Shown: positions 1 to 64,000 of the stretch, in pieces
Layout of the letters: every line of letters starts with the position of its first letter
Position numbering within the stretch: position 1 is the first letter of the stretch
Source of the DNA: a virus
Lineage: Duplodnaviria > Caudoviricetes
Length of the DNA: 64,000 nt
Virus record (IMG/VR): IMGVR_UViG_3300043567_000723
Reading direction: 5' to 3' (one strand)
The notes under the pieces: generated by a model
The model's input: only the letters and a program-made list of their open reading frames with translations
Told to the model about the DNA's origin: nothing
The model's database searches: none
Translations under genes and position numbers: made by a program

Positions 1-896
1 GATCTACGTTATTTCGTCCCAAGGCATTTGAGACGTTTGTGCCGACGCTGCATCACGGCGGCATTGGTGGCGCAGCGCGTGATCCTGTGTTTCATATGTT
101 CGAATCGCTGCCAGAATCCGTGCAGCGCGATATCGCAAAACGACAAGGCATTGGCCTGCGAACACTGCGCAAACAAATGGAGAATAACAAGCGCCAAATG
201 GTGCTTGATCGCCGGGCGGCTAAGAAAGCGCCGTGGAAATTTAACGCTGGAAGCAGCTTGGGTATAGATAACGTGTACGACGATTTGGCCAGAGACCGCT
301 CGGCACTATTTCCCGAAGGTTATTACTTCAATCAGCCCCGCGGCACGATCTACGCCCGCGCGGCAGATCACGTAGATGACGCGAAGTTAAACAAAGCACT
401 GCAGGCTCGTACGGCGACATCGTATGCCTCGGCAGACGCGATGGGGGCCGGCGGTAAAGAAGTCACTGGTATCAATACTATTCGACGGCGCCTTCCCTTT
501 TTGCAAAAGCTGCCGTTTATTGGGGGTCGTGGAATTGGCTCCAAATCATGCTGGGGCGACCATTGCGGCTCGATGCCGTCGGCTGTTCTTGACGATATTG
601 GCGCTATAAAACCTAAGCTTCCCCACGCAGACGTTTTGCCCAATACGTTATTAACAGACAAAAACGTTAAGATATTAGGTGTCACGAATAAGCCGTTGAT
701 CATGAAGCAGCTTATGCAGTCGGCGGGGCGGCGCTCTTTTTTGGGTCTGGGCGCTGCTGGATTGATGGGGGCTGCGGGTTACGGTCTGGGCGCTGTCGGC
801 AATGCATTAAAAGCATCGCCGGCGAAACCCATGCCTCCGCAGTTGGATCCCCACATGTTTGCACAGGCCCAAAAACTCCTGCAGCCGAGATCATGA
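1..896 (+). CDS. 5'-truncated protein, putative permuted papain-like (NlpC/P60, YiiX-like) amidase/peptidase with C-terminal Gly-rich hydrophobic segment
   Basis: Frame is open from position 3, so the ORF starts before the window. His-before-Cys order: LHHGGIG ... TSY ... HCGSMPSAVLDDIG ... VLPNTLL, resembling the HxGI / Y / CSxxV / TPxDL pattern of permuted papain-like enzymes. Confidence 0.45.
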   Translation, partial: STLFRPKAFETFVPTLHHGGIGGAARDPVFHMFESLPESVQRDIAKRQGIGLRTLRKQMENNKRQMVLDRRAAKKAPWKFNAGSSLGIDNVYDDLARDRSALFPEGYYFNQPRGTIYARAADHVDDAKLNKALQARTATSYASADAMGAGGKEVTGINTIRRRLPFLQKLPFIGGRGIGSKSCWGDHCGSMPSAVLDDIGAIKPKLPHADVLPNTLLTDKNVKILGVTNKPLIMKQLMQSAGRRSFLGLGAAGLMGAAGYGLGAVGNALKASPAKPMPPQLDPHMFAQAQKLLQPRS

Positions 897-935
897 GATA
901 GCCGACTAAATATACATCTACGACTGGGGGCCGCT

Positions 936-1778
936 ATGGACGCGCGCGAATTCTTTGCCCTACTTTTCCGCCACGTGATTCTTATTCTAGCCGGCGCTCA
1001 TGTAGCGCTGGCCGGCACGCGGGACCCCAACACGCCAGACGAAAAGTACGTCGAGTTTGGCAAGCAGTTTCCGTCTGTGCTGCGCATCCGGGCAAATATC
1101 ATTGACCCCGAAAGTAAGTACCCCTACCAGTATGGCTCTGCAGTGGCTATTCGGCCGCACTGGATTCTTACGGCAGCGCATGTGTTAGCCGGCGCTGAGA
1201 ACCCCGTGGCGATTAAAGACGGCGACAAGAAGTTCGCGCTTGGCCCTGTGTTCGTCCATAAAGACTTTGAAGAAGAGACTGTAGGCTTTCACGACATCGC
1301 ATTGCTGTACTCGCCCGAAGATTTTGAGCTAAAGTTTTACACGCCGCTGTATACAGACAAAGATGAAGTTGGCAAGGCTGTGACGATTGCCGGCTATGGT
1401 TTCTACGGGACGTTTCATACGGGCGGCAAACAAATAGATAGCAATAAGCGCGCCGGGCATAACAAAATAGACAGCGCTGAACGCGCGGTTCTTTTATGCA
1501 GCCCCAGTGTGACAAACCGCATGCCGCTAGAATTCATGATTGCTTCTGGGGATTCCGGTGGTGGCTTATTTATCGGCAACGAATTAGCCGGGATTAACTC
1601 TTTTCTCATGGCTACTGACAAAAAACCCGACGGAAGTTACGGCGATGACGCGGCTTTTACCCGTGTGAGTTTGTACGCGGATTGGGTAGAATCACAGATC
1701 GCGGCGTATGAATTAAAGATAGCCGGCAAAGGCACGCTCGCGGCAGATCTAGATTTAATCTCCCCACCTGAAGAGTGA
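936..1778 (+). CDS. Trypsin-like serine protease (S1) with N-terminal signal/TM segment
   Basis: Catalytic triad motifs WILTAAHV, HDIAL, GDSGGGL; hydrophobic N-terminus. Confidence 0.92.
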   Translation: MDAREFFALLFRHVILILAGAHVALAGTRDPNTPDEKYVEFGKQFPSVLRIRANIIDPESKYPYQYGSAVAIRPHWILTAAHVLAGAENPVAIKDGDKKFALGPVFVHKDFEEETVGFHDIALLYSPEDFELKFYTPLYTDKDEVGKAVTIAGYGFYGTFHTGGKQIDSNKRAGHNKIDSAERAVLLCSPSVTNRMPLEFMIASGDSGGGLFIGNELAGINSFLMATDKKPDGSYGDDAAFTRVSLYADWVESQIAAYELKIAGKGTLAADLDLISPPEE

Positions 1779-2041
1779 TCATGGAAAGTCTGTCGCTGTT
1801 GGTATTGTCGACGTTGATATTTTTACTATTCTGCGCCACATATCTCTGCGGGCCAATCGCCGCATTGTTTGCGGTGAAAAAATGGTCAATCGCCGCAGTG
1901 GTTACCGGAGCGTTTGCGTGCTGGCTCGGTATTTACTTCTTCGTCACGGTAAACACGGAATTTAGATATCTAGGTCTAGTATCAACTGGTTTGGGGCTCT
2001 GGGCGATGTACAAAATCGCGCGCAATATCATGGCGGACTGA
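1775..2041 (+). CDS. Small multi-pass membrane protein
   Basis: 88 aa, about three hydrophobic stretches; start overlaps the upstream stop. Confidence 0.7.
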   Translation: MIMESLSLLVLSTLIFLLFCATYLCGPIAALFAVKKWSIAAVVTGAFACWLGIYFFVTVNTEFRYLGLVSTGLGLWAMYKIARNIMAD

Positions 2042-2042
2042 C

Positions 2043-4223
2043 ATGAGCGAACTTCCAAATAGTATTTCTAGCGCGGTTACGATATGGGCGGCTAAACAGG
2101 CTGACCTAAACCCTGATATTCAGCTGCAAGACCACCAGCAAAGAATCGCCGACAGAATCTCGGGCCAAGATCCCAGATTATTGGTCTATCACGGCCTAGG
2201 TTCGGGGAAATCTTTATCGGCGCTCGCTGCGGCAGAAGAAGCGCAGAACCAGAGCGGCGGGAATTACGGCGTCGTAGTCCCGGCGAGCTTGCGGGGAAAC
2301 TTCCAGAAAGAAATTGGCAAGTTCACGCATGACTCGAATCCAGAGATCATGAGCTACACGGGCTTAGCCTTGGGCAAGAACTTCCAAGAGCAGCCCGACA
2401 CGCTGATCATGGACGAAGCACATAGACTTCGCAATCCACGTTCAGGGGCAGCGCAAGCAGCAGCGCAAGCAGCGGCAAACGCCAAAAGACTCTTACTGCT
2501 CACAGGCTCGCCGATCACAAACTCGCCCAGTGACATGGCGAATTTGTTATCTATGCTGAACAACAAGCAAATTACGCCAGAAGAGTTTGAAGACCGCTAC
2601 GTAGGTTATAAGACAGTCCGGCCGGGCATCATGGGCTGGTTACGGGGCGCAAAGCCCGGCGTCAAGCCAGTCGTAAAGAACGAGGCTGAGTTACGCGCGC
2701 TCCTGAAGGGCAAAGTCGATTATCAGCCCAGCAAGACTCCCGACGGCGTGAACGTACAAGAAGAACAAGTCAAAGTGCCCTTATCAGCCGAGCAGCAAAA
2801 GATCCAAAAAGCTATTCGCACTAAAATTCCACCGGGTTTTCTCTGGAAGCTTGACCAAGAGTTTCCCCTAAGCCGCGACGAACTGGCGAAGTTAAATTCG
2901 TTTATGACGGGCATGCGCCAAGTGAGTCTGTCCACGCAGCCGTTTCGCGTGGACAAAGACCCGGCGAAAGCGTTTACACAGAGCGCGAAGTTACAAAAAG
3001 CATTTGAAGACCTGCGCGCTACGCTGAAAGAAGACAAGCGCAAAAAAGCTATTATCTACTCGAATTTTATTGACTCTGGCTTGGCCCCCTACGCGTCTGC
3101 GTTAGAAAAAGCCAAGATCCCGCATGCGTTTTTCCACGGCGGCGTCAGCCCAAAGGCGCGCCAAGCCGCCGTGGACGCATACAACACGGGCAAGCTTAAA
3201 GCTCTGCTCATTGGCCCTGCGGGCGCCGAAGGCTTGTCTACAAAAGGCACGAGTCTGATCCAGCTCTTAGATCCGCACTGGCATGAGTCGCGCAGTCAGC
3301 AGGCCAAGGGCCGTGGGTTGCGTTTTGACTCGCACGTGGGATTACCAGAAGAACTCAAGAACGTCGCAGTAAAAAGATATCTAAGTGCGTCGCAAAATCC
3401 CAGCTTGCTTGGCAAACTCATGGGCTACAAGCGCGAACGCACCGGCGACGAAGTTCTAGAAAGACTCACAGCCGAAAAAGAACAGATCAACGAAGAGTTT
3501 CGCCGGTTACTTCGCGAAGAAGGCTCGCAGTACGCAAACCAGCAGCAAGAAAAGCTTGGCGCTGCAGCTCCGCCAGACTTTCAGCCAGACTATACGCCGG
3601 GCCAGTTACACGGCATGGGTGTATACAAGTCTTTGTATGAACAAGAGGGCCCGAGATTAGCCAGCTTAGGCGAATGGAAGCCAGAATGGGTCACAGAGCA
3701 TGACCCCAAGGGCTGGCTGGAGTGGTACCAGAACTATAACGCCGGCCGTAGAATCCCCGACGAAGACATGCGGCAGATCAAGCGCTGGGCGAGTTTCAAA
3801 GCACGCCACGGCGGGCCATTTGTAAAGAAACCGTCGCCACGTAGAGGGTGGGCGCTACGAAACTGGGCGATTGACCCAGAGAAGCTAGTATCAAAATCCC
3901 GCGCGGGTGATATCAAAACCATGCTGCAAGAGTATCAAGAGAAAGAGCTGAAAAAATATCTTAAAAAACAGCCCATGCTGGCTGAAAAAACCAGCGCTAA
4001 TATCGCCGCGCCGTTAAAACTCCTGCAAAAGCATGTAATAGCTGTTAGTTCGCGGCCTCTTCCAAAGAAAAAGAAACGCCTGCTACAATATGTAACTGGT
4101 TTACCCCACCCCAAGGTGCCGGTGAAGCGCGTTATTGATAGCATCCTTGACGACGAGACTTCTCATGCCGCTCCCGATGATCTCGCCCAGCAAGCTGCCG
4201 GAGATGCTGCTGTCTCGTCGTAA
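2043..4223 (+). CDS. SNF2-like SF2 helicase/ATPase with fused C-terminal domain of unknown function
   Basis: YHGLGSGKS (Walker A), DEAH, LLLTGSP, QAKGRGLR (motif VI); C-terminal FQPDYTP...GWLEWY...GRR..DED.RQIKRW domain. Confidence 0.88.
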   Translation: MSELPNSISSAVTIWAAKQADLNPDIQLQDHQQRIADRISGQDPRLLVYHGLGSGKSLSALAAAEEAQNQSGGNYGVVVPASLRGNFQKEIGKFTHDSNPEIMSYTGLALGKNFQEQPDTLIMDEAHRLRNPRSGAAQAAAQAAANAKRLLLLTGSPITNSPSDMANLLSMLNNKQITPEEFEDRYVGYKTVRPGIMGWLRGAKPGVKPVVKNEAELRALLKGKVDYQPSKTPDGVNVQEEQVKVPLSAEQQKIQKAIRTKIPPGFLWKLDQEFPLSRDELAKLNSFMTGMRQVSLSTQPFRVDKDPAKAFTQSAKLQKAFEDLRATLKEDKRKKAIIYSNFIDSGLAPYASALEKAKIPHAFFHGGVSPKARQAAVDAYNTGKLKALLIGPAGAEGLSTKGTSLIQLLDPHWHESRSQQAKGRGLRFDSHVGLPEELKNVAVKRYLSASQNPSLLGKLMGYKRERTGDEVLERLTAEKEQINEEFRRLLREEGSQYANQQQEKLGAAAPPDFQPDYTPGQLHGMGVYKSLYEQEGPRLASLGEWKPEWVTEHDPKGWLEWYQNYNAGRRIPDEDMRQIKRWASFKARHGGPFVKKPSPRRGWALRNWAIDPEKLVSKSRAGDIKTMLQEYQEKELKKYLKKQPMLAEKTSANIAAPLKLLQKHVIAVSSRPLPKKKKRLLQYVTGLPHPKVPVKRVIDSILDDETSHAAPDDLAQQAAGDAAVSS

Positions 4224-4296
4224 ACTCTTTGAAGCTATCGCCGCGAACGTCGCAAAACGAAAAATTCAAAACTCCATTCAAGCCACAGGTGACAGA

Positions 4297-5934
4297 ATGA
4301 GCGTAACGCCGCAGCAATTCGGTATGCAACTGGGTCAGCAAGCAAAGCAGGCAAACTTAGGCAACGCTTTGCGCGGCCTTGGTATTCAAGCTGGTCGCGC
4401 TGGCTTACGCCTTGGTAACGCTGCCAAGCCGCTTGTCGATGAAGCCACAAGCATGGCGAACACTGGCGCGCAAAGATTGGGCCAGACGATGTTCGGCAAC
4501 CCTGTTCGCGCTGCTGTGTCGGGCGCTGGCTTAGCAACAGCTGGTCTTGCCTACGGTGATCATCTGGCGGCTAAGAACCAAGCGATGTCGCAGCTGAAAG
4601 ACGTTAACAACGACGTGCAGAAGTTCAAGTTAAATGGCGTGGGCAGCGGCATGAAGATGCCGCAAATGCCGTCTAATGGTGTAATGCCGCGCAGCACTGG
4701 CCAAGGCGGTCTTACGGGCGGCGGCGGTCCGTTGTCGATGTCTCTGGCCGGCAAGCAAGCCGGAATCGTACCGAGTGTGTGGGATGCTACTTCTAAAAGT
4801 CTTCAACAGCGCGCTTCTTTACTCCAAGACATGTTTGCAAACTTGCGGCCGCTGGCTGGGCGCAAAGGTTTAAATGCCGTTGGGGCTGCATTTAAACCAG
4901 AAAAATATAACGGTAACTGGGGTCGCGGTTTAACCACGCAGCATCTGAGCAAAATGACCGATGATGCGTCGCAACAGCTCGGTAGCGTGAGTGATAAATT
5001 AGAAAACCTGCAAGATCTTTTTCCATTAAAGAAAGCTTCGCTACTCTCGGCCCTTAGCGGCGGTTTGGGTGCTGGCGTCGGTGGCCTCGCTGGCGGTATG
5101 GGTGGCGGCATGATGGGTGCGCTTACCGGCGGCGCGTTAGGTGGCGCTCCGGGTGCTGGCATTGGTCTGCTCTCTGGCGGCGCGCTGGGCATGGGCGCTG
5201 GTGCGCATCTGGGCGGTAACATCGGCGCGAGCATTGGCAAGAAAAAGAAGAAAGACGACGAGCCTAAGAAAGAAGAATCGGCCGAAAAAGAAGAAAAATC
5301 CGATGAGGGCGAAGAAGAAGTTAAAAAGAGCGCCGCGGCTGTTTTAACTTTGCTGCAGAAAAACAACCCAGAGCAATTTAAAGCAGCGGCGGGCCCGGGC
5401 ACAGCGGAATTCGGCACGAAGGTGACGCCGACGGGTAGCCGACGTGCCGGCCCGATTGTAACTCAGCCGAAGCCGATTCGGATGCCGGTTGGTCCTGCTC
5501 CGGCGGCACGACCTGCGGCTGCTCCGGCTGCTGCTCCGGCGGCTGCTCCGGCGGCACGACCTGCGGCTGCTCCGGCTGCTGCTCCGGCGGCTGCTCCGGC
5601 GGCTGCTCCGGCGGCACGACCTGCGGCTGCTCCGGCTGCTGACCCGCGGCGCCAATATACGCCGTTTGATTGGAATAAATATCCGCACGACCAACAGAAA
5701 AATTTTGAGCGTGACGTGACACGGCGAATGTATACACAGTACGGCGTCCCCGAGCACGCTATGCGGATACCAAAAAGCGCGCCTGATCTATGGCAGAATG
5801 TGCCGCAAGACCAGCGAAAAATGATGGAACGCGATGTGCAAGAGCGGTTGTACGGCCAGTATGGTGGTGTGGAAGCGTTTAATAACTCGATGAGCGACTG
5901 GGCGCAGCGCGAAGCCACACCGCCCGCGCAGTAA
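4297..5934 (+). CDS. Gly/Ala-rich KxA-motif protein (putative internal head/ejection protein), 545 aa
   Basis: Start moved from 4135 to ATG 4297 (SD AGGTGA, no overlap with helicase). Leader QFGMQLGQQAKQA, glycine-zipper segment, acidic/basic linker, PAAA repeats. Confidence 0.7.
   Translation: MSVTPQQFGMQLGQQAKQANLGNALRGLGIQAGRAGLRLGNAAKPLVDEATSMANTGAQRLGQTMFGNPVRAAVSGAGLATAGLAYGDHLAAKNQAMSQLKDVNNDVQKFKLNGVGSGMKMPQMPSNGVMPRSTGQGGLTGGGGPLSMSLAGKQAGIVPSVWDATSKSLQQRASLLQDMFANLRPLAGRKGLNAVGAAFKPEKYNGNWGRGLTTQHLSKMTDDASQQLGSVSDKLENLQDLFPLKKASLLSALSGGLGAGVGGLAGGMGGGMMGALTGGALGGAPGAGIGLLSGGALGMGAGAHLGGNIGASIGKKKKKDDEPKKEESAEKEEKSDEGEEEVKKSAAAVLTLLQKNNPEQFKAAAGPGTAEFGTKVTPTGSRRAGPIVTQPKPIRMPVGPAPAARPAAAPAAAPAAAPAARPAAAPAAAPAAAPAAAPAARPAAAPAADPRRQYTPFDWNKYPHDQQKNFERDVTRRMYTQYGVPEHAMRIPKSAPDLWQNVPQDQRKMMERDVQERLYGQYGGVEAFNNSMSDWAQREATPPAQ
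5494..5646 (+). repeat. Coding tandem repeat, ~12-nt units (GCTCCGGCGGCT variants) encoding PAAR(PAAA)n
   Basis: Directly visible in DNA and translation. Confidence 0.9.
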
Positions 5935-5986
5935 CGCTATAAAAACAAGCCTTAAATTCGCCGGCGACGCGGCGTTACAGCCCCGG

Positions 5987-5992
5987 TATAAT
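5987..5992 (+). promoter_or_regulatory. Perfect TATAAT -10 box without a recognisable -35
   Basis: ccggTATAATtagc in the intergenic gap upstream of 6032. Confidence 0.45.
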
Positions 5993-6031
5993 TAGCTCTT
6001 CGAGGCACGGAAGCCTTTAGGAGACCGGAGC

Positions 6032-6382
6032 ATGGCGGCTCGATTTAAATATTATCAGGCCCTCCTGCGGACGCTCAAAAAGGACTGCCCTGCGGCATTT
6101 CCTGTCTCCGTGCGTCGCGTGCAGCTCTCGAAACTAGAGGGCCGTTGCTGGAAACACGGCAAGAAGTTCTACATCCAGATCGATAAAAGTCTGGATGAAT
6201 CTCGCGCCATTGACGTCTTGCTGCACGAATGGGCGCACGCGCGTGGCTGGAATCATCGGCTTGATACAGCTGTAGACGACGCGGCGTTTAATAAGCTCGC
6301 CCATGATGCTGCGTGGGGCGTTGCGTATGCCGAAGTGTATGTGCACTACGAGCGTATTTTCACAAGTCCAGCTGTGTTATGA
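6032..6382 (+). CDS. Small HExxH zinc metallopeptidase-like protein (SprT/ImmA-like)
   Basis: DVLLHEWAHAR motif after a beta-rich N-terminal half; SD AGGAG/GGAG upstream. Confidence 0.7.
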   Translation: MAARFKYYQALLRTLKKDCPAAFPVSVRRVQLSKLEGRCWKHGKKFYIQIDKSLDESRAIDVLLHEWAHARGWNHRLDTAVDDAAFNKLAHDAAWGVAYAEVYVHYERIFTSPAVL

Positions 6383-6516
6383 GCGGGCCCAAGAAGCCTG
6401 CGCCACTATCTCGGGAGTTCTTATTAGCGCAGAAAAAATGTTGCGGCAGAAAATGTCATAACTGCCCATATCTTCCCAAATACTCAGCCGGCAGCACGAA
6501 AGTAAAACCATGTTAA
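6379..6516 (+). CDS. Small Cys-rich protein (DUF5522-like), 45 aa
   Basis: ATG overlaps upstream TGA (ATGA); CCGRKCHNCPY resembles the CCGxGCxHCPY motif. Confidence 0.6.
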   Translation: MSGPKKPAPLSREFLLAQKKCCGRKCHNCPYLPKYSAGSTKVKPC

Positions 6517-6884
6517 AGTTTTGCGTCGTGTTGTTTTCGTGGCTAGAGCAGTGCTTACCAGTAGCATTGCGTCCACGGCGTATTCTCGACATGCGCCAGC
6601 GAGCCGGAGAATGGCGCAGAGTAAGGGCAGAACATTTAAAGAAATATCCCGTGTGCGAAGTCTGTGGCCGCGATAAAAATCTTATTGTGCACCATATTTT
6701 TCCGGTCAGCGTAGCGCCAGAGCTAGCGTTAGTGGAAAATAACCTGCTTACGATGTGCGAAACCCCATGTCACTTTATGTTTGGGCACTTTTTCAGCTAT
6801 CATTGTTACAATAGGGAAGTGCGTAGCATGGCCAAAAAGTTTCGCGCGCAGTTGCTCAAACGAAAATGTCAACCATTTAAATAG
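6510..6884 (+). CDS. HNH endonuclease
   Basis: CEVCG ... VHHIFP ... NNLLTMC ... CHFMFGH. Confidence 0.85.
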   Translation: MLKFCVVLFSWLEQCLPVALRPRRILDMRQRAGEWRRVRAEHLKKYPVCEVCGRDKNLIVHHIFPVSVAPELALVENNLLTMCETPCHFMFGHFFSYHCYNREVRSMAKKFRAQLLKRKCQPFK

Positions 6885-6892
6885 CGTGGATT

Positions 6893-7645
6893 ATGCAACC
6901 ATACGAGTTTGGTTACGCCGTGGGCTCGCAAATGAAACAAGCGGGCGTCTTGGGTGATATCGGCAGCGGTATTTCGAGTGCTGCCAGTGAGATGTGGAAT
7001 CCGACAACGAGCTTGGGCACAGCCGCAAACATCGCGGGCTACATGACGCCGGGCGTGGGTTCCGTACTGGCTGCCCGTGACTTGTATAACAACGTCAGTC
7101 AGGGCAATGTGCTGGGAAGTCTAGGCTCAGCCGGCATGATGGCGCTGGGGCTGATTCCGGGCGCTGGCTTACTCGGCGGCGCAGCCAAAGGACTCGCGCG
7201 TGGCGGTCGAGCTTTAATGGGTGGCGGTCGCGTAGCCCAGACAGTCGGCAAGGGGCTCAACGCCGCGGCTGAGGGCACTATGGCCGCATCCAGAGGCATG
7301 GTCGCGGCGAACCGCGCGGCCACTGGTATTAACTCAAACATATCGCAGGGCATTCAGAAGCATATTCCGCTGGCCCAAACTAGCTGGAAGTCTGTGGGTC
7401 CGATGTCCGTGCCCTTAAATCCGATCAAGTCCACAATGAACGCGGCTATTCGTAATCCGATTAATACGCTGGCCATGACGACCAGCTCGGCGCCGCCAGA
7501 AAACACAGCTGCGCAAATTGGCGCGCAGCAGCTCAGTGGAGCCGGGCCGATTACGCAGCCGGCTACGCCAGCCCCGCGAATTCCCACTTTAAACAGGCCG
7601 ATGGCGCCGGGTTCTTTCCGGCCGCAGCCCATTGCACGTTTTTAA
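6893..7645 (+). CDS. Gly/Ala-rich KxA-leader protein
   Basis: Leader MQPYEFGYAVGSQMKQA; hydrophobic Gly-rich helices. Confidence 0.75.
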   Translation: MQPYEFGYAVGSQMKQAGVLGDIGSGISSAASEMWNPTTSLGTAANIAGYMTPGVGSVLAARDLYNNVSQGNVLGSLGSAGMMALGLIPGAGLLGGAAKGLARGGRALMGGGRVAQTVGKGLNAAAEGTMAASRGMVAANRAATGINSNISQGIQKHIPLAQTSWKSVGPMSVPLNPIKSTMNAAIRNPINTLAMTTSSAPPENTAAQIGAQQLSGAGPITQPATPAPRIPTLNRPMAPGSFRPQPIARF

Positions 7646-7668
7646 CTAGGTTTAACTAGGAGCGTTTC

Positions 7669-8247
7669 ATGAATCCGTATGAGTTTGGCTTTGCCGTTGG
7701 TGCTATGGAGAAGACAGCGGCTATTAATTTGGGCACACTTGGCGCTCGGCTTGCACAGGCTGGTTCTTCTGCCTTAACTGGCGCGAAGACTATTAATACT
7801 GGCGCAAAGCATCTGGTGCGTGGCACTGGCAACGTGGTCGGCGGCCTTGGCAGTGTCGCTGACGCTGCTGGCTCGCTCGCAAAGGGCGTCGGCCGTGGCG
7901 CTATGCAACTTGGCCAGCGTACTAATTCTGTGGCTGACAATATGAACGGCGGCGTGATCAAAGACTTGCTGAAAGTGCTCGGTCACGGCACTCGCGCTGT
8001 TGGCCGCGTGACGCACAGTGCTGGTGGCGGCGCTGGACTGGTCGGTTCTGGTCTCAAGGGCACAGGGCGCGGCTTAAACAGCGTTTCGCAAATGGGCTAT
8101 GGCGTGCCGACTGCTGCGGCGCTTGGCTTAGGTGCCGCTGGTGCTGCCGTCGCGCCGAAAGTCCCGCTACCTAATGTGAACTTACGTTCGCCGCTGGACG
8201 TGGACTTTAGTTACAAGACGCGCAACCCCATTGAAGTGAATTGGTGA
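7669..8247 (+). CDS. Gly/Ala-rich KxA-leader protein
   Basis: Leader MNPYEFGFAVGAMEKTAA, near-identical to the 6893 leader; SD AGGAG. Confidence 0.75.
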   Translation: MNPYEFGFAVGAMEKTAAINLGTLGARLAQAGSSALTGAKTINTGAKHLVRGTGNVVGGLGSVADAAGSLAKGVGRGAMQLGQRTNSVADNMNGGVIKDLLKVLGHGTRAVGRVTHSAGGGAGLVGSGLKGTGRGLNSVSQMGYGVPTAAALGLGAAGAAVAPKVPLPNVNLRSPLDVDFSYKTRNPIEVNW

Positions 8248-8408
8248 TGTGCCCGATTTGTGAGAGCCCGCCGATTGAGATCCGCGGAAAATTAGTGTGC
8301 CCCTTTTGCCATATTATTCTAGAGACGTGTTGCGAAGGCGGCCGCTGCGATTATTCAAAAGAAACTATAGATAACAAAACAGATAACAAAACGGAAGAAC
8401 AACCATGA
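8247..8408 (+). CDS. Small zinc-ribbon protein, 53 aa (missing from ORF track)
   Basis: MCPICESPPIEIRGKLVCPFCHIILETCCEGGRCDY...; coupled at both ends (TGATG at 8245-8249, ATGA at 8405-8408). Confidence 0.7.
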   Translation: MCPICESPPIEIRGKLVCPFCHIILETCCEGGRCDYSKETIDNKTDNKTEEQP

Positions 8409-10741
8409 ACGAACTCCATGCTTTTGGTGCTGCGGCTCGTGCTGAACTAGAAAAAGAAGCGGCGCCGAATCTGGGCGCGATGGCTCGATCGCTGGGGAAT
8501 TACGCCACCAAGCGTGTGTTACCCGCGGCAAAAAACCTTGCCAACAAAGCGGTTGAAAAAGCCACGCCGGTTGTAAACAAAGCCACGACAGCGGCCAAGC
8601 CGTACGTAGACGATTTAGCGAATCGCGCGACTGGCGCTGCGAAAGCTGTCGCTGGTAATCCTACGGTACAAGGCGTCGCGTCACGGTTTGGCAACGCGGC
8701 AAATCGCGTAGCCACAGGTGTGGGTACGATTGGCCAGCTGGCGCAAGATGCGACGCGCGGTGGTCTTAATATAGCCGACGATGTTGCGCGTTATGCTATG
8801 AATGGCCCCGGTAGTGCGGCTGCGGCTGGCGGCAAGCTCGGCGACAAAGTAGTCCGCGGCGTGCAGACAGAAGCTGGCCGTGCATTCGGCACGAGCCCCG
8901 TCGGCGACAAGCTGAACCCACTAAATCTAGCCGCTGGCGGTGGCGCTATTTACGGCGCTGGCAAAGCAACTGGTTTGCTCGGCAGTGGAAGCGCTGACGT
9001 GGCAGATCCGACGCCGAATAACTTACAAGAACAGCAACATCGTTCGTATGACATGCAAAAGCAAATGCAGACGAACACGGGCGGTAATAATTCGCAAGGT
9101 TTAATGGGCATGTGGAACAGCCTGCCGCTCGAAGCTCGCTACGCTATTGGCGCTGGCGTTCCTTTGGCATTAGTCGGCGCTGTTATGGGCGGCAGAGGTA
9201 ACACTGGCGCTGGTCTGGGTATGGGCGCGCTTGGTTTAGGCGCCGCTGGTTTGGGCGCGGCTGGCGCGGGCATGTTTGGCGACGGTGCTCGACGCATGGT
9301 TGGCCAAGGTGCAAATGCGCTGTACAGCATGGTTGGCGGCCAGAGCGACCCCATGAGCCAGATGCGCACGCTCGGAAAGCTGAGCCCGGAGTTTGGCACC
9401 ACGGCGCTTATGGGCCGCGACCCGAATCTCAGCGCAGAGCAAGCTCGCGGCATGTATGACTTTATGACGCAGAACCAAGAAGCTATTGAGCGCCTGATGC
9501 CGCAGCTGCAAAACAGCAGCGTGACAAGCGCGCCAGCAATAAAAGCCGGCGCGTATTTCGCCGAGAAGTTAGCTGGCCGCTGCTGGACCGGCTACGAACC
9601 AGTGCCGGGCAAGAAGCCGTATAGCAATGACTCGTGCCGGCCTGTAAGTAAGAAGAAAAAGAAGAGCGAAAAGAAAGCTGCCAGTCCGTTTGGGCCCGCG
9701 CAGCCGATCACTGGTGCTCGGCCGACGATGACGCAAATGCCGCCGAAGCCTGCTGAGAAACCAGTGGCAAAGCGCGATGTCAGCAAGCTTCCGCCGTATG
9801 TCTCGCAAGGCCAGCAGGCAGCAGAGCAGGCAGCCAAGCAGCCGCCAATGAACACGATGGTAAAGACCCAAGCGGCAAAGAAGTTTGCCGGTGTTGCGGG
9901 CCAAGGCAAGACCACGATGAACGCGACGCCCTCAAGCCGTGGCGATAAGAAGTTAGTAGACGACAAGCAGCGCGAGACTAATAGCCCGGTACCGACAGAC
10001 GCCAAGAACAACACGCAAGAAGCTGGTTTGACAGCCGCCGAGAAGCAAGCGTTTGGGGCGGCACTCGGTCGCGCTATTGGTACCGGCGCTAAGGGCTTAG
10101 TGCGCGGCGCTGGTCGAGCCGCTTTTAACGTGGCCGAAGGCGCGGCGAACGCGCTAGCCGACGGCGCAAATTACGTTGGAAAGAACGTTCTTAATATGAA
10201 ACCTTCTTTGCCGTCAGGCGTGCAGCAGGCCGCAAAGAAAGCCCCGGCGTTAGCTGATCCGCCGGGTTGGAATGCACCGTATAATCCCAACATAAGATAT
10301 GCTGATTCAGCTGCTGGAAAAGCTTTTGCCGCCAGCTCGGCTGCTCAACCAGCGCAGTCTATGGGTCAGAAGATCGTCGGCGGCGTCAACGCAGCAGCTC
10401 AAGGTGCGGCTGCCGCTGGCCGTGGCGTCGGAGCCGCTGTAAACGCTGGCGCAAACATCGTAAAGGGTGTAGCGCCGCTCGCGCAGGGTGTCGTCGGCGG
10501 TGTTGGCGCTGCAGCGCAGGGATTAGGTACTGGTGTAAATGTGGCCGGCAAGGCGCTTTCAGCGGCCTCCAAAAGCCCGCTGACCGCTATCCCGACTGCG
10601 GCAGCTGGTATTTACGGCGCCTCGCAAATGGGCGGCATGATGCCCAAGGGCATGCCGAAATTTCAATCGCCCATCACGTGGGAAAATAATAATAACGGTG
10701 TAAAGCCCATGCAGTCGGGCCGCATTAATCAGCCGCTGTAA
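8405..10741 (+). CDS. Large Gly/Ala-rich multi-module KxA protein (putative internal head protein)
   Basis: Leader HAFGAAARAELEKEAA; internal EKLAG, EKKAA, EKQAFG; CWTGY module; glycine zippers. Confidence 0.75.
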   Translation: MNELHAFGAAARAELEKEAAPNLGAMARSLGNYATKRVLPAAKNLANKAVEKATPVVNKATTAAKPYVDDLANRATGAAKAVAGNPTVQGVASRFGNAANRVATGVGTIGQLAQDATRGGLNIADDVARYAMNGPGSAAAAGGKLGDKVVRGVQTEAGRAFGTSPVGDKLNPLNLAAGGGAIYGAGKATGLLGSGSADVADPTPNNLQEQQHRSYDMQKQMQTNTGGNNSQGLMGMWNSLPLEARYAIGAGVPLALVGAVMGGRGNTGAGLGMGALGLGAAGLGAAGAGMFGDGARRMVGQGANALYSMVGGQSDPMSQMRTLGKLSPEFGTTALMGRDPNLSAEQARGMYDFMTQNQEAIERLMPQLQNSSVTSAPAIKAGAYFAEKLAGRCWTGYEPVPGKKPYSNDSCRPVSKKKKKSEKKAASPFGPAQPITGARPTMTQMPPKPAEKPVAKRDVSKLPPYVSQGQQAAEQAAKQPPMNTMVKTQAAKKFAGVAGQGKTTMNATPSSRGDKKLVDDKQRETNSPVPTDAKNNTQEAGLTAAEKQAFGAALGRAIGTGAKGLVRGAGRAAFNVAEGAANALADGANYVGKNVLNMKPSLPSGVQQAAKKAPALADPPGWNAPYNPNIRYADSAAGKAFAASSAAQPAQSMGQKIVGGVNAAAQGAAAAGRGVGAAVNAGANIVKGVAPLAQGVVGGVGAAAQGLGTGVNVAGKALSAASKSPLTAIPTAAAGIYGASQMGGMMPKGMPKFQSPITWENNNNGVKPMQSGRINQPL

Positions 10742-10806
10742 GGAGCGTGCGTATCGCTTAAATATCAAAACCTGTTTCTATACCCCACCAAGGAAGGCGG
10801 GACTGT

Positions 10807-11511
10807 ATGGCCACATCACGTCCAGTAAGACGAGCGGAAAAGAAAGCAAAGAAAAAAAACGACCAACAAGAACGGGCAAAGGCAGCGTTAGCGCCGTGTG
10901 AAATTGAGTGGCGCACAGACAGTCAGAAGCGCGCGTGGAAAACGCTGCACGATAATGACATCACGTTCTTGCTCGGCTCTGCTGGTTCGGGCAAGACGTT
11001 TCTTGCAATGGCCTACGCCATTAACGAGATTCTGGCTAAGCGCAAAAGCCAGATTATCTTGACGCGCCCCATCGTGGACGCGGGTGAAAAACTGGGATTT
11101 CTTCCCGGTTCGTTCGGCGAAAAAGTCAATCCATACATGCAGCCGCTGTATGACACGATGGACACGCTTTTGGGTAAGTTCAACGCCAAGCGCGAGTTTG
11201 TGAACAAAGCCATCGTGTTGGCGCCGCTGTGCTACATGCGTGGCCGGACGTTTAACGACTCGATCGTTGTGTTTGACGAAGCCCAAAACGCCACGTACAT
11301 GCAGCTCAAACTTCTGCTCACGCGTTTCGGGCAGAACACGCAAATGGTGATTACAGGCGACCCGCACCAGAGCGATTTGCCGTTTTCTCCGCCGCCGTTA
11401 AACGAAGTTGTTACGAAATTAAAGGGCGTTGCCAGTATAGATACTGTGCAATTTGCCCATAATGACGTCGTGCGGCATCCGATCGTCGCGGCGGTTCTAA
11501 AGAAGCTCTGA
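10807..11511 (+). CDS. phoH: PhoH-family ATPase
   Basis: GSAGSGKT, LTRPIV, GFLPG, YMRGRTF, DEAQN, GDPHQSDL, DVVRHPIV. Confidence 0.96.
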   Translation: MATSRPVRRAEKKAKKKNDQQERAKAALAPCEIEWRTDSQKRAWKTLHDNDITFLLGSAGSGKTFLAMAYAINEILAKRKSQIILTRPIVDAGEKLGFLPGSFGEKVNPYMQPLYDTMDTLLGKFNAKREFVNKAIVLAPLCYMRGRTFNDSIVVFDEAQNATYMQLKLLLTRFGQNTQMVITGDPHQSDLPFSPPPLNEVVTKLKGVASIDTVQFAHNDVVRHPIVAAVLKKL

Positions 11512-11617
11512 CGCATTGGCAAAGTATTGTGCATTTTTCGTTTGCCGGCTAAACTTCGCCGACAAGCGTCATTTGCATTGTCGCTATATGGTAAATACTT
11601 TTACGTGAGGGTTGCCC

Positions 11618-12091
11618 ATGACGTTGCCGCAGTTTTTAGAAATCATGAACAGTGATTTAGCGAACGAATGGACGCACTTGCAGTTCTATCTGTATCACGC
11701 AAGCGCTGTCACGGGCTTACACGCGCACGAGTACAAAGAATTTTTAACAGAATCAGCGCAAGGCGAACTGCAGCACGTGCAGGCGTTTTTGGACCGGTTA
11801 TTTGGCTTGAATTACGCGCAGCCGTCCCAGAGCGCCAAGCCATTTGCTGTATCCAGCCGCGTTGAAGATATCATTATCGGCGCCATAAAGCTCGAAGAAG
11901 AGGTCGTGCAGAACTACACGCAACGACTGCAGCAGCTGGATGAACTAGCCGCAGCGCATCCGGTGCAGTCGGCGTATCTTAAAGTGTTCTACGAAGACCA
12001 GTTACAAGACAGCTACGAAGACTGCGAACACTTACGGCGTATTTTAAAAAACGTGACTGGCAGTATAGAGCCACGAAAAACCGGAGATTGA
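11618..12091 (+). CDS. Ferritin-like (bacterioferritin/Dps-type) four-helix di-iron protein
   Basis: NEWTH..Y, ELQH, EEEVVQNY, EDCEH ligand spacing; ATG 11618 preferred to TTG 11612 because of SD GAGG. Confidence 0.8.
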   Translation: MTLPQFLEIMNSDLANEWTHLQFYLYHASAVTGLHAHEYKEFLTESAQGELQHVQAFLDRLFGLNYAQPSQSAKPFAVSSRVEDIIIGAIKLEEEVVQNYTQRLQQLDELAAAHPVQSAYLKVFYEDQLQDSYEDCEHLRRILKNVTGSIEPRKTGD

Positions 12092-12096
12092 GCTAT

Positions 12097-12336
12097 GCGG
12101 GAGTGTTGCGGCTTGGCGACCAGAGTGCTGCTGCGAGCGGGCTACTCCCACCTGCTCTGCGCCTCTCTGGTAGTGACGCCGCAGAAACTCAGTTGTCCCG
12201 CTGAGTTTTGCACCACACTTGGATAGCCGTGGTGCCGGATACTGGTTGTCGGGTTTCAAACGAGTCCAAGCGCCTCCTTCGCCCCTACGCCATACGAGCA
12301 AAAACAGAGCACGAGCGGCTCCGTTGCCAGTATCCA
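12097..12336 (+). ncRNA. Candidate structured RNA/regulatory leader (unassigned)
   Basis: Nested stems GCGGGA/TCCCGC, TTGCGGC/GCCGCAG, ACCAGAG/CTCTGGT, GAGCGGG/CCTGCTC; also AAACTCAG/CTGAGTTT, GCACCAC/GTGGTGC, GGATACTGG/CCAGTATCC. Confidence 0.4.
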
Positions 12337-12372
12337 GCCCGCATAAAAAAGTGTTAAATAAAGTGTTACACC

Positions 12373-12678
12373 ATGTCACCGCAACGCATCGAAAACGAAA
12401 CGCGCGAAGAAATGCTGCGGCGTATTGATAACGAAATTCGGCGTGAGCGTCGTCTAGAGCGCTGGTTTTTGCGTTCGTTAATGACGTGGTTTTTAATCGT
12501 GGCGGCGTGGCACGTGTGGCCCTACCTGAGCGTCCCAGAGAACTGGCCCATTATGTTCACGTGCCTACGGGCTGTCATGCAAATTGCTGGTTGTGTGGCT
12601 GCGCTACTCGGGTTTCTTGTAACGCTCGCGTGGATTGGATCCGGCGGGCAGCTCTTTAAAGACGACCTGTACGAATAA
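12373..12678 (+). CDS. Two-TM membrane protein
   Basis: Charged N-terminus followed by two hydrophobic segments. Confidence 0.65.
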   Translation: MSPQRIENETREEMLRRIDNEIRRERRLERWFLRSLMTWFLIVAAWHVWPYLSVPENWPIMFTCLRAVMQIAGCVAALLGFLVTLAWIGSGGQLFKDDLYE

Positions 12679-12698
12679 ACAAAAGGAATTGTTTACGT

Positions 12699-13145
12699 AT
12701 GACCATTCATTCACAATCCAAATGGCCAGAAGCCGTGGCCATCGGAGCTGAGGGCGTTTCGTTAGCCATTGCAAAGATGCTGCGGCACAAGATCGTCCCG
12801 TGTGTGCCGATCATCGACATTGGCTACGACTTAGTGTCTGAATACGGCAGTGTCGTGAAACGCGTGCAGATTAAAGCGACCACGCTGATCAACGCGTCTC
12901 GGCCAGAATCCATGCGGTTTTCGCTGTCGAAGCACAAAGCCGGCCTGCACCGCAATGGCTCTTATGTTCCGTCCCAGCGGCGCGTGTATCACCCCAGCGA
13001 CGTTGATGTATTTATTTTTGTGCATGTGCGTTTAAAGAAATTTTACGTAGTGCCGGTCGCTGAGTTAGATTTCAGAAAGCACTACATTACGTTCAACGGC
13101 AAAAGCCCGTGGGCGGATGCTTGGCACGTGCTCAAGGAAGCATGA
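12699..13145 (+). CDS. PD-(D/E)XK nuclease (group I intron-endonuclease-like)
   Basis: E...A..L, YDLV, RVQIKAT, DVDVF pattern. Confidence 0.75.
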
Positions 13146-13576
13146 ATCCTTACCGCAACACAACGATCGCCATAGATTTTGACCGCACGTTCACGAGTGA
13201 CGTGGACATGTGGCGCGTGGCTATTAAATTATTTGCCAGCCGCGGTCATAAAGTTGTTTGCGTGACTGGGCGCACAGACTCGGTCGCTAATCGGCTCCAA
13301 TTAGCTGAGATTTTTGGCGAAGCAACGTTTAAACTGCTCAGTGGTTGCATTTTTTGCAACCACTCACCCAAACGAGAAACAACGCGGCGGCACGGCTACA
13401 AAATAGACATCTGGATTGATGACTTACCAGAAGGCGTGGGCGCAACAGATCCGCGAGAGTTTAAAAAACTAGAAGACCAATTTGACGTCTGCGAGACACT
13501 CCCTATTTTCACGCCAAAAGCAGTAAACCCTTATACTGTTTGGGAGCCTAAAACCACAGACGCCAGCTTTAAATAA
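13142..13576 (+). CDS. HAD-superfamily hydrolase
   Basis: [10 protein letters not shown] (motif I), VTGR (II), IWIDD (IV); ATG 13142 overlaps upstream TGA. Confidence 0.8.
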
Positions 13577-13583
13577 CAAAATT

Positions 13584-13904
13584 ATGGATTACGTCGTATA
13601 TGCCCTTGTCCCAGTTGCTTTTGTGCTTGGTTACGTTGTGGGCCGGGTGGATTTTATTGCAGATCGGCTTAGAGAACCGACTGGCACGACATACCAATCG
13701 CCCCTTGCGCGCAAAACGAGCGCCAAAACAGCTACGGCACCCGCCGCCGCCCAACGCATAGACATTGATACTGCCATTGTCACCGGCGCTATTGATACGT
13801 CGGGCATGCAACGAGCCGGCGCAAAAGAGATGGGCAAAACGACTTCGACCGCAGATAATATTTCTTCTTCTGTTTCCAAATTAGCGCAGTTAAAAGGAAA
13901 ATAA
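13584..13904 (+). CDS. Small protein with N-terminal membrane anchor
   Basis: Hydrophobic residues 3-20; directly upstream of the actin-like gene. Confidence 0.65.
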   Translation: MDYVVYALVPVAFVLGYVVGRVDFIADRLREPTGTTYQSPLARKTSAKTATAPAAAQRIDIDTAIVTGAIDTSGMQRAGAKEMGKTTSTADNISSSVSKLAQLKGK

Positions 13905-13906
13905 CC

Positions 13907-14941
13907 ATGGCCAAGGGTTTAGACGTCGGGACATCGTTTATCGTACTGGCTTCGGACAGCCTCGAACCGATCAGCTACACCAGCGACGATCAGGCTGAAT
14001 TTATCAATTACAAAGATTTTCGTGACGCGTTCTACGTGATTAAGCCCACTACGCCAGTGGCCACGAAGATGATCGAAAAGGGCCTGCAGGGCAAAGTCTT
14101 CGTCAAGGACAACGACGGTGCTTTTATTCTGCTGGGACAAGACGCTATTGATAAAGCCATCGAGCGCAACGAGTCGGCCAAGCGACCTATGTATCGCGGC
14201 GTTGTGAGCCCCAAGGAAAAAGAAGCCAAGCGCGTACTGGCGTTTATCCTCAAAGAAGTTGCTGGTAAAGCCACCGAGCCAGATGAGAAGCTCGTGTTCT
14301 GCATTCCGGCGCAGCCCGTGGACCAAGAAGACGACGACTTTGACGTTGGTTATCACGAAGACGTGGTCAAAGCAGTCTTGGCCGAACAGGGCTATACTGC
14401 GCGGGCTATTAACGAAGCCGAGGCGCTGTGCTACTCAGAGCTAGCCAACGATGACTACACGGGCATTGGGCTTTCGTGGGGCGCTGGCATGGTCAACGTG
14501 TGCGTGATGCTCAACGGCGAGCCGACTGTGCTGTTTTCGACCACGAAGTCTGGCGACTGGATTGATCGCATGACCGCCGTGGCGACAAACGAGCCAGACT
14601 CGGTTGTGCAGGCTGAGAAAGAGCAGGGCGAGTTCACGATTGGCGAGCCAAACGAGAACGTGATTCTGGCCGCTGTTAGCTCGTACTATGAGCGCCTTAT
14701 TGACTACACCACGAAGCAATTAGCGGCAGCGCTAAGCAATCACAAGGCGTTGCCGAAGTTCAAAGAGCCGATTTTGATAGCAATGGCGGGCGGCACGACT
14801 AAAGCCGCGGGCTTTGTGGAAATGTTCCGGCGCAAGCTCGAAGAGAATAATTTTCCGCTGCCAGTGAAAGAAGTCCGGCACGCCTACGACCCGCTGCACG
14901 CTGTCGCGCGTGGCTGTCTCATTGCTGCCAAGATTCTCTAA
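13907..14941 (+). CDS. Actin-like ATPase (MreB/ParM/FtsA superfamily)
   Basis: GLDVGTS (phosphate 1), INEAEA (connect 1), LSWGAGMVN (phosphate 2), MAGGTT (adenosine), DPLHAVARG (connect 2). Confidence 0.88.
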   Translation: MAKGLDVGTSFIVLASDSLEPISYTSDDQAEFINYKDFRDAFYVIKPTTPVATKMIEKGLQGKVFVKDNDGAFILLGQDAIDKAIERNESAKRPMYRGVVSPKEKEAKRVLAFILKEVAGKATEPDEKLVFCIPAQPVDQEDDDFDVGYHEDVVKAVLAEQGYTARAINEAEALCYSELANDDYTGIGLSWGAGMVNVCVMLNGEPTVLFSTTKSGDWIDRMTAVATNEPDSVVQAEKEQGEFTIGEPNENVILAAVSSYYERLIDYTTKQLAAALSNHKALPKFKEPILIAMAGGTTKAAGFVEMFRRKLEENNFPLPVKEVRHAYDPLHAVARGCLIAAKIL

Positions 14942-15041
14942 TCACGCGCGTTCTTTTTGTGGACGCTTTGCTGAGCCTGCGGTACGATTGGGCACCGCAG
15001 CGCATGCATCGCGCTCGTGTTAACAAACTAAGGAAAGTTAT

Positions 15042-15500
15042 ATGGGTACACGCCAGCGTTTCGACGGAATTATCATTTCGCATCTCGGAAATATCGCTGG
15101 CCGGGTTCCAGAACGTGAAAATACGCTTAAATATCTGCAGGCGGCGTTGAAAGCTGGCTGGCACGTAATGGCAGACGTGCAGTTTATTAATGGCGCGTTT
15201 ATCTTGCCGAATGACAACGGTTTTAGTGCCGCCCCGCCCAGTTTCTTCTCGAATCAACGCGTCTGGTCCCGCTGCCAGAACGCCGAAACCATGGATGCGC
15301 TGTGCAACATTGGCGCGCATGCTTTTATTAATGCCGACGCGCCTTTGGTGTTAACAAGCGCGCAATTTATCTGGACGCTTCCGCCCCGCGAACTTTCTCC
15401 GCGCTCTATCGCGGTTTATCCAGAACTGGCCGAAGCTGATTGGCTCGAACAATATGAGCCAGCTGGCCTGTGCAGCAATGAACCGATGAACTACATTTAG
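15042..15500 (+). CDS. Glycerophosphodiester-phosphodiesterase-like protein, degenerate motifs
   Basis: IISHLGN...ENTLKYL..AL.AG..VMADV resembles iaHRG...ENT......G...vEiDV, with R>L and E>A. Confidence 0.6.
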   Translation: MGTRQRFDGIIISHLGNIAGRVPERENTLKYLQAALKAGWHVMADVQFINGAFILPNDNGFSAAPPSFFSNQRVWSRCQNAETMDALCNIGAHAFINADAPLVLTSAQFIWTLPPRELSPRSIAVYPELAEADWLEQYEPAGLCSNEPMNYI

Positions 15501-15601
15501 TTTTAGTTTGTTGTGTCATCGCGTTCTTTGACAATTTGGCGGCCTGTGCGCAATTCTGTACATCAGCTCGTTATGGGCGTACAGAGTTGTTAAAATTGAG
15601 G

Positions 15602-15822
15602 TGTGTCAAAAGTTAGTCGTGGTGGTCGACTGGTTAGGCGTTTCTTCTGCGGCATGGATGCGGCAGGGGTTACAGGTTCCGTGGTCAGATTTTGTCGGGC
15701 TCACGGGCGGAGGAGCAGCAAATGCCACACGGGATAATTTATATCCTTGAAAGTTGCTGCGGAACCGCGGCTTCGGCCGTGGTAGGGCCTGCGGACAGGG
15801 GATCGCAGGGGCTTTTGACACA
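15602..15822 (+). ncRNA. Candidate ~220-nt structured ncRNA containing an SRP-helix-8-like element
   Basis: 11-bp closing stem TGTGTCAAAAG/CTTTTGACACA followed by U-rich tract; cUUCGg hairpin 15765-15782; GTCGGG...AGCAGC symmetric-loop-like element 15694-15719. Confidence 0.45.
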
Positions 15823-15865
15823 TTTTGTTTGACGTAAGTGTATATCTTGCAGGCAGTTAGTAATT

Positions 15866-16222
15866 ATGAACGATGAATTTATTCATTCATTGTCCGTGCT
15901 TTTTAGCGCGTTTGGCGCAGCTGCTTTTGCTGGGCTGGCAACCCTTTTGCGGTTTGCCAAGAAGTTATCTAAACTAGCAGTGGTCAGCGCAATGTTGAAC
16001 GCCGGATTTCTGGGGCTCGCCATTGCGTTGATTTGGTATCAGAATTATCGGAAAGCCGAAAACGTCTATGGGCTGATCGGCATTTGCGTGCTGGCGGGCA
16101 TGGGCGGCTCGACGCTGACAGATCTGGCGATTTCGTTATTGTCAGGCGCGGGTATCAAAGTAACCATTGTGCACGAACGCGATCGACAAGGAGATCACGA
16201 GCATGACAATGACGAATCGTAA
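15866..16222 (+). CDS. Holin-like three-TM membrane protein
   Basis: Three hydrophobic helices and a charged C-terminus. Confidence 0.5.
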   Translation: MNDEFIHSLSVLFSAFGAAAFAGLATLLRFAKKLSKLAVVSAMLNAGFLGLAIALIWYQNYRKAENVYGLIGICVLAGMGGSTLTDLAISLLSGAGIKVTIVHERDRQGDHEHDNDES

Positions 16223-16352
16223 ACAATTGAGTGTAGCGGCGTGGGGCGCATCAGCAGTATTCTGTGTGCTGCTTCTTGTTTCTGCGCTCTCGGCTGTTTC
16301 GCACAGCATCGGTAGCCACGTCGATATGCCAACTATCTCAACACATCCTTGA
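16203..16352 (+). CDS. Small membrane/secreted peptide, 49 aa
   Basis: Basic N-terminus plus hydrophobic core; SD GGAG upstream of ATG 16203. Confidence 0.45.
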   Translation: MTMTNRKQLSVAAWGASAVFCVLLLVSALSAVSHSIGSHVDMPTISTHP

Positions 16353-16358
16353 CATTTA

Positions 16359-16434
16359 TGCCTGATAGCTCAGTTGGTAGAGCAGGCGACTGTTAATCGC
16401 CGGGTCGTAGGTTCAAGTCCTACTCAGGCAGCCA
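16359..16434 (+). tRNA. trnN: tRNA-Asn (anticodon GTT) with encoded CCA
   Basis: Acceptor TGCCTGA/TCAGGCA, D arm GCTC/GAGC, anticodon arm GGCGA-CTGTTAA-TCGCC, T arm GTAGG-TTCAAGT-CCTAC, G73, CCA. Confidence 0.97.
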
Positions 16435-16451
16435 TAAGAACGGTCTCAGCT

Positions 16452-17774
16452 ATGGACAGCTTATCTGCGCTTGATCCGCTTAGCTGGGAGCCTGACTATC
16501 TGCGGGACCATCCCGCCTACGCCGCCGGCAATGCGCTGGGCTGGCTGTACCGCGGCGACAAGCAAGCCGCGACGAATTATCCGCTCACAGGCCGCCTGTA
16601 CTTGTCTAATTCTGGCTGGCTGATGCTTTCTGTGCCCAATGCGCTTGTGCGTGGCGTGTATGACGCCATGAGCGAGCCGGGCATTGAGCTGCCTACGGCC
16701 GCCGCGTGGTCTGTCGGCGACAAGAAAGAACTACTCAACGCGCACATCTCAGTTATGACGGCCGACGAAGTGCAGCAGGTTGGTTCTGATAACATTAACG
16801 AGCGCGGCCACATGTTTGGCTACACGCTCAGCGGTTTAAAAGAAATCACGCCGCGGTCAAACACGCCAATCAGCAAAATCTGGGCGATTCAAGTAACCGC
16901 GCCAAACTTAGCTGCCTTGCGAAAAAGCTACGGCTTATCTGCGCTGCCGAATAACGACGAGCAGTTTCATATCACAGTAGCTGTGCGTAAACGCGGCGTT
17001 CTTCTCGACAACGGCAAGGCCAAGGGTTACGAAACCGCTGCCGAAAGCACCGAGGGGCGGCGGTTTAGTAACCCCATTAGCCGGGGCGCGCTAAAAGCTG
17101 CTGCCGCGGATGACACCACGTACGACTGCAGTTGCTCTGGGGCGTGCACTTGCCCCGAGACTTGCACGTGCAAACAAAATGGGCGCTGCGGCGCCCCGCA
17201 CAAAGCCGCCGCGCTTTCCCGATCGGGAGCAAAACTTTCCCGAGCGGGACAAAACGACCTGTTAGTGGGCGGAAAAGCCGACAATGTTCCCGATCGGGAA
17301 ATTTCTACACCAGCGTTAGCCGAAGGAGCTAAACATGAGCACGAACACACAGACAATGATCAAATCGCCCGCGAAATTGCCAAAGATCATCTGTCCGAAG
17401 ACCCGCGCTACTACGAAAAAGTCAAAGAAATAGAGAAAGCGAGTTACGCGGCGCAGAATTCTGCTGGCAGTGTGTACGCGCAGCAGTTTCGCAATCTTTT
17501 GAATTTCCGTGAGCCGTTTAAATACGACCACAACAAGCCGGTGTTTCAGAATGTCACCGATCACTTGTTAAAAGCCAAGCAGCGCGGCGACTTTATCATT
17601 TCTGCACGAAACAAAGCGCACATCTACCGCTCGCAGTTAGATCCGCAGTATCGGTATCAAATGGCGCAAGCGGCTATTAATGGCACGCTGCCGCAAATGA
17701 ATACAACAGACAAGATTGTGCAAATGTACGGTAATGATATCTTTGACTCAATTGGCCGCTGGGGGAAGAAATAA
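16452..17774 (+). CDS. Multidomain protein: 2H phosphoesterase + Cys-rich segment + DUF5661-like domain
   Basis: HISV (16743) and HITV (16968) motifs; CSCSGACTCPETCTCK; GGKAD...EHEHTD...A.EIAKDHL.EDPRYY. Start moved to ATG 16452 because 16374 lies inside the tRNA. Confidence 0.75.
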   Translation: MDSLSALDPLSWEPDYLRDHPAYAAGNALGWLYRGDKQAATNYPLTGRLYLSNSGWLMLSVPNALVRGVYDAMSEPGIELPTAAAWSVGDKKELLNAHISVMTADEVQQVGSDNINERGHMFGYTLSGLKEITPRSNTPISKIWAIQVTAPNLAALRKSYGLSALPNNDEQFHITVAVRKRGVLLDNGKAKGYETAAESTEGRRFSNPISRGALKAAAADDTTYDCSCSGACTCPETCTCKQNGRCGAPHKAAALSRSGAKLSRAGQNDLLVGGKADNVPDREISTPALAEGAKHEHEHTDNDQIAREIAKDHLSEDPRYYEKVKEIEKASYAAQNSAGSVYAQQFRNLLNFREPFKYDHNKPVFQNVTDHLLKAKQRGDFIISARNKAHIYRSQLDPQYRYQMAQAAINGTLPQMNTTDKIVQMYGNDIFDSIGRWGKK

Positions 17775-18040
17775 TGACAACACCGTGGCTCGATGCAATC
17801 AAAAAGAAGTTGGGGCTAGATAAGAAAAAGCCGCAACCAGCGCCCACGCCATCACCAGCGCCGAAGCCCTCGCCCGGTGTGATTGATTACTTGAAGGCGT
17901 TAAAGTTATTTAACGCATCGCACCTTGATAAACTAGGCCCGGCAGTTGGCTTAAGCCTGCTGACGCTTTTTTTTGCTATTAGCGGTTTATTGGCGTGGAT
18001 TGTGGTTGTGCTTAAATTCATGCTCACTCTGGCGCGCTAA
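17774..18040 (+). CDS. Small membrane protein
   Basis: Lys/Pro-rich N-terminus and C-terminal hydrophobic segment; TAATG coupling. Confidence 0.6.
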   Translation: MTTPWLDAIKKKLGLDKKKPQPAPTPSPAPKPSPGVIDYLKALKLFNASHLDKLGPAVGLSLLTLFFAISGLLAWIVVVLKFMLTLAR

Positions 18041-18043
18041 ACC

Positions 18044-19084
18044 GTGAACAACATTCATACGCTTACGACATGGCAGGCTGTACCGCAACGCATTGCGACG
18101 TTGTTACCGCTAGCGCACGCGACCAAGTTTGCACACGAGCAGGCGGCGAGTTCTGCTGGATTGCTCGCAACTTCGGTGGCGACATGGCGACCAGATCTGA
18201 ACATGATCACGCTGTATGTCCCTGACGCCATTACCAAAGAAGCTTTTGCGGTATATGAGCGCGCGGTGCAAGCCGGCGGCCGATCAACCGCAGCCGTGAC
18301 GCTCCACGGGACTGAACCTGACTGGGACGAAGAAATCGTTATTAAACGCGGCTCTTTAGTCCCGGCTCTGCCGACTGTCTGGAACACGGGCAATACGCTA
18401 CTAGGCGGCCCGACGCCGTTATCCAATGGCATCATGGCTGGCTTGCTTGCTGGTGGTACTGGCTACGGCGCTGGCATGTTAGCAGAGCAGCTGTTTCCAG
18501 AGCGTTATATTCAGCGCGGCAAGCTGCGCCGCACATTGGGCTTACTTGGCGCTGCCGGCGGCGCTGCAATGGGTGGCTTAAATGCCTACTCAAACGCAAA
18601 AGCGCTGCGCACGAGTTTTCTCAAAGGGCTGATTACAAATAACAAAACACCGGTGACGTATCCGTATCAGGTAAAAATGCAGGAGCGCGAAAAGAAGGCA
18701 TACGCGCCCTATCCCGGAGCACCCGAGCAGTCTCTGTATTCGCCGGTTGTTTCTGTGCCGCAATTCAATCAGGCCGCGTGGCAAGACGTAAACAGAGGCA
18801 TGCGGGCCGGTAATTTCCAGACATACACGCCGCCGCAATTCGCCGCAGCCACCACGGGTCTCATGACCGGTATTAGCACAAATATGCGGTCGCCCATTAT
18901 CCGCCCGATTGACGTAATTAACGGTATTGCGTCTGCCGGCGTGGGCTTGGCGACGGCGCATGTAGCCGGGCGGGCGTTATCGGCGCTTGCTGGTTTGACG
19001 CCAGAAGGTCAAAATAAGTTACAAGAAATGGGTCTCTGGGGCGGCATGATGCACGCCATGGTCCCATCGCTTTTTGGCCGTTAA
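18044..19084 (+). CDS. Gly-zipper-containing hypothetical protein
   Basis: GLLAGGTGYGAG, GLLGAAGGAAMGG segments; internal EKKAY. Confidence 0.7.
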   Translation: MNNIHTLTTWQAVPQRIATLLPLAHATKFAHEQAASSAGLLATSVATWRPDLNMITLYVPDAITKEAFAVYERAVQAGGRSTAAVTLHGTEPDWDEEIVIKRGSLVPALPTVWNTGNTLLGGPTPLSNGIMAGLLAGGTGYGAGMLAEQLFPERYIQRGKLRRTLGLLGAAGGAAMGGLNAYSNAKALRTSFLKGLITNNKTPVTYPYQVKMQEREKKAYAPYPGAPEQSLYSPVVSVPQFNQAAWQDVNRGMRAGNFQTYTPPQFAAATTGLMTGISTNMRSPIIRPIDVINGIASAGVGLATAHVAGRALSALAGLTPEGQNKLQEMGLWGGMMHAMVPSLFGR

Positions 19085-19091
19085 TTGCGTA

Positions 19092-19120
19092 TTGCAGTCT
19101 TTTTTGTTTCGGGGCATAAT
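19092..19120 (+). promoter_or_regulatory. Sigma70-type promoter
   Basis: TTGCAG (19092-19097), 17-nt spacer, CATAAT (19115-19120), upstream of the 19148 operon. Confidence 0.6.
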
Positions 19121-19147
19121 GTGTGCTCATTACTCAAGGAGTGATTT

Positions 19148-19519
19148 ATGGCTACAAAGAAAAGTGTTGAAACAGTACGTGAAGAACTGCGGGTGTTAAA
19201 CAGCGCTGTTGACGATGTAAACGTTGACAACGGTAACTGGCTAACGCCGGAATTCTGGACAATGGCCTTCGGCGCGATCACGAATCTCGTGGCTGTTGGC
19301 GTCCTCATTGGCTGGATTGACTCGTCGCAGGCTGAGTCGCTGACCAAGGCTATAACGGCGATCGTTGGTGCCACGCAAATTGTCGTGCTGAATAGCGCGT
19401 TGATTTGGAAGTATCTGTCTGGCCGCACTGAGCTGCGTGCCCAGATGGTTGACGCCCGCTATCGGTACATGGAAGCAGTGGCTGTTGAGAAAATGCGTTC
19501 AGACCGCGCGAGCAGCTAA
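19148..19519 (+). CDS. Holin-like two-TM protein
   Basis: WLTPEFW followed by two TM helices; SD AAGGAG. Confidence 0.55.
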   Translation: MATKKSVETVREELRVLNSAVDDVNVDNGNWLTPEFWTMAFGAITNLVAVGVLIGWIDSSQAESLTKAITAIVGATQIVVLNSALIWKYLSGRTELRAQMVDARYRYMEAVAVEKMRSDRASS

Positions 19520-19522
19520 CAC

Positions 19523-19927
19523 ATGACCACGGCAGAACTGCAAAAACGAATTGATGCATCCGCAGCGTTGTCGGACTTGAAGCGCAAACTCACGGACGAG
19601 ATTGCGCTTCAAGCTGACAATAGCTTTCAGTTTGATCCGTTTCTGGTTGTAATGATTATCTCTGTGCTTGTGCAGGTGATTATTCATTGCCGCGAGCAGA
19701 ATTCAGACGATGCGATTCAACAAAGCATGCGAGAACTGCGTACGCTTCCGCCCCGTAAATTAATGCGACTACGACGCCGCTTAAACAATTTATGGCGCGA
19801 GCACTGCGCTAAGACAGGTACAGAATACACACCCGATAACCCAATCGTTGGGGCTGTGTATCGGTTAAGTGATACAATTGATGACGCTGCCGCAGCCGGC
19901 CTCGTGGAGTTGGCTGCCGCGCGTTAA
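19523..19927 (+). CDS. Hypothetical protein with one TM segment
   Basis: Clean ORF in operon; hydrophobic DPFLVVMIISVLVQVII. Confidence 0.65.
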   Translation: MTTAELQKRIDASAALSDLKRKLTDEIALQADNSFQFDPFLVVMIISVLVQVIIHCREQNSDDAIQQSMRELRTLPPRKLMRLRRRLNNLWREHCAKTGTEYTPDNPIVGAVYRLSDTIDDAAAAGLVELAAAR

Positions 19928-19948
19928 TCTCTTGCAAGGATGCGCATT

Positions 19949-20773
19949 ATGGCAAGGAAGCCAACCGCACAATCAGAAGCTCATGTTATTCCTGTCGGCG
20001 AGATCCTCAAGCGTTTACACGCGCTCGGGTATTTCGGAGACAAGACACTGGCGCAGGTCAAAAAGATCAAAGGCGTCGAGTTACAGAAGGCTGTACGGGC
20101 GTTTCAGGAATTTAACGGCCTGAGCCCTACGGGCACAGTTGGCCCGAAGACCGCGCACCGGATCAACCGGCGTCGCTGCGGCCTACCTGATTTTAATATC
20201 ACGGCACCCGGCGGCGACCCGTGCAAATGGCCAATGCCCGGCGTGACGTACTACCACGATGTGCATCTGCCCGGTTTAACAGACTCGCAGGTAGCCGAAG
20301 CGTACGACATTGCATTCAGCCAGTGGGCCGAAGTGTGCAATCTGAATCCGTCGCGTGTTGATGCCGCGAACAAAGCTAATATTTATGCTCGTTCTGGCGT
20401 CGGTAAGAAGTACGGTTTAGATAACAAAGGCGGCACGTTGGCGTGGAGCGAGTTACCGTGCGGTGTTGCTGAAAACATCCAGCTTGATCAGATGTTTGAC
20501 GAGGCAGAAGACTGGTCTTTTAATATGGCCGTCGCTGTCATCTGCCACGAGCTTGGTCACGCATTGGGCCTGCCGCATTTAAATTCCGGCAATCTTATGG
20601 CGCCGTATTACGACCCAAACGTCACAAAACCGCAAGATGGTGACGTTGTAGAGATAGTGAAGTTATACGGTAAACGAACAGCGGCGTATCCCATTACGCA
20701 AGATGCCGGATTACAAATTAACGGTACGCTTACAATTAATGGTCGTCCGTATGTTCTTGTGCCGCAGACGTGA
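19949..20773 (+). CDS. Matrixin-like (M10) metalloprotease with PG-binding-like prodomain and cysteine switch
   Basis: AVRAFQEFNGL..TG.VGPKT, RRCGLPD, HELGHALGLPH, LMAPYY (Met-turn). Confidence 0.9.
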   Translation: MARKPTAQSEAHVIPVGEILKRLHALGYFGDKTLAQVKKIKGVELQKAVRAFQEFNGLSPTGTVGPKTAHRINRRRCGLPDFNITAPGGDPCKWPMPGVTYYHDVHLPGLTDSQVAEAYDIAFSQWAEVCNLNPSRVDAANKANIYARSGVGKKYGLDNKGGTLAWSELPCGVAENIQLDQMFDEAEDWSFNMAVAVICHELGHALGLPHLNSGNLMAPYYDPNVTKPQDGDVVEIVKLYGKRTAAYPITQDAGLQINGTLTINGRPYVLVPQT

Positions 20774-20808
20774 TAAAATAACAATAACACACAATCGTTG
20801 GAGAAATT

Positions 20809-21090
20809 ATGACTATGAATACGTTTCAGCTTGTTTTAGCCGGTCTTTTTCTTGTAGCGCTTGTTGCGACCTATCGTGACACGCTGCTTGGTTTTTTAAA
20901 GAAGCGCGGCGTAGCCGCCGTATCGGGCGTGCAGGAATCGATCGCTGTCCCGCTCGTCAACGACATCTTGGCGGTGACCAAGCTGCGTGACAAACTTTCT
21001 GCAGAAGGCTGCACGGCGGGCGTTGATGCCTGCACAGCTTTGCTGCGCGTGATTGTCGAGTATGAACAGCCGTCAAAGGGTGTTGTATGA
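20809..21090 (+). CDS. Small membrane-anchored protein
   Basis: N-terminal hydrophobic helix; SD GGAG. Confidence 0.65.
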   Translation: MTMNTFQLVLAGLFLVALVATYRDTLLGFLKKRGVAAVSGVQESIAVPLVNDILAVTKLRDKLSAEGCTAGVDACTALLRVIVEYEQPSKGVV

Positions 21091-21542
21091 AAAAAGTAGT
21101 TTGGATTCTCGGTTTACTGCTGCTGCTGTCGTTTGTGTTTCCAAACGGCCTACCCGGTTTGCACACACCGACCGACACAGACGTAACGCCCGTTGTGCCC
21201 GCCGGGCCAACTGACGCGAAAATTGTTGAAGTATTAACTGGGTCTGACGCCGCTGATCGCGCGCGCATTGCGGGTGTGTACGCTGGTTTAATCCACGTGC
21301 TAAATCGCGACGGCGGAAAGAAACTGATCACAACGACTGAAAAGTTTGCGATGCTGCAGGCCAATACACTCGGCGTAGCTATTGATACGCCGGGCGAGTA
21401 TCCGGGGCTCGACACCGCAATTGAGAGCGTGTTTTTAACGGCTGTGGGTTCTGATGACGTCGTACCCGTTACGCCGGAACTGGTCACAAAGTTGGTCGAT
21501 GCTTGTGCTGTTATTGTCAATTCGGCTACTACGGCTAAATAA
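21087..21542 (+). CDS. Exported protein with signal peptide
   Basis: MKKVVWILGLLLLLSFVF signal-like N-terminus. Confidence 0.7.
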   Translation: MKKVVWILGLLLLLSFVFPNGLPGLHTPTDTDVTPVVPAGPTDAKIVEVLTGSDAADRARIAGVYAGLIHVLNRDGGKKLITTTEKFAMLQANTLGVAIDTPGEYPGLDTAIESVFLTAVGSDDVVPVTPELVTKLVDACAVIVNSATTAK

Positions 21543-21545
21543 CAA

Positions 21546-22001
21546 ATGCCGCTCACGCTGTCTGTACTGTTATTGTGTTTGATCGTTTGGCTGTTGGCCG
21601 TGATGTACGCCCACCTGAACATGGTGGACTATCCATCGCGGCCGCAGGGATTAGAGTTGGTACAAATTAGGAGTAATATCGCTATGGCTGATGTTTTAAC
21701 GTATCGTGTTTCTGCCGCCGCCCCGGTTGACGCTGACGTGGTCTCGCGCGTTGTTACGCTCAAGATCAACGGCGAAGACAAGGGCGCTCGGACGTTTGAG
21801 GGCGCTGTAACTGATCTCGGCACCGTCGCCGCGCCGCAAGGTGCGGAAGTCGAGCTGTCGCTGGTCGACGTAGATGACGCGGGCAACATTTCGCAGCCTG
21901 CTACATATACGTTCACGGCTGTTGATACCCTGCCGCCGGCCGTTCCCGGCGCGTTCAATGTCACGCTGGTCAGCGAAGCTCCCGAAGAGCCCGCTGTCTG
22001 A
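21546..22001 (+). CDS. Ig/FN3-like beta-sandwich protein; possible second start at 21684
   Basis: VDVDDAGNISQPA...DTLPPAVPG FN3-like ending; internal AGGAG-ATG at 21684. Confidence 0.55.
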   Translation: MPLTLSVLLLCLIVWLLAVMYAHLNMVDYPSRPQGLELVQIRSNIAMADVLTYRVSAAAPVDADVVSRVVTLKINGEDKGARTFEGAVTDLGTVAAPQGAEVELSLVDVDDAGNISQPATYTFTAVDTLPPAVPGAFNVTLVSEAPEEPAV

Positions 22002-22022
22002 ATCTAATGTCGGAGTCATTCC

Positions 22023-23048
22023 ATGGCCAATACAGAGAACTTCTTTGAAAACGTTTATGACGTTGTGGCAGCGTACGAAGGCGGCTACGTGGGGGCTTAC
22101 AGCAACCCCGAAGCAGCTGAAGCGCTCCGCGATCAGATTAAAGCCGCCGGTGGTATTCCCGACGGCGCCATGGCATGCTCGACATATAAACTTGAAGAAA
22201 CTGGCAAGGGCAGGTTAAGTTTGCCGTTTCTTGAGATCCTGAAGCTCTACCCGGACGCCCTGCCGGGTGGAGCGCAGGGTCGCGGTGACTGTGTAAGTTG
22301 GTCGACGCGAAACGCCTGTCTCGGCACGATGTGCTGCGAGATTACAAGCGGTGTTCCCGACCCCAACAGCAACCGGCTTGAGGGTGCGCCGGAAGTAAGT
22401 GACACCGCGCGGCTTAACGGCGTGTTAAGCACTGAGGCGTTTTACAATTGGCGCCGACACGGTGGCGACGGCTGGAGCTGCGCTGAAGCCGCGCAAGTAG
22501 CCTTAAACGATTCTGGTCTCTGGCTTCGAAAGAAGTACGACGAGATCGATGTTGACTTTACGCAGTACAGTTCGCGGAACGCCGGTATTTACGGGAGCCG
22601 AACGCCCCCGGAATCATGGCGCGCGATCGGTAAAGATCACCGCGTGCAGACAATCACAGAAGTAGAAGAGTATGAAGCGCTGCGCGATCTTTTAGCCAAC
22701 GGTTACTGTATAAGTAGCTGCGGTAGTGAAGGATTTTCAGATAAACGAGATGAACATGGCGTCAGTCGTCGTCGTGGTAGTTGGGCCCACGCGCTCGCAT
22801 ATCTCGCTGTAGACGACCGGCCTGAAACGATTAAGTTATATGGTGAGCCGCTTGTATTAGTTCAAAACTCGTGGGGCGCGTGGAATGACGGAAGTCGGCG
22901 TATTTTAGGCACTACGATCGATATTCCTGTTGGTGCTTTCTGGGCGCTCTGGTCAGATATTAAAAACCGCTATATGGTAGCTATCTCTGGCGTAAACGGT
23001 TGGCCGCCGAAGAAGCTCAAGAGTTATGGCGCGCTCGGTAACATATAA
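22023..23048 (+). CDS. Papain-like cysteine protease (C1-like)
   Basis: QGRGDCVSW (Gln/Cys), WAHAL (His), QNSWG (Asn). Confidence 0.85.
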   Translation: MANTENFFENVYDVVAAYEGGYVGAYSNPEAAEALRDQIKAAGGIPDGAMACSTYKLEETGKGRLSLPFLEILKLYPDALPGGAQGRGDCVSWSTRNACLGTMCCEITSGVPDPNSNRLEGAPEVSDTARLNGVLSTEAFYNWRRHGGDGWSCAEAAQVALNDSGLWLRKKYDEIDVDFTQYSSRNAGIYGSRTPPESWRAIGKDHRVQTITEVEEYEALRDLLANGYCISSCGSEGFSDKRDEHGVSRRRGSWAHALAYLAVDDRPETIKLYGEPLVLVQNSWGAWNDGSRRILGTTIDIPVGAFWALWSDIKNRYMVAISGVNGWPPKKLKSYGALGNI

Positions 23049-23084
23049 GCGCAACGTGTTGCAATAATCGAAAAAGGACGACAT

Positions 23085-23429
23085 ATGTTTGAATGGCTTG
23101 TTCTCGCAGTTCCGGTGACATATGCCGAACCACCCAAGAAAGACTATATCGGGGTGGTCGCTGCAGAGGCTGCTTATGCTTCTTTGCTTCCTGACGCGGC
23201 GCCTGTAAAGCCACTCGTAGACACAAAAGACTGCAAGCGCTGCAACGGCACAGGTCGGATCCGCACGGGCGACGACATTAACTGGACGGACTGCCCGGAC
23301 TGTGAACCGAAAGACGGCTCTATCAAAGAATCGGGCCCGCTGCCGTCCATGCGTTTACAGGTTAAGCCCCTGCCGCCGGTTAAAACGAGTGATTGCGAAA
23401 CCGGTCGTTGTCCAGCTCCTCGCACGTAA
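23085..23429 (+). CDS. Exported protein with CxxCxGxG zinc-finger
   Basis: CKRCNGTG...CPDC; C-terminal CETGRCP. Confidence 0.65.
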   Translation: MFEWLVLAVPVTYAEPPKKDYIGVVAAEAAYASLLPDAAPVKPLVDTKDCKRCNGTGRIRTGDDINWTDCPDCEPKDGSIKESGPLPSMRLQVKPLPPVKTSDCETGRCPAPRT

Positions 23430-23437
23430 GGTGTTGA

Positions 23438-23929
23438 ATGTCTGTGTCTCAGTCGTCTGGCAAATGCTATAGCTACCGCGGTCTCAAATTTTACGCCAAA
23501 AACGGCTTTGTTTGTCTGCATGACGAGCAGACTGGCGAGTTTTATGTTTTAACGCGCCGTGAGTTTCTTCAACGCGCGCAGGCAATTAGCGACGAGGCCA
23601 AGCGGCTGCGCACAATGGCTGCGTCAAATCCAGCTCAGGCCGCGTGGATGTCCGCCGACCGCATGGATTTACAGGTGGCTATTGATAATATGGTCGCCTG
23701 TACCAAGGAAGCCAAAGAGCAGGGCGACCGCAACGATCCCGCTGTAGATGCGTGGTTTACAAGACACCGCCCGGGCAGAAAGAGTAAGATATCGATGGCT
23801 AGCGGAGCTAACTTTAAGACGGCGTTGCCGGGTGTTTTACCGTTGGGTAAAGATACCGGAAAATATGTAACGCCGGACTTTACTGTTGGCGCGCAGCCGA
23901 AAAAACTTATTCTGCCCGGAGAATTTTGA
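23438..23929 (+). CDS. Hypothetical protein
   Basis: 163-aa ORF abutting its neighbours. Confidence 0.7.
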   Translation: MSVSQSSGKCYSYRGLKFYAKNGFVCLHDEQTGEFYVLTRREFLQRAQAISDEAKRLRTMAASNPAQAAWMSADRMDLQVAIDNMVACTKEAKEQGDRNDPAVDAWFTRHRPGRKSKISMASGANFKTALPGVLPLGKDTGKYVTPDFTVGAQPKKLILPGEF

Positions 23930-23930
23930 C

Positions 23931-24287
23931 ATGGACGTCACGGAAAAAGAAGCTTTTAAGCTCGGTTTTCTGCAGCGCTGCGCCGAAGAAGCGCTTGACG
24001 CTACAGCCCTTGAGCAGCGTGTAAACGCAGCTGACGCATTTGCCAAGTGCGGTTTTGATATGAGTTCGTTGTCCAACGCAGGGAATATGGCTGGCAATAT
24101 TGCCTACGCCCCGCTTCTGCTTGCGACAGCTGGTGGCGGGTTAGCGGGACATCTGGCCGGTAAGTTAACTGAGCCCGATGTAGACGAAGAAGATCTCAAG
24201 GCGCGAGAATTAGCCGCGGCGTACAAGGCGTACGCCGCTAGGGCTAAGACAAACAAAAAGTTACGGTTGTATCGTCCAGAAAGGTAA
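23931..24287 (+). CDS. Small Gly-zipper protein with leader related to the KxA family
   Basis: EKEAFKLGFLQRCAE...AKCG; LLATAGGGLAGHLAG. Confidence 0.7.
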   Translation: MDVTEKEAFKLGFLQRCAEEALDATALEQRVNAADAFAKCGFDMSSLSNAGNMAGNIAYAPLLLATAGGGLAGHLAGKLTEPDVDEEDLKARELAAAYKAYAARAKTNKKLRLYRPER

Positions 24288-24290
24288 TTT

Positions 24291-24638
24291 GTGAGTTTGC
24301 GCAAATATCACGGAGAAATTGGCGGGCAGCAGCACGCCAACCAGAATTTAAACTGGCCGGGAACTCTGGACGGTTTTCCTGTTATCGGCAACGGAAATCG
24401 GGCCGACCTAAAACAGGACGAACTCGAAAATATTGACCTGCGATACGATTTTAAATCGCACATGTTCGAGTTATGGGATCCGCAGCAAAAGACGGAATTT
24501 GACGACATCAATGATAAAATAGTCAACGGCTGGTATCGGCTGCTGAAACGCAGCGATAACTGGGACGACGAGAAAAAACATTTTCGTATCTGGCTGGAGT
24601 GGGCGCAGGTTTACGGCATGCTTCCGCCAAAGATGTGA
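24291..24638 (+). CDS. Hypothetical protein
   Basis: 115-aa ORF, GTG start, in operon. Confidence 0.7.
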   Translation: MSLRKYHGEIGGQQHANQNLNWPGTLDGFPVIGNGNRADLKQDELENIDLRYDFKSHMFELWDPQQKTEFDDINDKIVNGWYRLLKRSDNWDDEKKHFRIWLEWAQVYGMLPPKM

Positions 24639-24650
24639 ACGAGGATATAA

Positions 24651-25532
24651 ATGACCACCAACATTAAAACAGCTGCCAATGGAACACCTGTCTCAGCCCC
24701 TGTTGGACAACCTACGCCCCAAGATTTCCAGCGTTTCTGGGGTGACCGCATTGTGCGTACTGGCGTCGGTGGTCTTGGTCTTGGTGCTGGCGCTGCAAGC
24801 CTTTATTACTTGGCGCGCGGTTTGTCGCAGGCTTTGCGCGACAGGAAGCCCGTAGAAGAAGAAGACGAAAACGTACCGGCTACTGCCGTGGTCGCGGGCA
24901 ACAAAATGGCCGGGCTGTATGACAATATGGCAACGGGCACCGGAAAAATGCTGCCCGACAGCCTCGCTGATTTTTTAAAGCCTTTCACGCCGGCAATTCG
25001 GCCCGGCAAAGACAACACGTTTGATCCGAATGTCATTCGGTCTTCTTTCGGCACAGCAGCCACGCTTGGCGCTGGCGCGCTTGGCACATATGGCGGTTAC
25101 AAGCTCATTAGCGCGCTGCACGGTATGAAAAAGAAACGCGATCGGCAAGCTGAGATCGACGAAGCTGAGCAAGCATATTACGACGCGCTTACTGGCAGCG
25201 GCGGCAATAAGCTGGCCGGCGTTTATGACACAGCGAGCGAGAAAGCTGCTGCAGAAAAAATGGCGAACCCGCTGGAGTTGCTTAGCGGCATGTGGGATAC
25301 GGCAAAACGCGTGCCAGCAGCTGTTGGCGGCGGCTACGTTGCTACTGGTTTGGGTCTCGGCGGCCTTGCCGCGAAACTAATGTATGACCGCGCCCGTGAA
25401 CGCTCTAAGGCCAAAGCAGTCGAAGAGGCTGCACGCTCCAAAGCGCGCATCGCCGGGATTCTGCCGACATACGTTGACCCGGATGAAATTGTCGCCTTAA
25501 AGCAGCGAGCCGAACAAGCGCAGGCAGGGTGA
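24651..25532 (+). CDS. KxA-motif Gly-zipper protein
   Basis: IKTAA, NKMAG, NKLAG, EKMAN each followed by a Gly-rich hydrophobic segment. Confidence 0.75.
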   Translation: MTTNIKTAANGTPVSAPVGQPTPQDFQRFWGDRIVRTGVGGLGLGAGAASLYYLARGLSQALRDRKPVEEEDENVPATAVVAGNKMAGLYDNMATGTGKMLPDSLADFLKPFTPAIRPGKDNTFDPNVIRSSFGTAATLGAGALGTYGGYKLISALHGMKKKRDRQAEIDEAEQAYYDALTGSGGNKLAGVYDTASEKAAAEKMANPLELLSGMWDTAKRVPAAVGGGYVATGLGLGGLAAKLMYDRARERSKAKAVEEAARSKARIAGILPTYVDPDEIVALKQRAEQAQAG

Positions 25533-25536
25533 TGCT

Positions 25537-28500
25537 ATGCCGACCCCTGAACTGCCCCCGTTAAAGCAACCCGATTTTGCTTCTGCGCCGCCGTTAGCGC
25601 CCGCAGCGCCAGCGCCTCTTCCGCCGCCAGCCATGCGCACGTTTGGCGATATTGGATCGATGCGGCAGAACATATTTGAGCAGGCACGTACGAGCGCGCA
25701 ATCGTTGCGGCCTCTGCAGAACGATCTTTATACGCTGCAGCTGCAAGACGTAGATTATTCCGGCCCAGAAAGTTTCACACGGGCTGATCAGAAGAAAGCT
25801 GTCCTCTCTAGAGGCACGCTTGCTCGCCGATTGCAGGGTACGTGGACGCTCGTTGATAACAAAACCGGCGAGTCGGTTGGGCAGAAGCGCGCTACGATTG
25901 CACACGTGCCGTATCTCACAGACTCTGGCACATTCGTAAACGGCGGCGTTGAATATACGCTAGCGCATCAGATGCGGTTAAAAGCCGGTGTGTTTACGCG
26001 CGAAAAAGACAACGGCGAGATTGAAGCGCATGTGAACACGCTGCCCGGTAAAGGCCGCTCGCATCGTTACTTCCTCGACCCCAAAACCGGCGTATTCAAA
26101 ATCAGCATCGGGCAGGCGCAGATCCCACTCATGCCGATGCTCAAAAGCATGGGCGTCTCTGAGCAAGATATTCGCAAGGCGTGGGGCAACGAGATTACCG
26201 CCGTCAACATGGAAAAAGGCGACGCGGGCACAATGGATAAATTGTATGCCCGCATCGTAAATAAACAGGTGGCGGGAGCTGACGCGCTGGCCAAAGCAAA
26301 GGCTGTGGCTGAAGAGTTTGCCAAGACAGAGTTAGATCCAGAAGTAACTAGACGAACACTCGGCGGCGAGCACAAGAACCTTACGCCTGACACCATTCTG
26401 GCGATTACAAAAAAACTTATCGCCGTCAATCGTCGCGAAGCCGAATCAGACGACCGCGACAACATGGTGTTTCAGTCAGTGGTCGGTCCAGAAGATTTAA
26501 TATCAGAACGGTTTACAAAAGATCGGTCTGCGTTAAATAAATTACTCTGGCGGGCCACAGCGAAGAAGTCTATCGACCACATACCCAGCGGCGTATTCGA
26601 TAAGGCTATTTCAGCTGCGCTAATCGGCTCTGGTCTCGGCTCTAGTCTTGAAGAAATCAACCCGGCCGAGATTTTCGACCACCAGACGCGCGTAACCCGC
26701 ATGGGCGAGGGCGGCATCTCGTCACTAGACGCTGTTCCGGCCGAATCGCGTAGTGTGCAGCCGTCGCATCTCGGGTTCATCGATTATCTGCGGACGCCTG
26801 AGTCCGGAAAAGTCGGCGTTGATATGCGTTTTGCTCGTGGCGCAATGAAGGGCGCTGACGGCAAGGTGTATACGCCGGTTGTAAACATGCAGACCGGCGA
26901 AACAGAATATAAAACACCGCAAGAGCTGTCAGACACACCGCTAGTGTTCCCCGGCGAAGAGAACAACAAGTTGCCGGTTGTCGCTGCGCTCGTCAACGGA
27001 AAGATGAAGTACGTTGACCGAAAAGAAGCGCAATACAGCTTGCCCAACATGGACTCGACGTTCTCCAGCCTTACAAACATGGTACCGATGAAGGCCATGA
27101 TCAAAGGCCAGCGCGTCATCATGGGTTCGCGCATGTTTACTCAAGCTTTGCCGCTTGTAGGAGCGCAAGCGCCGTTAGTGCAGTCGGCCAAGTTTGATGA
27201 CCCCAACATGTCGCACGAAGACGAAATGGGAGAAAAGCTTGGCGCCACCCGGGCAACCACTCGCGCGCAGGTAGTCGATGTAACGGCTGACGGTATTGTG
27301 CTGCGCGACAAAGACGGGAACAAGAAAACAGTCGAGTTGTATAACGAGATGCCGTACAACCGAAAAACGTTCTTGCATCAAACGCCGATGGTAAAACCCG
27401 GCGATGTTGTGCAACCCGGGCAGCTGCTGGCTAAGTCAAACTTCACAGATGATCAGGGTAGCGCGGCACTCGGGCTTAACATGCGTGTAGCTTATGTGCC
27501 GTTCCGCGGTAAAAACTACGAAGACGCCATAGTGATATCAGAATCGGCGGCAAAACGGTTGACGTCTGAGCACATGTATCAGCACGAAGCAGAGTGGGAT
27601 GAAAATACACACGTCGGGAAAAAGGCATTCACAAGTCTGTTTCCGACAGAGTACGACAAGAAAATGCTGGACAATTTTGACGATCAGGGCGCAATTAAAA
27701 AAGGCGCTGTCGTTAATTTTGGCGACCCCCTTGTTCTCGTCGCTAAGAAAAAAGATACGGTGTACGGCAAGGTGCACCGCGGTCGTGCCGGTAGTTTCAC
27801 CAACGACACTGTTACGTGGGACCATCACGCGCCCGGTATTGTAACCGACGTTATGCACACCAAAAAAGGTGTCAGCGTTGTTGTAAAAAATCAGGCGCAG
27901 ATGGACGTTGGCGATAAGCTCACCGGTCGCTTTGGTGATAAGGGCGTCATTGCCGATATCATTCCAGACGACCAGATGCCGCAAGACAAAGAAGGCAATC
28001 CGTACGAAGTGCTTGTCAGTCCGCTGGGTCTTATCAGCCGCGTGAATCCGGCGCAGGTTATAGAAGCAGCACTCGGTAAAGTTGCAGCAAAAACAGGCAA
28101 ACCATTCAAAATCAAAGACTTCGATGACCAGAATGATTTAATTGAATTTGCGCAGAAAGAACTCGACAAGAACGGGCTTTCAGACACAGAAGATTTAACA
28201 GATCCTGAGACTGGCCGAAAAATTCCGGGTGTTTTAACCGGAACGCGTTTCTTCATGAAACTGCACCATACAAGTGAGTCTAAGGCGCAGGGTCGGGCCA
28301 TGGGGGCTTATACCGCCGAAGGCACGCCAGCAAAAGGTGGCAGTGAGGGCGCGAAGCGTGTTGGCATGCTCGACCTCGGTGCTTTGTTATCGCACGGCGC
28401 TGGTAAAGTTATCCGCGACGCCAAAATGGTACGCGGGCAGGCCAATCCAGAATACTGGTCGCAGTTCATGGCTGGCTATACGCCGCCGCTGCCGAAAGTT

Positions 28501-29973
28501 CCGCATGTCTATGAAAAATTTGTTGGGCAGCTGAAAGCGTCTGGCATTAACGTCGTCCGCAGCGGCACGAAAACAAACGTCATGGCGTTGACTGACAAAG
28601 ACGTGGATCAGCTTGCCGGTCCAAGAGAGATTCAAAACTCTGAGACTGTTGACTGGAAAGGCCGGTTGAAACCAATTGCTGGCGGCCTGTTTGACGAGAG
28701 CTTAACAGGTGGTCACGGCGGCAATCGGTGGGGGAAGATAACCCTTCACGAGCCGATGCCGAATCCAGTCATGGAAGATCCGATCCGGCGTGTTCTCGGG
28801 CTAACAGAAAAGAAATTCCGCGGTATCCTCGCCGGCCAAGACAAGATTAACGATCAAACCGGTCCCAAAGCTATTCAGACGGCGCTGGCCAATATTAATC
28901 TGCCGAAAGCGATTGAGCAGGCGCGTGAAGATATCAAATCCGGCCGTAAGACACTGCGCGACGCCGCTGTTCGTAGGCTTGGGTTTTTGAAAAGCGCGGA
29001 GCAGGCCGGTGTGCATCCGAAGGACTGGATGCTGACAAAAGTTCCGGTCCTGCCGCCGCTATTTCGGCCGGTCAGCACCATGGGGCCGAAGAAGTTGCCG
29101 CTCGTTGCCGACGCGAACTACTTGTACAAAGAATTGCTCGACGCCAATGACTCGTTAAAAGAAGCGTCTGGTGCGCTTGCAGAGTACGGCGACGAGCGCC
29201 TTGGTGTATATGACGCCATGAAAGGCGTGACCGGTCTTGGTGAGCCGCAGCAGCCGAAAAACGCTGAACGCAACGTAAAGGGATTTTTACGGCATATTTT
29301 CGGCAACTCGCCCAAGTACGGTACGGTACAGCGCAAGTTACTCAGCTCGACGGTTGATCTTGTCGGCCGCGCTGTTATTACGCCGAACCCAGACCTAGAC
29401 ATGGACGAGGTTGCCCTGCCAGAAGAGAAGGCGTGGGATATCTATAAGCCTTTTGTGGTGCGCGATTTAGTTCGCCGCGGCCTTCCCAGAATGCAGGCAC
29501 TTGATGCCGTAGAGAAAAAAACGAAAGAAGCGGCAGCCGTGCTTGAGCGGCAAATGAGTTCGCGCCCGATTGTTATTAACCGCGCGCCCGTGCTGCATCG
29601 TTACGGCATGATGGCTTTCTACCCGCGGCTGACCAAGAACAAAGTCATGGAAGTCAACCCGGTTATTACCAAGGGTTTCGGCGCTGACTTTGACGGCGAC
29701 GCGATGCAATACCACGTACCCAGCACAGAAGACGCCGCTAAAGAAGCCGTGGACAAAATGCTACCCAGCAAAAATTTATTTGCGGCATCCACGTTTAAAG
29801 CGCACTACGTACCGAACAAAGATTATCAAACTGGTTTGTACGTCGCGTCCAGTAGAATTAATAACAAAGCAAAACCCCGGGTATTCCGAAACAAGCAGGA
29901 CGCTATGCAGGCGTACAGGCGTGGTGAAATAGAGGTAGACACCCCGGTTCATATTGTGGAAGATACTAAGTAA
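25537..29973 (+). CDS. rpoBC: DNA-directed RNA polymerase, beta subunit fused to N-terminal half of beta' (catalytic)
   Basis: Beta motifs TPESGKVG, NYEDAIVIS, GDKLTGRFGDKG, FMKLHH; beta' motifs VPVLPPLFRP, GRAVI, NRAPVLH, GADFDGD (29680-29700). Confidence 0.95.
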   Translation: MPTPELPPLKQPDFASAPPLAPAAPAPLPPPAMRTFGDIGSMRQNIFEQARTSAQSLRPLQNDLYTLQLQDVDYSGPESFTRADQKKAVLSRGTLARRLQGTWTLVDNKTGESVGQKRATIAHVPYLTDSGTFVNGGVEYTLAHQMRLKAGVFTREKDNGEIEAHVNTLPGKGRSHRYFLDPKTGVFKISIGQAQIPLMPMLKSMGVSEQDIRKAWGNEITAVNMEKGDAGTMDKLYARIVNKQVAGADALAKAKAVAEEFAKTELDPEVTRRTLGGEHKNLTPDTILAITKKLIAVNRREAESDDRDNMVFQSVVGPEDLISERFTKDRSALNKLLWRATAKKSIDHIPSGVFDKAISAALIGSGLGSSLEEINPAEIFDHQTRVTRMGEGGISSLDAVPAESRSVQPSHLGFIDYLRTPESGKVGVDMRFARGAMKGADGKVYTPVVNMQTGETEYKTPQELSDTPLVFPGEENNKLPVVAALVNGKMKYVDRKEAQYSLPNMDSTFSSLTNMVPMKAMIKGQRVIMGSRMFTQALPLVGAQAPLVQSAKFDDPNMSHEDEMGEKLGATRATTRAQVVDVTADGIVLRDKDGNKKTVELYNEMPYNRKTFLHQTPMVKPGDVVQPGQLLAKSNFTDDQGSAALGLNMRVAYVPFRGKNYEDAIVISESAAKRLTSEHMYQHEAEWDENTHVGKKAFTSLFPTEYDKKMLDNFDDQGAIKKGAVVNFGDPLVLVAKKKDTVYGKVHRGRAGSFTNDTVTWDHHAPGIVTDVMHTKKGVSVVVKNQAQMDVGDKLTGRFGDKGVIADIIPDDQMPQDKEGNPYEVLVSPLGLISRVNPAQVIEAALGKVAAKTGKPFKIKDFDDQNDLIEFAQKELDKNGLSDTEDLTDPETGRKIPGVLTGTRFFMKLHHTSESKAQGRAMGAYTAEGTPAKGGSEGAKRVGMLDLGALLSHGAGKVIRDAKMVRGQANPEYWSQFMAGYTPPLPKVPHVYEKFVGQLKASGINVVRSGTKTNVMALTDKDVDQLAGPREIQNSETVDWKGRLKPIAGGLFDESLTGGHGGNRWGKITLHEPMPNPVMEDPIRRVLGLTEKKFRGILAGQDKINDQTGPKAIQTALANINLPKAIEQAREDIKSGRKTLRDAAVRRLGFLKSAEQAGVHPKDWMLTKVPVLPPLFRPVSTMGPKKLPLVADANYLYKELLDANDSLKEASGALAEYGDERLGVYDAMKGVTGLGEPQQPKNAERNVKGFLRHIFGNSPKYGTVQRKLLSSTVDLVGRAVITPNPDLDMDEVALPEEKAWDIYKPFVVRDLVRRGLPRMQALDAVEKKTKEAAAVLERQMSSRPIVINRAPVLHRYGMMAFYPRLTKNKVMEVNPVITKGFGADFDGDAMQYHVPSTEDAAKEAVDKMLPSKNLFAASTFKAHYVPNKDYQTGLYVASSRINNKAKPRVFRNKQDAMQAYRRGEIEVDTPVHIVEDTK

Positions 29974-29996
29974 CTTTAGCTCGACACGGAGGTCGT

Positions 29997-30707
29997 ATGT
30001 TCACTGTTAACCCCGAACTAATCGCGCTGGCAAAGGCGCGATTTGAGAAGTCTGCGCTCGTGCCCGGTGCCGCCGTTGATCCGGCTGCGGCTGGGGCTGC
30101 ACCGCCAGTAGACCCTGCGACCATGGGAGCAGTGCCGCCGGTTGACCCCGCGATGGCCGGCGCCGCGCCCCCGATGGATCCCGCGGCAATGGGTATGCCT
30201 GCTGCGCCTGCGCCCATGCCTGCTGCTCCGGCGGCGCCGGGTGCGGCCCCCGCATCTGGAATGCAGCAAAAGTTAAAACCAGAACAAATGATGCAGATGC
30301 TCGATTACCGGCTTTACAACATGCAGCAGCAGCTTACCGCGATTATGAACGCGATGGGCGTGCAAGTTCCGCCGGAATCGCTCGTCCTGCCGCCGGGTAC
30401 TACTGGCGCCCCGCCCGCTGAAACAGCGCTGCCGGGTGGATCGATGGCTCCTCCGCCGCCGGATCAAAGCGCGCAGGGTGGCATGCAGCCGCCCGGTGGC
30501 CCGCTTCCGCCGGGTGGTCCGCTCCCGCCGAACGCCGCACCGCAAGATCCGACAGCGAAGGTTGCTTGGTGGAACGTAGAAGCGGAAAAGCCGGCGTCGT
30601 ACATCGGCTATCCTGTGCCGCAAAACCCGAATCAACCAACTGACGTGCAGATTAAAGCAAATGCCATATCCGCCATGATTCGGAGTCTTGCGGGCAATGC
30701 TGGTTAA
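29997..30707 (+). CDS. Pro/Ala-rich KxA-motif protein between the RNAP genes
   Basis: FEKSA after a 19-aa leader; MDPAMAG-type repeats; CACGGAGG RBS. Confidence 0.75.
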   Translation: MFTVNPELIALAKARFEKSALVPGAAVDPAAAGAAPPVDPATMGAVPPVDPAMAGAAPPMDPAAMGMPAAPAPMPAAPAAPGAAPASGMQQKLKPEQMMQMLDYRLYNMQQQLTAIMNAMGVQVPPESLVLPPGTTGAPPAETALPGGSMAPPPPDQSAQGGMQPPGGPLPPGGPLPPNAAPQDPTAKVAWWNVEAEKPASYIGYPVPQNPNQPTDVQIKANAISAMIRSLAGNAG

Positions 30708-30936
30708 AACGCAGCACCACTTACAGCCAACCGAGCAAAAGGCGCACAGCATCGTCGTGGAAGACGACGTTGGTAATCCGATCTTCGTCGCCATTCAAGT
30801 CGACGAAGCCATCATTTACTCAACGCCCGGCGAAAAAGACTTCCACTCAATGCTGCGCGCTCTGGGTATTGAAAAAACGGTGGTTGTAGCCGACTTTAAA
30901 CCTAAGCCGCTGCAGAATATTGTGCGGCCGATGTAA
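30697..30936 (+). CDS. Small hypothetical protein, 79 aa
   Basis: ATG 30697 with GGAG upstream; fills the gap before the beta'-C gene. Confidence 0.6.
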   Translation: MLVKTQHHLQPTEQKAHSIVVEDDVGNPIFVAIQVDEAIIYSTPGEKDFHSMLRALGIEKTVVVADFKPKPLQNIVRPM

Positions 30937-30937
30937 C

Positions 30938-32818
30938 ATGCTTAAAACCACGCTCGGACAAGTCCTGATTAACGAAGCGCTCCCGCCGGAGATGCGCGAC
31001 TATGACCGCGTGCTCACTAAAAAAAGCATGGGCGCGCTGGCGACTGAGCTAGCCAAGTCGCATCCCGAAAAATATCGGGAGGCAATGAAAAAACTGCACG
31101 ACGTCGGCAAAGACGCTGGTTACAGCAGCGGCGGGCTTTCTTTCAGTTTGAAGCACATTCGCCCGACGCTGGCCGTGAAAGCCGCGCAGATTCGCACGCA
31201 AAATGCCATGCGCGAGATTCTGTCCGACAAGCGTTTAGACAGCAAAACGCGGCAAATTAAACTGCTAGAGTTAGCTGCAAACACGCAAAAAGAGTTGCTA
31301 GACAAGGTCTACAAAGAAGCCGAGAGCCAAGACAATCCGCTGGTGCATCAGATTGCTGGCGCTGGTGTCGGCAATAAATATCAATTGAATTCTTTGATCG
31401 GGGCTGACATGCAGTACCTCGATCACCGCGGCGAGCCGATTCCAATTCCAGTGCTACGCGGCTACGGGCAAGGGTTACGCCCCGTTGAATATTTTGCCGG
31501 CGCTTTCGGTACCCGCAAAGGTGTTATCGACCTTAAGACGGCCACCGCCGACGCTGGGTTTTACGGTAAACAGCTGGCGCAGATGACGCACAGACTTTTA
31601 GTCACCGCGGACGACGATGACGATACAGACGAAGAGCGCGCGGCATCTGCGTTAGAACGTGGCTACCCCACAGACGTCGATGACCCAGATAACGAGGGCT
31701 CACTGCTCTCTCGCCCAATCGGACCGTATAAACGCAACACGGTATTAACGCCGAAGATCCTGCGTGACATTAAGGACATGGGCGTTAAAGATATTTTAGT
31801 CCGTAGCCCGATTGTAGGGGGTCCAGCAGATGGCGGCGTATACGCGAAGGACGTTGGTTATCGCGAAAAAGGCCGTTTACCGCCGGCTGGAGATTATGTG
31901 GGCATCGCCGCGGCCCAAGCGTTGTCTGAACCTGTCACACAAAGCCAGATCAGCTCGAAACACTCTGGCGGTGTCGGCGGCGCAGGCGCAATCTCTGGTT
32001 TTAAAGCGCTCAATGCCCTTGTGCAGGTGCCGAAAAAATATCCCGACGGCGCCGCGCATGCGCAAGCCGACGGCCGGGTGCAAGAAATCCGTCCGGCTCC
32101 GCAGGGCGGCCACTATGTGCAGATTAATGGGCAAGATCACTATGTTCCGACCGAGAGAGCATTATCAGTTAAAAAAGGCGATGATCTTGAAGCTGGCGAC
32201 GTACTATCTGACGGTATGCCCAACCCGTCAGAGATCGTAAAGCACAAAGGCATCGGCGAGGGTCGGCGTTATTTTGTGCAAGCCATGCGGCAGGTAATGG
32301 GCAATAGCGGGATTACAGCTCACCGCCGAAACATTGAATTATTGTCGCGCGGCCTTGTAAACCATGTCCGGCTGACCGACGAATATGGCGATTACTCGCC
32401 GGACGACATTGTGCCGTACTCTTCGTTAGAGCGAAATTGGACGCCGCGCGACGGAAGCGTGTCAGCGGCGCCGCAGACATTAACCGGGCACTATCTCGAA
32501 AAACCGGTTTTACACTATTCAATCGGCACGAAGATCGGTAAAAACGTGCTAACGAACTTGAACAAATACGGCATTAAAAATATTCAAGCCCACAAAGAAC
32601 CGCCGCCGTTTCAGCCGGAAATGGTGCGGGGTATGGCCAATATTTCAAATGACCCGGATTGGATGACGCGCATGCTTGGGTCGTACCAAGAAAAAGGTTT
32701 AATGAATAGCGTTCACCGCAACTTATCCAGCGACGCCGCCGGCAGCAGTTATGTGCCTGCTTTAGCGCAAGGTGAGCAGTTTGGCGTAACCGGCACGACA
32801 AGCGGGTGGAAGCCTTGA
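30938..32818 (+). CDS. rpoC: RNA polymerase beta' C-terminal subunit (bridge helix, trigger loop)
   Basis: TTLGQVLIN; EYFAGAFGTRKGVIDLKTATADAGFYGKQL (bridge helix); GIAAAQALSEPVTQSQISSKHSGG (trigger loop). Confidence 0.92.
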   Translation: MLKTTLGQVLINEALPPEMRDYDRVLTKKSMGALATELAKSHPEKYREAMKKLHDVGKDAGYSSGGLSFSLKHIRPTLAVKAAQIRTQNAMREILSDKRLDSKTRQIKLLELAANTQKELLDKVYKEAESQDNPLVHQIAGAGVGNKYQLNSLIGADMQYLDHRGEPIPIPVLRGYGQGLRPVEYFAGAFGTRKGVIDLKTATADAGFYGKQLAQMTHRLLVTADDDDDTDEERAASALERGYPTDVDDPDNEGSLLSRPIGPYKRNTVLTPKILRDIKDMGVKDILVRSPIVGGPADGGVYAKDVGYREKGRLPPAGDYVGIAAAQALSEPVTQSQISSKHSGGVGGAGAISGFKALNALVQVPKKYPDGAAHAQADGRVQEIRPAPQGGHYVQINGQDHYVPTERALSVKKGDDLEAGDVLSDGMPNPSEIVKHKGIGEGRRYFVQAMRQVMGNSGITAHRRNIELLSRGLVNHVRLTDEYGDYSPDDIVPYSSLERNWTPRDGSVSAAPQTLTGHYLEKPVLHYSIGTKIGKNVLTNLNKYGIKNIQAHKEPPPFQPEMVRGMANISNDPDWMTRMLGSYQEKGLMNSVHRNLSSDAAGSSYVPALAQGEQFGVTGTTSGWKP

Positions 32819-32828
32819 GCCGCTTTTT
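32800..32828 (+). terminator. Possible intrinsic terminator after beta'-C
   Basis: AAGCGG/CCGCTT stem followed by a T run. Confidence 0.35.
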
Positions 32829-32899
32829 GTAGGATATAAGGACTTCGGCGCGGTAAATTATTGCCGTGTCATTATTTGTGCGCAGCATGGAGGCTGGCC

Positions 32900-35284
32900 G
32901 TGTATAACAAAAAAGCTAAAGAGTCGTCCGTTAAGCATCTGCTCAACGTCATGCGGTCCTATGACCGGACCCAGACTAAGTACGCTGATTTAGGCGGAAA
33001 AGGTGATGACACTTCTTTCGAGCAGTCGTTTAGCAATCTTGCGCACGCCTATCTCCGCGACTCAGCACCCAAGCTCCTTGACCACGAGATCGGTTTCCAG
33101 CTTCTCGACCGTAATCGCGAGAACACCAAGGCTGTCGGTGTATTTGCGTTTAAAGTTGGTTCGATGTGGCTGTACGCGCCCGTGTTCTTTTTAAACGGCG
33201 ACCTCAAGGGCCACGAACTGCTGTATATCAAGAATCAGGACATGTTCGTGCCGCTCAAGGAAAACTGGATTAACTATCTGATCAACCGCAAGCCCAACAT
33301 TCTTGGTAGCGGCGTCGAGCGCAATCTGTCTAATCTCGGCCAGCGCCAGCCTGACTTTACGCAACTCTCTCGTAGCCCGTCGAAGTTTGGTTCGGCGAAA
33401 CCCACGCTTAAAGAGATGATGACGGCCGCTATGCCGGCGTTCGCCAAGAGCGCCACATTAAATACACAACAAACCTTCGCTGAACTCGGTGAAGCGTTAA
33501 ACCTGAAAACGTTCTTAAAGCAGGCTGGTTTAGACGTAATCGGCTCGTTAATTAAAATGTGCCAGTACGCGCCGCAGGTAGCCAACGCAATCGACGAGTT
33601 TCACGGTTTAGATATCATCAAAGAAGCAATGGCTGCTGCCAAGCTTCGCGAAGCCGCCTCGACTACCAAAGTTGCCAGCGTACTGTCGGAAGCACCTAAG
33701 ACGCCCGAAGCGGCCAAGGGTCTCAAGGTCATCGCGTATGACGCTACAGTTCAGACCAAACTGCCGGCTGGTCATACAGAAGAAGATCAAGAGAAGTTAC
33801 TGCGCGACGGTGTGCTGATCCAAGACCAACGCGACCGCGACAATGTCTCGATCCCTTACAACATTCAGGTCGAGAAAAAGCTGTTCAATCCGACCGAAAG
33901 CGGCCTGTACGAGATCCTCGTCAAGCCCGGCGATATTGAGCGCTGCTACGTGGCTGTGCACCCGCAAGGCGCTGCCAAGCGCGAGAACTTCATTACTGTT
34001 GTGCGCACAGACGGCAAGCCTGACTGGCTTAATACCCGCGCTGACCAAGTGTTTGCGCTGTCGCGCGTTGAGGGCGAAGAGTTTGACAAGTGGTTCGACG
34101 CCCTGCCCGAAGCCAACAGCGTGCCCAGCAAAGACGCGCGGTATATCGCACTTAGCAAGCGCGGTGACTGTACGGCTCCGTTCCGCGTTATTCGCGAGTA
34201 CGGCAAGTCGGAGCACGACATGCAGTGCTACGAAGTGCATCTTGAAGATCACTCGAAGTATCCGCCCAAGGGCAGCATTTGCGGTAGCTGCTATACAGAC
34301 CCTCTGAACTATGACAAGTGGCGTGACGGTGTTCGCATTCACCTGAACGGTAAGAAGGGTTCCAGCCTGCGCGCGAGCATGGGCGACATCTTCGTGCCGG
34401 AAGGTTTCAAGCTCCTCAAGGTGAGCAAGGGCGCAGACGATGAGGACACGGTTAAAGATCAGGACGCATGTGGTTGCGGCGAGAGTGATCCGCCGGCCCT
34501 GCAGCCCGGCAACCTCGTTGACGCGCAACTGGCGCTGATGGGCAAGACTGCCGCCTTAACTGTGTACCACAACGGCACAGAGGTCAGCATTAACAAAGAA
34601 GCCAGCCTAAGCCCCATCAAGGCGCTGGTCACACTTGTTGAGCACCACGGCCTGCGTGAAGAAGCTGCCCGCGAGATCTTAAAGCAAGCGTCTGCCAAGA
34701 AGAAGTTTGAGTGCCGCGTGAAGTACGCCGATCCGTACGGCGGCGCAATGCTCGTCAACAGCGCCCCGAACGCCCCGACAGATCCGGGCCCGGTTATGGG
34801 CGGCGAAAGCATCATGGGCACCAGCGTTCCGACCCAGCTCGGTATTGACGTTGGTCTGCCTGTGTCTGGCATGAGCGCGAGCAACACAGACCGCAGTGTT
34901 TACAACCCCAACACGCAGTTTGATAAGCGAGACGTGCGGTCTATCGTTGACGCCGCGCAGAGCGGCCAGCGCGAAGTATTTGACACGGCCATGGTGGGCA
35001 CAATGTTGCGCGCTGTACGTGACGACTCGCTGGTTGACCGGTATATGGGCGAGCTGACCAAGGGGTTAGACAAACTTGGCCGCATTTTATTTATGTTTTA
35101 CTGGCACGGCGATCGGTTTGCTGAGCGTTATGGCAAGTCCGACATGCCGGAACTAGAAGATTCGCTGCGCAACGCGTTTGAAATGCTCGGCGACGTTATT
35201 CTGTTCCTCAAGCAGAAAACAATTGAACCGTATCCCGAAGAGGCCGCGTCGGATATCGATCTTGGCGCTACCGCTAACGTTTAA
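32900..35284 (+). CDS. Large KxA-rich virion (head) protein, 794 aa
   Basis: GTG 32900 with CATGGAGG RBS; many KxA motifs (TKYAD, AKSAT, LKQAG, TKVAS, GKTAA, VKYAD). Confidence 0.7.
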   Translation: MYNKKAKESSVKHLLNVMRSYDRTQTKYADLGGKGDDTSFEQSFSNLAHAYLRDSAPKLLDHEIGFQLLDRNRENTKAVGVFAFKVGSMWLYAPVFFLNGDLKGHELLYIKNQDMFVPLKENWINYLINRKPNILGSGVERNLSNLGQRQPDFTQLSRSPSKFGSAKPTLKEMMTAAMPAFAKSATLNTQQTFAELGEALNLKTFLKQAGLDVIGSLIKMCQYAPQVANAIDEFHGLDIIKEAMAAAKLREAASTTKVASVLSEAPKTPEAAKGLKVIAYDATVQTKLPAGHTEEDQEKLLRDGVLIQDQRDRDNVSIPYNIQVEKKLFNPTESGLYEILVKPGDIERCYVAVHPQGAAKRENFITVVRTDGKPDWLNTRADQVFALSRVEGEEFDKWFDALPEANSVPSKDARYIALSKRGDCTAPFRVIREYGKSEHDMQCYEVHLEDHSKYPPKGSICGSCYTDPLNYDKWRDGVRIHLNGKKGSSLRASMGDIFVPEGFKLLKVSKGADDEDTVKDQDACGCGESDPPALQPGNLVDAQLALMGKTAALTVYHNGTEVSINKEASLSPIKALVTLVEHHGLREEAAREILKQASAKKKFECRVKYADPYGGAMLVNSAPNAPTDPGPVMGGESIMGTSVPTQLGIDVGLPVSGMSASNTDRSVYNPNTQFDKRDVRSIVDAAQSGQREVFDTAMVGTMLRAVRDDSLVDRYMGELTKGLDKLGRILFMFYWHGDRFAERYGKSDMPELEDSLRNAFEMLGDVILFLKQKTIEPYPEEAASDIDLGATANV

Positions 35285-35293
35285 AGGTGAATT

Positions 35294-35677
35294 ATGCCTA
35301 GTACAGTTTGGTCCGGTAGTGTTTCGTTTACAGCCACCGGCAGCCAGTCGAACACAATCGCTGTACCGATGCCGCACCGCGCGACATTGCGCGGCTACAG
35401 CCTCGTCGAGTCGGCGGGTGGCGCAACTGGCAATTTTACGGCTGCGCTGTACACCAGCAAACAAGACACGGCACCGAACAACACGCTTCCGGCCGACTCT
35501 TTTAAATTAATGTCGTTTGACCAGACCGCAGCGTCTAATAACAATCTGAACTTGTCGTACGTTAATCGCGACGGAACGCCAACAAATCCGCAGCGTTATC
35601 TCTACCTCAAAATCACACCGGCTGCGACAAAAACGCTGGTGTTTTCTGTAACCGTCGATACCCCGACGCTTCGATAA
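35294..35677 (+). CDS. Small beta-rich putative structural protein
   Basis: Thr/Ser-rich, alternating hydrophobic pattern; SD AAGGTGA. Confidence 0.6.
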   Translation: MPSTVWSGSVSFTATGSQSNTIAVPMPHRATLRGYSLVESAGGATGNFTAALYTSKQDTAPNNTLPADSFKLMSFDQTAASNNNLNLSYVNRDGTPTNPQRYLYLKITPAATKTLVFSVTVDTPTLR

Positions 35678-36625
35678 ATGAATAACACGTTGCGTGATAG
35701 CCCGCGTCGTGCTCCGCACTGGCGCTGGCTGCGTGCTGTTGAAATCGACGGCGGTGGTTTTCGCGCGTCCCGGAATATTGACGGGCCCGATGGTTTTATC
35801 TGGATTCGCCGCGCCCTAAAACTCAAGCGGCATTTTGAGCGAGCTAATAACAGGCCGCAGGCGGTATACGCGCTGCTGTACCGAGACCGCGACCTGTTCT
35901 GGGCGCATGCGATTTGGAGCGAAGATAAGTCGCCAACGCGCTGGGCAATAGAGGCGCGTATTTTAGCTGGCCAGACAGACGAAGAAATTGCGCAAAAAGC
36001 TGGCACAGAACCGGGCGTCATCGCAGCTTACGCAAATACATTTTTCGACGTACGCGATAAATTAGATCGCATGGATTACGTCCAAAACGTAGTTATGGCT
36101 GACGCCGTAACGCGTGGGCTACAGGAGCGGCACTATGACCTGCTCTGGAAATTGCTCGGTTTTCGCGGCGGTCCTCACGTAATTGATGCAGTAATTAATA
36201 AGTTTCCAAACGTGAATCGCCCAGAAAACGCGGACGGTGTTTCTGGCTATTTTCAAGATATGGCGATCAGTAGCATGAAATATAAGGCCGCCATAGCCAG
36301 TTTGAGCGTTCCAATTAATACACATACACAGTTACCATTGCTCGATTCTTTTGTAAAATATGTAGAAATCGAGCGGACGACGGATAGTACCAGCAAGGCA
36401 CACGCAACGATTGTCGAAAATATCGGCGCGATGTTATCTGCACTTCCGTTCAAAGTGGGTACAAAACTGGATTCGGCAGCTATAAAAATGTTACCTTACG
36501 ATAACGGGGCTGCCGAGTTACGAAACGATGAAATGATGATTGTGGCTACTGGCGGCTCGCTGGATAATCAAACGATCATCCAAGCACTGCATTACCCGGA
36601 GAATACCGATGCGGGCACTAAGTAA
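35678..36625 (+). CDS. Hypothetical protein (head module)
   Basis: 315-aa ORF abutting the upstream stop. Confidence 0.75.
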   Translation: MNNTLRDSPRRAPHWRWLRAVEIDGGGFRASRNIDGPDGFIWIRRALKLKRHFERANNRPQAVYALLYRDRDLFWAHAIWSEDKSPTRWAIEARILAGQTDEEIAQKAGTEPGVIAAYANTFFDVRDKLDRMDYVQNVVMADAVTRGLQERHYDLLWKLLGFRGGPHVIDAVINKFPNVNRPENADGVSGYFQDMAISSMKYKAAIASLSVPINTHTQLPLLDSFVKYVEIERTTDSTSKAHATIVENIGAMLSALPFKVGTKLDSAAIKMLPYDNGAAELRNDEMMIVATGGSLDNQTIIQALHYPENTDAGTK

Positions 36626-37994
36626 AGAAGCTGAGCAAAAATTAATTAGCGCTATTGAACGCGCGGCCTCCCTTGTTAACGATGGCGCCAACCCAAACGA
36701 CGCCATTGTTAAAAGCGCTTCGGACGCTAACATCCCAGCCGGGCACATTAATCTTATGGTGCACGCCTACAACACTGGCCGTACCACGAAGCAGCGCGAG
36801 CAGGGTTCTAATCCGCTAGAGAAAGCAGCAGACTTTCAATTAGCAAATGCAGATACCGTTATGGCGCGCTTATATCCGCAACAAGTCAAGACATCGGCAG
36901 AACTGACGCAGTCGTCTGTTGTGTCGGCTGAGTACGCTATATCGCCGCGCGGTTTCATCGGCCGCCGAAACGCTGAGATGCAGAAAGCTGCCGCCGCTCA
37001 GTCGATTCTCCCGGAAAAGACTTTCGTACCAGCACCCCGCGACGATCATTCAGCCGCCCGTCGTGCTTACAGCCAGCAAGTTGCCGAAAAGCGTGCGGCT
37101 GAAGAACTTCGTCGGCAAGCAACCGCGGCGCATATGAAAGCTGCCGCGGCCATGGAAGATCTTTGTCATTACTTTCGTGTACCCGGCAGCATGGCGTTTA
37201 ACGACGCTGTTCGCGAGGTCGGTTTGCGGCTTGGTGACATCGGCGTCTCAACACTCAAGAAAGCCGCTGCTGTATACCCGCAGTTAGAGAAACAAGCCGC
37301 CACGAACGAGAACTTTTTCGGTAATTTGCCCGTGGTCACGCTTGTTGAGGACGTTATTCGCGCCGTTGGTTCGTATAACGACGCGCAAAGCAAAATTGCC
37401 GCAACGCAAACCAAGGCAGCTGAATTCGGTAAGAAAGAAGTACCAGAAATTATTACAGGTTCGATCCTGCATGACCCCAAGACAGCTCCGCTAGCTTTAA
37501 AAGTGGCTGCTGTTGTCGGTAAAGGAAAAAAAAAACCTGATAGTCCAGAACCTGCCCCGTTAGGCTCGTATAGCGGCGTGTTATCGCACATGGGCAAAAT
37601 TATGGGTCCCGGCGCTGCTATTGCTAAAAGCGAAACAGACAGCGACCCGACGCGGCAAAAAGCCAAAGCGTTTATGAGCATGTCTGACGCCGACCACGAA
37701 AATAAACTTCAGCAGATTAAATCGCGCGGCGTGTTAAATGATCTCATCCTGAACGACCCTGTAATCTCTGGTTATGACCCGCACGAAGTAGCTTCTGCTT
37801 ATAATCAGATCGCCGAAATGGCTCCTAACTTTACCGGACAAAGCGCGGCTATGCAGGCGTTACTTCGCAAACGGTTAGAGGCGGGTCAGCTGGCTGATTT
37901 TGACGTAAAGCAAATGATTGAAATGGAAAAACTGCGCGCTGAGAGTTTAAAGTCAAATCTTGAAGCGCAGCAAAAAGCTCGTGAACTCCTGTAG
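36609..37994 (+). CDS. Helical KxA-rich protein
   Basis: ATG 36609; VKTSA, QKAAA, EKQAA, TKAAE, LKVAA. Confidence 0.7.
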   Translation: MRALSKEAEQKLISAIERAASLVNDGANPNDAIVKSASDANIPAGHINLMVHAYNTGRTTKQREQGSNPLEKAADFQLANADTVMARLYPQQVKTSAELTQSSVVSAEYAISPRGFIGRRNAEMQKAAAAQSILPEKTFVPAPRDDHSAARRAYSQQVAEKRAAEELRRQATAAHMKAAAAMEDLCHYFRVPGSMAFNDAVREVGLRLGDIGVSTLKKAAAVYPQLEKQAATNENFFGNLPVVTLVEDVIRAVGSYNDAQSKIAATQTKAAEFGKKEVPEIITGSILHDPKTAPLALKVAAVVGKGKKKPDSPEPAPLGSYSGVLSHMGKIMGPGAAIAKSETDSDPTRQKAKAFMSMSDADHENKLQQIKSRGVLNDLILNDPVISGYDPHEVASAYNQIAEMAPNFTGQSAAMQALLRKRLEAGQLADFDVKQMIEMEKLRAESLKSNLEAQQKARELL

Positions 37995-38002
37995 GACTTA
38001 GC

Positions 38003-38983
38003 ATGAACAACACCGAAGCAAAAGAACTTGCGCGCGGCTTGTCCGGTGTGGCGCTACGCGAGCCGAATGACGCCATGAGCAAAGTGGCTGCAGCCGTTGT
38101 TGACTTACAGTTCAAACAAGCCGCGATTGATCTGCAGCAAATCATCAGCAGCCCGTATACGCAGAATGCTTTACTGGGCGCTGGCGCTGGTGGTTTAATC
38201 GGCGCGCTGCAGGGTAAAAAGAAACGCCGCGCCGTGCTTGATTACGCCTTAATGGGCGGCTTGGGTGGTCTTGGCGCTACCGCAGCAAAAGAAATGTTAT
38301 TAAAACCCGCGACGCCACCCCCGGCCGTTGCTGCAGCCAAATACGATAACAACCCGGTTGGGGCTGCGACTGGCTTGGCTGCTGCTGGCGCTGGTGCCTA
38401 CGGCGGTCGTCAGGTTGCAAACGCAATTGACTCGCACGGCAAACTCAACAGGCTTCTGGGCGCTGATTCGGCAATCGCTAAACAACTACAGCCGACCATC
38501 GACAGCCTGCGCTCTACGAACGGCGCAACAAAAATCACTGAGAACCTTACGGATCATTTGCGGGCTGCGCAGCTTGCTGGTAACCCGTCGCTTGCAACAC
38601 GGCTGCAGTCGTTAGCTCGCGGGAATGACCACATGCCACGTGACGTCGGCCTGCACCTTGAAAATGCCGGTATGACAACGCCATCTTCTGTGGCCGGTCG
38701 CGTGCAATCAGCTCGCGGCGCAGCTCGTGGCAACTTTTTAGGTGGCCTCTTCGGTCGCAACACGGACGACGTCGCTAACTCGATGGCAGCGATTGCCGCC
38801 GAGCCGGCTTCTGGCGTCGGTCGCGCTGGCCGCGGATTAACCGGTTCTCAGTTGCAGCAGGCGCTGCGGCGGTTACCGCGTCGTGGAGGCGCTCTCGTCG
38901 GTCTCGGTTTACCCGTATTAGGTGCGCTGGCCGGTCCAGCGCTTTTAAACAGTTTTAGCAGCGGCGCTGCCGCGGGTGAGTAA
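38003..38983 (+). CDS. KxA Gly-zipper protein
   Basis: SKVAA, FKQAA; GAGAGGLIG, GGLGGLG, GLGLPVLGALAG. Confidence 0.75.
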   Translation: MNNTEAKELARGLSGVALREPNDAMSKVAAAVVDLQFKQAAIDLQQIISSPYTQNALLGAGAGGLIGALQGKKKRRAVLDYALMGGLGGLGATAAKEMLLKPATPPPAVAAAKYDNNPVGAATGLAAAGAGAYGGRQVANAIDSHGKLNRLLGADSAIAKQLQPTIDSLRSTNGATKITENLTDHLRAAQLAGNPSLATRLQSLARGNDHMPRDVGLHLENAGMTTPSSVAGRVQSARGAARGNFLGGLFGRNTDDVANSMAAIAAEPASGVGRAGRGLTGSQLQQALRRLPRRGGALVGLGLPVLGALAGPALLNSFSSGAAAGE

Positions 38984-38985
38984 AC

Positions 38986-40452
38986 ATGAGCATGATCAAA
39001 GTTATTCAACCGCACTCGCAGGATTTCAGCGAGCCGGTCGCCGCGCTAATTAAGATATCTAGTCGCGGCATCATTGGCGCCGACAAGCAAGACCTTGTAA
39101 AACGCGCCGGCGCTGAATTTGCGCACAAACTTGAAAACATCAAGTTTGCCAAAGATGAGATCCCGGTTCACATGATCGCCATCGGGGCTACGGAAGATTA
39201 CGGCCCCAACCGCAACGGCGACGGGTTTAGCCGCGAATGCTGCCAAAACTATCACAACACATTTGAAAAGTACGCCCGTTTTTACCGGGATCACGCCAAT
39301 AAAAATCCGGCAAAAAGTTTCGGCATTGTAAAAGCCAGCGCCTACCACGAGCCGATGCGCCGTATTGAGCTAGTTGTAGCTTTAAACGGCTCTAAAGAAG
39401 CCGCTGATCGTAACGGTGGTTTAATTGCCGATAAGGAAATGGAAAAGCTGGCAAACGACAAAGACATCGCCGTTTCCATGGCCTGCAAGATCCCGTTTGA
39501 TAAGTGCTCTTCCTGCGGCAACACGGCCAAGACACGGGCCGAATACTGTGACGCTGTAGAAAACGGCGGGCACTGCAAGGCTGGCGGTTTACGGCGCAAT
39601 ATCGGGCGCGTTCTAGACGACGGCCACGTACTGCACGCCGATAACCCCAATCCTAGCTTTTTTGATATTTCGCACGTTTTCAGGCCTGCAGACCGCATTG
39701 CGTATGTTTTCGGCAAAGTCGCCGAACTGCAAAAGGCGGCTTCTGCGCACTGTATTTCCGGGGTAGAGCTGGCCGAGCAAATGGGGATTACTGCCCCGAT
39801 TGCCTTTGACGCTGGCGGTACCCCTAGTCGACGGGTGCAAACACAATTAGAGGCGTTAACACAATTAGCGCAGGCTGAGAAGTTAGCTGGTGACGGCGCT
39901 GCGTGGGCCCAGACCGCTCTCGCGTCTAATCCAGTTGTTCAACCGGCTATTGATGTAAATTGCTGCCCGTCTGTTAAAATGTCGGAAGTGTTGCGCGGAT
40001 TAACAGACGCCGGTGTAATCCTGCCTTTGCGGGACTTTCTGGCGTTGACAGTTAAATCAGCCAATGCGAAACTTGTTAGTGCAGTGGCCTACGCGCTGCC
40101 TAACATGTTCTCTAAAGTTGCAAACGATCCTGATGTCGTTGGGTTACTTGAGAACAACGTGTACTATCCAGCAAATGCCGCGTCGCCAAGCGTGCGGGTA
40201 TGGGCTGAAAAAGTAGCACACACACATAGCGTATTACCGAGCAATGTTGAAAAGCGGGCTTATTTAGCCGCTCTTCGCAACGCTCAACCCAGTGAGTTTT
40301 CAACAGATAAACAAGCAAGTGGAGAAGCAGAAACAGCTCTTGCGCAACATTACGCTTTGTATAAGATCGCTGCTTACGCCACAATCTGCGAGAAATATGG
40401 AAATCATTGGTTGACAACAAACCACTGTGTATTGCAAAATTATGTCACATGA
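38986..40452 (+). CDS. Prohead maturation protease (HK97 gp4/S78-like) with inserted Zn-binding segment and C-terminal extension
   Basis: RDHAN (His), AVSMA (Ser), FFDISHVFRPADRIA (xEiSxVxxPA-like); CSSC..YC..HC insert; sits upstream of scaffold and capsid. Confidence 0.8.
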   Translation: MSMIKVIQPHSQDFSEPVAALIKISSRGIIGADKQDLVKRAGAEFAHKLENIKFAKDEIPVHMIAIGATEDYGPNRNGDGFSRECCQNYHNTFEKYARFYRDHANKNPAKSFGIVKASAYHEPMRRIELVVALNGSKEAADRNGGLIADKEMEKLANDKDIAVSMACKIPFDKCSSCGNTAKTRAEYCDAVENGGHCKAGGLRRNIGRVLDDGHVLHADNPNPSFFDISHVFRPADRIAYVFGKVAELQKAASAHCISGVELAEQMGITAPIAFDAGGTPSRRVQTQLEALTQLAQAEKLAGDGAAWAQTALASNPVVQPAIDVNCCPSVKMSEVLRGLTDAGVILPLRDFLALTVKSANAKLVSAVAYALPNMFSKVANDPDVVGLLENNVYYPANAASPSVRVWAEKVAHTHSVLPSNVEKRAYLAALRNAQPSEFSTDKQASGEAETALAQHYALYKIAAYATICEKYGNHWLTTNHCVLQNYVT

Positions 40453-40498
40453 ACGGAAGCTAATCGCTTAACACGATTAGACCCCAAAGGAGAAAGTC

Positions 40499-41878
40499 AT
40501 GGCACGGATGCAACGTTCACTGTTCGCTCAACTTAATGCTCTCGCCGAAGAGATCGCGCAGAGCCCCATCAAGTCGGCTGCTGATAAGTCGGCTTCTCCC
40601 GTGCCGGCTGATCCGGGTGGCTATCAGGGTGCGTCTTCGCATCCGACTACGACCGCCGACAACGGCGTCCAGAATGCTTCGACCGGTGCCCGTGCGTCTG
40701 AGTACGCCGCCGACATCAAGAAGCAGCAGGGCGCTCTTGCTGTAGACAACACACCTGAGCTTTCGCAAGAAGGTCGTCAAGACGAAGTTCAAACGAACAT
40801 TGGTCTTGCCGCTAAGGCGACTGGCGAAGATCCCGCCAATGAAAAAGATTTCAAGGGCACGAAAGATGATCCGGGTACTTCGTCGCCGGTTAAGGCCGAT
40901 GACGGCGAAAAGTATAGCACGGTAACTTTCAAAGAAGCCCGTGAGCGCGCTGGCAACCTCGGTAACGATATCCTCGCTAACCTCATCAACTTTGGTGTTA
41001 GCAATCTTCAAGGTGAGAAGGCCGCTGAAATGCCGGCTTTCCTCAAGGAGAAGATGGAAGGAAAAAAAGAGGAAGCCGGTGAATCCGCCAAGCACGAGGC
41101 CACTGAATCACCGGCTGCTGAAAAGGCCGAACACAGCGGCTTAAAGGGCGACCAGCACAAGCTCGACACCGACAACGACGGTAAGATCGAAGGTTCTGAT
41201 CTTGCTGCGCTTCGGAACGACAAGGCTGCTGCCTTCAAGGCTGGTTATGAACTTGCTGCGCATCTCGGTCTGAACAAAGAAGCTGCTGAAGCTTCTGTTC
41301 GCGACGTGTGCGCTAACACGCTTCGTGAAGCCGACGAGATGGCTGACCTGTTCATTGGCTTTGTAACTTCGAAGTCCGCTGCTGCTGATCCGACCGAAGA
41401 AGCTGCCGAAGGCGAAGATCACTCTGCCCCCGGCGACGCCGACTCGGGCATGGGTGACGCCCCGGCTGCCGCGCCTGCTGGCCTTGAGGCCATGATGGGT
41501 GGCGAGGGTGGTGCTCCTGATATGGCGCCCGAAGAGACCGCCGGCGGCGAGCCGTCGGAGGACGAGGCTGTGCAGGAACTTGCTATGGCGCTTCAAGAAC
41601 TCGGCATCCCGCCGGAAGCTCTTCTGCAAGCCCTGTCGCAAGGTGGCCAAGGTGGCGGTGACGCCGCTGGCGCTCCCGCGATGGAGCCGCCGATGGACCC
41701 GGCTATGGCCGGCGCTGACCCGAAGATGGCCGCGGCTAACGACCTTAACCTGATCGGTCACGCTGTTGTTAACTTTAAGCGCGCCGGTAAGTTTCAGATC
41801 AAAGAAGCCCGCACAAAGCGTTCGCGCGAACTGCGGGACATGATGAAACAGCACGTTCTTGAACTCGTAAACCGGTGA
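40499..41878 (+). CDS. Putative scaffolding/core protein
   Basis: Acidic, Ala-rich, low complexity, between protease and capsid; many KxA sites. Confidence 0.6.
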   Translation: MARMQRSLFAQLNALAEEIAQSPIKSAADKSASPVPADPGGYQGASSHPTTTADNGVQNASTGARASEYAADIKKQQGALAVDNTPELSQEGRQDEVQTNIGLAAKATGEDPANEKDFKGTKDDPGTSSPVKADDGEKYSTVTFKEARERAGNLGNDILANLINFGVSNLQGEKAAEMPAFLKEKMEGKKEEAGESAKHEATESPAAEKAEHSGLKGDQHKLDTDNDGKIEGSDLAALRNDKAAAFKAGYELAAHLGLNKEAAEASVRDVCANTLREADEMADLFIGFVTSKSAAADPTEEAAEGEDHSAPGDADSGMGDAPAAAPAGLEAMMGGEGGAPDMAPEETAGGEPSEDEAVQELAMALQELGIPPEALLQALSQGGQGGGDAAGAPAMEPPMDPAMAGADPKMAAANDLNLIGHAVVNFKRAGKFQIKEARTKRSRELRDMMKQHVLELVNR

Positions 41879-41895
41879 TAACACGGAGGTTTTTA

Positions 41896-42321
41896 ATGTC
41901 TACTGCAAATAACGCGCTCGTACAGAAAATCATCGATTACATCGGTTACTCCGATGCCGCGATGACCAAAGCCGCCGCCGCCGACAAGGCGCAGGTTGAA
42001 ACCAGCGAGAAGCTGGCCAGCCTGATCCCCGAAGCCGTAAAGGTGTGCGTGGAGAACGAGCGGATTGAAGCTCACCAGAAAGAAGCGCTCGCTGCAGCTC
42101 TTCAAGATCCGGTGCGCACAATGGAACTTGTTATCAAATTAGCTGCGCATAAAAACGCTGCTGAAATGGCTCGCCTTGGTACACCGGTCGCCACAAAGAC
42201 GGCCGGCTATGACCCGACGAGCAGCCTGACGAGCGGGTATGTGGGTGCCCGCGATGGTCGCCTCAAGGCTTCTGATGTGAAATTTTTCACTGGCCTTGGT
42301 CTCAACCCGCCCACTACCTGA
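41896..42321 (+). CDS. Small helical KxA head protein
   Basis: CACGGAGG RBS before ATG 41896; TKAAA, EKLAS, TKTAG. Confidence 0.7.
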   Translation: MSTANNALVQKIIDYIGYSDAAMTKAAAADKAQVETSEKLASLIPEAVKVCVENERIEAHQKEALAAALQDPVRTMELVIKLAAHKNAAEMARLGTPVATKTAGYDPTSSLTSGYVGARDGRLKASDVKFFTGLGLNPPTT

Positions 42322-42376
42322 GTTTCGTCCCTTACCTGAACACGTTTCCAATTGCTAAAGACACGGAGGTCTAACA

Positions 42377-42964
42377 ATGCCTGCTCCTGATCTTATGTTT
42401 GAACACGGCCTTGACGTCAAAAAGGGCTGGTTTGATATGGCGTCCCTTGACTACTCGGCCAAGCTGAAAAGCACGGTCTCTTACGATGTTCCGCGCGGTC
42501 GCGTGGTGCATCTGCAGAAAGAGAGCGGCAAGGACGTTTTCGCCCCCGGTGTTTCCACCACGGGTGTTGCTATTTTCTTGCTGAACGGTTCGGCAGATGC
42601 TGACGTCAGCAATCCGGGTACCACAGCGTCCGGCGCCTTCATGCATCAGGCTGTTTCGCCCTCGGGCAAACTGTCGGGTCTTGTCGCGACCGGTGGTTAT
42701 GAAATTGCCACCACCGAGTACGTGAAGACGTCCGGCAATCCTGCTGTGGCCGTGGTTTACAGCCCCGGCGATCTTCTGACTGCTCCCACCACCGGCGGCT
42801 CGACTGTCGAGGGCGTGCTGACGAAAGCCAGCGCTGTGCAGTACGTAAACCCGGTTTGCGGTGTTGTTTCGAGCGGCGCGGCCAAGAACCACAATGGCGT
42901 GGACACGCTTTCCTTCTGGTGCGTGTACCTGCCGGCTGGCACCGCGGCGACAATCAACGCTTGA
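42377..42964 (+). CDS. Putative capsid decoration/cement protein
   Basis: Gly/Thr/Val-rich beta protein directly upstream of the MCP. Confidence 0.55.
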   Translation: MPAPDLMFEHGLDVKKGWFDMASLDYSAKLKSTVSYDVPRGRVVHLQKESGKDVFAPGVSTTGVAIFLLNGSADADVSNPGTTASGAFMHQAVSPSGKLSGLVATGGYEIATTEYVKTSGNPAVAVVYSPGDLLTAPTTGGSTVEGVLTKASAVQYVNPVCGVVSSGAAKNHNGVDTLSFWCVYLPAGTAATINA

Positions 42965-43003
42965 TCTATCCCTAACTAATTCAGGAACATGGAGGTTCCC
43001 AAA

Positions 43004-43930
43004 ATGCCCACTCAGCAAGAAATCCAACTGCTTAACGAGACGCTTTTTGAGCAGCTTGATACCCCCGGCATGCAAAAGCAGGCCATTGATGCGGTTAACG
43101 ATTTCACGCGCACCAAGATGCGTGAAGACGGGTTCTACCGGCGGATTATGCCGCCGCTGACTATCACCAACGACGAGCTGGACCGTCAGGTTGACACTGA
43201 CAAGCCCGTCAAGGTTGTGGACAAGGAGCCCGATTCCCCGGCGGCTGTGTCGCTTCCGTTCGCGACGCTCCCGATCAACTTCTACATCCGTGGCCCGCGC
43301 TACCGCGTCATGTTTGACCGGATCGTGTCGCCCCGCGCTGTGAAGGACGTCGACGAGCTGCGTACGTATGTCATCGACATCCGTCAGGTTCTGTCGGACA
43401 ACATGATCAAGGACATGCTGGCTGAAGAGGACGGCAAGTTTATTGCCGCCTTCAACGCCGTCCTGCCGACTGCTGGTGTTGCTAACGTCGCTAGCGGCGT
43501 TGTGCAGTACGAGGAGATCAGCGGTGGTATCACCCGCGAAACGCTGGTGGACGCCCTGAAGGTCATGCCGCGCACGCCGTCGCACTTTGAGGTTGAAACT
43601 TGCCTCGTGAATAACATCACGATCAAGGAACTCCTCAAGTTCGGCCGCGACGAAATGGGCGGTGACTTCTCGCAGGACATCATCAAGAACGGTTGGGCGG
43701 AAACCAACTTCCTCAACTGCCGCTGGATCGTCACGATCAAGCGCGACCTCGTTCCCGATGATGCCATGTTCATGTTCGCCTCGCCGAAGTTCATCGGCAA
43801 GAACTACGAGCTGGAGCCCACCACGATGTACATCCGTCGTGAGGCGTTCATGCTTGAGTACTTTGCGTATCAAACATCCGGCGGCTCGTTCGGCCATACG
43901 AACGGTCTCGCTCGGGTTGACTTCAAGTAA
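43004..43930 (+). CDS. Major capsid protein (HK97 fold), 308 aa
   Basis: Position after protease/scaffold/decoration; RIVSPRAVKDVDELR and DMLAEEDGKFI match HK97/encapsulin-like patterns. ATG 43004 preferred because GGAGG lies at 42991-42995. Confidence 0.78.
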   Translation: MPTQQEIQLLNETLFEQLDTPGMQKQAIDAVNDFTRTKMREDGFYRRIMPPLTITNDELDRQVDTDKPVKVVDKEPDSPAAVSLPFATLPINFYIRGPRYRVMFDRIVSPRAVKDVDELRTYVIDIRQVLSDNMIKDMLAEEDGKFIAAFNAVLPTAGVANVASGVVQYEEISGGITRETLVDALKVMPRTPSHFEVETCLVNNITIKELLKFGRDEMGGDFSQDIIKNGWAETNFLNCRWIVTIKRDLVPDDAMFMFASPKFIGKNYELEPTTMYIRREAFMLEYFAYQTSGGSFGHTNGLARVDFK

Positions 43931-43965
43931 TGTCGTGTAAGGATTAACACCTAAAGGAGCACGTT

Positions 43966-44352
43966 ATGGATAACGTTAAAGAGGCGGCAGAGCAAGCGTA
44001 TGCCACCATCGTGGCGGAACTTGCCGCGCCGTATTTCTTCGAGAAGCTTGCCGCGCATGGGATTGCCCCGCGCACGGAAGGCGAGGCCGCAGAAATGTGG
44101 TCGGCCGCTTCCAAGCTTCATGTGCTCTACACGGCGGAGCAAGAAAAGGCCGCGGCTGCGCAAGCATCCGAGCTAGCTGCTACTAACCAGCAGCTGGACG
44201 CGATGCTTGCCGCCGCGGGCCTTGGCGGCACAGTTGAAAAGGCGGCTGCTTTCGGCGGCGCGGCTAACGTCGCAGCGGATCAACCTGAGATCGCTCAGGC
44301 TGTTCTGGTGCTTCAAGCCGCGGCTGCTACAGCTCTGCAAAGCGCATCTTGA
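43966..44352 (+). CDS. Small Ala-rich KxA protein
   Basis: VKEAA, EKLAA, EKAAA (twice); SD AAGGAG. Confidence 0.75.
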   Translation: MDNVKEAAEQAYATIVAELAAPYFFEKLAAHGIAPRTEGEAAEMWSAASKLHVLYTAEQEKAAAAQASELAATNQQLDAMLAAAGLGGTVEKAAAFGGAANVAADQPEIAQAVLVLQAAAATALQSAS

Positions 44353-44370
44353 AGAATGGAGTAACTAACA

Positions 44371-44694
44371 ATGCCAGTACCCGGTTTATACACGACAGTT
44401 AAGAACACTTCGGGCGCTGCCCGCGTGTTCGGTTTCCTTGGCGCCCACGGCAAGCGGCTCGAATCAAACGCAACCTACACGGTTCCGGGCGATCTCGTGG
44501 CTAAGCTTGGCAACGGCGGTAGGGACAGTCAGCGACAATTCAAGGCGCTTGAAAAGGCCCTTGAAACAAACAAGATCGACATTTTAAGCTCGCCCGCTGT
44601 TTACCTGCTCGACGCGAACGACAATAGCGTCGATCAGCTGCGGGTCAACGCCAACACTCTCGGCACGGTAACGCCGCCGACAGGTTGGACTTGA
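44371..44694 (+). CDS. Small putative structural protein
   Basis: Last gene of the capsid operon; SD GGAG. Confidence 0.65.
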   Translation: MPVPGLYTTVKNTSGAARVFGFLGAHGKRLESNATYTVPGDLVAKLGNGGRDSQRQFKALEKALETNKIDILSSPAVYLLDANDNSVDQLRVNANTLGTVTPPTGWT

Positions 44695-44721
44695 TTAAAA
44701 GCAAATCGGTCTGAATCTTTA

Positions 44722-44759
44722 CAAGGGCTGGCTGCGTAAGCGGCCAGCCCTTGCTGTTT
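44722..44759 (+). terminator. Intrinsic terminator after capsid operon
   Basis: CAAGGGCTGGCTGC-GTAA-GCGGCCAGCCCTTG 14-bp stem with GNRA loop, then CTGTTT. Confidence 0.75.
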
Positions 44760-44789
44760 GTATACTAGAGCTATAGCACGGAGGGATAT

Positions 44790-45782
44790 ATGGTCGTTAT
44801 TGCCACACCCGTTTCTCATCCCATTGTCCCGTGTTGCTCTGGCGACAGCGCCGGTCAGCAGGTAGCGCCAGTCGCTTGCGCGACACAGAACGTCATAAGC
44901 GCGCCCGTCTCGACGGTTAACGGGAAACCGCTGCTGACCCGCATGCGCGCCATTACCGTCACACAGGGCCAATGCGCCACAGTTGCGTGGCAGCTACACG
45001 ACCGAGAAGGTCACCCCGTTAATATCGCGCCATGCGTAACAAGCAATAACTTTAAAATCGTTTTACGGTTAAAAGAACAGTTATCTCTCGGCAATCAGAA
45101 CGCACCTGTAGAGGTTAACGCGACTATTGTCGACGCGGCGACCGGTAAAGTTTCCGCATCACTGACATCCGCCATGACAGGCGTACCCGGTGTGTACTAC
45201 GGCGAAATGGCGATGGTGAGCGTGCCCGCGCAATTGAGTCAGCAACCGTGCGTGATCTTTTCAAACACGTTTTCGCTGATCATTGCGCGCAGCACGTTTG
45301 ACAGCGTAAACCAGATCGGCGGGCCGCCCAGTATCGCCGAAATTCGGCTGCACCTGCGGGACTCAGCGCCGGGCGAGAGCTTTCTTTTAGATAACCTCAT
45401 GTTTGACGACGCAGAAATTGCGCTGGCGATTGCGCGACCGGTTCAGTACTGGAATGAAGTGCCGCCGCCGATTGACGCTGTATACAACACGCAATCATTT
45501 CCGTTTAGATATCATTGGCTGGAAGGTATATGCGCCAATCTGTTTTTAATGGTGGCGGAACAATTTAGGCGCAATCAGCTCGACTATACCGCGGCCGGGT
45601 TGTCAATTAACGACCAGAATAAAGAGTCGGGATATGAGCGCGCAGGCCAAACACGGTGGCAGGCGTACCGCGAGTGGGTGCGGGCTACAAAGGCTAGCAT
45701 CAATCTGGAAGGCTGCTACGGCGAAGTCTCGTCGTCGTATAAATATTCTTCGTACACCGACGCGCTTCGTATACGTTATTGA
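44790..45782 (+). CDS. Putative neck/head-tail adaptor protein with N-terminal Ig-like domain
   Basis: Position after capsid; C-terminal EIRLHLRD...FDDAEI..AI...YWN helical adaptor-like region. Confidence 0.55.
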   Translation: MVVIATPVSHPIVPCCSGDSAGQQVAPVACATQNVISAPVSTVNGKPLLTRMRAITVTQGQCATVAWQLHDREGHPVNIAPCVTSNNFKIVLRLKEQLSLGNQNAPVEVNATIVDAATGKVSASLTSAMTGVPGVYYGEMAMVSVPAQLSQQPCVIFSNTFSLIIARSTFDSVNQIGGPPSIAEIRLHLRDSAPGESFLLDNLMFDDAEIALAIARPVQYWNEVPPPIDAVYNTQSFPFRYHWLEGICANLFLMVAEQFRRNQLDYTAAGLSINDQNKESGYERAGQTRWQAYREWVRATKASINLEGCYGEVSSSYKYSSYTDALRIRY

Positions 45783-45835
45783 TGTTGTGAGTGGGTTAAC
45801 ATAACTATTCCCGTCTAAACCGCGCGAAACGTCAA

Positions 45836-47083
45836 ATGCCTCAATCTGTTGTTTTTCCCTTCCGTCGCGTATCTGTGGATCATATGGTCCGCGGTACAAC
45901 ACGTGTTTGGTGGCAATTAGACCGGGTATTTAATCAACCCGGCCCGTATGTCTTTCAACTGCAATTAGGCAAAACCGGTTTAAGAGACGCAGCCGACTGG
46001 GTAAATATCGGCCCGCCAGTTGTAAACGGTTACGCGGCTTACGACCCTATTTGGCGCGAAGCCGGCTACGACCTACTCGACCATTATCGCGTAGTTCTTA
46101 CGACGCCTACTGATGTTTACGTCTCGCAGGCAGCTAGTTGCTTCGGAGATTTACCGGAGCGCGACTGGACGTTAGCGCGTGAAATTATCAGAAAAGAGCA
46201 ATTGCGGTTTCAGTATGTTGCCACGCCGGGTTACCTATTAAAACCATTCCGCTTTGGTAAACCATGCCGTAGATGCCGCGACGAGCTAACGCAAGAAGTA
46301 CTAGACTCTGACTGCCCTGTTTGTAGCGGTACGGGTTTTGAAGTTGGATATCACCCGCCGCTTGCGCTGCAGTGCTGGGATATCTCGCCGCAAACAATTC
46401 AAGAAGATGTAGACGCAAACATAAAGGGTTCGACACGAGAAAGCCCGTATATCACAGCCCGCGTCATCGGTTTCCCTGCAATTAACAAAAACGATATTTG
46501 GGTAAACGGATCTAGCGACGAACGATGGCTAGTTGAAACAATTCAAATAGGCGCGGCAATTCGGAACGTGCCGATTGTTTACCAGATTAAATTAGGTCTA
46601 ATTCCGTTTAGCAACACAGCGTACGCTATCGAAATCGGTGGAGAGCCAGCCGCGCGCGTAGGCCCGACATTGCCGATAGAAGGCTGTGGGGCTATTCCGG
46701 TCGACCACAATCACGGCGGGCTGGATGAGCTTGTTTACAAAGATGCAAGCGATTGCCCTATTGTGGGTGCGCGTGTGTATATCTTTGACAAAACCATATT
46801 TGAAATTAGCGGCGCGCAGACGTCAAAGACATTAGCGCTTGGCAGCACAACGACAACCGCAAACGGGCGCTGGACGCAATCGCTTAACCTAGACCCGGGC
46901 GAATATGCCGTAATGTTTGAAAAGCCGGGAGAATACGGTCCGGATGCTACTTTTATCGTCGTTACTTCTCCTTCTGCTCCGTTAGCTGTTTCATTACCGG
47001 CGCCAGAAGTTATTTCAGTCGTTACGCCGCCGCCAGTTGTTGCAGCGCCGGTTAAAGCTGTAAATGATTTTTGGGAGATATAA
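45836..47083 (+). CDS. Putative head-closure/stopper protein with Zn finger
   Basis: CRRC...CPVCSGTGF..GY motif in neck position. Confidence 0.5.
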   Translation: MPQSVVFPFRRVSVDHMVRGTTRVWWQLDRVFNQPGPYVFQLQLGKTGLRDAADWVNIGPPVVNGYAAYDPIWREAGYDLLDHYRVVLTTPTDVYVSQAASCFGDLPERDWTLAREIIRKEQLRFQYVATPGYLLKPFRFGKPCRRCRDELTQEVLDSDCPVCSGTGFEVGYHPPLALQCWDISPQTIQEDVDANIKGSTRESPYITARVIGFPAINKNDIWVNGSSDERWLVETIQIGAAIRNVPIVYQIKLGLIPFSNTAYAIEIGGEPAARVGPTLPIEGCGAIPVDHNHGGLDELVYKDASDCPIVGARVYIFDKTIFEISGAQTSKTLALGSTTTTANGRWTQSLNLDPGEYAVMFEKPGEYGPDATFIVVTSPSAPLAVSLPAPEVISVVTPPPVVAAPVKAVNDFWEI

Positions 47084-47201
47084 GTGGAGAAAAAAATTAA
47101 CCCTGCCGAACCGTTATTGAGCCGTGTTGCTGTTGGGTTAGATAAACTAAAAATAGGCGAAAAGATCAAACTTTTCACCGAGAGTAAAAAGGATCATTTA
47201 C

Positions 47202-47912
47202 GTGAGTACTTGCGACGAACCAAATCCGCCAGAAATTGAAGCGCAGTTCCCGGCTGGAAGCACACCAGAAAACCGTGTAGAGCGCGTCAGTTCGCTTTGT
47301 TCTTACGGTATGCGCCCGCACGTAATGACCGGTCTTTTGCGGCAGTTAATTATCGGGCACTTCTCTGACCCGGATAATATTGAAGAGCCGCGTATTCGCA
47401 GACATATTCAAACGTTGGGCGCGTGGAAGCCAACAGATACCGGCGACAACAACGGCGGTATTTTAGTCGAGAGCATAACACGCTGGGCGCCGAATACTGC
47501 CGACAAACGACCGGCTGTATTAATTAAACGAAATGGTTGGAAATGGCAGCGACAGGGTATTGGTGACATCATAAGTCAGAATGATTATACTGGAGCTGTA
47601 AGCTATGCCGGGCTGTGGGAAGGTAGTCACACGCTGTACTGCCTAGCACAAAACGGCGCCGAAACTGAATTTTTGGCGACTGAAGTTATCAAATTCTTGG
47701 TAATGTTCTCGCCGCTGATTCGGGAACAAATGGATTTGTTTAGATTTTACATCGCCGAAGTTGGCGGTATAGGAGAAATTCAAGAGGTTGTTCAGGGGTA
47801 TGCCGTCCCTGTCACCGTTGCGTACGTTGCCGAGGAAGCTTGGACGCTCCAGCCGTACGCGCCGCGCCTAAAGCGGATTGTCTTCAAGGCATCAGATTTA
47901 CTGTCTTGTTAA
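47202..47912 (+). CDS. Putative tail terminator/completion protein
   Basis: Position directly before sheath; size and beta-rich C-terminus. Confidence 0.45.
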   Translation: MSTCDEPNPPEIEAQFPAGSTPENRVERVSSLCSYGMRPHVMTGLLRQLIIGHFSDPDNIEEPRIRRHIQTLGAWKPTDTGDNNGGILVESITRWAPNTADKRPAVLIKRNGWKWQRQGIGDIISQNDYTGAVSYAGLWEGSHTLYCLAQNGAETEFLATEVIKFLVMFSPLIREQMDLFRFYIAEVGGIGEIQEVVQGYAVPVTVAYVAEEAWTLQPYAPRLKRIVFKASDLLSC

Positions 47913-48014
47913 CAAATTTTTATGGTGGGTGTTTTTTTATTGAAAGCGGAGTTGTGTATACTACGCTCTGAACGCCACACCGCACACACGATATTTAGGC
48001 ACGGAGGCTGACGC

Positions 48015-51000
48015 ATGTCGAGCTACGTAAAACCCCAAGTTCTCGTTTTCCAAGAATTTCGTATTGTTCCCACGGAGATCACCGAGCCGCTGCGCGCCCA
48101 CATTGCTGGCCCGCACGCCGTTCTCCACCGCTATAGCGACGTCGATGAGAAACCCGATTGTCTTTTAGGCGCTTATGATCGCTTAAATGACACATGCTAC
48201 ACGTGGCCGCAGCGTCTCGCCGGTTCGCAAGTCGACCGCGATTACGTAAAGCTGTACATCGACGACGCAATGCTGCGTTACTACAACCACACGATGGGCG
48301 ATGGCAACACCATCATCACATCCGTAGTGGGCAAAGCAAACTGGATCCAGTCGAGCAACCTGTCGTTTAAGACGAACACGTCGGCGTATCCGCGCTCGTC
48401 CGCATTCTACGACCGTGACGTTCAGCTTGGCGACGTTGTGAAGCTGCGTATCGTAAGCGCCGACAACAACTGCAACGAGACGGTACTTGAAACGTATGTC
48501 ACTGGTTTTGCCAGCGACCTCGTTCCGTCGCGTATTCTCCCCGCTTACGAAGACGTCGCCAACGCGTCGTCGTATTCCGCCGCGTCTAGCACGGGTGTAG
48601 ACGTAACTGCGACGCAGATTGCCGGCACTGATAATAACGTAGCCGTAGCTGTACTAGATACAACTACAGCCGGCGCTACAATCTATAACGGACTCGTTGA
48701 CGGCTATGTTAACGAAGAGTACGTTGTTGAAGTTATCAAGAGCACAATTTCGGGCTGCAACGCTGCTCGTCTGCGTGTCACATCTGCGAGCGGCACAGAC
48801 GATCAGGCTGAAATCACGCCGAATACGATGGATACGGGCGACCTGTCCAACGTCACATTCATCGGCACGCGCGGCCTCTCCGTTCGGTTCACAACGACCG
48901 GCACCGACGACTTTGTGGTCGGTCAGCAGTGGCGCTTTGTTGTCCGTCAGACATTTGAGCCTGTCACGGCTACTTCTACCGCTGACGGTACTCTTGTAAC
49001 AGAGACGTCCGTAACTGGTGTTGCTGGTGAGGTTGACATTCTCGGCGCTTATGCTGGTGCCAAGAACGACGTCTACATCATCGAGTGCACCAAGGGCGGT
49101 GTCTGGGCTCAGCTGCCCGAGATCATGATCCGCACGGCGAAGGGCTTGGACTTCTCTGGTCCGACCGAAGTAACCGGCGACGGCGAAGGTAGTGACTCTG
49201 TTGCTGTGCCGATCGGTACTAACGGTGTTAAGGTGAAGTTCCTTGGCGCAACAAACGCGTCTGGCGACGCTGTTGCCGGTCTGCGCAAGGGCGACAAGTG
49301 GTACATCACTGTTAACTCCAGCCAAGCTGGTCCGGTCAAGAAGCTCATCCTTCGCGACGACCTGCCCACCAGCATGCTTGCCAAAGACGGCCTGCCTGTC
49401 GATAAGGTCGGCGTGGTTAATGTCAGCGCGTCTGGCACTGGCTACACGTCGGCCCCGACTGTTACTTTCTCGGCGGCTCCGCTCGGCGGCGTAACAGCCA
49501 CTGGTACTGCTGTGCTGGGAACTGGCGCGAACGCCGCCAAGGTTGTTAGCGTGACGATCACGAATCGTGGCTCTGGCTATGTAACCGCCCCGACTGTCAC
49601 GTTTAGCGGTGGCGCAGGAACCGGCGCCGCAGCTACAGCTGCGCTTATCAGCGGCGAGGATATGGATCTGGAGTTGTTCATCAAGGACAACATTCAGGTA
49701 TCCAAGAATCGCGTTGGTTTTGCGCCGATGACTAACTACTTCCTCGAAGACACGCAGATCTGCGTGCAGGAAGGCATCGTTGCTTACCACCCCGAGTGGA
49801 CAAGCGCCGGCGCTGAGCAGCCGCTGAATGTTATGAGCGGCAAGGTTTATGTTGAATACCGCGAGTTCCTCTCGGAGCTGGCTGATCAAGTTAACTCGAT
49901 CAGCGACGTGGCTGACCTCGATCAAATCAAGGGTCAGTTAGATCCTGATAACCCGATGAAGTGGGGCGTCTACAAAGCGCTTTCGAACAGCAACGGCACT
50001 GTAGTAAAGTACACAGCCGTAGTTGAGCCGGGCGATCTGGACAGCTGGGTGCAGGTGCTGGAGCGCATCAAGGGTCGCGACGACATGTATAACCTTGTCC
50101 CGCTGACGTTTGATCGTCGTGTTCACAATCTGTGGGCTGCTCATATCGGCGCTGAGTCGAATGAATACGCCAACAATTGGAAGGCCGGCTTCTTCGCGCT
50201 CAAGGCTGTTCCGGTTGTGAAGGTTTCTGGCGAAGGCGTGCCGGTTAACGGCGTGCTGGGCACAGAGGTCACCACACCGGTATTAGCGACACTCGCGGAC
50301 GATCCGAATGCCACGAACACGCAGTACACAAAGCTGACTGTTACATCTGGCAACGGCTACTTCATCACGAATGACGTGCGCCCCGGCGACATCGTTCGTT
50401 ACAACTTCTCGGTCGACGGTTTCGGCGACGAGCAGTACGAAGAGTACGTTGTTGATCAGGTCCTGTCCGAGTCGACCCTGCTGCTTTACTCCGGCGCTGA
50501 CGCCGCTGTAACAGTTCCGCAGCGCGTCGAGATCTCCCACAACCGTAACCGCAACGAAATTGCGGAAGACATCGCCACAGCGGCTGGTGGTCTTTCCAAT
50601 CGTCGCGTGTGCGCCGTGTGGCCGGATCAGGTAGGCGAAGCTGGCGTATCGCAGCCCGGTTATTACCTTGCTGCAGCGCTCGCTGGTCTTGTCAGCGGCG
50701 TGGTACCCCATCAGCCCCTCACGAACGTAGAGGTCGCCGGTTTCGACGACTACACACGGTCGTACAAGTACTTCAACGAAACGCAGCTGAACCGTATGGC
50801 TGAAGCTGGTACGTGGATTGTGACAGAAGACCGTGACGGAACACCGCACACGCGGCACGCCGTCACAACGGATAACCTCGACCTGAATCGTCGGGAAGAG
50901 ATGATCCGCCGCAATGTTGACAGCATGTCCTACTTGTTCCTGCGTCGCCTGCGTCCGTTCATCGGCCGCACCAACGCGCAAGAGGGCATGGTTCGTCGGC

Positions 51001-51194
51001 TTCGGTTCGAAGTCACTGCCATCATCGACTTCCTCAAGGCCAATGGCTTCACCGAGGAACTGGGTTCGCAGTTAATCGACGGTGAAATCAGCCGGCTGCA
51101 GATCCACCCGCTGTTAAAGGACCGCATTGAGATTGTTCTTAATCTCACTGTTCCGGCGCCGCTCAACAACATTGAGCTGCACTTAGTGGTCTGA
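48015..51194 (+). CDS. Tail sheath protein
   Basis: C-terminal AAALAGL..G..PHQPLTN, QLNRMAEAG, RNVDSMSY, FIGRTN, VPAPLNNIELHL; followed by a tube-sized gene. Confidence 0.88.
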   Translation: MSSYVKPQVLVFQEFRIVPTEITEPLRAHIAGPHAVLHRYSDVDEKPDCLLGAYDRLNDTCYTWPQRLAGSQVDRDYVKLYIDDAMLRYYNHTMGDGNTIITSVVGKANWIQSSNLSFKTNTSAYPRSSAFYDRDVQLGDVVKLRIVSADNNCNETVLETYVTGFASDLVPSRILPAYEDVANASSYSAASSTGVDVTATQIAGTDNNVAVAVLDTTTAGATIYNGLVDGYVNEEYVVEVIKSTISGCNAARLRVTSASGTDDQAEITPNTMDTGDLSNVTFIGTRGLSVRFTTTGTDDFVVGQQWRFVVRQTFEPVTATSTADGTLVTETSVTGVAGEVDILGAYAGAKNDVYIIECTKGGVWAQLPEIMIRTAKGLDFSGPTEVTGDGEGSDSVAVPIGTNGVKVKFLGATNASGDAVAGLRKGDKWYITVNSSQAGPVKKLILRDDLPTSMLAKDGLPVDKVGVVNVSASGTGYTSAPTVTFSAAPLGGVTATGTAVLGTGANAAKVVSVTITNRGSGYVTAPTVTFSGGAGTGAAATAALISGEDMDLELFIKDNIQVSKNRVGFAPMTNYFLEDTQICVQEGIVAYHPEWTSAGAEQPLNVMSGKVYVEYREFLSELADQVNSISDVADLDQIKGQLDPDNPMKWGVYKALSNSNGTVVKYTAVVEPGDLDSWVQVLERIKGRDDMYNLVPLTFDRRVHNLWAAHIGAESNEYANNWKAGFFALKAVPVVKVSGEGVPVNGVLGTEVTTPVLATLADDPNATNTQYTKLTVTSGNGYFITNDVRPGDIVRYNFSVDGFGDEQYEEYVVDQVLSESTLLLYSGADAAVTVPQRVEISHNRNRNEIAEDIATAAGGLSNRRVCAVWPDQVGEAGVSQPGYYLAAALAGLVSGVVPHQPLTNVEVAGFDDYTRSYKYFNETQLNRMAEAGTWIVTEDRDGTPHTRHAVTTDNLDLNRREEMIRRNVDSMSYLFLRRLRPFIGRTNAQEGMVRRLRFEVTAIIDFLKANGFTEELGSQLIDGEISRLQIHPLLKDRIEIVLNLTVPAPLNNIELHLVV

Positions 51195-51238
51195 TTGCTC
51201 AAACTGTAACTGGTAAACATCACAAGAATAGGTGAACT

Positions 51239-51682
51239 ATGGCAAGTCCTTTCGGTAAAAATCAGGAACACAAGGGCACGTTCCGGGCAGAAGATCTGAA
51301 GATGACTTTTGCCGGCGGTTCGGGCGACGGTGCACTGGTGCAGCAGGCTAACTTTACGGTCAACCGGACTGTAAACTTTATGTATGAAATCGGCTCTAAC
51401 AACATTTATTATGTTGGTAACCGCCGTCAGGGTCAGGCGCAACTGGTCCGCGTTGTTGGCGGATCCGGTACGTTTAAGACGATGGTCACCAAGTACGGCG
51501 ACATGTGTAACCCGGCTGACCTCGTCCTTGAGGGCAACGGCGGTTGCGGTGGCGTTACGGTGAACGTATCGTACACCCTGAAGAAAGCCACACTGACGTC
51601 GATCGGCGCCAGCGTGACTGCGCAGGAAATCGTGATTAACGAAAATCTCGGCTTTATCTGCTCGGATATCGAGTACACCTGA
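51239..51682 (+). CDS. Tail tube protein
   Basis: 147 aa, beta-rich, immediately after sheath and followed by a hairpin. Confidence 0.7.
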   Translation: MASPFGKNQEHKGTFRAEDLKMTFAGGSGDGALVQQANFTVNRTVNFMYEIGSNNIYYVGNRRQGQAQLVRVVGGSGTFKTMVTKYGDMCNPADLVLEGNGGCGGVTVNVSYTLKKATLTSIGASVTAQEIVINENLGFICSDIEYT

Positions 51683-51705
51683 GCCTGATTTTGTTGTCTA
51701 AATAG

Positions 51706-51742
51706 ATAAGCGGCGGTTGCTTAAAACGCAGCCGCCGCTTAT
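51706..51742 (+). terminator. Strong hairpin/terminator after sheath-tube
   Basis: 15-bp stem ATAAGCGGCGGTTGC/GCAGCCGCCGCTTAT, 7-nt loop; weak U-tract. Confidence 0.6.
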
Positions 51743-51801
51743 GGTATTAGGCGGTAACGCCTTGGGCTTCGTGCCCGTAACCACACCTTTTGGTGGCATA
51801 A

Positions 51802-54687
51802 ATGTCGACGAATCAGCCCCCGAAGCCGGTGGGCATTACGCCGGGCTCCGGGCATCAACACTCATACGATCAAACGCAGACAGCTCGGCGCATTCAAAAT
51901 AATACGCAATTCTCTAGCCGGACTAGCACGGCAGCGTATGGCGCCCAGCTTCAAGCTGTTGCTGATCCGAATACAAAACTAGCCGGCTTTAAGCAAGGCT
52001 TTCAGGATACTGGCCGTCTGTGCACAGGCTGGATTGTAGACGGCACGTCGATCGCCAATTGCTATAAAGTATTCGTAGAGAAGTCTCGCGCTCCGATTAT
52101 CGCAGCGGCGCTTTCTGGTACCAGCCACGTTTGCTTCGGCGCCAGCTCTGTTAATACATACGCGCCCGGCACGTCAGTCATTTTGATGGTGCATGACAAG
52201 GTTGGGCAGGCTTACATTCTCGGCTCTGTGCCTAACGTGCTAGACGTCGGCAAACGCGCGTATCACGACTATATCTCGCAGGCATCTCGAAAGCGCGTCG
52301 ATGACTGCCACAAGAAGTACATCAAAGAGCCGATGAACGGCCAGATGGTGGACTGGAGTTCTTGGCGGCCGTGGGATGCAACACTCGCCAGCGAGTGGGG
52401 CGCGGTCTCTACAACAGGTATCGCAATCAGTATTGACGATTTTATGTTGAAAGCCGCCGTAAATGAATTTTGCGGCTTGTATGGTTTTTATCACGACTCG
52501 TTGCTGCGTGTTGCCGGCTATAACTTCCAACTGTGGACAGCCGGCAGTGAGCGCGACGCCTACATGGACCAAGCCGAGTGCAATGATCTGCAGGGTTATT
52601 CACCTTATCCGTGGGAAGCTGTCGGTTTAATTGAGCCGGGCGGCTCAATGGTTAATGAGTATGAGCCGAAGGATTACCAGTGCGCGCTCGCCAAGCCGTA
52701 TTACTCGCACTGGGAAAATAAACACGAGTTTCAACAACCTTACCACCGCACACAGAAGTTTTTTGGTTATTTCGGCCAAGGGCAGCGGTCAGTTGTGCAT
52801 GCGCCGCCAGACGGGCTACAGCGCTTTACATATAAGCCCGGCAGCTCTGGGTCGCCTTCGCCGCCGTTTGAGTCGTCTGTAAAGGGCAAAGACGGCCTAT
52901 CGCCCGATTGCGGCGGCGGACCAGACAAAGAACGCGACTACCAAGAAAAACCCGTTAAAGGCTTGCACGAAGATAACGTCGCTATGGACGGCCGACGTTT
53001 TATCTCGTCAGCCAAGGGTGTAGTGCTGTCGAAGCGCATGCTGTTGCCGATGCCGCAACGTATTAAGCGCCCTGAAGCAGGAGATGGCGACGACGCAGAA
53101 AAGAACTATAAGGCGTCGAGTAAGTATGGCGCTGGGCCGGATCACAAAATCACCGGTGATATCAAAACGACAGACGAAAAGTATCCGAACATGCAACGGG
53201 CCTCCGCGTTGCTCGATATGCACGGGTATTTGTTTAACTATGCCGGTATTCATCCGTTCTACTGGCACGCAAAAGATTTTAAGACGTGGGAAGAGTCTGA
53301 ACTGCAGTACGCTGACGTTAATCAAAAAATTCCCAACTTCGGCGAGCTTAAGGGGTCGATGTACCTCAAGGAAATAACGCCAAAGAAACTCAAAATCGAC
53401 CACCGTTACAACACTCAGAATTTCTACGAGACAGAGTGTTTTATTTCGCTGCTAGAAGACGGCGGCGTTGTAATCGGAGACGGTTACGGCGCAGAGATTC
53501 GCATGTCTGGCGGTTGTCTTATTCTTTCTGCGCCCGGCGATGTCTGGATGAAGTCTGGGCGACATACGCAAGCGTGGTCTGGTGGCGACTGCATTATCCG
53601 CGCGAAAGAAGGCGTTGACATCTCTACAACGGATAAAAATATCCGTATCAAGAGCGAACAGAACGTCATGATCCTCGCCGGCAATGACAGCTCTGAACGC
53701 GAAGGCGGCGTGCTTATTGAAAGCCGCGCGAACAACCCAATCTACGAATTTGAGCAATGCGGTGATGACGTTATTTTCGGCGGCATCGTGTTGCGCGCAC
53801 CCAAGTCTGAAGTTGTCAGCATCGGGCACCGTATTTACATGCGCACGGGTGGCGGCGGCAGTTCTATACCGCCGGGCAATATAACCATCGACGCCGGCAA
53901 GGGTGAAGCGGAGTTGGTTACAAAATCTAATAACATTTTCCACTACATGGGCGAGGGTGGGCGTATGTACCACTTCTTCCGCGCCAGCGCTGACGAAGAT
54001 ACCGTCAAAGCGAATATGTTCTCTAAGTCATTTACGCTGCTCGCCGGCCCGCTCGGTGTCGATAAAGATATCATTTCGAACGGCGCCGGACTGTTCAAAA
54101 AGAGCCTGCTTGTCAGCAAGGGGCATATCCTCACAGAAGCCGCCGCGAAGGGCGCTATCTTTGTTGGACCCTGTGACGGTGAATGCCAAGGCCAGATTAA
54201 CGAAGCTATCGACAAAATTCGCGATCTGGTTGATAAAGAACTACCTGATATCGGAGACCAGATCGACGAAGAAATGTTGGAGCAGCTGTGGTACGCCGAT
54301 AAACGACCGGGCAATGCGCGTCTTATGGACATCATGGAATTCACGTTCCGCACAGACGAGCAATATAAGATCCCGGACTTCCTGCTGTATGAAGATCGGT
54401 GGCAGCAAATGGCGCGAATCGGTGGCTCAATACCGGAGCGCTGGACAGAGAAACCAGTGAAAGCGAAAGCGTGCGAAGAGACGTGGCCGTTTCCCGGAAA
54501 GAAGTGGCTCAACGAAGAGCCGGCGTATGTTGAGCAGGACTTTAATATTGTTGAGATGGCGGGCGGCGGTTTAAGAGACAAAGACCGCGGAGAGGCGCCC
54601 GGATTAGCTGGCGAATATGCGTCGCCAGAGTTCAAGTCTAACGACAAGAAGATTATTAACGGCTACTACCCGATTGTAGGTCGATAA
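51802..54687 (+). CDS. Baseplate central spike protein (gp5/VgrG-like)
   Basis: N-terminal OB-fold-like region (PGTSVILM...YILG) and beta-helix-like repeats (GDVWMKSG...IIRAKEGVDISTTDKNIRIKS). Confidence 0.6.
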   Translation: MSTNQPPKPVGITPGSGHQHSYDQTQTARRIQNNTQFSSRTSTAAYGAQLQAVADPNTKLAGFKQGFQDTGRLCTGWIVDGTSIANCYKVFVEKSRAPIIAAALSGTSHVCFGASSVNTYAPGTSVILMVHDKVGQAYILGSVPNVLDVGKRAYHDYISQASRKRVDDCHKKYIKEPMNGQMVDWSSWRPWDATLASEWGAVSTTGIAISIDDFMLKAAVNEFCGLYGFYHDSLLRVAGYNFQLWTAGSERDAYMDQAECNDLQGYSPYPWEAVGLIEPGGSMVNEYEPKDYQCALAKPYYSHWENKHEFQQPYHRTQKFFGYFGQGQRSVVHAPPDGLQRFTYKPGSSGSPSPPFESSVKGKDGLSPDCGGGPDKERDYQEKPVKGLHEDNVAMDGRRFISSAKGVVLSKRMLLPMPQRIKRPEAGDGDDAEKNYKASSKYGAGPDHKITGDIKTTDEKYPNMQRASALLDMHGYLFNYAGIHPFYWHAKDFKTWEESELQYADVNQKIPNFGELKGSMYLKEITPKKLKIDHRYNTQNFYETECFISLLEDGGVVIGDGYGAEIRMSGGCLILSAPGDVWMKSGRHTQAWSGGDCIIRAKEGVDISTTDKNIRIKSEQNVMILAGNDSSEREGGVLIESRANNPIYEFEQCGDDVIFGGIVLRAPKSEVVSIGHRIYMRTGGGGSSIPPGNITIDAGKGEAELVTKSNNIFHYMGEGGRMYHFFRASADEDTVKANMFSKSFTLLAGPLGVDKDIISNGAGLFKKSLLVSKGHILTEAAAKGAIFVGPCDGECQGQINEAIDKIRDLVDKELPDIGDQIDEEMLEQLWYADKRPGNARLMDIMEFTFRTDEQYKIPDFLLYEDRWQQMARIGGSIPERWTEKPVKAKACEETWPFPGKKWLNEEPAYVEQDFNIVEMAGGGLRDKDRGEAPGLAGEYASPEFKSNDKKIINGYYPIVGR

Positions 54688-54702
54688 CTGAAGGAGCAGG
54701 TT

Positions 54703-55701
54703 ATGGATTTGGTTGAAAACCCTTACGTATCTGATTTCACGAAGAAGACGTTAGAGCAATTTGACTGGAAACAGGGCGACCCTATTCCAGACGAACTGGG
54801 CGACGTCATGCTGAAAATCAAAGACAAGTTACCGCCGTCGACTCGCGTAGACGTGCTGATTGAAAAAGATTTAATGCCTGAATCCGATGTTGAAAAAGTA
54901 CAGAGCCTTTTAAAAGCCGCAAAAGAATTATTGAAGTCTCGCAAAAAGGCTGAAGAACTAGATACCGCGACGAAAAACATGTCGCCGAGTGTGCGCGAAG
55001 CCTACGAAAAAATGGCAGCAGATTCGGCGCCGCAAATTGTTGATGACCGCGAAGAAGTGGCCGCGGCTGAAGAAAAGGCACCTGAGCCCGCCGACGTACC
55101 GATAGATCCGACCATTGAAAACAAAATGGATACCGGCGCGGATCAAATGGTTATCTTGCCGTTCTGTCCTCGTTGCGGCTGGGACATGCGACAAAAGTTC
55201 GACACTGACATTACAGACAAAGACAAGGAAGATTTTTTAGCCACGCTGTTAGGCGGCGCACGCTTTAAACGAGACTACAAGTTAGTCGGCGGCAAAATGA
55301 TCGTTCGTTTCCGCAGCATGCTCGCCGACGAGAATTTTCTAGTGCAGCGCCAGCTTCTTCTTGACCAGCAAGCCGGCGAGATACTGTCAGAAGCCGAGTG
55401 GTTTGTTCGCATGGCTGAGTACCGGATGGCGTGCTCTTTAGAGGGCGTTTTTGACGCTGACGGGAAAGCTCTGGTAGCTAACCCGGAGCTGGGCGACGTA
55501 CCGTTTACTCCGCCGGCTGATAAGCCGACTCAAACAGTGCTGACAGTGATGCGGCAGAATGTGAATACAAAAGCGCTGTCGCAAGAAGTTACGCGGCGAT
55601 TAATTTCAGTGCAGTTGCGCAAATTTCAGCGGCTCGTAGAGGCGTTAGAGGCCATGGCGCTCGAACCAAGTTTTTGGGACGGGATCGAATCGCAGCTTTG
55701 A
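54703..55701 (+). CDS. Putative tail assembly chaperone
   Basis: Two genes before tape measure; CPRC motif; acidic helical protein. Confidence 0.5.
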   Translation: MDLVENPYVSDFTKKTLEQFDWKQGDPIPDELGDVMLKIKDKLPPSTRVDVLIEKDLMPESDVEKVQSLLKAAKELLKSRKKAEELDTATKNMSPSVREAYEKMAADSAPQIVDDREEVAAAEEKAPEPADVPIDPTIENKMDTGADQMVILPFCPRCGWDMRQKFDTDITDKDKEDFLATLLGGARFKRDYKLVGGKMIVRFRSMLADENFLVQRQLLLDQQAGEILSEAEWFVRMAEYRMACSLEGVFDADGKALVANPELGDVPFTPPADKPTQTVLTVMRQNVNTKALSQEVTRRLISVQLRKFQRLVEALEAMALEPSFWDGIESQL

Positions 55702-56063
55702 TGGTGCGTGCTGCTGTGTCCGGCGCAATTAATTACGCCGGCGCCGATCCCCAAAATAGACAGTGGCGTTTAAAGCACCGAATTTTACTGGCAGAGGTTG
55801 AGCGCCGAGAAGATTACGAACTACTGACAATTGCGCACAAACACTGGTTGGCGCTTTTGTCGCACGGAAATTTGACAGAAGAAAGCTTCAAAGAAGTCAA
55901 AAAACAAGCCAACGAGGTCATGGGTGAAATACAAAAAACTACCTTTCCGTGGGTAGAAGTAAAAGAGGCCGGAAAAGACGCGGAAAAAGATACAATAGTT
56001 GACAGCAGTACACAGGCGCTAATTGATCGTTACAAACAGCAACTAACGAATAAAACCGGTTGA
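55701..56063 (+). CDS. Second tail assembly chaperone (or frameshift extension of the first)
   Basis: -1 frame relative to upstream gene; TGATG coupling at 55699-55703; directly before tape measure. Confidence 0.55.
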   Translation: MVRAAVSGAINYAGADPQNRQWRLKHRILLAEVERREDYELLTIAHKHWLALLSHGNLTEESFKEVKKQANEVMGEIQKTTFPWVEVKEAGKDAEKDTIVDSSTQALIDRYKQQLTNKTG

Positions 56064-56071
56064 GGCGGCGT

Positions 56072-59000
56072 ATGGACGGATTTGACTTTAACCAAACCGG
56101 CTATAAGCAGAACCAAACGGACCGGGCGTACAATTACGCCCCGCCGGTATATTCGCCGTTCCAGAACCCGAATAACGTAGATAACGCGTTTGGGTATCTG
56201 GCAAATATGTATGGCCCGTCGCTGGTGCAGGGCATGGCGGGGCAAGATGCATTTCTGGCTCATCAAACGCCGAGTCAGGCTTTAGCCGACCAGCGCACTG
56301 CGTCTATTTACCAGCAGCAGGGCGCCAGAGCCACGGCATCCGCTAACATGGCCGGCAACCAAGCGGTCGCCACTCGCATGCTTGGTTTTCAGTCGCTTAT
56401 GAACGGCGGAAGGCCAGCGACGCAATTAGACCGCGAGCACGCGCAGGTTGGGGCAAGCGTAATTAATAATCCGGTATTTAAAGCATTTGCGGCCAGTCAA
56501 GTCGGTCCGGAGAACCTTGAAGATATGATGTTCGGCCGGCGCGGGGATCCGAGCGCTATCGCGGGATCAACGGGGCGCATGGGCTTTTTTCGCGCTGACG
56601 CGGCCACCGGCGACCGCCGTATGTCAGAGGCGTCGCGCGAGAGTTTTTCGCAGAACGTATATCAAAATCTATACGGACCAGACGCCAATCTAGACGAGAT
56701 GCATGGTTTTAACGCCACGGCATCTGGCGCCATGATGGAAGATTTATTTCAGAAAGGAAAGTTGCCGCAAAGCTTAGGTAACATGACGGCGGCAGAACGT
56801 GTAAAAGCGATCAGCGGCGCGCAGCGCGACGATAAAACGATGAGCCGCCTCGCAGACGAATTTGCGCACAAAGACCTAAGCGAGCGCGACTACGATTACG
56901 CGAACGCCACGGCGGAAGAGCAAAAAATAATTCGGGCGGACAAAGTTGGTGGTTATAAAGATCGCCTAAACAAAACGTTCACTGAAATTGATAGATTTAA
57001 ATCTGGCGATTCTCGGGCTAAGTCCGCAGAAGAGATCGAGCAGCTGGAGGGTTTTGGTTCAGCCGCAAATGCTGTAGACGCCCAGCGCACATCTAAAGCT
57101 ATCAAAGAATATAACGGCGCTCTTTCGGCTATCCGTGAGATCTTTGGCGATAGCGGGCAGTCTGGTGCACCGGTTCAACAATTAATGGCTAGCTTGCAGC
57201 AACTAACAAACGGGTCGCAAGGTGGGTTGTCGCAGGGCAAGGTCGAATCGCTCGTGCGCGAGATGCGTCTTGCCGCGCGCGATACGAATACCGATGTCGG
57301 CGCTTTAACCAAGATGATGTATGAAGACAAGGCAATTGGCGGTCAGCTAGGTCTTCAAGAAACAACAGTTGAGCAGGGAATGGCTGGCCGGCTACTGCAC
57401 GGACAAGCTATGTCAGATGCAGGGGTATTTGAAAAAAGCGGTTACGGAAAATTACAGCGCGGAGAGGCTGAACAGCGACAACGCCAGATGAGCATGCGCG
57501 GAGACGCGTCTTCTGTCGGGCGTTCGCTAGCGGTGATCAACCGACTTGTGGCTGAAAACCCAGAGAAATATAAGGGCACAAAACTAGAAGCCGCGGCAAA
57601 AGCCTACCAATCCGGCGAAACAACTTTTACATACAACGGCGAGAAAACAAACTTAGCGGAACTAGCTGGAAAACAAGGCGTGGCCGGCGTATACAACATG
57701 GCCCGCGAGTCTGGCGCGGATAGTAGAACGTTGTACGCCTATACGCGCGACAAGATAGGTACCGAGGAGTACCTAAACGAGGGTTACGCGTACAAAGCGC
57801 AAAAATACGAACTGCAGCGCAATTTTTCACGCTCCAATGAGGGTGCGCTGCGCGACAGGATGACGTCGAAAGAATTTAACGCGCTGCAGGGTGGCTTGTC
57901 TGATAAGGAATTCTCGCAGCGTAAAAATGATTTGTCGAAGGGTTTCAGCTACGCCATGACGGGCATCGTTATGGACGAAACTGCCGACATGTCGTCAGAG
58001 CAGCGAATTGCTCATATGGAAAAGCGCGGGAAAGAAGAATTAACCAAATACTTCAAGAGTTCCCGCGGCGGCAACATGGGCGATAAAGAAGCACAAGCTG
58101 CGGCAGAAAAACACTTTAACGCAATGTACGGCGCAGATAAAAAAGAGCGCGCGTCGTCGTTGGCTGCTTCATATGCAGAAATCAGCGCCGTATCTGCTGA
58201 CCGCACAAACGTGAACATAGAAGCCAATAAGCAGATGTACAACCAGCGCGCTATTGAAAACAAAGATGCGCAAGCAAAAGTAAATACACGCCGTGCGGAC
58301 CGACTAAAAGACGCGTCTGCCGGTACAGAATCGACACTGCTGCAGCGCGCCAGTGATGAGTTAGAGAATTTAGGGTCTGGCAATTCGGGCCAAGCGTCTG
58401 ATGCATTGAAGCGCGTATTTAATGTTGTCTCAGAAGACAGCATATTGCAGAAGTATGCGCCAGATATGCAGGAAGGGCTTGTCGCTGTTTCTAAGTTAGA
58501 TCGCTCCGCCACTACGTCGGCTAAAGATATCAGCAAACTTGTTGATCAGGCGGAAGCAGAGCCAGACGGCGCCGCGGCAAAAACGTTGAAGCAAATGGCT
58601 GGATTTAAACCGGACCAGAAGTTAACCGAGGAAGAACAAGCCAGCCTTGGAAGTCGCGCGCTCATGCGTTCTGGCGAAACAGCCAAGGGCACCACAGACG
58701 CCGATCGAGCAGCAAACGAAGCCCGCCGGCAGCGCGCGACGACTATGTTTAAAGCGTTTAATACAGGCAAGCAAGAAGACGTTATGGCTGGCGCCCGCGC
58801 TTTAGCTAAAGAAACGCTAGGGGCAGACGCGGATAAAGACAAGCTAGACGAATTTGCGAAAGCAGCCTTAAACGACGACACAACCGCGTTTGAGAAAAAA
58901 ATGCAGGGCGGTTTATTCGGCGGCAAACTCAGCGACGAAAAACAAGAGTCGGCACGTAGTGTGGCGCGGGCGCTCCGTGCGTCTAGGGCTATGGGCGGGT

Positions 59001-60625
59001 TGAGCGCGGCTGGTTTAGAGCAGACGGCGCAAGGCGTTGATTCTGCGCAAGAGCGGTCTGTAGCGAAAGCCAACGAGGTTACACGCGATATACGCGATAA
59101 GATAACAAAACAGGTTGAAAAGGGATTAGATCAACCGGCATTTGACAAGATACAGCCCGATAACCAACCGGCAGACGTACGGGCCAACCAGCGTAAAGAA
59201 TTTGTCCGCAACGCGAGCGAAACGTTGGCTGGCATCGCCGTCAACGAGATGGGCAGCGCAGAAAACTTATCGCCAGAAGAGCGCGCAGATTATATGCAGC
59301 GTCGTTCTGTTGAAGAGTTTACAAAGCACTTCACGCGAAAAGGTATGGTACCAGCGCGGGCCGAAGAGCAGGCTAAGAAACACTTCGCGGCGGCATTCGG
59401 TTCAGATAAAGAAACCGTTACGCGGCGCATGAACGCTGTGTATGACACCACAATACAGGAAGCTAAAGCACGAGGACATGACACCGCGTTAGCCGCCACA
59501 CCCGAACCGACCAAAGTTGACCCGGCAACCGGCAAATTAAATTACGACTACGAAAAGCTAGGTGTCACCAAAACACTGAGCGCCGATCAGAAAAAGTTAA
59601 TGGATGAGGTCAGCAAAGACCCAACCGGCGGCGGTTTATCAGAAGCTATTGGTGACAAAAAGAAACGCGAACTTTTATTAACAATACCGGACGCGGCCGC
59701 TGTTGATCTGTTTGGCAAATTTACACCCGAAGCACAGCAAAAGGGTTTAGAAAATATCGACACGCTGCGTAACAGCCCGCTCGCGCAGATGACTTACGGT
59801 CTATCAGGCAAAGACACGCAAAATCTTGGCCGCATCCGTGACGCTATCGGAGCCAAGGCGCCGGGTGGTTTGTCGTCGCAGACTATTGATCCAGCGGCGG
59901 CCATAAATGCTGCGGGTGTACGCGCAGAAGATATACGCGCTGCCTCGACCAACACCGGCATTATGGCTATGGGGATGGAACTGTTCGGCAGTGGCGGCTA
60001 CGAAAAACACATGAAACAGCTCGAAGCAACCGCCGTTGACGGCGAGATGTCGAAGCTGTACGACACGAAAGCTAAATCCGGCTGGTTTACAAACGAAAAA
60101 ACATTTTCCGACAACGCGGACAAGATAAGGTATCGCGATCTGAGCCAGCGTCGTATGGAGTTAGAATCTGGCGATGAGCTAGGTTTTGTTGATAGACAAA
60201 TCGCTGACGTAAAGGGTCGCGCTAAATCTGGTTGGTTTACAAGCGACAAAACGTTATCTGGCGAGGATCAAGAGCAGCTCGACTTTTTAACAAAACGGCG
60301 CGATTCACTAACACGCGGTGACGGAGAAATGCGCGCGGGGTTAGACGCCGTACAAGCGAGCCGAGATTCAATTAAAGACTCGCAGCAGTTTAGCAGCATG
60401 CGTTCTGATCAGGTTGTACGGCAGCTTGATTACAACCGCGACCGAGGAGACCCTCAAATGGGTGGTGGGCAAGGTGGGCGCGAGATGAGCATCAACGGTA
60501 CGCTCACGCTCAACGGGCTGTCAGAGGCCGTGCTGCAAGCCAACGGCAAGCGCATGGAAGAAACACCAGACGGCGGCGCGCCAATCGATATGGCCCCGGG
60601 CAATACCGCATACAACGGCAGGTGA
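56072..60625 (+). CDS. Tape measure protein, 1517 aa
   Basis: Long helical, Ala/Lys/Glu-rich ORF after the chaperones; ATG 56072 with GAGG RBS. Confidence 0.7.
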   Translation: MDGFDFNQTGYKQNQTDRAYNYAPPVYSPFQNPNNVDNAFGYLANMYGPSLVQGMAGQDAFLAHQTPSQALADQRTASIYQQQGARATASANMAGNQAVATRMLGFQSLMNGGRPATQLDREHAQVGASVINNPVFKAFAASQVGPENLEDMMFGRRGDPSAIAGSTGRMGFFRADAATGDRRMSEASRESFSQNVYQNLYGPDANLDEMHGFNATASGAMMEDLFQKGKLPQSLGNMTAAERVKAISGAQRDDKTMSRLADEFAHKDLSERDYDYANATAEEQKIIRADKVGGYKDRLNKTFTEIDRFKSGDSRAKSAEEIEQLEGFGSAANAVDAQRTSKAIKEYNGALSAIREIFGDSGQSGAPVQQLMASLQQLTNGSQGGLSQGKVESLVREMRLAARDTNTDVGALTKMMYEDKAIGGQLGLQETTVEQGMAGRLLHGQAMSDAGVFEKSGYGKLQRGEAEQRQRQMSMRGDASSVGRSLAVINRLVAENPEKYKGTKLEAAAKAYQSGETTFTYNGEKTNLAELAGKQGVAGVYNMARESGADSRTLYAYTRDKIGTEEYLNEGYAYKAQKYELQRNFSRSNEGALRDRMTSKEFNALQGGLSDKEFSQRKNDLSKGFSYAMTGIVMDETADMSSEQRIAHMEKRGKEELTKYFKSSRGGNMGDKEAQAAAEKHFNAMYGADKKERASSLAASYAEISAVSADRTNVNIEANKQMYNQRAIENKDAQAKVNTRRADRLKDASAGTESTLLQRASDELENLGSGNSGQASDALKRVFNVVSEDSILQKYAPDMQEGLVAVSKLDRSATTSAKDISKLVDQAEAEPDGAAAKTLKQMAGFKPDQKLTEEEQASLGSRALMRSGETAKGTTDADRAANEARRQRATTMFKAFNTGKQEDVMAGARALAKETLGADADKDKLDEFAKAALNDDTTAFEKKMQGGLFGGKLSDEKQESARSVARALRASRAMGGLSAAGLEQTAQGVDSAQERSVAKANEVTRDIRDKITKQVEKGLDQPAFDKIQPDNQPADVRANQRKEFVRNASETLAGIAVNEMGSAENLSPEERADYMQRRSVEEFTKHFTRKGMVPARAEEQAKKHFAAAFGSDKETVTRRMNAVYDTTIQEAKARGHDTALAATPEPTKVDPATGKLNYDYEKLGVTKTLSADQKKLMDEVSKDPTGGGLSEAIGDKKKRELLLTIPDAAAVDLFGKFTPEAQQKGLENIDTLRNSPLAQMTYGLSGKDTQNLGRIRDAIGAKAPGGLSSQTIDPAAAINAAGVRAEDIRAASTNTGIMAMGMELFGSGGYEKHMKQLEATAVDGEMSKLYDTKAKSGWFTNEKTFSDNADKIRYRDLSQRRMELESGDELGFVDRQIADVKGRAKSGWFTSDKTLSGEDQEQLDFLTKRRDSLTRGDGEMRAGLDAVQASRDSIKDSQQFSSMRSDQVVRQLDYNRDRGDPQMGGGQGGREMSINGTLTLNGLSEAVLQANGKRMEETPDGGAPIDMAPGNTAYNGR

Positions 60626-60628
60626 TAT

Positions 60629-61084
60629 ATGCCAGCAATTTTTAGCCCGTGTTTGGGCGCAATAGCAAAAGTACCCGGCTGCGAAGGCGAGGCGGCGTTT
60701 GCGATTAGTTTTGGCGGCGGCGCAAAGCTCACCGCCCCTATGACCGGTTTTGTTTTAGAGCAAAACGGAAACTATCAGTTCTTGCACACGGTAAATGATT
60801 TTATTTACGTATATGCGTTCGGTGACAGGGTGGGCGAGTTACTGATATCTGGCATTGGTTTTGTGAAAGCCTGTCCCGGCGCCGACTCTGCGAAATTATG
60901 CACCGTGTTCGATTTCTACCAGAACAATAAAATATCAAAAAAGGGCGACCTGACCGTCTCAATCGGCGACTGCCAAGATGCAACGTTTTTTGCGTTTTTA
61001 ACGGGCATGCGTTTAGAGATGCAAGATCCGACAACGCTAGTCGGACAATGGTCACTTCGCTTTAGCATCGTACCGAAGAAGTAG
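60629..61084 (+). CDS. Putative baseplate/tube-initiator protein
   Basis: Position after tape measure; beta-rich; weak likeness to the tube protein. Confidence 0.45.
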   Translation: MPAIFSPCLGAIAKVPGCEGEAAFAISFGGGAKLTAPMTGFVLEQNGNYQFLHTVNDFIYVYAFGDRVGELLISGIGFVKACPGADSAKLCTVFDFYQNNKISKKGDLTVSIGDCQDATFFAFLTGMRLEMQDPTTLVGQWSLRFSIVPKK

Positions 61085-61086
61085 CC

Positions 61087-61914
61087 ATGATAAATCACGG
61101 ACGCACGTTGTTGCTAAACATTTTCGCGCAAAGCGCCGGCACACGAGATGCCGGCTACGAATACATACCACCCGCGTTTCGACCGCTGGTTATACCGTCG
61201 GCGCTGCGTATTGTGCGTGGAGTATTATTTGGCAAACAACCTGACCAACGATTTTTGAATCTGCGGGCCCGAGAACTACTGAGCTATATCCATCAAACAG
61301 AATTAGCGCAATATCTTTACGCACTTGACAGCCGTATAACATACTGGCCTGAACAAGAAACAACGACGTTCAAGTACGAACCAAAAGTTACCGTAAAACA
61401 AAGAACAGGGCCGCAGACGCCAATTGCGTTTAGCGGTGACTTCGTCGTAGGCAATGCTGGCGGAAAAGCAGCCCGCGAGTTTCTGGTACAGCTAGCCGCG
61501 TCTGCGCAGGAAAACCTACATATTGCTGTGACAGAAGTGGGTGCGATTACAACAACGTATACGCAAATCTCCAACCTCACAAATATGCCGGTAATTACAC
61601 TACCTGAAACACAGATAAAGTTCCGCATCAACAATATGCCAAACGTGTCTGCGCCGGCAAACGGCACGCAACTGGCTACGTGGTCCATAGCGCTAGCTGC
61701 GAATCCGCCGCCGGCCATCACCACGCTAATGCCGACGTTAGAGCTGCTCGGAGAACCTGTGTTTTTAGAGCTTTTTGGTGTCGAACCCGCTGAACCTTAT
61801 GCCACGTTTAAAAACGTATGGTTTGACCACCCGCTTCCGGCCTACAAGCTCGCCGGACTAACGTTAGCGTTTATCTACCGCCTAGAAGAAGTAAGGTTGC
61901 ACCGCAATGGCTGA
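61087..61914 (+). CDS. Hypothetical baseplate-region protein
   Basis: 275-aa ORF in the tail operon. Confidence 0.65.
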   Translation: MINHGRTLLLNIFAQSAGTRDAGYEYIPPAFRPLVIPSALRIVRGVLFGKQPDQRFLNLRARELLSYIHQTELAQYLYALDSRITYWPEQETTTFKYEPKVTVKQRTGPQTPIAFSGDFVVGNAGGKAAREFLVQLAASAQENLHIAVTEVGAITTTYTQISNLTNMPVITLPETQIKFRINNMPNVSAPANGTQLATWSIALAANPPPAITTLMPTLELLGEPVFLELFGVEPAEPYATFKNVWFDHPLPAYKLAGLTLAFIYRLEEVRLHRNG

Positions 61915-63541
61915 TCCGTACGTCTATGCAAAGTTTAAGCTCAAAGCTGTAATCGGCGGACACACGTTTGAAGACATCGTGTCGATGTCGGCTACGTTTG
62001 GTTTAAATAGCATTCCAACCGCAACACTGACAGTCGCCGTCGGGCACGACGCGCGTAGCGGGCGGTCAAAAAAGGCGACGATTCATACAGCGCGCAAAAG
62101 TCTTAAACCCCGCGACAAAGCGGTTGTCACATTAACAATCTCGCCGACCGAGGGTAATACCTCAAAAATGGAAGAAGGCGAATTCGTTATTTTTGACGGA
62201 ATGCTCGCGGGTATTGGGTATCAACGATCGCACAATAACGCGAACTACACCATTCAACTAATACACTGGCTTGACGACCTAAATAACTCGTCTGCGTTAA
62301 ACGGCAATTGGTTTCCGAATGCGCCGTATAGCATGGCCACGAACGCCGCATTTTATGCGCTAGAGCTTGGTGAAGGCGGCGGGGCCGGTGGCGATCAGTG
62401 GTCGTCTGTGCCTGCTATTGATATCAACGGTGATCATATTAACAAAGGTCAAATTGAATCCGACCTTTGGGGTAACGTGATCAAACCAGTGTTCGAAAAA
62501 ATTGCGCAGTACCCATTACCAAACGACAAGCCAAATGACGCAGCTATTAAAGCGTTAGAGCGCATACCGAACGGTGCGCCTTTTAATACTCCGCTGCGTT
62601 TAGATCTTGAAGGTTTAAACGCAAATGATATTGAGTTGTCTGTGCGCACAGCGTTAACGAAAGACTCGCTTGATTCGTTTGCATATACGTCTTTCTGGGG
62701 AAAACTTGTTGGAGAGTATGCTGCGGCGTTTTTCTTTGCCGTATCTCCCGGCATCGAGCACGCATGTGTTATTCCGTTTTTTGGCGGTTTGAAGTTTGAA
62801 GACGGAGCCGCAGGCGCAAAAACAATTTATGGCGACGAGTATAGTTATGCGAACTTTAATGCTAGCTTAACGCAGCTACTGGAAAGCGTAATGGTCTTTT
62901 GGCCATCGCAGTCCGACCCGATGTTGGGCACGGGCGGCGAGACGCAGTCGATCGATTCGTTTACTTTCCCGGTAGGCGAATACCCCAAAGGCGCAGCAGG
63001 AGAAGATAAGCCGGGACTTAAGTTGTTCAAGGATCTGCCGCCGTGGCTAGCGAATATCTCTCCTTGGCCCGTGTACACAGGTCCGACAACCGGTATTAAG
63101 GGCAAGTTACCGGGAGATTGCTTAGCGCCACAAACGGGCGAATCAGATCCACCACCAAACTGGCTACCGCCTGCTGAAGCGGCTGACGAGATGACAGATA
63201 AAGTGGCAGAGCGATTTGCGCACCACTGGTATAAAACTGAACTGCTCGGTCAACGTTACGGCGAGCTATCGGGCAAATTACGATTTGATATCGCGCCCGG
63301 CAGCATAGTCAAAATAGAAATGCCGACAACTGAAATCGAGTCTGACGGTTTTATGGTTGCGGCTGTGACGCAGGTTTCATACGCAATCAACGCAGAGCGC
63401 GCGCTGGCCGGCACGTCTTTTGCGCTGTCGTATTTACGTACAGTAGAAGAAGATAATGATAGTTTAATCACCCACTCATTTGCGCCGTTATACAAAGAAG
63501 GCACAAAATGGCACGGCGGACCACTCAAGAAGAATCCTTAA
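61907..63541 (+). CDS. Putative baseplate hub protein (gp27/GpD-like)
   Basis: N-terminal beta region (IFDGMLAGIG) and C-terminal SGKLRFDIAPGSIVKI...VTQVSYAI. Confidence 0.55.
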   Translation: MADPYVYAKFKLKAVIGGHTFEDIVSMSATFGLNSIPTATLTVAVGHDARSGRSKKATIHTARKSLKPRDKAVVTLTISPTEGNTSKMEEGEFVIFDGMLAGIGYQRSHNNANYTIQLIHWLDDLNNSSALNGNWFPNAPYSMATNAAFYALELGEGGGAGGDQWSSVPAIDINGDHINKGQIESDLWGNVIKPVFEKIAQYPLPNDKPNDAAIKALERIPNGAPFNTPLRLDLEGLNANDIELSVRTALTKDSLDSFAYTSFWGKLVGEYAAAFFFAVSPGIEHACVIPFFGGLKFEDGAAGAKTIYGDEYSYANFNASLTQLLESVMVFWPSQSDPMLGTGGETQSIDSFTFPVGEYPKGAAGEDKPGLKLFKDLPPWLANISPWPVYTGPTTGIKGKLPGDCLAPQTGESDPPPNWLPPAEAADEMTDKVAERFAHHWYKTELLGQRYGELSGKLRFDIAPGSIVKIEMPTTEIESDGFMVAAVTQVSYAINAERALAGTSFALSYLRTVEEDNDSLITHSFAPLYKEGTKWHGGPLKKNP

Positions 63542-63543
63542 TC

Positions 63544-64000
63544 ATGCAATCACCAACACCAAAACCGGCTGGCATGCCATCTATTCTGGGTGACGTCCCG
63601 GCGCCATTCTCAGCGAAACGTCCTGCAGGCGTGGGTGAAGACTTTGACACCCTTTATCCGCAGTGGCAGACAACGCGCACGCCAGAAAATAACACCGCAA
63701 TTTTAAAGACATTACAGCCTGTCATAGACACGGCTGTAATGAGCTATGCCGGGCAAGCAGCCAGCCCGACGATCCGGTCACGCGCGAAGCTCATGGCGCT
63801 CAAAGCGCTTGATACGTACGACCCGCAACGCGGCAACGTCCGCACGCATCTTTTATCGCAGATGCAGAGCTTACGGCGGCTATCTGCGCAGACACAGAAT
63901 ATTATTTCTATTCCAGAACAAGTTAGCTTAGATTTTTCGCGGCTGAGTGAGAACGAGAACGAGCTGCGCGATCAGCTAGGGCGAGACCCTGCCGATGACG
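63544..64000 (+). CDS. Sigma70-family RNA polymerase sigma factor-like protein, 3'-truncated (missing from ORF track)
   Basis: My translation from ATG 63544: ...LQPVIDTAVMSY...ALKALDTYDPQRGNVRTHL...LRR...IISIPE...LRDQLGRDPADD, matching region 2 (YDPxxG) and region 3 (LGRxP). Confidence 0.75.
   Translation, partial: MQSPTPKPAGMPSILGDVPAPFSAKRPAGVGEDFDTLYPQWQTTRTPENNTAILKTLQPVIDTAVMSYAGQAASPTIRSRAKLMALKALDTYDPQRGNVRTHLLSQMQSLRRLSAQTQNIISIPEQVSLDFSRLSENENELRDQLGRDPADD

What the first reader, a model, noticed from the sequence alone, without database searches (positions are those of the whole stretch)
4297..10741. Shared N-terminal leader (FG-x3-G/A...K-x-A): a candidate capsid-targeting signal
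Four otherwise dissimilar proteins start with the same 15-20-aa leader: VTPQQFGMQLGQQAKQA (4297), MQPYEFGYAVGSQMKQA (6893), MNPYEFGFAVGAMEKTA (7669), MNELHAFGAAARAELEKEA (8405). A variant occurs at 23931 (EKEAFKLGFLQRCAE). T4 internal proteins are known to share a short N-terminal capsid-targeting sequence that the prohead protease removes. The same logic here, with a different motif, would be a modular, possibly engineerable cargo-loading tag.
Basis: partly seen in the sequence, partly recalled or inferred. Interest (0 to 1): 0.8.

Follow-up and report, generated by a model that had tools for sequence, protein, structure and literature searches.

The report
Shared leader on four phage proteins
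Four neighbouring, fast-evolving Gly/Ala-rich proteins of an uncultured ~200-kb lake phage share a short N-terminal peptide that ends in the motif most over-represented in the phage's head proteins, so it is probably a head-loading leader that the head protease cuts off, but nothing shows packaging or cleavage, and the leader is found on these four proteins only.

Summary
The shared leader is real. Profiles built from one family's leaders find the others as the top hits in the genome (B/C E about 1e-8, D 0.012, A 0.06). B and C leaders share 11 of 17 residues, six through different codons. Outside the leader the four proteins show no detectable homology, but all are basic, about 30% Gly+Ala, with a glycine-zipper-like stretch.

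- In A the leader is not N-terminal; about 44 conserved coding residues precede it.
- The 23931 "variant" is not significant.
- The leader is not a general tag. Nine related genomes or fragments were searched: each of the six near-complete ones has exactly four copies, all in one syntenic cluster. A search of 1.84 billion proteins found only these families.

The leader has two boxes: Y/F/Q-E-F-G-hydrophobic-x-hydrophobic-G, then hydrophobic-E-K-x-A. In an unbiased scan, K-x-A is the most over-represented spaced pair in head-module proteins, both here (64 vs 30) and in the distant cultured relative Salmonella phage Arash (46 vs 21).

Best reading (about 0.4): a T4-like capsid-targeting propeptide cut at K-x-A by the prohead protease. 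Cleavage and packaging are untested. This scan has reported T4-type leaders in other genomes; this one has a different motif and a different protease lineage.

The parts
4165..5934 (+). Gene A. Likely start near 4165. The conserved N-terminal segment runs 4165-4296; the leader-like motif (M-S-V-T-P-Q-Q-F-G-M-Q-L-G-Q-Q-A-K-Q-A) is at 4297-4353. After that come a Gly/Ala-rich body with a glycine-zipper stretch, a Lys/Glu-rich tract, and a strain-specific C-terminal extension with (P-A-A-A)n repeats.
   Evidence: upstream coding constraint; composition
6893..7645 (+). Gene B. The leader is at 6893-6943 (M-Q-P-Y-E-F-G-Y-A-V-G-S-Q-M-K-Q-A). The conserved glycine-zipper core is at about residues 60-120.
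7669..8247 (+). Gene C. The leader is at 7669-7719 (M-N-P-Y-E-F-G-F-A-V-G-A-M-E-K-T-A). G7, E14, K15 and A17 are invariant in 15 homologues down to 39% identity.
8405..10741 (+). Gene D. The leader is at 8405-8461 (M-N-E-L-H-A-F-G-A-A-A-R-A-E-L-E-K-E-A). Further internal E-K-x-A sites include one directly before an R-C-W-x-G-Y-E-x-V-P-G module (residues about 387-430).
6032..6382 (+). Small HExxHx5H protein, a weak SprT-like metalloprotease match. It lies between A and B in all relatives checked and is 70-84% identical, far more conserved than A-D.
6510..6884 (+). HNH-endonuclease-like gene (assigned from its sequence motifs) between the SprT-like gene and B; conserved in relatives.
8247..8408 (+). 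Small Cys-rich (zinc-ribbon-like) ORF. Its start overlaps the stop of C (TGATG) and its stop overlaps the start of D (ATGA), which suggests translational coupling of C, this ORF and D.
   Evidence: weak conservation
936..1778 (+). Trypsin-like serine protease with an N-terminal hydrophobic segment; a conserved member of the syntenic block.
2043..4223 (+). SNF2-type helicase directly upstream of A. Its short N-terminal extension ends A-A-K-Q-A just before the helicase core.
   Evidence: Arash homologue gp217 lacks the extension and is abundant in virions (PMC10585845)
38986..40452 (+). Prohead-protease-like protein, the candidate enzyme for K-x-A cleavage. It carries 14 K-x-A sites itself.
   Evidence: Arash homologue gp222
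32861..44352 (+). Head module: large 807-aa protein, internal and scaffold-like proteins, protease, and major capsid protein at 42989-43930. K-x-A and [LMIVF]-x-K-x-A are specifically over-represented here.

Best explanation
A, B, C and D are a conserved set of four basic, Gly/Ala-rich proteins with glycine-zipper stretches, most likely internal head or ejection proteins. Each is made with a two-box leader.

Box 1 is (M-x-P)-Y/F/Q-E/Q-F-G-hydrophobic-x-hydrophobic-G. It is proposed to dock the precursor onto a component of the assembling prohead core.

Box 2 follows after a variable spacer and reads hydrophobic-E-K-x-A (the last residue is occasionally S or G). It is proposed to be a cleavage site of the phage's prohead protease (38986-40452). 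The same protease would cut the many K-x-A sites in scaffold-like proteins, other head proteins and itself. Cleavage would remove 17-19 residues from B, C and D and about 60 from A, leaving the mature proteins inside the head.

Shown here: the motif, its conservation, its restriction to four syntenic genes, and the head-specific enrichment of K-x-A in two distantly related phages.

Inferred: docking, cleavage, the identity of the protease, virion location, and any role after ejection.
For: - The leader is statistically real and is kept at the protein level.
- It lies at the exact N-terminus of B, C and D in all nine related genomes or fragments examined.
- E14, K15 and A17 are invariant in the C family down to 39% identity. 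K-x-A (rarely K-x-S or K-x-G) is kept in nearly all leaders although the spacer to the F-G box varies in length.
- The segment right after the leader is hypervariable or indel-rich in A (identity 0.03) and B (0.24), as expected for an exposed linker.
- An unbiased scan of all residue pairs at spacings 0-2 puts K-x-A first in head-module proteins here (64 vs 30.1, z 6.2) and in Arash (46 vs 21.0, z 5.4). L-x-K is second and M-x-K fifth among the one-residue-gap pairs in Arash.
- [LMIVF]-x-K-x-A occurs 28 times against 7.3 expected in the head module. The ratio is 0.97 in tail genes and 1.02 in the 25,000 residues upstream. In Arash the head module has 39 against 6.2, and other genes 26 against 29.
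- 55 of 64 head K-x-A sites are kept in three relatives, often with changed flanks.
- K-x-A marks module borders. It directly precedes the R-C-W-x-G-Y-E module in three different contexts, and it brackets that module where it is inserted into a B-like protein.
- A protease-like gene sits in the head module.
- Arash virions contain Gly/Ala-rich glycine-zipper proteins encoded in the head module (gp221, gp224), RNA polymerase and the SNF2-like helicase (PMC10585845). The lineage therefore appears to package many non-shell proteins.
- Precedents for N-terminal capsid-targeting peptides exist in T4 (PMC8442874, PMC3012670) and P1 (PMC9024508).
Against: - There is no virion proteome, N-terminal sequence or expression data for this phage or any close relative.
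- The leader is confined to four adjacent orthologous genes and never appears on other cargo. Shared ancestry, or a shared partner unrelated to the capsid, would explain it equally well.
- The RNA polymerase subunits, likely virion proteins by analogy with Arash, have no leader.
- In A the motif is internal.
- A-D as whole proteins are not enriched in K-x-A.
- Similarity continues past K-x-A (x-x-L-G), so the conserved unit may be one roughly 30-residue element rather than a tag plus a cut site.
- The cluster lies 22 kb from the head module and contains two other protease-like genes.
- The protease assignment rests on a structural look-alike lead and on position only. There is no Pfam or PDB match, and the AF2 model is poor.
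- The Arash virion list is very inclusive (116 proteins) and gives no peptide-level termini.
Confidence: 0.4

Rival explanations
1. The leader is a common interaction or assembly element of a four-protein complex that acts outside the capsid, for example a membrane-associated complex in the infected cell. It is not removed, and the K-x-A at its end is unrelated to head maturation.
For: - There are exactly four carriers, always together, and partly translationally coupled (C, the small Cys-rich ORF and D).
- All four have glycine-zipper-like hydrophobic stretches.
- The cluster lies among non-structural genes (SNF2, HNH, PhoH).
- In A the motif is internal.
- Conservation runs on past K-x-A.
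Against: - It does not explain why the leader ends in exactly the motif that is the top outlier in head proteins of two distant phages.
- It does not explain why a hypervariable linker follows the leader.
- Glycine-zipper Gly/Ala-rich proteins of the relative Arash are found in virions (PMC10585845).
Confidence: 0.25
2. The leader is the recognition and cleavage sequence for a protease encoded in the same cluster, either the SprT-like HExxHx5H protein at 6032-6382 or the trypsin-like protease at 936-1778. This would be a dedicated precursor-processing module independent of the prohead protease.
For: Both protease-like genes are strictly syntenic with A-D in every relative checked. The SprT-like gene lies between A and B and is much better conserved (70-84% identity) than its neighbours. 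An earlier case in this scan, where a shared tag turned out to belong to a neighbouring enzyme (e1-127136), shows that this possibility has to be weighed.
Against: - K-x-A enrichment is centred on the head module, 22-40 kb away, and also occurs in Arash.
- The SprT-like match is weak (E 0.003, below Pfam's cutoff).
- The trypsin-like enzyme lacks Asp at the position expected for Lys/Arg specificity (read from the sequence), and the putative cut is after Ala.
Confidence: 0.15
3. A-D are old tandem paralogues whose low-complexity bodies have drifted beyond recognition. The N-terminus is simply the slowest-evolving remnant and has no tag-like function.
For: - The four are adjacent and share composition and architecture.
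- There is no transfer of the leader to other proteins anywhere.
- The leader is not the best-conserved part of B or D.
Against: - Invariant E-K-x-A in the C family, and maintenance through synonymous change, indicate direct selection on the peptide.
- The two boxes are kept while the spacer varies.
- A remnant would not be expected to end in the head-specific motif.
Confidence: 0.15

Closest known systems
[quoted passage not shown]
   Same: - A short N-terminal peptide is shared by a few basic, otherwise dissimilar proteins.
- The peptide ends in the motif that the head protease is thought to cut.
- The concept is load into the prohead, then trim (PMC8442874, PMC3012670).
- There is a loose resemblance in an aromatic/Gln-Glu-Phe core. 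One relative's D leader reads M-T-P-Q-E-F-I-A-V.
   Different: - The cut motif differs: hydrophobic-E-K-x-A here, (L/I)-x-E in T4.
- The leader here is longer and has two boxes.
- The protease gene gives no match to T4-type (S77) or any other Pfam protease model.
- There are only four fixed orthologous carriers, not a variable cargo set.
- One carrier has the motif internally.
- Nothing is shown experimentally.
N-terminal packaging signal of phage P1 DarB
   Same: An N-terminal segment (first 30 residues sufficient) directs a protein into the capsid (PMC9024508).
   Different: The P1 authors found no consensus among Dar N-termini. Here a clear consensus exists, but no function has been shown.
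Propeptides of head and ejection proteins in giant phiKZ-like phages (for example SPN3US), cut by the prohead protease
   Same: A large phage with many head-internal proteins, some processed by the prohead protease (abstracts of PMC7411985 and PMC10052503). The virion also carries RNA polymerase (from general knowledge; shown for Arash in PMC10585845).
   Different: The cleavage motif there is (A/S/G)-x-E (from my own knowledge, not checked here). No shared F-G box leader is described.
Herpesvirus assemblin cleavage consensus (V/L/I)-x-A then S
   Same: Cleavage after Ala with a defined P3 residue, by a protease of the fold shared with phage prohead proteases (from my own knowledge). It is a functional analogy for K-x-A followed by a small residue.
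   Different: P3 is Lys here. There is no evidence of relatedness beyond the general fold lead.

Membership tests
T4-type capsid-targeting-sequence system | The same short peptide sits at the extreme N-terminus of several otherwise unrelated proteins | tested here: met
   Met for B, C and D (stops 4-6 codons upstream), with no homology outside the leader. Not met for A, where about 44 coding residues precede it.
T4-type capsid-targeting-sequence system | The leader ends at the cleavage motif of the phage's own prohead protease | tested here: inconclusive
   The leader ends in hydrophobic-E-K-x-A, and K-x-A is the top head-specific motif in this phage and in Arash. That the protease cuts there is inferred, not shown.
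T4-type capsid-targeting-sequence system | Sequence relationship to the T4 CTS (M-K-T-Y-Q-E-F-I-A-E) and the (L/I)-x-E cut site | tested here: not met
   The consensus here is M-x-P-Y/F-E-F-G-Y-x-V-G...E-K-x-A. Only a loose Y/Q-E-F resemblance exists. The T4 sequence is taken from PMC8442874.
T4-type capsid-targeting-sequence system | The tag occurs on a variable, exchangeable set of cargo proteins | tested here: not met
   Exactly four carriers in each of six near-complete relatives, always the same orthologues in the same order. A profile search of 1.84 billion representatives and an IMG/VR pattern scan found only these families. Some module variation exists downstream within A, B-like and D proteins.
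T4-type capsid-targeting-sequence system | Carriers are inside virions, the leader is absent from the mature protein, and the leader is sufficient to load a foreign protein | not testable with these tools
   No cultured close relative. The nearest cultured phage, Arash (major capsid protein about 30% identical), has no leader-bearing genes.
HK97/S78-type prohead serine protease (for gene 38986-40452) | Match to the family's sequence model | tested here: not met
   No Pfam protease hit even at E up to 10. The PHROG hit has no assigned function. No PDB sequence match.
HK97/S78-type prohead serine protease (for gene 38986-40452) | Protease fold, conserved His/Ser, and position in the head module | tested here: inconclusive
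   The ESM Atlas model of residues 11-256 aligns to S78 clusters (TM 0.68 by the match). My own AF2 model was too poor to search with (pLDDT 49). His103 and Ser164 are invariant in 27 homologues and kept in Arash gp222. The gene lies just upstream of the scaffold-like gene at 40499-41878 and 2.5 kb upstream of the capsid gene at 42989-43930.

The most novel reading that the evidence does not exclude
The F-G box plus hydrophobic-E-K-x-A leader is a true capsid-loading and release signal. It is read by a non-T4 prohead protease with Lys-P3/Ala-P1 specificity, in an abundant and entirely uncultured lineage of ~200-kb freshwater phages. That lineage probably packages its own RNA polymerase and SNF2 helicase. 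A-D are the membrane-active proteins it ejects, and K-x-A is a lineage-wide code that marks every protein and module processed in the head.
Probability: 0.3. Interest if true: 0.65.

Novelty: new variant of a known kind. Interest (0 to 1): 0.45.

Why it matters
If the reading holds, head-internal and ejected proteins of a very common but uncultured group of lake phages could be listed from sequence alone. More than 1,000 protease homologues turned up in metagenomes. It would add a second, unrelated example of the T4 'target, then trim' logic, with a different protease specificity (cut after Ala, Lys at P3). It would also offer a candidate tag for loading proteins into large capsids.

The K-x-A part can be tested now in a cultured relative, Salmonella phage Arash. 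As things stand, the finding is a well-supported motif with a plausible but unproven function, and its reach is narrow: four proteins.

Tried and rejected
- Complex prediction of the protease domain (residues 1-275) with the first 40 residues of C returned no verdict.
- AF2 models were too poor to use: protease domain pLDDT 49, and C pLDDT 46, mostly helix.
- A profile search of the protease against PDB sequences found nothing relevant.
- Pfam and PHROGs gave nothing for A-D. ESM Atlas look-alikes for B and D were uninformative.
- B- and C-family profiles found no homologue in Arash, and tblastn of B found none in the cultured-phage collection.
- An apparent shared C-terminal motif (F/L-R/Q-S-P-I/V) in B, C and D was not significant in a profile search or by hhalign. 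I dropped it.
- The 23931 'variant' is not significant (E 67).
- The resemblance to the T4 CTS (Y-Q-E-F; Q-E-F-I-A in one relative) is treated as a curiosity, not as evidence of homology.
- No RNA holder was listed among public sequencing runs. All holders are lake or freshwater metagenome DNA.
- Sigma-70 promoter and terminator scans of 1-16500 were at chance level. A repeated ATAACAAAAC motif before D is not a general upstream element.
- The Arash paper's supplement lists gene features only, in the part read. It has no peptide-level data, so the 86.6% coverage of the capsid protein cannot be assigned to a missing N-terminus.

Full report
CONTEXT. The window is bases 78697-142696 of a 157.5-kb IMG/VR phage contig estimated to be 77% complete. 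Genes run almost entirely on the + strand. The window holds:
- a trypsin-like protease, an SNF2 helicase and PhoH;
- a fused beta/beta' RNA polymerase gene plus a second beta' piece;
- a head module at 32861-44352 with a protease-like gene and a major capsid protein;
- contractile-tail genes and a sigma factor.

The nearest cultured phages are Salmonella phage Arash and three Vibrio phages, whose capsid proteins are 27-31% identical. Close uncultured relatives of 194-205 kb are common in lake metagenomes.

THE OBSERVATION. The four genes are A (4297-5934 as first read), B (6893-7645), C (7669-8247) and D (8405-10741). All carry F-G-x3-G/A followed by K-x-A near their start.

A profile of 19 leaders from five genomes finds just these four in the six-frame translation of the contig (E 6.5e-11 to 1.2e-6). 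The next hit has E 2.3, and the proposed variant at 23931 has E 67.

To avoid circularity I built profiles from one family only. The C-family leader profile ranks B (1.7e-8), D (0.012) and A (0.06) directly after C itself. The B-family profile finds C at 1e-8.

B and C leaders share 11 of 17 residues, and six of those use different codons. Selection therefore acts on the peptide, not on a recent DNA duplicate or an RNA element.

With the leader cut off, profile-profile comparison of the four families gives at most 22% probability over 16-19 columns. They are not detectably homologous. They are, however, the same kind of protein: 30-33% Gly+Ala, net basic, with one or two uncharged Gly/Ala-rich stretches of 19-26 residues that look like glycine zippers.

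TWO CORRECTIONS.

First, A does not begin with the leader. The 24 codons between the SNF2 stop and the ATG at 4297 differ between relatives mostly at third positions (for example 1/0/10 and 4/4/13 by codon position). The peptide they encode (...LSRRKLFE..RKIQNSIQATGDR) is kept in more distant relatives too. The protein probably starts near 4165, which places the leader about 44 residues in. Only one relative (L004) has an A gene that starts at the leader. B, C and D have stops 4-6 codons upstream and are truly N-terminal.

Second, the leader is not the best-conserved part of B or D. In A and B it is followed by a hypervariable, indel-rich segment.

HOW FAR THE LEADER REACHES. I searched nine related genomes or fragments, six of them 95-100% complete. 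Each of the six near-complete genomes has exactly four copies, and so do two fragments (estimated 12% and 22% complete). The ninth, a 59%-complete fragment, has two significant copies plus a weak D-like one. All copies sit in one block: large TM protein, trypsin-like protease, SNF2, A, SprT-like protein, HNH, B, C, (small Cys-rich ORF), D, PhoH.

The neighbours are 70-84% identical in these relatives. B is only 31-33% identical and C 41-49%, so A-D evolve fast inside a stable frame.

A search of 1.84 billion representative proteins with the leader profile returned only A- and B-family members plus one spurious repeat protein. An exact back-translated pattern scan of IMG/VR returned B-family genes and one 77-residue chance ORF. 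Arash has no leader and no A-D homologue. The leader is therefore a property of one conserved four-gene set, not a widely reused tag.

ANATOMY OF THE LEADER. Alignments show two boxes separated by a spacer of variable length.
- Box 1 is (M-x-P)-Y/F/Q-E/Q/D-F-G-hydrophobic-x-hydrophobic-G. Its alternating large and small residues would suit either a beta-strand or a GxxxG helix face. This is my reading of the sequence; the AF2 model of C is helical but has low confidence.
- Box 2 is hydrophobic-E-K-x-A. In the C family, G7, E14, K15 and A17 are invariant across 15 sequences down to 39% identity. The last residue is occasionally S or G.

LINK TO THE HEAD. Other first-stage notes on this genome suggested a K-x-A cleavage code, so I tested it without presupposing the motif.

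Among all residue pairs at spacings 0, 1 and 2, K-x-A is the strongest outlier in head-module proteins here (64 observed, 30.1 expected from composition, z 6.2). It is also the strongest in the head module of Arash (46 vs 21.0, z 5.4), where L-x-K ranks second and M-x-K fifth among the one-residue-gap pairs.

[LMIVF]-x-K-x-A occurs 28 times against 7.3 expected in the head module. The ratio is 0.97 in tail genes and 1.02 in the 25,000 residues upstream of the window. In Arash the figures are 39 vs 6.2 for gp218-gp226 and 26 vs 29 for the other genes in the 91 kb examined. The reverse pair A-x-K is at expectation.

Of the 64 head sites, 55 are kept in all three close relatives, often with altered flanks. 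Ala in the motif is better conserved than other Ala (0.89 vs 0.74, p 0.007), while the effect for Lys is not significant.

K-x-A also marks module borders. It directly precedes an R-C-W-x-G-Y-E-x-V-P-G module in D of this phage, in D of a relative, and in a B-like protein of another relative, where the inserted module is bracketed by two K-x-A sites. It also ends the N-terminal extension of the SNF2 helicase just before the helicase core. The Arash homologue lacks that extension.

A short linear motif concentrated in protease, scaffold-like and internal head proteins is what prohead-protease sites look like in T4 and in giant phages. That is the most economical reading, but it remains an inference.

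THE PROTEASE. Gene 38986-40452 has no Pfam, NCBI-style or PDB match. The ESM Atlas model of its residues 11-256 aligns to HK97/S78 prohead-protease clusters (TM 0.68 by the match). His103 and Ser164 are invariant in 27 homologues and kept in Arash gp222. The gene sits just upstream of the scaffold-like gene (40499-41878) and 2.5 kb upstream of the capsid gene (42989-43930). My own AF2 model was too poor to search with. I treat the assignment as likely but unproven.

WHAT ARASH ADDS. The Arash paper reports RNA polymerase beta as the most abundant virion protein, the SNF2-like helicase gp217 as abundant, and the head-module proteins gp218-gp226 in the particle (PMC10585845). Two of these, gp221 and gp224, are Gly/Ala-rich proteins with glycine-zipper stretches. 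This lineage therefore packages many non-shell proteins, including proteins of the same type as A-D. The list is very inclusive (116 proteins), gives no termini, and Arash has no A-D, so this is circumstantial.

MOST LIKELY MECHANISM (confidence about 0.4).
1. A-D are made as precursors.
2. Box 1 docks them to the prohead core.
3. After shell assembly the head protease cuts at box 2, as it does at K-x-A sites across the head proteins.
4. The mature basic glycine-zipper proteins stay with the DNA and may act on host membranes after ejection.

Steps 1-4 are all inferred. Only the sequence patterns are shown.

RIVALS.
- A common assembly element of a four-protein complex that acts outside the capsid (0.25).
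- A recognition site for the cluster's own SprT-like or trypsin-like protease (0.15).
- A slowly evolving remnant of old paralogy (0.15).

The first two fit the strict four-gene synteny well. They do not explain why the leader ends in the head-specific motif.

COMPARISON WITH KNOWN SYSTEMS. The logic matches the T4 capsid targeting sequence, a roughly 10-residue N-terminal peptide shared by IPI-III and cut once by the head protease (PMC8442874, PMC3012670). It also resembles the N-terminal packaging signal of P1 DarB (PMC9024508).

It is not a member of the T4 system. The peptide, the cut motif and the protease family all differ, and the carriers are a fixed set rather than exchangeable cargo. 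This scan has already reported T4-type leaders in several marine phages. The present case is a different motif in a different lineage, and a related K-x-A note exists for another genome of this group.

VERDICT. This is a new variant of a known kind of system with narrow reach, and it is untested experimentally. Interest 0.45.

Noticed in passing
window 32861-44352; Arash locus L002 12019-20897: K-x-A (fuller form [LMIVF]-x-K-x-A) is the single most over-represented spaced residue pair in head-module proteins of this phage and of Salmonella phage Arash. It is a candidate lineage-wide prohead-protease cleavage code. It can be tested in Arash, which is cultured.
   Followed up: partly
window 9557-9700 (D residues about 385-432); L006 about 12590-12740; L024/L031 B-like gene: A small two-Cys module (R-C-W-x-G-Y-E-x-V-P-G...S-C-R-P-V plus a Lys-rich tail) is always immediately preceded by K-x-A. 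It sits in D here but directly behind the leader of a B-like protein in another relative. It has no Pfam match.
   Followed up: partly
window 2043-2120: The SNF2 helicase has a short N-terminal extension ending A-A-K-Q-A just before the helicase core. In a relative the longer extension contains Q-F-G...K-Q-A. The Arash homologue gp217 lacks the extension and is abundant in virions.
   Followed up: partly
window 5400-5934: Gene A here has a C-terminal extension of about 160 residues, with (P-A-A-A)n repeats and two copies of a motif about 40 residues long. The extension is absent from A in close relatives and from a near-identical metagenomic protein (P0043).
   Followed up: no
window 16359-16434: A tRNA-Asn (GTT) gene. 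The ORF listed from 16374 starts inside it, so that gene's true start must lie downstream.
   Followed up: partly
In Arash the homologous subunits are the most abundant virion proteins by spectral count.
   Followed up: no
locus L031 (G008) D gene, N-terminus: One relative's D leader reads M-T-P-Q-E-F-I-A-V and shares Q-E-F-I-A with the T4 capsid targeting sequence M-K-T-Y-Q-E-F-I-A-E. This is probably chance or convergence.
   Followed up: no
window 8245-8249 and 8405-8408: The stop of C overlaps the start of a 54-aa Cys-rich ORF (TGATG), and that ORF's stop overlaps the start of D (ATGA). This suggests coupled translation of the three.
   Followed up: no

Follow-up and report, generated by a model that had tools for sequence, protein, structure and literature searches.

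A pseudoknotted structured RNA precedes a three-transmembrane-helix protein gene in a clade of lake phages and possibly answers to CsrA

The 64,000-nt stretch of phage DNA analysed here (hereafter the window) carries a real, intricately folded non-coding RNA of about 220 nt on its + strand, at positions 15603-15822, as confirmed by covariation in 44 homologues. The original prediction, made from the single sequence, had placed a structured RNA of ~220 nt at 15602-15830 and was right on this point. The fold of this RNA, its novelty and its position as a leader are well supported. More tentatively, with a probability of roughly 0.4, we propose that it is a CsrA-responsive leader controlling the membrane-protein gene that follows it, both the binding of CsrA and the direction of control being putative and read from sequence.

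The window belongs to an IMG/VR virus record of 157.5 kb that is rated 77% complete and has nearly all its genes on the + strand. The relatives of this phage are uncultured phages of ~200 kb. The window stretch itself occurs in public runs from lake-water and freshwater metagenomes, all of them DNA; no RNA run is listed among the public sequencing runs holding the structured-RNA stretch. The locus is organized as follows.

13907-14941, + strand: gene of an actin-like ATPase (Pfam Volactin PF25216, E = 1e-61)
ending at 15500: upstream gene of 152 aa, flanking the RNA on its 5' side
15556-15584, + strand: hairpin CTGTAC...GTACAG, directly before the promoter and overlapping its -35 position
15588-15596, + strand: candidate extended -10 promoter TGTTAAAAT (TG-n-TAAAAT), with a predicted start near 15603
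15603-15822, + strand: structured RNA of ~220 nt, P1-P7 and a pseudoknot (237 bits with covariance model R1)
15823-15865, + strand: spacer from P1 to the start codon, non-conserved, U-rich in the window copy
15866-16222, + strand: gene of a 118-aa protein that has three TM helices and a charged tail at its C-terminus (holin-like in its topology only)
16359-16434: tRNA-Asn, 3' of the 118-aa gene that starts at 15866 (ARAGORN)

Two genes, that of the actin-like protein nearby and that of the membrane protein, were used to gather relatives. A full-length homologue of the region is present at 114 loci, which give 45 distinct sequences, 44 of which were aligned (alignments A1 and A2). The Volactin-type actin gene itself is widespread in this phage group, with 237 relatives in the viral contig collection, RNA-less clades included.

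Folded alone, the segment 15595-15835 (+) reaches -99.9 kcal/mol, against -80.1 +/- 4.3 for its shuffled versions (z = -4.6), and it beats all 200 shuffles. From the homologues, RNAalifold proposed 60 pairs and found compensatory changes at 44 of these. The final model (P1 to P7 plus the pseudoknot) was curated by hand and counted on alignment A2 (44 sequences): 94.7% of its cells are paired, against 30-45% when the partners are slid, and both-sided changes occur at 48 of the 66 pairs, a number that none of 500 shuffles matched. The covariation score, 0.50, compares with 0.25 for the shuffles, again with none of 500 as high. When 56 distinct sequences are aligned by the model, 60 of the 241 columns are invariant, of which 37 are unpaired. 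Three G-U pairs (U15-G213, G196-U205 and G133-U149) would become A-C mismatches on the opposite strand, which assigns the RNA to the + strand. A coding function of the region was rejected, as no reading frame is kept across the RNA versions and their length differences are not multiples of 3. The elements of the fold are listed below.

15603-15614 with 15810-15821, + strand: P1, closing helix of 12 pairs (10 Watson-Crick and 2 G-U)
15615-15631, + strand: P2, hairpin AGTCG/CGACT, 100% paired
15622-15625 with 15725-15728, + strand: pseudoknot of 4 bp, GUGG of the P2 loop with CCAC in the P5 internal loop, 100% paired
15632-15638, + strand: J2/3, GGUUAGG, an invariant single-stranded junction
15652-15661, + strand: P3 tip, GCAUGGAUGC, stem of 3 bp capped by an NGGA tetraloop, candidate CsrA-type site
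15679-15706, + strand: P4, with the invariant internal loop GGUCAG ... G.CG.G, 99% of cells paired
15707-15714, + strand: J4/5, GCGGAGGA, GG-N-GG invariant
15715-15760, + strand: P5, GCAGCAA with UUGCUGC, enclosing P5a and carrying AGCAG and the pseudoknot strand CCAC
15731-15747, + strand: P5a, compensatory at 4 of 5 pairs
15765-15782, + strand: P6, UUCG-capped hairpin of variable sequence, both-sided changes at 7 of 7 pairs
15788-15809, + strand: P7, CCTGCG/CGCAGG, abutting the 3' strand of P1, 100% paired, 4 compensatory pairs

Most of the stems that had been drawn from the single sequence are real. Indeed, the 11-bp closing stem corresponds to P1, where both-sided changes are found at 10 of the 12 pairs and 98.1% of the cells are paired, the cUUCGg hairpin and the CCTGCG/CGCAGG stem reappear, with compensatory changes, as P6 and P7, and TAGTCG/CGACTG is kept as P2 in the form AGTCG/CGACT. 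The GGTTCC/GGAACC stem is not confirmed, its 63.9% of paired cells being equal to the shuffle mean. P5 is compensatory at 6 of its 7 pairs and 100% paired, and the changes in P4 go from U-A to C-G and from C-G to U-A. The pseudoknot varies in the same manner: one of its pairs is U-A in 29 sequences, U-G in 9 and C-G in 5, with zero mismatches, and another is G-C in 40, G-U in 2 and A-U in 1. Between the helices, the GGUUAG of J2/3 does not vary within the protein-anchored set of 44, and 72 of 72 versions have it. P3 consists of a variable lower stem beneath an invariant tip, and the P7 loop GACAGGGGAU contains GGGGAUC, a second GGA loop, which is invariant in 44 of the 44 versions of the unbiased set.

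The segment 15681-15728 had been read as resembling SRP helix 8, in which case the RNA would be a mimic or decoy of SRP domain IV that binds Ffh. We give this reading virtually no credence. What favoured it was a local likeness in one sequence (UCAG ... AGCAG), together with the adjoining membrane-protein gene, which is indeed there as the 118-aa three-TM gene directly downstream. However, the helix-8-like pairing does not covary beyond shuffles (85.4% paired in both cases, 2 compensatory pairs against 1.8), and AGCAG, supposed to be an unpaired symmetric loop, is the 5' strand of the covarying P5 and varies in the homologues (AGCGG, AGUAG, AGCAA) jointly with its partner strand. The CCAC that was to close the element is occupied by the pseudoknot, its best partner being the P2 loop, without any mismatch, whereas it makes 3 mismatches with the GUGG of the putative helix 8. 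A GNRA cap is absent from 15681-15728 and the key A is a G there, as the prediction itself conceded. The resemblance to domain IV (helix 8) of the bacterial SRP RNA (4.5S) is superficial, the bases of its "loop" being paired in other covarying helices, and a false lead can be removed: the computational tests speak against a phage SRP mimic at 15603-15822.

The covariance models agree with this conclusion. The Rfam check proposed at the outset against SRP, 6S and tmRNA returned no match, even at a relaxed E<=10: SRP models gave none at the gathering score over the 64-kb window and none at E<=10 on 15450-15900 (451 nt) with permissive filters, and on the latter segment the 6S, tmRNA, RNase P, riboswitch and ribozyme models gave none at E<=10 either. 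At the gathering score and at E<=10, the Rfam matches were just the tRNA-Asn and one meaningless lncRNA (E = 8.7); ARAGORN likewise reported the tRNA-Asn alone, and no tmRNA. The 6S-like alternative, for which the 6S model had no match at E<=10, also disagrees with the shape of the RNA, a multi-helix junction unlike a rod with a central bubble. The strings AAGUU/GGCUU and GGAGGA presumably recall the P4 and CR-I elements of RNase P; this likeness was dropped, as no RNase P model matched and the strands form P1 and not a pseudoknot. The fallback of an unrelated ncRNA turns out to be the correct one.

For the family searches we built a covariance model (R1). It finds one copy and no second on the phage's own record and none in three related records of 117-211 kb (G001-G003). 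The 38 loci examined from more distant relatives with the Volactin-type actin gene are likewise without a match. A pattern defined on the RNA only reached 91 viral contigs, with 23 of the 23 new loci checked being true matches, and a second pattern reached 31 metagenome contigs, 31 of 31 true. Among genomes representing 185,579 species, one genome each, the pattern picked out 40 stretches, of which R1 placed none in the family, its only hit being an 8.7-bit fragment (E = 0.58). The family was not found in the bacterial and archaeal genomes scanned, and blastn with the RNA region gave 0 matches in the GenBank phage collection. In total, viral and lake metagenome contigs yield 72 distinct full-length RNAs, each scoring at least 165 bits. 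As judged from these sequence searches, its members all belong to a single clade of ~200-kb lake phages. The family is uncatalogued, although its kind (a structured regulatory leader or a phage ncRNA) is already known; few phage RNAs this large with such clear covariation fall outside every catalogued family.

How is this RNA transcribed? In most of the 44 aligned relatives an extended -10 element (TGnTAAAAT, TGTTAAACT or TTGTATAAT) lies 6-8 nt before P1. The hairpin that precedes it is kept at that place in most relatives with a different sequence, TTATCCGCC...GGCGGATAA or CTACCGA...TCGGTAG for example (read by eye), and a kept position with a varying sequence is what is expected for a terminator of the upstream gene, which the hairpin at 15556-15584 probably is. 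A divergent subgroup (L196, L161, L190, L234, L169, L037, L209, L159 and L217) has an extra 5' hairpin before P1 and a promoter-like element, TTGCGC ... GATAAAT, ~25 nt further upstream.

On the 3' side, the U-rich tail noticed after P1 does exist in the window copy, which reads UUUUGUUUG there, and is not a property of the family: a run of at least 4 U follows P1 in 17 of 54 relatives, and at least 4 T per 6-nt window are found in 29 of 54. P1 is accordingly not a conserved intrinsic terminator. The spacer to the start codon measures 13-62 nt (median 34, 60 relatives), which is too short for a separate promoter, and read-through into the three-TM gene must then occur. A homologue of the 118-aa protein stands directly downstream in 66 of the 66 RNA versions with at least 300 nt of flank, a linkage that includes the RNAs found by the RNA-only pattern, independently of the protein. 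This constant gene, the short promoterless spacer and the inconsistent U run together indicate that the RNA, whatever else it does, must be the 5' leader of the gene, the co-transcription of the two being predicted. No sequestration of the start region is predicted, its mean unpaired probability being 0.49. A spacer motif, RGUUA, was considered as a mirror of the invariant GGUUAG and rejected, as the same A/U-rich strings precede other phage genes.

The 118-aa protein matches no Pfam or PHROG family, and the names given by the sources to its 270 homologues are almost always "hypothetical" and never informative; a role in lysis is putative. A small reading frame at 16167-16352 (+), MTMTNRKQLSVAAWGASAVFCVLLLVSAL..., whose ATG probably lies near 16203, overlaps the end of the three-TM gene in another frame. 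It encodes a basic N-terminus and one TM helix, the hydrophobic core of which is conserved in relatives, and its product might act together with the holin-like protein, as an antiholin or a spanin-like protein for instance. A hairpin after the three-TM gene was not counted as a terminator because it lies inside this conserved frame. One three-TM homologue (P0027) is on a 202,923-bp contig filed by NCBI under a Sphingorhabdus sp. genome bin; this either hints weakly at a host among the Sphingomonadales or is an artefact of the binning.

What points to CsrA is the tip of P3. The SELEX consensus of CsrA is RUACARGGAUGU with the GGA in a short hairpin loop (PMC7652899), and the phage P3 tip matches its core, ACARGGAUGU (PMC7652899). 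The tip is CA[G/U]GGANG in 70 of 72 versions and CA[G/U]GGAUG in nearly all; in 12 of 56 it is ACAGGGAUGU, the exact SELEX core, with a 3-bp stem and a 4-nt loop. Alternatively, the GGGA tetraloop of P3 could take part in a tertiary contact between RNA segments. The GNRA-receptor form of this idea is weakened by the loops that start with U (UGGA), in 12 of 56 versions, which indicate that GGA is what is conserved, and not GNRA. The GGGGAUC of P7 is a partial, looser match to the CsrA consensus, and J4/5 contains GGA, a further candidate site, in 41 of 44 sequences by our own reading of the alignment. A GGA near the start codon or the Shine-Dalgarno sequence is absent from most spacers and present in the divergent subgroup only, where a GGA-containing GGGAGCC lies right at the ribosome-binding region of the three-TM gene. 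With no GGA on the ribosome-binding region in most relatives and a start that is not predicted to be sequestered, the classic layout of CsrA repression is missing. Across the window, CANGGATG is not enriched (8 found against 6 expected).

A CsrA homologue is encoded by the phages themselves. The family (PF02599, 50-72 bits, above the cut-off) is present in 7 of the 7 RNA-bearing records that are at least 96% complete, and three more contigs of 194-205 kb have csrA by tblastn, which brings the count to 10 of 10 near-complete RNA-bearing relatives. These proteins have 67-109 aa and a Lys-rich low-complexity C-terminal tail (L281, G004-G010, G013), and they also match the PHROG "CsrA-like regulator" (phrog_9500). 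One of them is mapped as follows.

1360-1650 of L281, - strand: csrA, 96 aa, beginning MLVLSRK... and keeping ...VRGEL...

In the two complete relatives compared, the distance from the RNA to csrA, which lies downstream, is ~73 kb. The record of the window (77% complete) yielded no csrA, which fits, because the expected position is beyond the end of that record. The RNA-less records G001-G003, rated 61-85% complete, are devoid of csrA and of the three-TM gene as well. Shared ancestry by itself may account for finding the RNA, the gene and csrA together.

In the CsrA-responsive leader that we propose, the extended -10 promoter, just past the probable terminator hairpin, would start the transcript at ~15603, and the first ~220 nt would collapse into a compact seven-helix domain in which P7 abuts P1 and the 4-bp pseudoknot locks the P2 loop onto P5. 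The transcript would then run on, via the short non-conserved spacer, into the three-TM holin-like gene. The fold would present two invariant GGA hairpin loops, the P3 tip with its high-affinity CsrA consensus and the P7 loop, and a CsrA dimer binding both would thereby set the amount of membrane protein. The likely partner is the CsrA of the phage itself, whose gene complete relatives carry ~73 kb downstream, host CsrA being possible too. Control could be exerted through mRNA stability, through read-through past P1 or through ribosome access, and would couple the production of the membrane protein to the stage of infection.

There are precedents for such an arrangement. In the structured moaA leader of E. 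coli, CsrA binds within a riboswitch aptamer, and the flhDC leader is protected by CsrA (PMC7652899). It also represses cel, the lysis gene of ColE7, so that there is already one mobile element whose lysis gene is under CsrA (PMC2896534). The phage RNA shares with the leaders bound by CsrA/RsmE (moaA, flhDC, cel) the 5' leader position, a structured domain upstream and GGA in short hairpin loops. It differs from the moaA, flhDC and cel leaders in that it is unrelated in sequence, has a much larger and more conserved fold, mostly lacks a site on the ribosome-binding region, and would answer to a regulator that is phage-encoded. Furthermore, 60 invariant positions and a pseudoknot far exceed what docking CsrA needs, which hints at a demanding job: the RNA probably does more, for example by sensing a ligand or by acting stably in trans.

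An autonomous stable ncRNA, whose transcript would end or be cut at P1, accumulate and act in trans, is an unlikely but serious alternative to the CsrA-responsive leader. Stable RNAs usually have their ends locked in a helix, and here both ends are held in the 12-bp P1; the T-rich windows just after P1 in 29 of 54 relatives (UUUUGUUUG in the window copy) and the GGA loops would also suit it. It might then be a CsrA decoy of the McaS or RsmZ type or, in the manner of the ornate phage RNAs, form a particle of RNA alone or of RNA and protein. However, the U tract is not conserved, and the spacer of 13-62 nt leaves no promoter room before the downstream gene, so that read-through is needed. Like CsrB, RsmZ and McaS, the phage RNA is led by a promoter of its own and shows GGA in its hairpin loops, and it could bind one CsrA dimer; unlike them, it offers two or three candidate sites instead of the many repeats of the known sponges, has a complex conserved tertiary fold and precedes a gene without a promoter of its own. 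GOLLD, ROOL and the raiA-motif RNAs are large "ornate" RNAs of unknown function, often found in phages or prophages and often near tRNA genes. They resemble the phage RNA in being phage-borne or lake-derived and heavily structured, with pseudoknots and many invariant unpaired positions, but the latter matches no Rfam model, is strictly tied to one downstream gene, and is much smaller than GOLLD and ROOL.

The 37 invariant unpaired positions, together with the size, the multi-helix junction and the pseudoknot, also recall large aptamers, and strict placement before one gene would be natural for a riboswitch-like leader responding, independently of CsrA, to a small molecule, an ion or some other signal in the cell. 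We hold such a leader to be rather improbable, because no conserved expression platform was found (the spacer is variable, the start predicted to be unsequestered, the terminator-like tail inconsistent), no Rfam riboswitch model matches, and the RNA serves one gene family in one phage clade only, while riboswitch classes usually control several gene types. The same wealth of invariant unpaired nucleotides and the pseudoknot could be those of a catalytic RNA, self-cleaving or of another kind, by which the transcript is processed. This is a far-fetched explanation for an RNA larger than the small self-cleaving classes, in which we saw no conserved cleavage-site context and which no known ribozyme model matches.

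If the CsrA link is true, the phage carries a global RNA-binding regulator together with a purpose-built structured target before a holin-like gene, which provides a testable model of post-transcriptional timing in jumbo phages. A bolder and rather doubtful extension would make the pseudoknotted leader a new class of viral riboregulator, a dedicated target of phage CsrA that times the holin-like protein and possibly senses a second signal; it would amount to a self-contained RNA-protein clock for lysis or for the envelope in a jumbo phage. If the CsrA link fails, the RNA is an orphan structured RNA that is worth solving and probing.

Elsewhere in the window, the segment 12094-12345 (+) contains a hairpin, CACCAC-ACUUGGAUAGCC-GUGGUG, with GGA in its loop. 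It has no obvious similarity to the RNA at 15603-15822 and, judging by this loop, might be another CsrA target.

Follow-up and report, generated by a model that had tools for sequence, protein, structure and literature searches.

A 64,000-nt stretch of lake-water jumbo phage DNA (IMG/VR record IMGVR_UViG_3300043567_000723; hereafter the window) encodes an RNA polymerase (RNAP) in which the beta subunit is fused to the N-terminal catalytic half of beta' (beta::beta'N), the remaining half of beta' (beta'C) being encoded by a separate gene. The layout is confirmed as real and widespread; it is a variant of the phage multisubunit RNAP that is already present in deposited genomes and not described in the searchable literature. 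We consider it likely that the two polypeptides form the core of a real bacterial-type phage RNAP, which would use a phage sigma factor and probably be virion-packaged. Directly observed are the domains themselves, the unbroken reading frame, conservation in a very large family of phages, and a contig that has no alpha or omega genes.

The fused gene is a single stop-free open reading frame (Table 1). Pfam placed Rpb2_3 and Rpb2_6 at residues 582-926 (E 1e-51), followed by Rpb1_1 and Rpb1_2 at residues 1327-1405. Using phmmer against the PDB, residues 83-1028 were matched to bacterial beta with the beta stretch uninterrupted and residues 1081-1473 to bacterial beta' (E. coli beta' 159-544), both matches being strong (E 1e-68 and 1e-51). 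A weak match between residues 1031-1058 and B. subtilis beta' 27-53 is consistent with the preliminary description of this DNA, made from the sequence alone, in which TNVMALTDKDV...GGLFD was read as the beta' N-terminus. A motif search recovered the lysine motif of the beta barrel (GDK..GR.GDKG) from the window and from all complete related loci, and D1384, D1386, G1387 and D1388 of the catalytic motif are invariant in the family alignment (n=63). The window has G where cellular NADFDGD has an invariant N, and in related IMG/VR loci the position likewise holds G, N, A or T. Of the 41 family-alignment rows matched by motif search, 21 have G, 15 have N and 5 have A or T ahead of A/M/L-DFDGD. It is unusual for G to replace the conserved N beside the catalytic aspartates. 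The beta' zinc-binding domain is absent, with a cysteine-free segment of 27-32 residues instead, in 40/40 motif-matched family members. The chain ends ~90 residues past DFDGD, and the rest of beta' is encoded by a gene of its own, 965 nt further downstream. The product of that gene aligns with M. smegmatis beta' 664-1181, covering the bridge helix and trigger loop; in this alignment there is no SI3 insert, and the cysteines of the second zinc site are substituted. The two barrels had been proposed to lie on one chain, with the bridge helix and trigger loop on another; the barrel motifs were found at residues 792-803 and 1382-1388 of the fusion, and the two mobile elements both align in the next RNAP gene (30938-32818). 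Judged from sequence, these features of a bacterial-type two-barrel RNAP are present: beta domains 3 and 6, the beta barrel lysine, the beta' aspartates, the bridge helix and the trigger loop. The invariant N and both beta' zinc sites are absent.

Table 1. Features of the polymerase region and the sigma70-like gene, in window coordinates.
Feature	Position	Strand	Basis
beta + N-terminal catalytic half of beta' fused, 1478 aa	25537..29973	+	single ORF, Pfam, PDB matches
beta barrel lysine motif GDKLTGRFGDKG, residues 792-803	27910..27945	+	motif search; within Rpb2_6 match
junction VVRSGTKT, ~5-8 residues (~1006-1013), from last beta strand to first beta' strand	28552..28575	+	alignment, AlphaFold2 model
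catalytic motif GADFDGD, residues 1382-1388	29680..29700	+	family alignment; Pfam Rpb1_2
Pro/Ala-rich protein, 236 aa, between the RNAP genes	29997..30707	+	ORF
79-aa small ORF	30697..30936	+	sequence reading; stops 1 nt ahead of the beta'C start codon
beta' C-terminal subunit (beta'C), 626 aa	30938..32818	+	Pfam Rpb1_5; M. smegmatis beta' alignment
bridge helix in beta'C	~31472-31585	+	M. smegmatis beta' alignment
trigger loop in beta'C	~31901-31975	+	M. smegmatis beta' alignment
794-aa conserved protein directly 3' of beta'C	32900..35284	+	GGAGG 6 nt upstream of GTG start
sigma70-like gene, 284 aa, 5' part	63508..64000	+	Pfam Sigma70_r3

The beta C-terminus had been described as running into the beta' N-terminus near 28540-28590, which is borne out by the reading frame and by the Pfam and PDB matches; the stretch around the junction (GINVVRSGTKTNVMALTD, residues ~1004-1020) was located at nt ~28546-28596. 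The alignment runs unbroken over the junction, including in Salmonella phage Arash and Vibrio phage D69. Three lake metagenome runs, independent of one another, yielded contigs that span it without a difference or a gap (X7, 27800-28837; X8, 28102-29300; X9, 28296-28785), and the stop or frameshift that the preliminary description had contemplated at this point does not appear in them. Fusion residues 880-1478 were modelled using AlphaFold2 with a mean pLDDT of 88 and a pTM of 0.80, the junction being modelled as strand-turn-strand (model residues 125-138, pLDDT 90-96). A structural search with the modelled junction and beta'N gave cyanobacterial gamma and plastid RpoC1 as top matches (TM 0.60-0.64, E ~1e-31), which are naturally occurring N-terminal halves of beta'. 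It seems improbable that the fusion is a precursor from which a head protease or other protease, cutting near the junction, would release separate beta and beta'N chains of the kind seen in other phage polymerases. The genes lie within a virion module, some virion polymerase subunits of phiKZ-like phages are processed, and residues 33-41 (MRTFGDIGS) are loosely like the FG...G leaders of nearby proteins; however, the junction of ~5-8 residues is modelled as an ordered hairpin rather than an exposed linker, is without a K-x-A motif and is still compact in lineages that are only 31% identical.

Both barrel motifs are held in a single frame by ~40 IMG/VR loci at 39-90% identity. At 90% identity, 1270 clusters were found, and the best 120 of these (79-100% identity) all have Rpb2_6 and Rpb1_2. 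At 50% identity there are at least 150 clusters, and the best 150 representatives all match with E<1e-170, at the C-terminal end of proteins of 1440-3350 aa, many of them intein-bearing; relatives carry in-frame inteins. Four cultured phages have the fusion frame (Salmonella phage Arash and Vibrio phages D69, D148 and D181). Nothing was found in favour of an artefact of assembly or sequencing, or of a misassembly that placed bacterial rpoBC sequence in a phage contig, although some relatives are deposited in MAGs labelled bacterial. This explanation is practically refuted by the identical sequence in contigs from several lake runs and by a frame common to hundreds of independent assemblies and the four cultured phages. 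Against it stand also the neighbouring genes, which where checked are phage-like or without a known family, and a survey of 185,579 species genomes, where relatives occur in 13 MAG contigs only and in 0 isolates.

Several known enzymes share part of this architecture. Helicobacter and Wolbachia have natural rpoB-rpoC fusions, and E. coli fusions have been engineered; in all of them the C-terminus of beta leads straight into the N-terminus of beta', which is possible because both ends adjoin in the enzyme. The Helicobacter type resembles the window in its continuous frame from one terminus to the other, whereas these fusions all have a whole beta', zinc sites, alpha and omega, and in the window chain beta' is cut after the catalytic barrel. 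Beta' is likewise divided after the Mg-binding barrel in cyanobacteria and plastids (gamma/RpoC1 and RpoC2), although the phage break lies ~65-70 residues short of the gamma C-terminus (fusion residue 1472 corresponds to gamma 557/626), cyanobacterial beta is not fused to gamma, and the phage beta'C is without SI3. The phiKZ/AR9 enzymes are, like that of the window, phage two-barrel RNAPs with no alpha or omega and a beta' split after the barrel, a split site that a review gives as shared; virion packaging is likely common to both. They differ in having 4-5 core polypeptides with beta split in two or three, whereas beta in the window is intact and fused, and in having two paralogous sets (virion and non-virion) and gp68 or gp226 in place of a sigma homologue, whereas the window phage has one set found and a sigma70-like gene. 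In crAss-like gp66, YonO and the tape-measure-fused polymerase of P23-45, some of them virion-delivered, both barrels are on one polypeptide as in the window, but these are single-chain, very divergent enzymes with no recognisable beta/beta' accessory domains, whereas the window RNAP has strong bacterial homology and needs a second chain to supply the bridge helix and trigger loop. The mReC polymerases likewise come from metagenomic tailed phages and have bacterial-like beta and beta' (via COG0085 and COG0086), but in the listed mReC contigs beta (~1011 aa) and beta' (~904 aa) are encoded by two distinct, neighbouring genes (PMC7481178). That study (Weinheimer & Aylward 2020) demanded NADxDGD, and proteins of 1467-1510 aa appear in it, undiscussed, only in a table of hits not clustering with mReC (PMC7481178).

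At 31% identity, Arash (gp206, 1525 aa, with gp216) and Vibrio phages D69, D148 and D181 carry this beta::beta'N fusion too, and its junction can be aligned with theirs. These phages also share with the window a separate beta'C, the lack of a zinc-binding domain, a homologous sigma-like protein and one polymerase set per record, the Arash record having a single place with a polymerase match. Arash differs in having nine genes between the RNAP genes and, 3' of beta'C, a gene annotated as a helicase instead of the 794-aa protein. The Arash and Vibrio relatives have enterobacterial and vibrio hosts and genomes of 181-187 kb. In the Arash paper the proteins are annotated as plain beta and beta' and the fusion is unmentioned; by mass spectrometry, gp206 accounts for the most spectra in virions (a table in which intact and cleaved forms are not distinguished), and gp216 is abundant there as well, together with the sigma-like gp10 (PMC10585845). 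By analogy with this relative, which is only 31% identical, the RNAP of the window phage is probably virion-packaged. Its genes are co-oriented among virion genes, weak endolysin and tail-type PHROG matches being confirmed. The preliminary description had held that the layout differs from known types and had allowed that it might already be standard in a described family. The difference stands with respect to phiKZ/AR9, crAss-like and Helicobacter enzymes, and no description of the architecture as a fusion was found in the searchable literature; the layout is, however, not unique to the window, and deposited isolates share it.

Neither alpha (PF01193) nor omega (PF01192) gave a match on the whole 157.5-kb contig, where 14/14 control genomes were matched, so the earlier report of neither gene in the window holds over the full contig. 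Rpb2_6 and Rpb1_2 gave one match each on this contig, which is 77% complete by CheckV, and alpha-like, omega-like or second polymerase genes could therefore sit on the missing part. Multisubunit RNAPs are thought to need an alpha-type platform that unites beta and beta', phiKZ/AR9 being the known exception. In the enzyme that we propose, chain 1 would consist of a trimmed beta, the short ordered hairpin and beta'N (clamp, clamp helices and Mg-binding barrel) with no zinc-binding domain, and chain 2 of the beta' C-half with bridge helix and trigger loop, without SI3 or the second zinc site. The covalent beta-beta'N link would keep both barrels together, so that the alpha-dimer platform may be dispensable. 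The family would represent a second, simpler solution, with the barrels tethered covalently, the mobile beta' half separate and a recognisable sigma partner kept. That the two phage chains are active only as a hybrid with host alpha and omega is quite unlikely. All cellular enzymes of bacterial type have an alpha-like platform and, to our knowledge, the engineered and natural beta-beta' fusions all still contain alpha; against a hybrid, phiKZ and AR9 cores function without alpha or omega according to reviews, and an enzyme carried in the virion to transcribe early genes, which the Arash proteome points to, should be self-sufficient. The Arash virion proteins, as listed in the passages covered, also include no host proteins (PMC10585845).

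The contig carries one sigma70-like gene, which extends 362 nt beyond the window end (G000:C1:142204-143058). This gene, starting at 63508, was absent from the preliminary description. Its product matched Pfam Sigma70_r3 with 32.1 bits against a cut-off of 25.3, regions 2 and 4 being weak, and its homologue in Arash is gp10 (28% identity, E 4e-21). Identical-sequence clusters of the sigma and fusion proteins gave equal figures for members, contigs and longest contig. The presence of the gene makes the phage RNAP more bacterial-like than the phiKZ/AR9 type. The model of fusion residues 880-1478 has a helical hairpin at the clamp-helix site, and a complex prediction of sigma with these residues scored 0.64 (best control 0.00), which may reflect likeness to solved holoenzymes since sigma-beta' is a textbook pair. 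The mark used for such predictions was reached by 58/80 solved complexes and 2/110 mismatched pairs; across the sigma runs, at least 52% of contacts agreed and the partner pLDDT was at least 66. The predicted contacts are between sigma residues 58-98 (region 2) and the clamp helices (model residues 313-353). The phage sigma70-like protein would dock on the clamp helices and recognise promoters for the phage core. As a rule, phage sigma factors redirect host RNAP; it is unlikely, though to be taken seriously, that this one serves the host RNAP, as in T4-like and many jumbo phages, with the phage core using another factor, perhaps the 794-aa neighbour, or none. According to reviews, phage sigma homologues are typical of host-enzyme users and phiKZ/AR9 polymerases rely on non-sigma factors, and the 794-aa gene stays 3' of beta'C from the lake clade through Vibrio D69. 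On the other side, the sigma accompanies the polymerase in the lake clade and Arash alike, the clamp helices are kept with region 2 predicted to dock there (perhaps by likeness only), and gp10 is found in Arash virions alongside the polymerase (PMC10585845).

On the Arash analogy, the core and sigma would be produced late, packed into the capsid and injected, and early genes could be transcribed without the host enzyme. The full version of this reading, a self-sufficient zinc-free holoenzyme of beta::beta'N, beta'C and phage sigma that is capsid-packed and co-injected with the DNA, the covalent link replacing the alpha-dimer platform, is put forward tentatively as a possibility that we rather doubt; if true, this three-polypeptide holoenzyme would be the first virion RNA polymerase to depend on sigma. 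With a zinc-free core of ~2100 residues and a relaxed NADFDGD, the family bears on how much of the bacterial enzyme can be dispensed with. It occurs very commonly in metagenomes from lakes and elsewhere (the at least 150 clusters at 50% identity), and its cultured Salmonella member, Arash, makes biochemistry, structure work and rifampicin tests feasible now. There is also a caution for annotators: fusions of 1450-1530 aa now carry the label 'beta subunit', and surveys based on marker genes may assign them to either beta or beta'.

The genes between and after the RNAP genes are also conserved. The 794-aa protein keeps its position in the lake clade (71-89% identity) and in three further loci (L034 and L036, 35-37%; L049, 27%), and, with a weak match, in Vibrio phage D69; it had no match in PHROG, Pfam or Atlas, and its structure model was poor (pLDDT 56). 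Neither of the two products encoded between the RNAP genes had a Pfam match. The 236-aa Pro/Ala-rich protein keeps its position in the lake clade at 47-83% identity, and the 79-aa ORF is kept in 35 related loci at 43-87% identity. The beta'C N-terminus in lake-clade loci is MLKTT.GQ, with a Val (GTG-type) start in five.

The beta::beta'N fusion is real: the architecture, its conservation and the accompanying gene content were observed directly on a 157.5-kb IMG/VR phage contig (CheckV completeness 77%), of which the window is part, and in its relatives. It represents a new form of phage multisubunit RNA polymerase that is widespread and already in deposited genomes, although none of the literature searched recognises it as one. 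Rpb2 domains 3 and 6, followed by Rpb1 domains 1 and 2, were all detected within the fusion protein using Pfam. In phmmer searches against the PDB, residues 83-1028 matched bacterial beta (best E 2e-68) and residues 1081-1473 matched beta' (E 1e-51), equivalent to E. coli beta' 159-544. The first conserved beta' block (B. subtilis 27-53) aligned weakly to residues 1031-1058; where bacterial beta' next has its zinc-binding domain, the fusion protein instead has a short segment lacking cysteines. The C-terminus lies about 90 residues past the catalytic GADFDGD. One polypeptide therefore carries beta and beta' up to the catalytic motif, as the preliminary description had proposed, and its placing of the bridge helix and trigger loop on a separate chain was borne out by alignment of the beta'C gene product to M. 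smegmatis beta', which also revealed that SI3 is missing and that the second zinc site has lost its cysteines to substitution.

Coordinates of the polymerase genes and associated features in the window
Feature	Position	Strand	Remarks
Fused beta::beta'N gene	25537-29973	+	Stop-free ORF, 1478 residues
79-aa ORF	30697-30936		Spans the stop codon of the Pro/Ala-rich gene; 1 nt separates its end from the beta'C start
beta'C gene, 626 aa	30938-32818	+	Pfam and alignment to M. smegmatis beta' 664-1181
Gene for 794-aa protein	32900-35284		Directly after beta'C
sigma70-like gene	63508 onward, past the window end		One found on the contig (HMM searches)

A stop or frameshift at the junction (residues ~1006-1013, where beta meets beta'N) was checked for using contigs from lake-water runs distinct from the probable source sample, which cross it with 0 differences and 0 gaps. 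No RNA dataset was listed as containing the junction stretch. In about 40 IMG/VR loci with 39-90% identity, a single frame contains both the lysine motif of beta and, approximately 590 residues away, the DFDGD of beta', and the junction is still alignable in relatives with 31% identity. Relatives of the fusion protein were present in 1270 clusters at 90% identity in a protein collection; the best 120 of these are 79-100% identical, have both Rpb2_6 and Rpb1_2, and are often on contigs of 195-213 kb. When residues 880-1478 were used as the query in a full HMMER scan, the best 150 representatives at 50% identity all had E<1e-170; these proteins are 1440-3350 aa long and match at their C-terminal end, the long ones containing in-frame inteins. 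The same residues were modelled using AlphaFold2 with a mean pLDDT of 88 and a pTM of 0.80, and the junction was modelled as a strand-turn-strand (pLDDT 90-96). The closest structural matches of the model were cyanobacterial gamma and plastid RpoC1, which are natural N-terminal halves of beta'.

The Asn preceding ADFDGD, which is kept in cellular enzymes, is Gly in the window phage (29680-29700) and Gly, Asn, Ala or Thr across the family, and the Ala that follows can be Met, Leu or Gly in the family alignment. The N-terminus of the fusion protein (25537-25660, residues 1-41) consists of a variable Pro-rich stretch of ~32 aa and then MRTFGDIGS, which is loosely similar to the FG...G leaders of nearby proteins (4297, 6893, 7669 and 8405). 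The MRTFGDIGS stretch might be a packaging signal.

Two small genes, for a Pro/Ala-rich protein of 236 aa and for the 79-aa ORF, separate the RNAP genes. The 79-aa ORF has 43-87% identity across 35 loci and, by length and location, would be compatible with a candidate small polymerase subunit. The ATG start of beta'C was fixed from the MLKTT.GQ N-terminus common to the lake-clade loci (close relatives from lake metagenomes). In this clade, the 794-aa protein is always encoded next after beta'C, and the position is retained as far as Vibrio phage D69, in which the protein is weakly recognisable. Its conservation is about equal to that of the polymerase genes; searches of PHROG, Pfam and Atlas returned no match, and the AlphaFold2 model was poor (pLDDT 56, pTM 0.32). 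It could be a further polymerase-associated protein or a virion protein.

HMM searches identified a single polymerase gene set and no alpha or omega gene on the whole contig at its 77% completeness, extending the absence first noted within the window. The sigma70-like gene was detected through regions 4 and 3 only, with no match to sigma70 region 2 (PF04542) on the contig, and its product is homologous to gp10 of Salmonella phage Arash (E 4e-21). The sigma cluster and the fusion-protein cluster have identical member, contig and longest-contig figures. Complex prediction of the sigma-like protein with residues 880-1478 gave a score of 0.64 (best control 0.00), a mark reached by 58/80 solved complexes and 2/110 mismatched pairs, with at least 52% contact agreement between runs and a partner pLDDT of at least 66. 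The confident contacts were between sigma residues 58-98 and a helical hairpin corresponding to the clamp helices; since sigma with beta' is a textbook pair that has already been solved, the prediction is taken as a likeness to that pair and not as proof of binding.

Four deposited phages, Salmonella Arash and Vibrio D69, D181 and D148, each gave one tblastn match over 96% of the fusion protein. In Arash, the match is within one annotated CDS, gp206 (1525 aa, labelled 'subunit beta'), and gp216 is the beta'C homologue. According to the Arash paper (PMC10585845), gp206 is the most detected virion protein (3516 spectra, 100% coverage), and the virions likewise contain gp216 (1210 spectra) and gp10, which is named there as a 'sigma factor'; a fusion goes unmentioned. 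The polymerase of the window phage is probably also packaged in the virion and then injected, given the Arash analogy and the position of its genes among virion genes. The fusion protein and beta'C would form a compact two-chain core of ~2100 residues, in which the covalent beta-beta'N link would keep both barrels together. We infer that this core assembles without alpha and partners with the phage sigma, which would provide promoter recognition. A cultured member makes the proposed alpha-free assembly, the proposed sigma-using virion enzyme and the relaxed active-site motif testable.

The layout unites a Helicobacter-like beta-beta' join with a split of beta' as in cyanobacteria or phiKZ, the break in the phage beta' lying ~65-70 residues ahead of the position of the cyanobacterial gamma C-terminus. 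The distinctions drawn in the preliminary description held: unlike the phiKZ/AR9 type, the window phage has an unsplit beta, one set found and a sigma-like gene, and its two-chain core differs from the single chain of crAss-like RNAP. As to whether the layout is already standard in a described phage family, it is present in the four deposited genomes, but no description of a beta::beta'N fusion was found in the openly accessible literature on Arash, mReC, two-barrel polymerases, jumbo phages and huge-phage surveys, and two reviews, one on phage multisubunit polymerases (2020) and one on jumbo phages (2026), do not include it. Membership of mReC was rejected because the listed mReC contigs carry beta and beta' as separate genes. 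Sheet 2 of Supplementary Data 2 of PMC7481178 (IMG/VR hits outside the mReC cluster) includes lake-sample proteins that are entered as 'beta prime' and are 1467-1510 aa long; they are probably unrecognised members of the fused family. Vibrio Va2 and Rhizobium RHph_Y65 gave beta' hits but have an intact single beta' gene (1127-1192 aa) and thus another layout.

Among 185,579 species genomes, scanned using a family-specific pattern that returned only contigs of the fused polymerase family, relatives were found on 13 MAG contigs and in 0 isolates, a distribution consistent with a lytic phage lineage, contigs of which ended up in bacterial bins by mistake. In GTDB (L056-L068), family members occur within MAGs labelled Aquaspirillum, Gemmataceae, Nanopelagicales, Alphaproteobacteria and others, the contigs reaching 199 kb. 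Mis-binning of phage contigs with bacteria is the most likely explanation, and the labels are therefore not evidence of the host.

Inserts were observed in several related loci. L050 (5475-13076) has a LAGLIDADG intein directly past the catalytic motif in a frame of 2534 aa, and L049 (9617-14311) has an in-frame intein in the beta part of the fusion gene. An unassigned insert of ~350 aa is present in beta of L027 (7953-13424) and L043, and one of ~1.1 kb in beta'C of L010. In Vibrio D181 and D148, the fusion gene is interrupted, with a homing endonuclease adjoining.

Follow-up and report, generated by a model that had tools for sequence, protein, structure and literature searches.

The tripeptide pattern K-x-A occurs in the head module of this large uncultured phage at a frequency beyond chance, and composition is not the cause of the excess. 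K-x-A is a directional motif under selection, and it is limited to the head module. With a probability of about 0.7, we infer from sequence that the longer pattern hydrophobic-[E/V/T]-K-x-A↓[S/A] is the cleavage code of the head-maturation protease encoded in the same module, a reading that takes in the use of the motif, the bond after Ala and the sites used. No published description of a K-x-A cut code for a head protease was found. If this reading is true, K-x-A would be a cutting rule without earlier description for a phage, as far as the literature found is concerned.

The contig (157,526 bp, 168 ORFs) was scanned, including the 62 plus-strand ORFs of the window, the 64,000-nucleotide stretch analysed here, and K-x-A was tested in each ORF against shuffles of that ORF's own sequence. 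An earlier note had proposed K-x-A as a cleavage code from strings seen by eye, and the enrichment survived these controls in six neighbouring head ORFs (p≤0.04). These were ORF 38986-40452, the protease (14 K-x-A, 4.6 expected, p≤0.0005), ORF 36540-37994 (13 and 5.6, p=0.002), ORF 41875-42321 (6 and 1.9, p=0.004), ORF 32861-35284 (12 and 5.5, p=0.0065), ORF 40499-41878, the scaffold (10 and 5.6, p=0.04), and ORF 43966-44352 (4 and 1.6, p=0.04). All remaining plus-strand ORFs of the window gave p>0.1. The span originally given, 38986-44352, was too narrow, as enriched ORFs also lie upstream (32861-35284 and 36609-37994). Over the whole contig p≤0.05 was reached by 7/168 ORFs, six of them the neighbouring head-module ORFs.

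When 11 head ORFs were pooled, 64 K-x-A were counted against 31.4 expected (Poisson tail 2.2e-7, or 3.5e-4 once corrected for 1600 patterns), and K-x-A ranked first among approximately 1600 gapped dipeptides (z 5.8). The top pattern of any of 100 shuffled head sets had z≤4.6, below that of K-x-A. In the non-head proteins K-x-A ranked 1418 (z -1.46). Block shuffles of 10-30 residues, which keep local composition, still gave z of 5.9-6.4; AxK, KA and KxxA occurred at about their expected counts in the per-ORF shuffles, and pooled RxA, KxG, KxS and KxT were slightly depleted, compared with a z of 14.6 for K-x-A. For these reasons the excess is not a composition effect.

ORF 38986-40452 was described earlier as a prohead protease, and this identification was borne out by its fold, its gene position and its distant homologues, which match phrog_18299 'head maturation protease' (the family corresponds to phrog_2774 / phrog_18299). 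In its AF2 model (pLDDT 88.5) the enzyme, a serine protease of head maturation, has the fold shared by the assemblins and T4 gp21; it matched T4 gp21 (5JBL) with a Foldseek probability of 1.00 and a VIA Z of 11.9 over 152 residues, and the VZV and HCMV proteases with VIA Z of 7.1 and 5.0, respectively. The gene is flanked by a probable portal gene on one side and by the scaffold and major capsid protein (MCP) genes on the other, and the same gene order surrounds the protease in phage G, Stormageddon and Cali. The description of the enzyme as S78-like is good at the level of fold or clan only, because a Pfam search gave no match even at E=10.

The catalytic domain (residues 1-236; 38986..39693, plus strand) contains His103 of the RDH motif (codon 39292-39294) and Ser164 of the VSM motif (39475-39477), both proposed earlier as catalytic. 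These two residues, together with C174, C177 and C188, were invariant in 8 distant and 72 diverse homologues; the Cys-rich insert (39484-39579) resembles a zinc ribbon. Asp227 of FFDIS (39664-39666), which probably completes the catalytic set, is D or E in the family, and the adjoining His of the string 'FDISH' was not conserved across distant homologues. In some homologues inteins are inserted directly behind the His and behind SMA. A disordered interdomain linker (residues 237-257; 39694..39756; pLDDT<50) carries K244-V-A and K250-A-A|S (39733-39744), and is followed by a helical C-terminal domain in the AF2 model (residues 258-488; 39757..40452) with eight K-x-A sites. The linker site is the best-conserved K-x-A outside the catalytic domain: its column holds K-x-A in 60/72 diverse family members and in 97% of close orthologues. 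By analogy with the herpesvirus release site, K250-A-A|S is a candidate self-release site. Conserved K-x-A columns of the C-terminal domain are K409, K442 (59/72) and K460; this domain probably directs the enzyme into the procapsid and is degraded afterwards. Several conserved K-x-A, among them those at K39 and K95 in the catalytic part, were located inside predicted helices of well-folded domains. Such sites would be unreachable to a protease without unfolding, and therefore some may be retained for structural reasons.

The K-x-A strings quoted in the earlier note were all present in the translations: LQKAAS (K250), AEKLAG (K299) and TDKQAS (K442) in the protease; IKSAADKSAS (K25, K30), GEKAAE (K174), TSKSAA (K292) and DPKMAA (K409) in the scaffold; six sites in the 41896 ORF and four in the 43966 ORF; and K25-Q26-A27 in the MCP, numbered from the ATG at 43004. 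Orthologue alignments gave a consistent picture, in which K and A are kept and the middle residue drifts. One example is the putative scaffolding protein (40499..41878, plus strand; 459 aa, acidic and Ala-rich), a role suggested by position and composition, which has ten sites along its whole length. Within K-x-A its K was conserved in 97% (76% for other K) and its A in 93% (62% for other A), and at site 292 the motif was kept in 94% of orthologues with its x conserved in 6%.

Other plus-strand genes of the module showed the same retention of sites. The head operon's first large ORF (32861..35284; 807 aa) is a probable portal by position and size, and six of its K-x-A sites were kept in ≥76% of 33 orthologues, most of which begin near 32900; it had no match in PHROG, PDB sequences or Atlas. 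The richest putative substrate is a 461-aa protein of unrecognised fold (36609..37994) with 13 K-x-A, eight of them kept in ≥87% of 31 orthologues; its start (MRALSKEA...) was placed by orthologue alignment, the called ORF beginning at 36540. The orthologue in L036, an uncultured relative, is 32% identical and has 16 K-x-A compared with 3.65 expected (z 7.3). A Gly/Ala-rich protein (38003..38983; 326 aa) was not statistically enriched (3 K-x-A, 2.2 expected); of its two conserved N-terminal sites, K27 was retained in 100% and K38 in 78% of the 9 orthologues. Five of the six sites of a small protein (41896..42321; 141 aa) were kept in ≥97% of 33 orthologues, and the four sites of the Ala-rich protein after the MCP (43966..44352; 128 aa), which begin with the one at residues 5-7 (MDNVKEA|A), were kept in 71-97% of 31. 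The 195-aa ORF just 5' of the MCP (42377..42964) had no K-x-A (1.2 expected) and appears to be a non-substrate member of the module; it is possibly a decoration protein, by analogy with phage G gp26 at the same position.

The MCP (43004..43930, plus strand; 308 aa) matched the phage major capsid, YonB and Phage_capsid_4 clusters in an Atlas feature search (score 0.97-0.98). Its single K25-Q-A27 (43076-43084) possibly ends a 27-residue propeptide. K25 and A27 were invariant in 35 homologues, one of them only 24% identical, with Q, T or K at residue 26, and the site aligned in Arash and D181. The P1' residue is Ile or Val, a disfavoured choice in the pooled logo, and in this column phage G has RVA and the actinophages have RLG; therefore this may be a structural basic-x-small position and not a cut site. 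With the six enriched proteins, the MCP site and the 38003 ORF, the set of putative substrates comes to six to eight. The dozen or more cargo proteins envisaged in the earlier note fail here, because the contig offers no further candidate, and no shared leader was detectable at the N-termini of the head proteins.

The K-x-A excess accompanies this protease family even into very distant phages. In the head modules of the relatives L036 (45% identity) and L038 (30%), of Salmonella phage Arash and of Vibrio phage D181 it ranked above every other pattern, and in that of Bacillus phage G it came second. The protease-scaffold fusions of Gordonia Stormageddon and Mycobacterium Cali had approximately twice the expected number of sites. 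In unrelated proteins of phages of Proteobacteria, Bacillus and Actinobacteria, the bias was present only where the protease family was present. Among 112 family representatives (≤50% mutual identity) the mean K-x-A count was 13.0 compared with 3.5 expected, with a minimum of 2.2-fold, and K-x-A columns stood out amid the variable parts of a 72-member protease alignment. An extended logo built from 298 sites had L/M at P5 (approximately 3x), E at P4 (3.4x), no G, P, D or N at P2, and S (3.4x) or A at P1' with L/I/V depleted; it reads like a set of protease subsites.

The same scan was applied to T4 as a positive control. The I/LxE code of T4 gp21 is known experimentally, with the cut C-terminal of Glu (bioRxiv 10.64898/2026.03.04.709575). 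In gp20-24 IxE ranked first and LxE sixth, and in the T4 core proteins the two took ranks one and two, so that the enriched i/i+2 pair in T4 corresponds to P3 and P1. In T4, a phage with a different cut code, K-x-A reached a z of 2.0 and rank 31.

If K-x-A is the cleavage code, the protease would be packed into the procapsid alongside the scaffold, the capsid protein, the probable portal and several further head proteins that are internal or minor. Its active form would cut where P3 is Lys and P1 is Ala, accepting every residue at P2 except Gly, Pro, Asp and Asn. It would prefer a hydrophobic P5, a P4 of Glu (or Val/Thr) and a P1' of Ser or Ala, that is, hydrophobic-E-K-x-A↓S/A. Proteins with many sites (ten in the scaffold, 14 in the protease including K250-A-A↓S) would be reduced to small pieces able to exit the shell, and those with one or few sites would be trimmed, possibly with loss of the 27-residue N-terminal piece of the MCP.

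The motif might instead be a docking or targeting signature, a short peptide that would attach the scaffold and the internal proteins to the inside of the capsid, to the portal or to a protease exosite and so bring them into the procapsid. Capsid-targeting peptides have precedent in T4 and P1 (PMC9024508), the motif is limited to proteins expected within the procapsid, and many sites lie in predicted helices, which suit binding better than proteolysis. However, a protein with a known targeting signal has a single copy of it, as a rule near one end, whereas here 10-16 copies are spread along a protein; the protease has the most copies, including one in a disordered linker; the head proteins lack a common N-terminal leader; and the equivalent enrichment in T4 is the cleavage code and not the T4 targeting sequence. 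Docking is considered unlikely. It is quite unlikely that K-x-A simply follows from structure or ancestry, arising in Ala/Lys/Glu-rich helical proteins or through internal repeats of one segment with no enzyme to read it. The enriched proteins are indeed Ala-rich (14-32% Ala) and mostly helical, and the residues favoured next to the motif (L/M, E, Q, A) likewise tend to form helices. Against this, the z of about 6 persisted in block shuffles, the helical spacings KxxA and KxxxA and the reverse AxK had no comparable enrichment, Arg did not substitute for Lys nor Gly or Ser for Ala, and the Ala-rich non-head ORFs 29997-30707 and 23886-24287 of the window were not enriched. Fixation of K and A around a drifting residue, and a bias in unrelated proteins of three groups of phages only alongside this protease, also argue against a by-product.

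Covalent lysine cross-links occur in some capsids, such as that of HK97, and the absolute preference for Lys over Arg would fit a chemical modification or cross-linking of these lysines during head maturation (methylation, acylation or isopeptide formation, for example). This explanation is highly improbable: no modifying enzyme was recognised among the module genes, the density of sites is highest in the scaffold and the protease, whose removal is expected, with one in the shell protein, and an i/i+2 spacing followed by a small residue at P1' suits an extended protease substrate.

Given a protease that reads K-x-A as its cleavage code, the closest parallels are other head proteases. The motif layout of the family (N-x-N-G-D-x-F, H-x-N...G, V-S-M, F-F-D/E-x-S-x-V-x-x-P-A-D) is by eye reminiscent of HK97 gp4 (Peptidase_S78, PF04586) and the XkdF-like Peptidase_S78_2 (PF14550); one distant homologue had a weak S78_2 match (E 0.11), and no family member tested reached the Pfam threshold for either. 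HK97 gp4 differs in that it reportedly cuts its capsid protein after a Lys (Lys103) and not at K-x-A, and therefore K↓x-A is conceivable as an alternative scissile bond. The phiKZ gp175 and SPN3US gp245 proteases are likewise large-phage head proteases with a three-residue code, S/A/G-x-E (AXE), and process many head and internal proteins (PMC10052503); their cuts follow Glu and for the most part take N-terminal propeptides off ejection proteins, in contrast to K-x-A in six to eight proteins here.

T4 gp21 (MEROPS S77) was the best structural match of the catalytic domain (152/165 residues aligned), with the same His-then-Ser order (T4 H85/S140) and a P3-x-P1 signature similarly repeated in scaffold, internal proteins and protease, found by blind scan in both phages. 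Sequence similarity between the two was undetectable (hhalign probability 0.6%) and a Pfam S77 match was absent here; the T4 signature is I/L-x-E↓ and not Lys/Ala, and gp21 lacks the Cys-rich insert and the 230-residue helical C-terminal domain. Herpesvirus assemblin (MEROPS S21) also has the fold in common (VZV 1VZV, HCMV 8J3S), with Asp/Glu227 here in place of the third catalytic residue, a His, of its Ser-His-His set (PMC4498786). Herpesvirus sites are two or a few compared with dozens here, and have a hydrophobic residue or Gln where this family, of phages with bacterial hosts, needs Lys. Their P1 Ala followed by a P1' Ser/Thr (YLQA|T, VQA|S; PMC4498786) agrees with the inferred K-x-A↓S/A. 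The herpesvirus release site resembles the conserved linker site behind the catalytic domain, and in the actinophage relatives (Stormageddon gp13 and Cali gp93) the protease continues into a long scaffold-like tail, a fusion of the same kind as pUL26.

Almost all transcription in the window was carried by the + strand. The window is part of a 157,526-bp contig of an uncultured phage, which may be incomplete, as the genomes of its relatives reach approximately 200 kb. The head operon lay downstream of the RNA-polymerase genes and started with an 807-aa ORF (32861-35284, +), two small ORFs and a 461-aa ORF (36609-37994, +). These were followed by a 326-aa Gly/Ala-rich ORF with single conserved K-x-A (Lys-any-Ala) sites (38003-38983, +), the 488-aa head protease (38986-40452, +), a probable scaffold of 459 aa, acidic and Ala-rich (40499-41878, +), ORFs of 141 aa (41896-42321, +) and 195 aa (42377-42964, +), the 308-aa major capsid protein (43004-43930, +) and a 128-aa Ala-rich ORF (43966-44352, +). 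A Pfam scan of ten head-module proteins returned no match. The 807-aa ORF was designated as the portal by position only, because no portal match came from PHROGs, from a profile search of the PDB or from the Atlas. The protease gene was placed between this portal side and the scaffold and major capsid protein genes. The same portal-protease-scaffold/capsid order was observed in the cultured phages Bacillus phage G, Gordonia phage Stormageddon, Mycobacterium phage Cali, Salmonella phage Arash and Vibrio phage D181, where the slot was occupied by homologues of the protease (phage G gp19, Stormageddon gp13, Cali gp93, Arash gp222 and one in D181). Stormageddon gp13 is annotated as a capsid maturation protease. 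The GenBank record of Cali gp93 (9839-13699 of the Cali genome, L041; 1286 aa) says 'tape measure'; a protease-scaffold fusion is more likely, given the N-terminal homology of the protein to the head protease and the location of its gene between the portal and major head protein genes.

A confident AlphaFold2 model of the protease (pLDDT 88.5) was built from 72 diverse homologues, and comprised an N-terminal domain (residues 1-236) and a helical C-terminal domain (258-488), joined by a disordered linker (237-257). The structure closest to the N-terminal domain was that of T4 gp21 (5JBL; Foldseek probability 1.00; VIA Z 11.9, rmsd 3.6 Å, 152 of 165 residues aligned), and the domain also aligned with the assemblins of varicella-zoster virus (1VZV, Z 7.1) and cytomegalovirus (8J3S, Z 5.0). 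The modelled domain has the beta-barrel fold of the assemblin-type capsid maturation serine proteases (MEROPS clan SH: S21, S77, S78 and relatives). Among the catalytic residues proposed in the earlier note, His103 (RDH) and, after it, Ser164 (VSM) were invariant in 8 very distant and 72 diverse homologues. The candidate third residue, Asp227 (FFDIS), was invariant in the 72-member alignment and was D or E in the distant members; the third catalytic residue of the clan is a His in herpesviruses and acidic in the phage enzymes. The His of the proposed 'FDISH' signature was not conserved across the distant and diverse homologues.

The window protease did not match PF04586 (Peptidase_S78, the HK97 gp4 family) at E ≤10. 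At E ≤1, none of the 8 distant homologues did so either, and the sole related hit was to S78_2 in one of them (E 0.11). No Pfam match to PF03420 (Peptidase_S77, the T4 gp21 family) was obtained for the protease or its distant homologues, hhalign detected no similarity between the family profile and T4 gp21 (probability 0.6%), and the protease had no match in a sequence search of the PDB. The protein is a member of neither Pfam S78 nor S77, and its initial description as 'S78-like' is therefore true at the clan level only, by fold, and not in the sense of the Pfam family. The window protease matched phrog_2774 (E 1.5e-8), as did 8/8 of the distant homologues, 6/8 of which also matched phrog_18299 'head maturation protease'; the family is recognised in PHROGs. 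It comprised 2605 clusters at 50% identity (E ≤1e-3), with members in cultured phages of Salmonella, Vibrio, Bacillus, Gordonia, Rhodococcus and Mycobacterium. A multi-omics preprint on phage G calls gp19 a head maturation protease and gives no cleavage motif. At the level of modelled fold and context, ORF 38986-40452 is a protease, and its activity on procapsid proteins is predicted.

The strand bearing the catalytic Ser and the final strand of the barrel were separated by a Cys-rich insert (residues 167-198, 39484-39579; C167, C174-x-x-C177, C188, C197). C174, C177 and C188 were invariant in all protease homologues, and in the distant ones C188 is followed by a His. The insert looks like a zinc ribbon, and T4 gp21 is without such an insert. 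Inteins (Hint and LAGLIDADG domains) were present in 33 of the best 150 family representatives and account for their length of 600-1300 aa; P0001, P0021, P0013 and P0045 are among the intein-bearing homologues. Three intein points were found in homologous proteases: immediately after the catalytic His (RDH/C...HN/C), after SMA/C, which adjoins the catalytic Ser, and at the CSxC motif (first Cys). The insertions beside His and Ser count as evidence for the active site. The equivalent points in the window are His103 (39292-39294, +), Ser164-Met-Ala-Cys167 (39475-39486, +) and Cys174 (39505-39507, +), and the window gene contained no intein.

The earlier note had proposed a probable K-x-A code for this protease, applied to a dozen or more cargo proteins, plus a shared leader. 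Every K-x-A string quoted there was present in the ORFs, and the enrichment withstood per-ORF shuffles: six head ORFs were enriched (p 0.0005 to 0.04), and none of the remaining window ORFs reached p 0.1. For the whole contig, 7 of 168 ORFs were at p ≤0.05, six of them the neighbouring head ORFs, and in the rest of the genome K-x-A was slightly depleted (198 vs 230 expected). Eleven head ORFs, picked by position with motif content ignored, together contained 64 K-x-A vs 31.4 expected. When approximately 1600 gapped dipeptides (gaps 0-3) were scanned blindly in the head ORFs, K-x-A ranked first (z 5.8); the top pattern in 100 shuffled head sets averaged z 3.5, with a maximum of 4.6, and in non-head proteins K-x-A ranked 1418 of the approximately 1600 patterns. 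The signal was retained (z 5.9-6.4) when residues were shuffled only inside blocks of 10-30, a control that keeps the local Ala/Lys content unchanged. AxK, KA and KxxA were near expectation, so K-x-A is directional. It is also strict in its chemistry: pooled across lineages, K-x-A reached z 14.6, and RxA, KxG, KxS and KxT were all mildly depleted. The K-x-A excess is beyond chance. Three large ORFs were conspicuously poor in K-x-A, 48015-51194 (0 vs 3.1), 56060-60625 (6 vs 13.6) and 2043-4223 (2 vs 6.6); scarcity outside 32861-44352 could reflect avoidance of the protease motif in other virion proteins.

The range of candidate substrates was smaller than had been proposed. Six proteins were enriched, and the capsid protein and the ORF at 38003 had single conserved sites; as the genome-wide scan of the possibly incomplete contig yielded no further K-x-A-enriched ORF outside the head module, the figure of a dozen or more was not borne out here. 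Nor was a shared N-terminal leader detected, as pairwise local alignment of ten head proteins over their N-terminal 60 residues, scored against shuffles, gave no pair above z 3.

Conservation of K-x-A in orthologues, a comparison suggested in the earlier note, was found among 31-36 orthologues (proteases 65-87% identical). In the scaffold, Lys was conserved at 97% inside K-x-A vs 76% elsewhere, and Ala at 93% vs 62%. The middle residue was often free; for example, scaffold site 292 was kept in 94% of orthologues, with x conserved in 6%. Across the alignment of 72 proteases, K and A formed the consensus within stretches that otherwise varied, with conserved K-x-A columns at K39, K95, K250 (60/72) and K442 (59/72). 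K-x-A outranked every other pattern in the head modules of Arash, D181 and two distant phages, L036 and L038 (proteases 45% and 30% identical), reaching z 7.3 in single head ORFs of L036. It ranked second in the phage G head module, and was enriched approximately two-fold in the Stormageddon and putative Cali protease-scaffold fusion proteins. Among 112 family representatives (pairwise ≤50% identical), the protease contained a mean of 13.0 K-x-A vs 3.5 expected, with a minimum of 2.2-fold. At the sequence level, K-x-A travels with the protease family.

Scaffold residues 220-234 (window ~41156-41200, LDTDNDGKIEGSDL) form a conserved EF-hand-like DxDxDG calcium-binding loop, with weak Pfam EF-hand matches (E 0.14-0.24) and the form LD[VT][DN]x[DN]GKIEGSDL in orthologues. 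An in-frame ATG occurs five codons before the capsid start (42989-43003; MEVPK-MPTQQ...) and is kept in many relatives; most database entries have the 308-aa form.

A logo of 298 K-x-A sites extended the motif on both sides. P5 was Leu, Met, Ile or Phe (approximately 3-fold), P4 was Glu (3.4-fold) or Val/Thr, P3 was Lys, P2 was any residue except Gly, Pro, Asp and Asn, P1 was Ala, and P1' was Ser (3.4-fold) or Ala. Leu, Ile and Val were under-represented at P1'. The second-best pooled pattern was KxxS, which ranked next because of the P1' Ser. As a positive control, the same blind scan of T4 gp20, 67, 68, 21, 22, 23 and 24 placed IxE first and LxE sixth, and in the T4 core proteins alone they ranked first and second. 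The code of T4 gp21, established by experiment, is I/LxE with the cut C-terminal of Glu (bioRxiv 10.64898/2026.03.04.709575), and the enriched i/i+2 pair in T4 is P3 and P1. Herpesvirus enzymes of the same fold take a small P1 (Ala) before Ser/Thr, as in YLQA↓T and VQA↓S (PMC4498786). As the T4 pair corresponds to P3/P1 and the herpesvirus enzymes cut after Ala, the scissile bond was placed by homology after the Ala of K-x-A; a cut after the Lys instead is conceivable.

The best-conserved K-x-A outside the catalytic domain, with the putative cut K250-A-A↓S, was in the disordered linker just past that domain, at a position matching the release site of herpesvirus assemblin. The ten scaffold and fourteen protease sites would fit T4, in which scaffold and protease are cut into small peptides. 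In the model, the conserved sites K39 and K95 fall on helices within the folded part of the catalytic domain, and these two may be kept for structure. In the capsid protein, K25 and A27 were invariant in 35 homologues of the clade, with x = Q/T/K, and the site was aligned in L038, Arash and D181. Its P1' is Ile or Val, and in phage G and the actinophages the same column reads RVA and RLG, respectively; the odds of a 27-residue capsid propeptide are about even. The AlphaFold2 model of the capsid protein (pLDDT 54, shallow alignment) was too poor to inform on this site. When the catalytic domain (1-238) and the scaffold N-terminus (1-60) were predicted as a complex, the score was 0.01, a 'no answer' that weighs neither way. 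For close cultured relatives, virion proteomics is available for Arash only, with a supplement consisting of a gene table and sequences. With a probability of roughly 0.6, this large and mostly uncultured protease family (>2600 clusters) reads Lys(P3)-x-Ala(P1)↓Ser/Ala, which would be nearer the herpesvirus Ala↓Ser than the Glu rule of T4, P1 and phiKZ.

Most large tailed phages and the herpesviruses require a head-maturation protease, and to our knowledge the specificity of only a few of these enzymes is known. A search of the open-access literature found no paper on Lys-x-Ala specificity in prohead or capsid maturation. If the K-x-A code is correct, sequence alone would suffice to predict the head-internal proteome and the mature protein ends of thousands of uncultured phages, and phage and herpesvirus proteases would be linked by a common Ala/Ser scissile pair. 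The rule would be directly testable in the cultured Arash, phage G and Bxz1-type mycobacteriophages. Bacterial CBASS sensors are switched on when a prohead protease cleaves a bait loop, the sequence of which sets the phages that are seen (bioRxiv 10.64898/2026.03.04.709575); the rule would inform this work and predict which host protease-activity sensors could see these phages. The motif could also serve in the design of cargo released inside phage heads. The known codes are I/L-x-E in T4, A-x-E in phiKZ/SPN3US (PMC10052503), E↓S in P1 (PMC9024508) and A↓S in herpesviruses (PMC4498786). Those of T4, phiKZ/SPN3US and P1 thus end in Glu and that of the herpesviruses is Ala↓Ser, whereas the candidate code of the window family is K-x-A.
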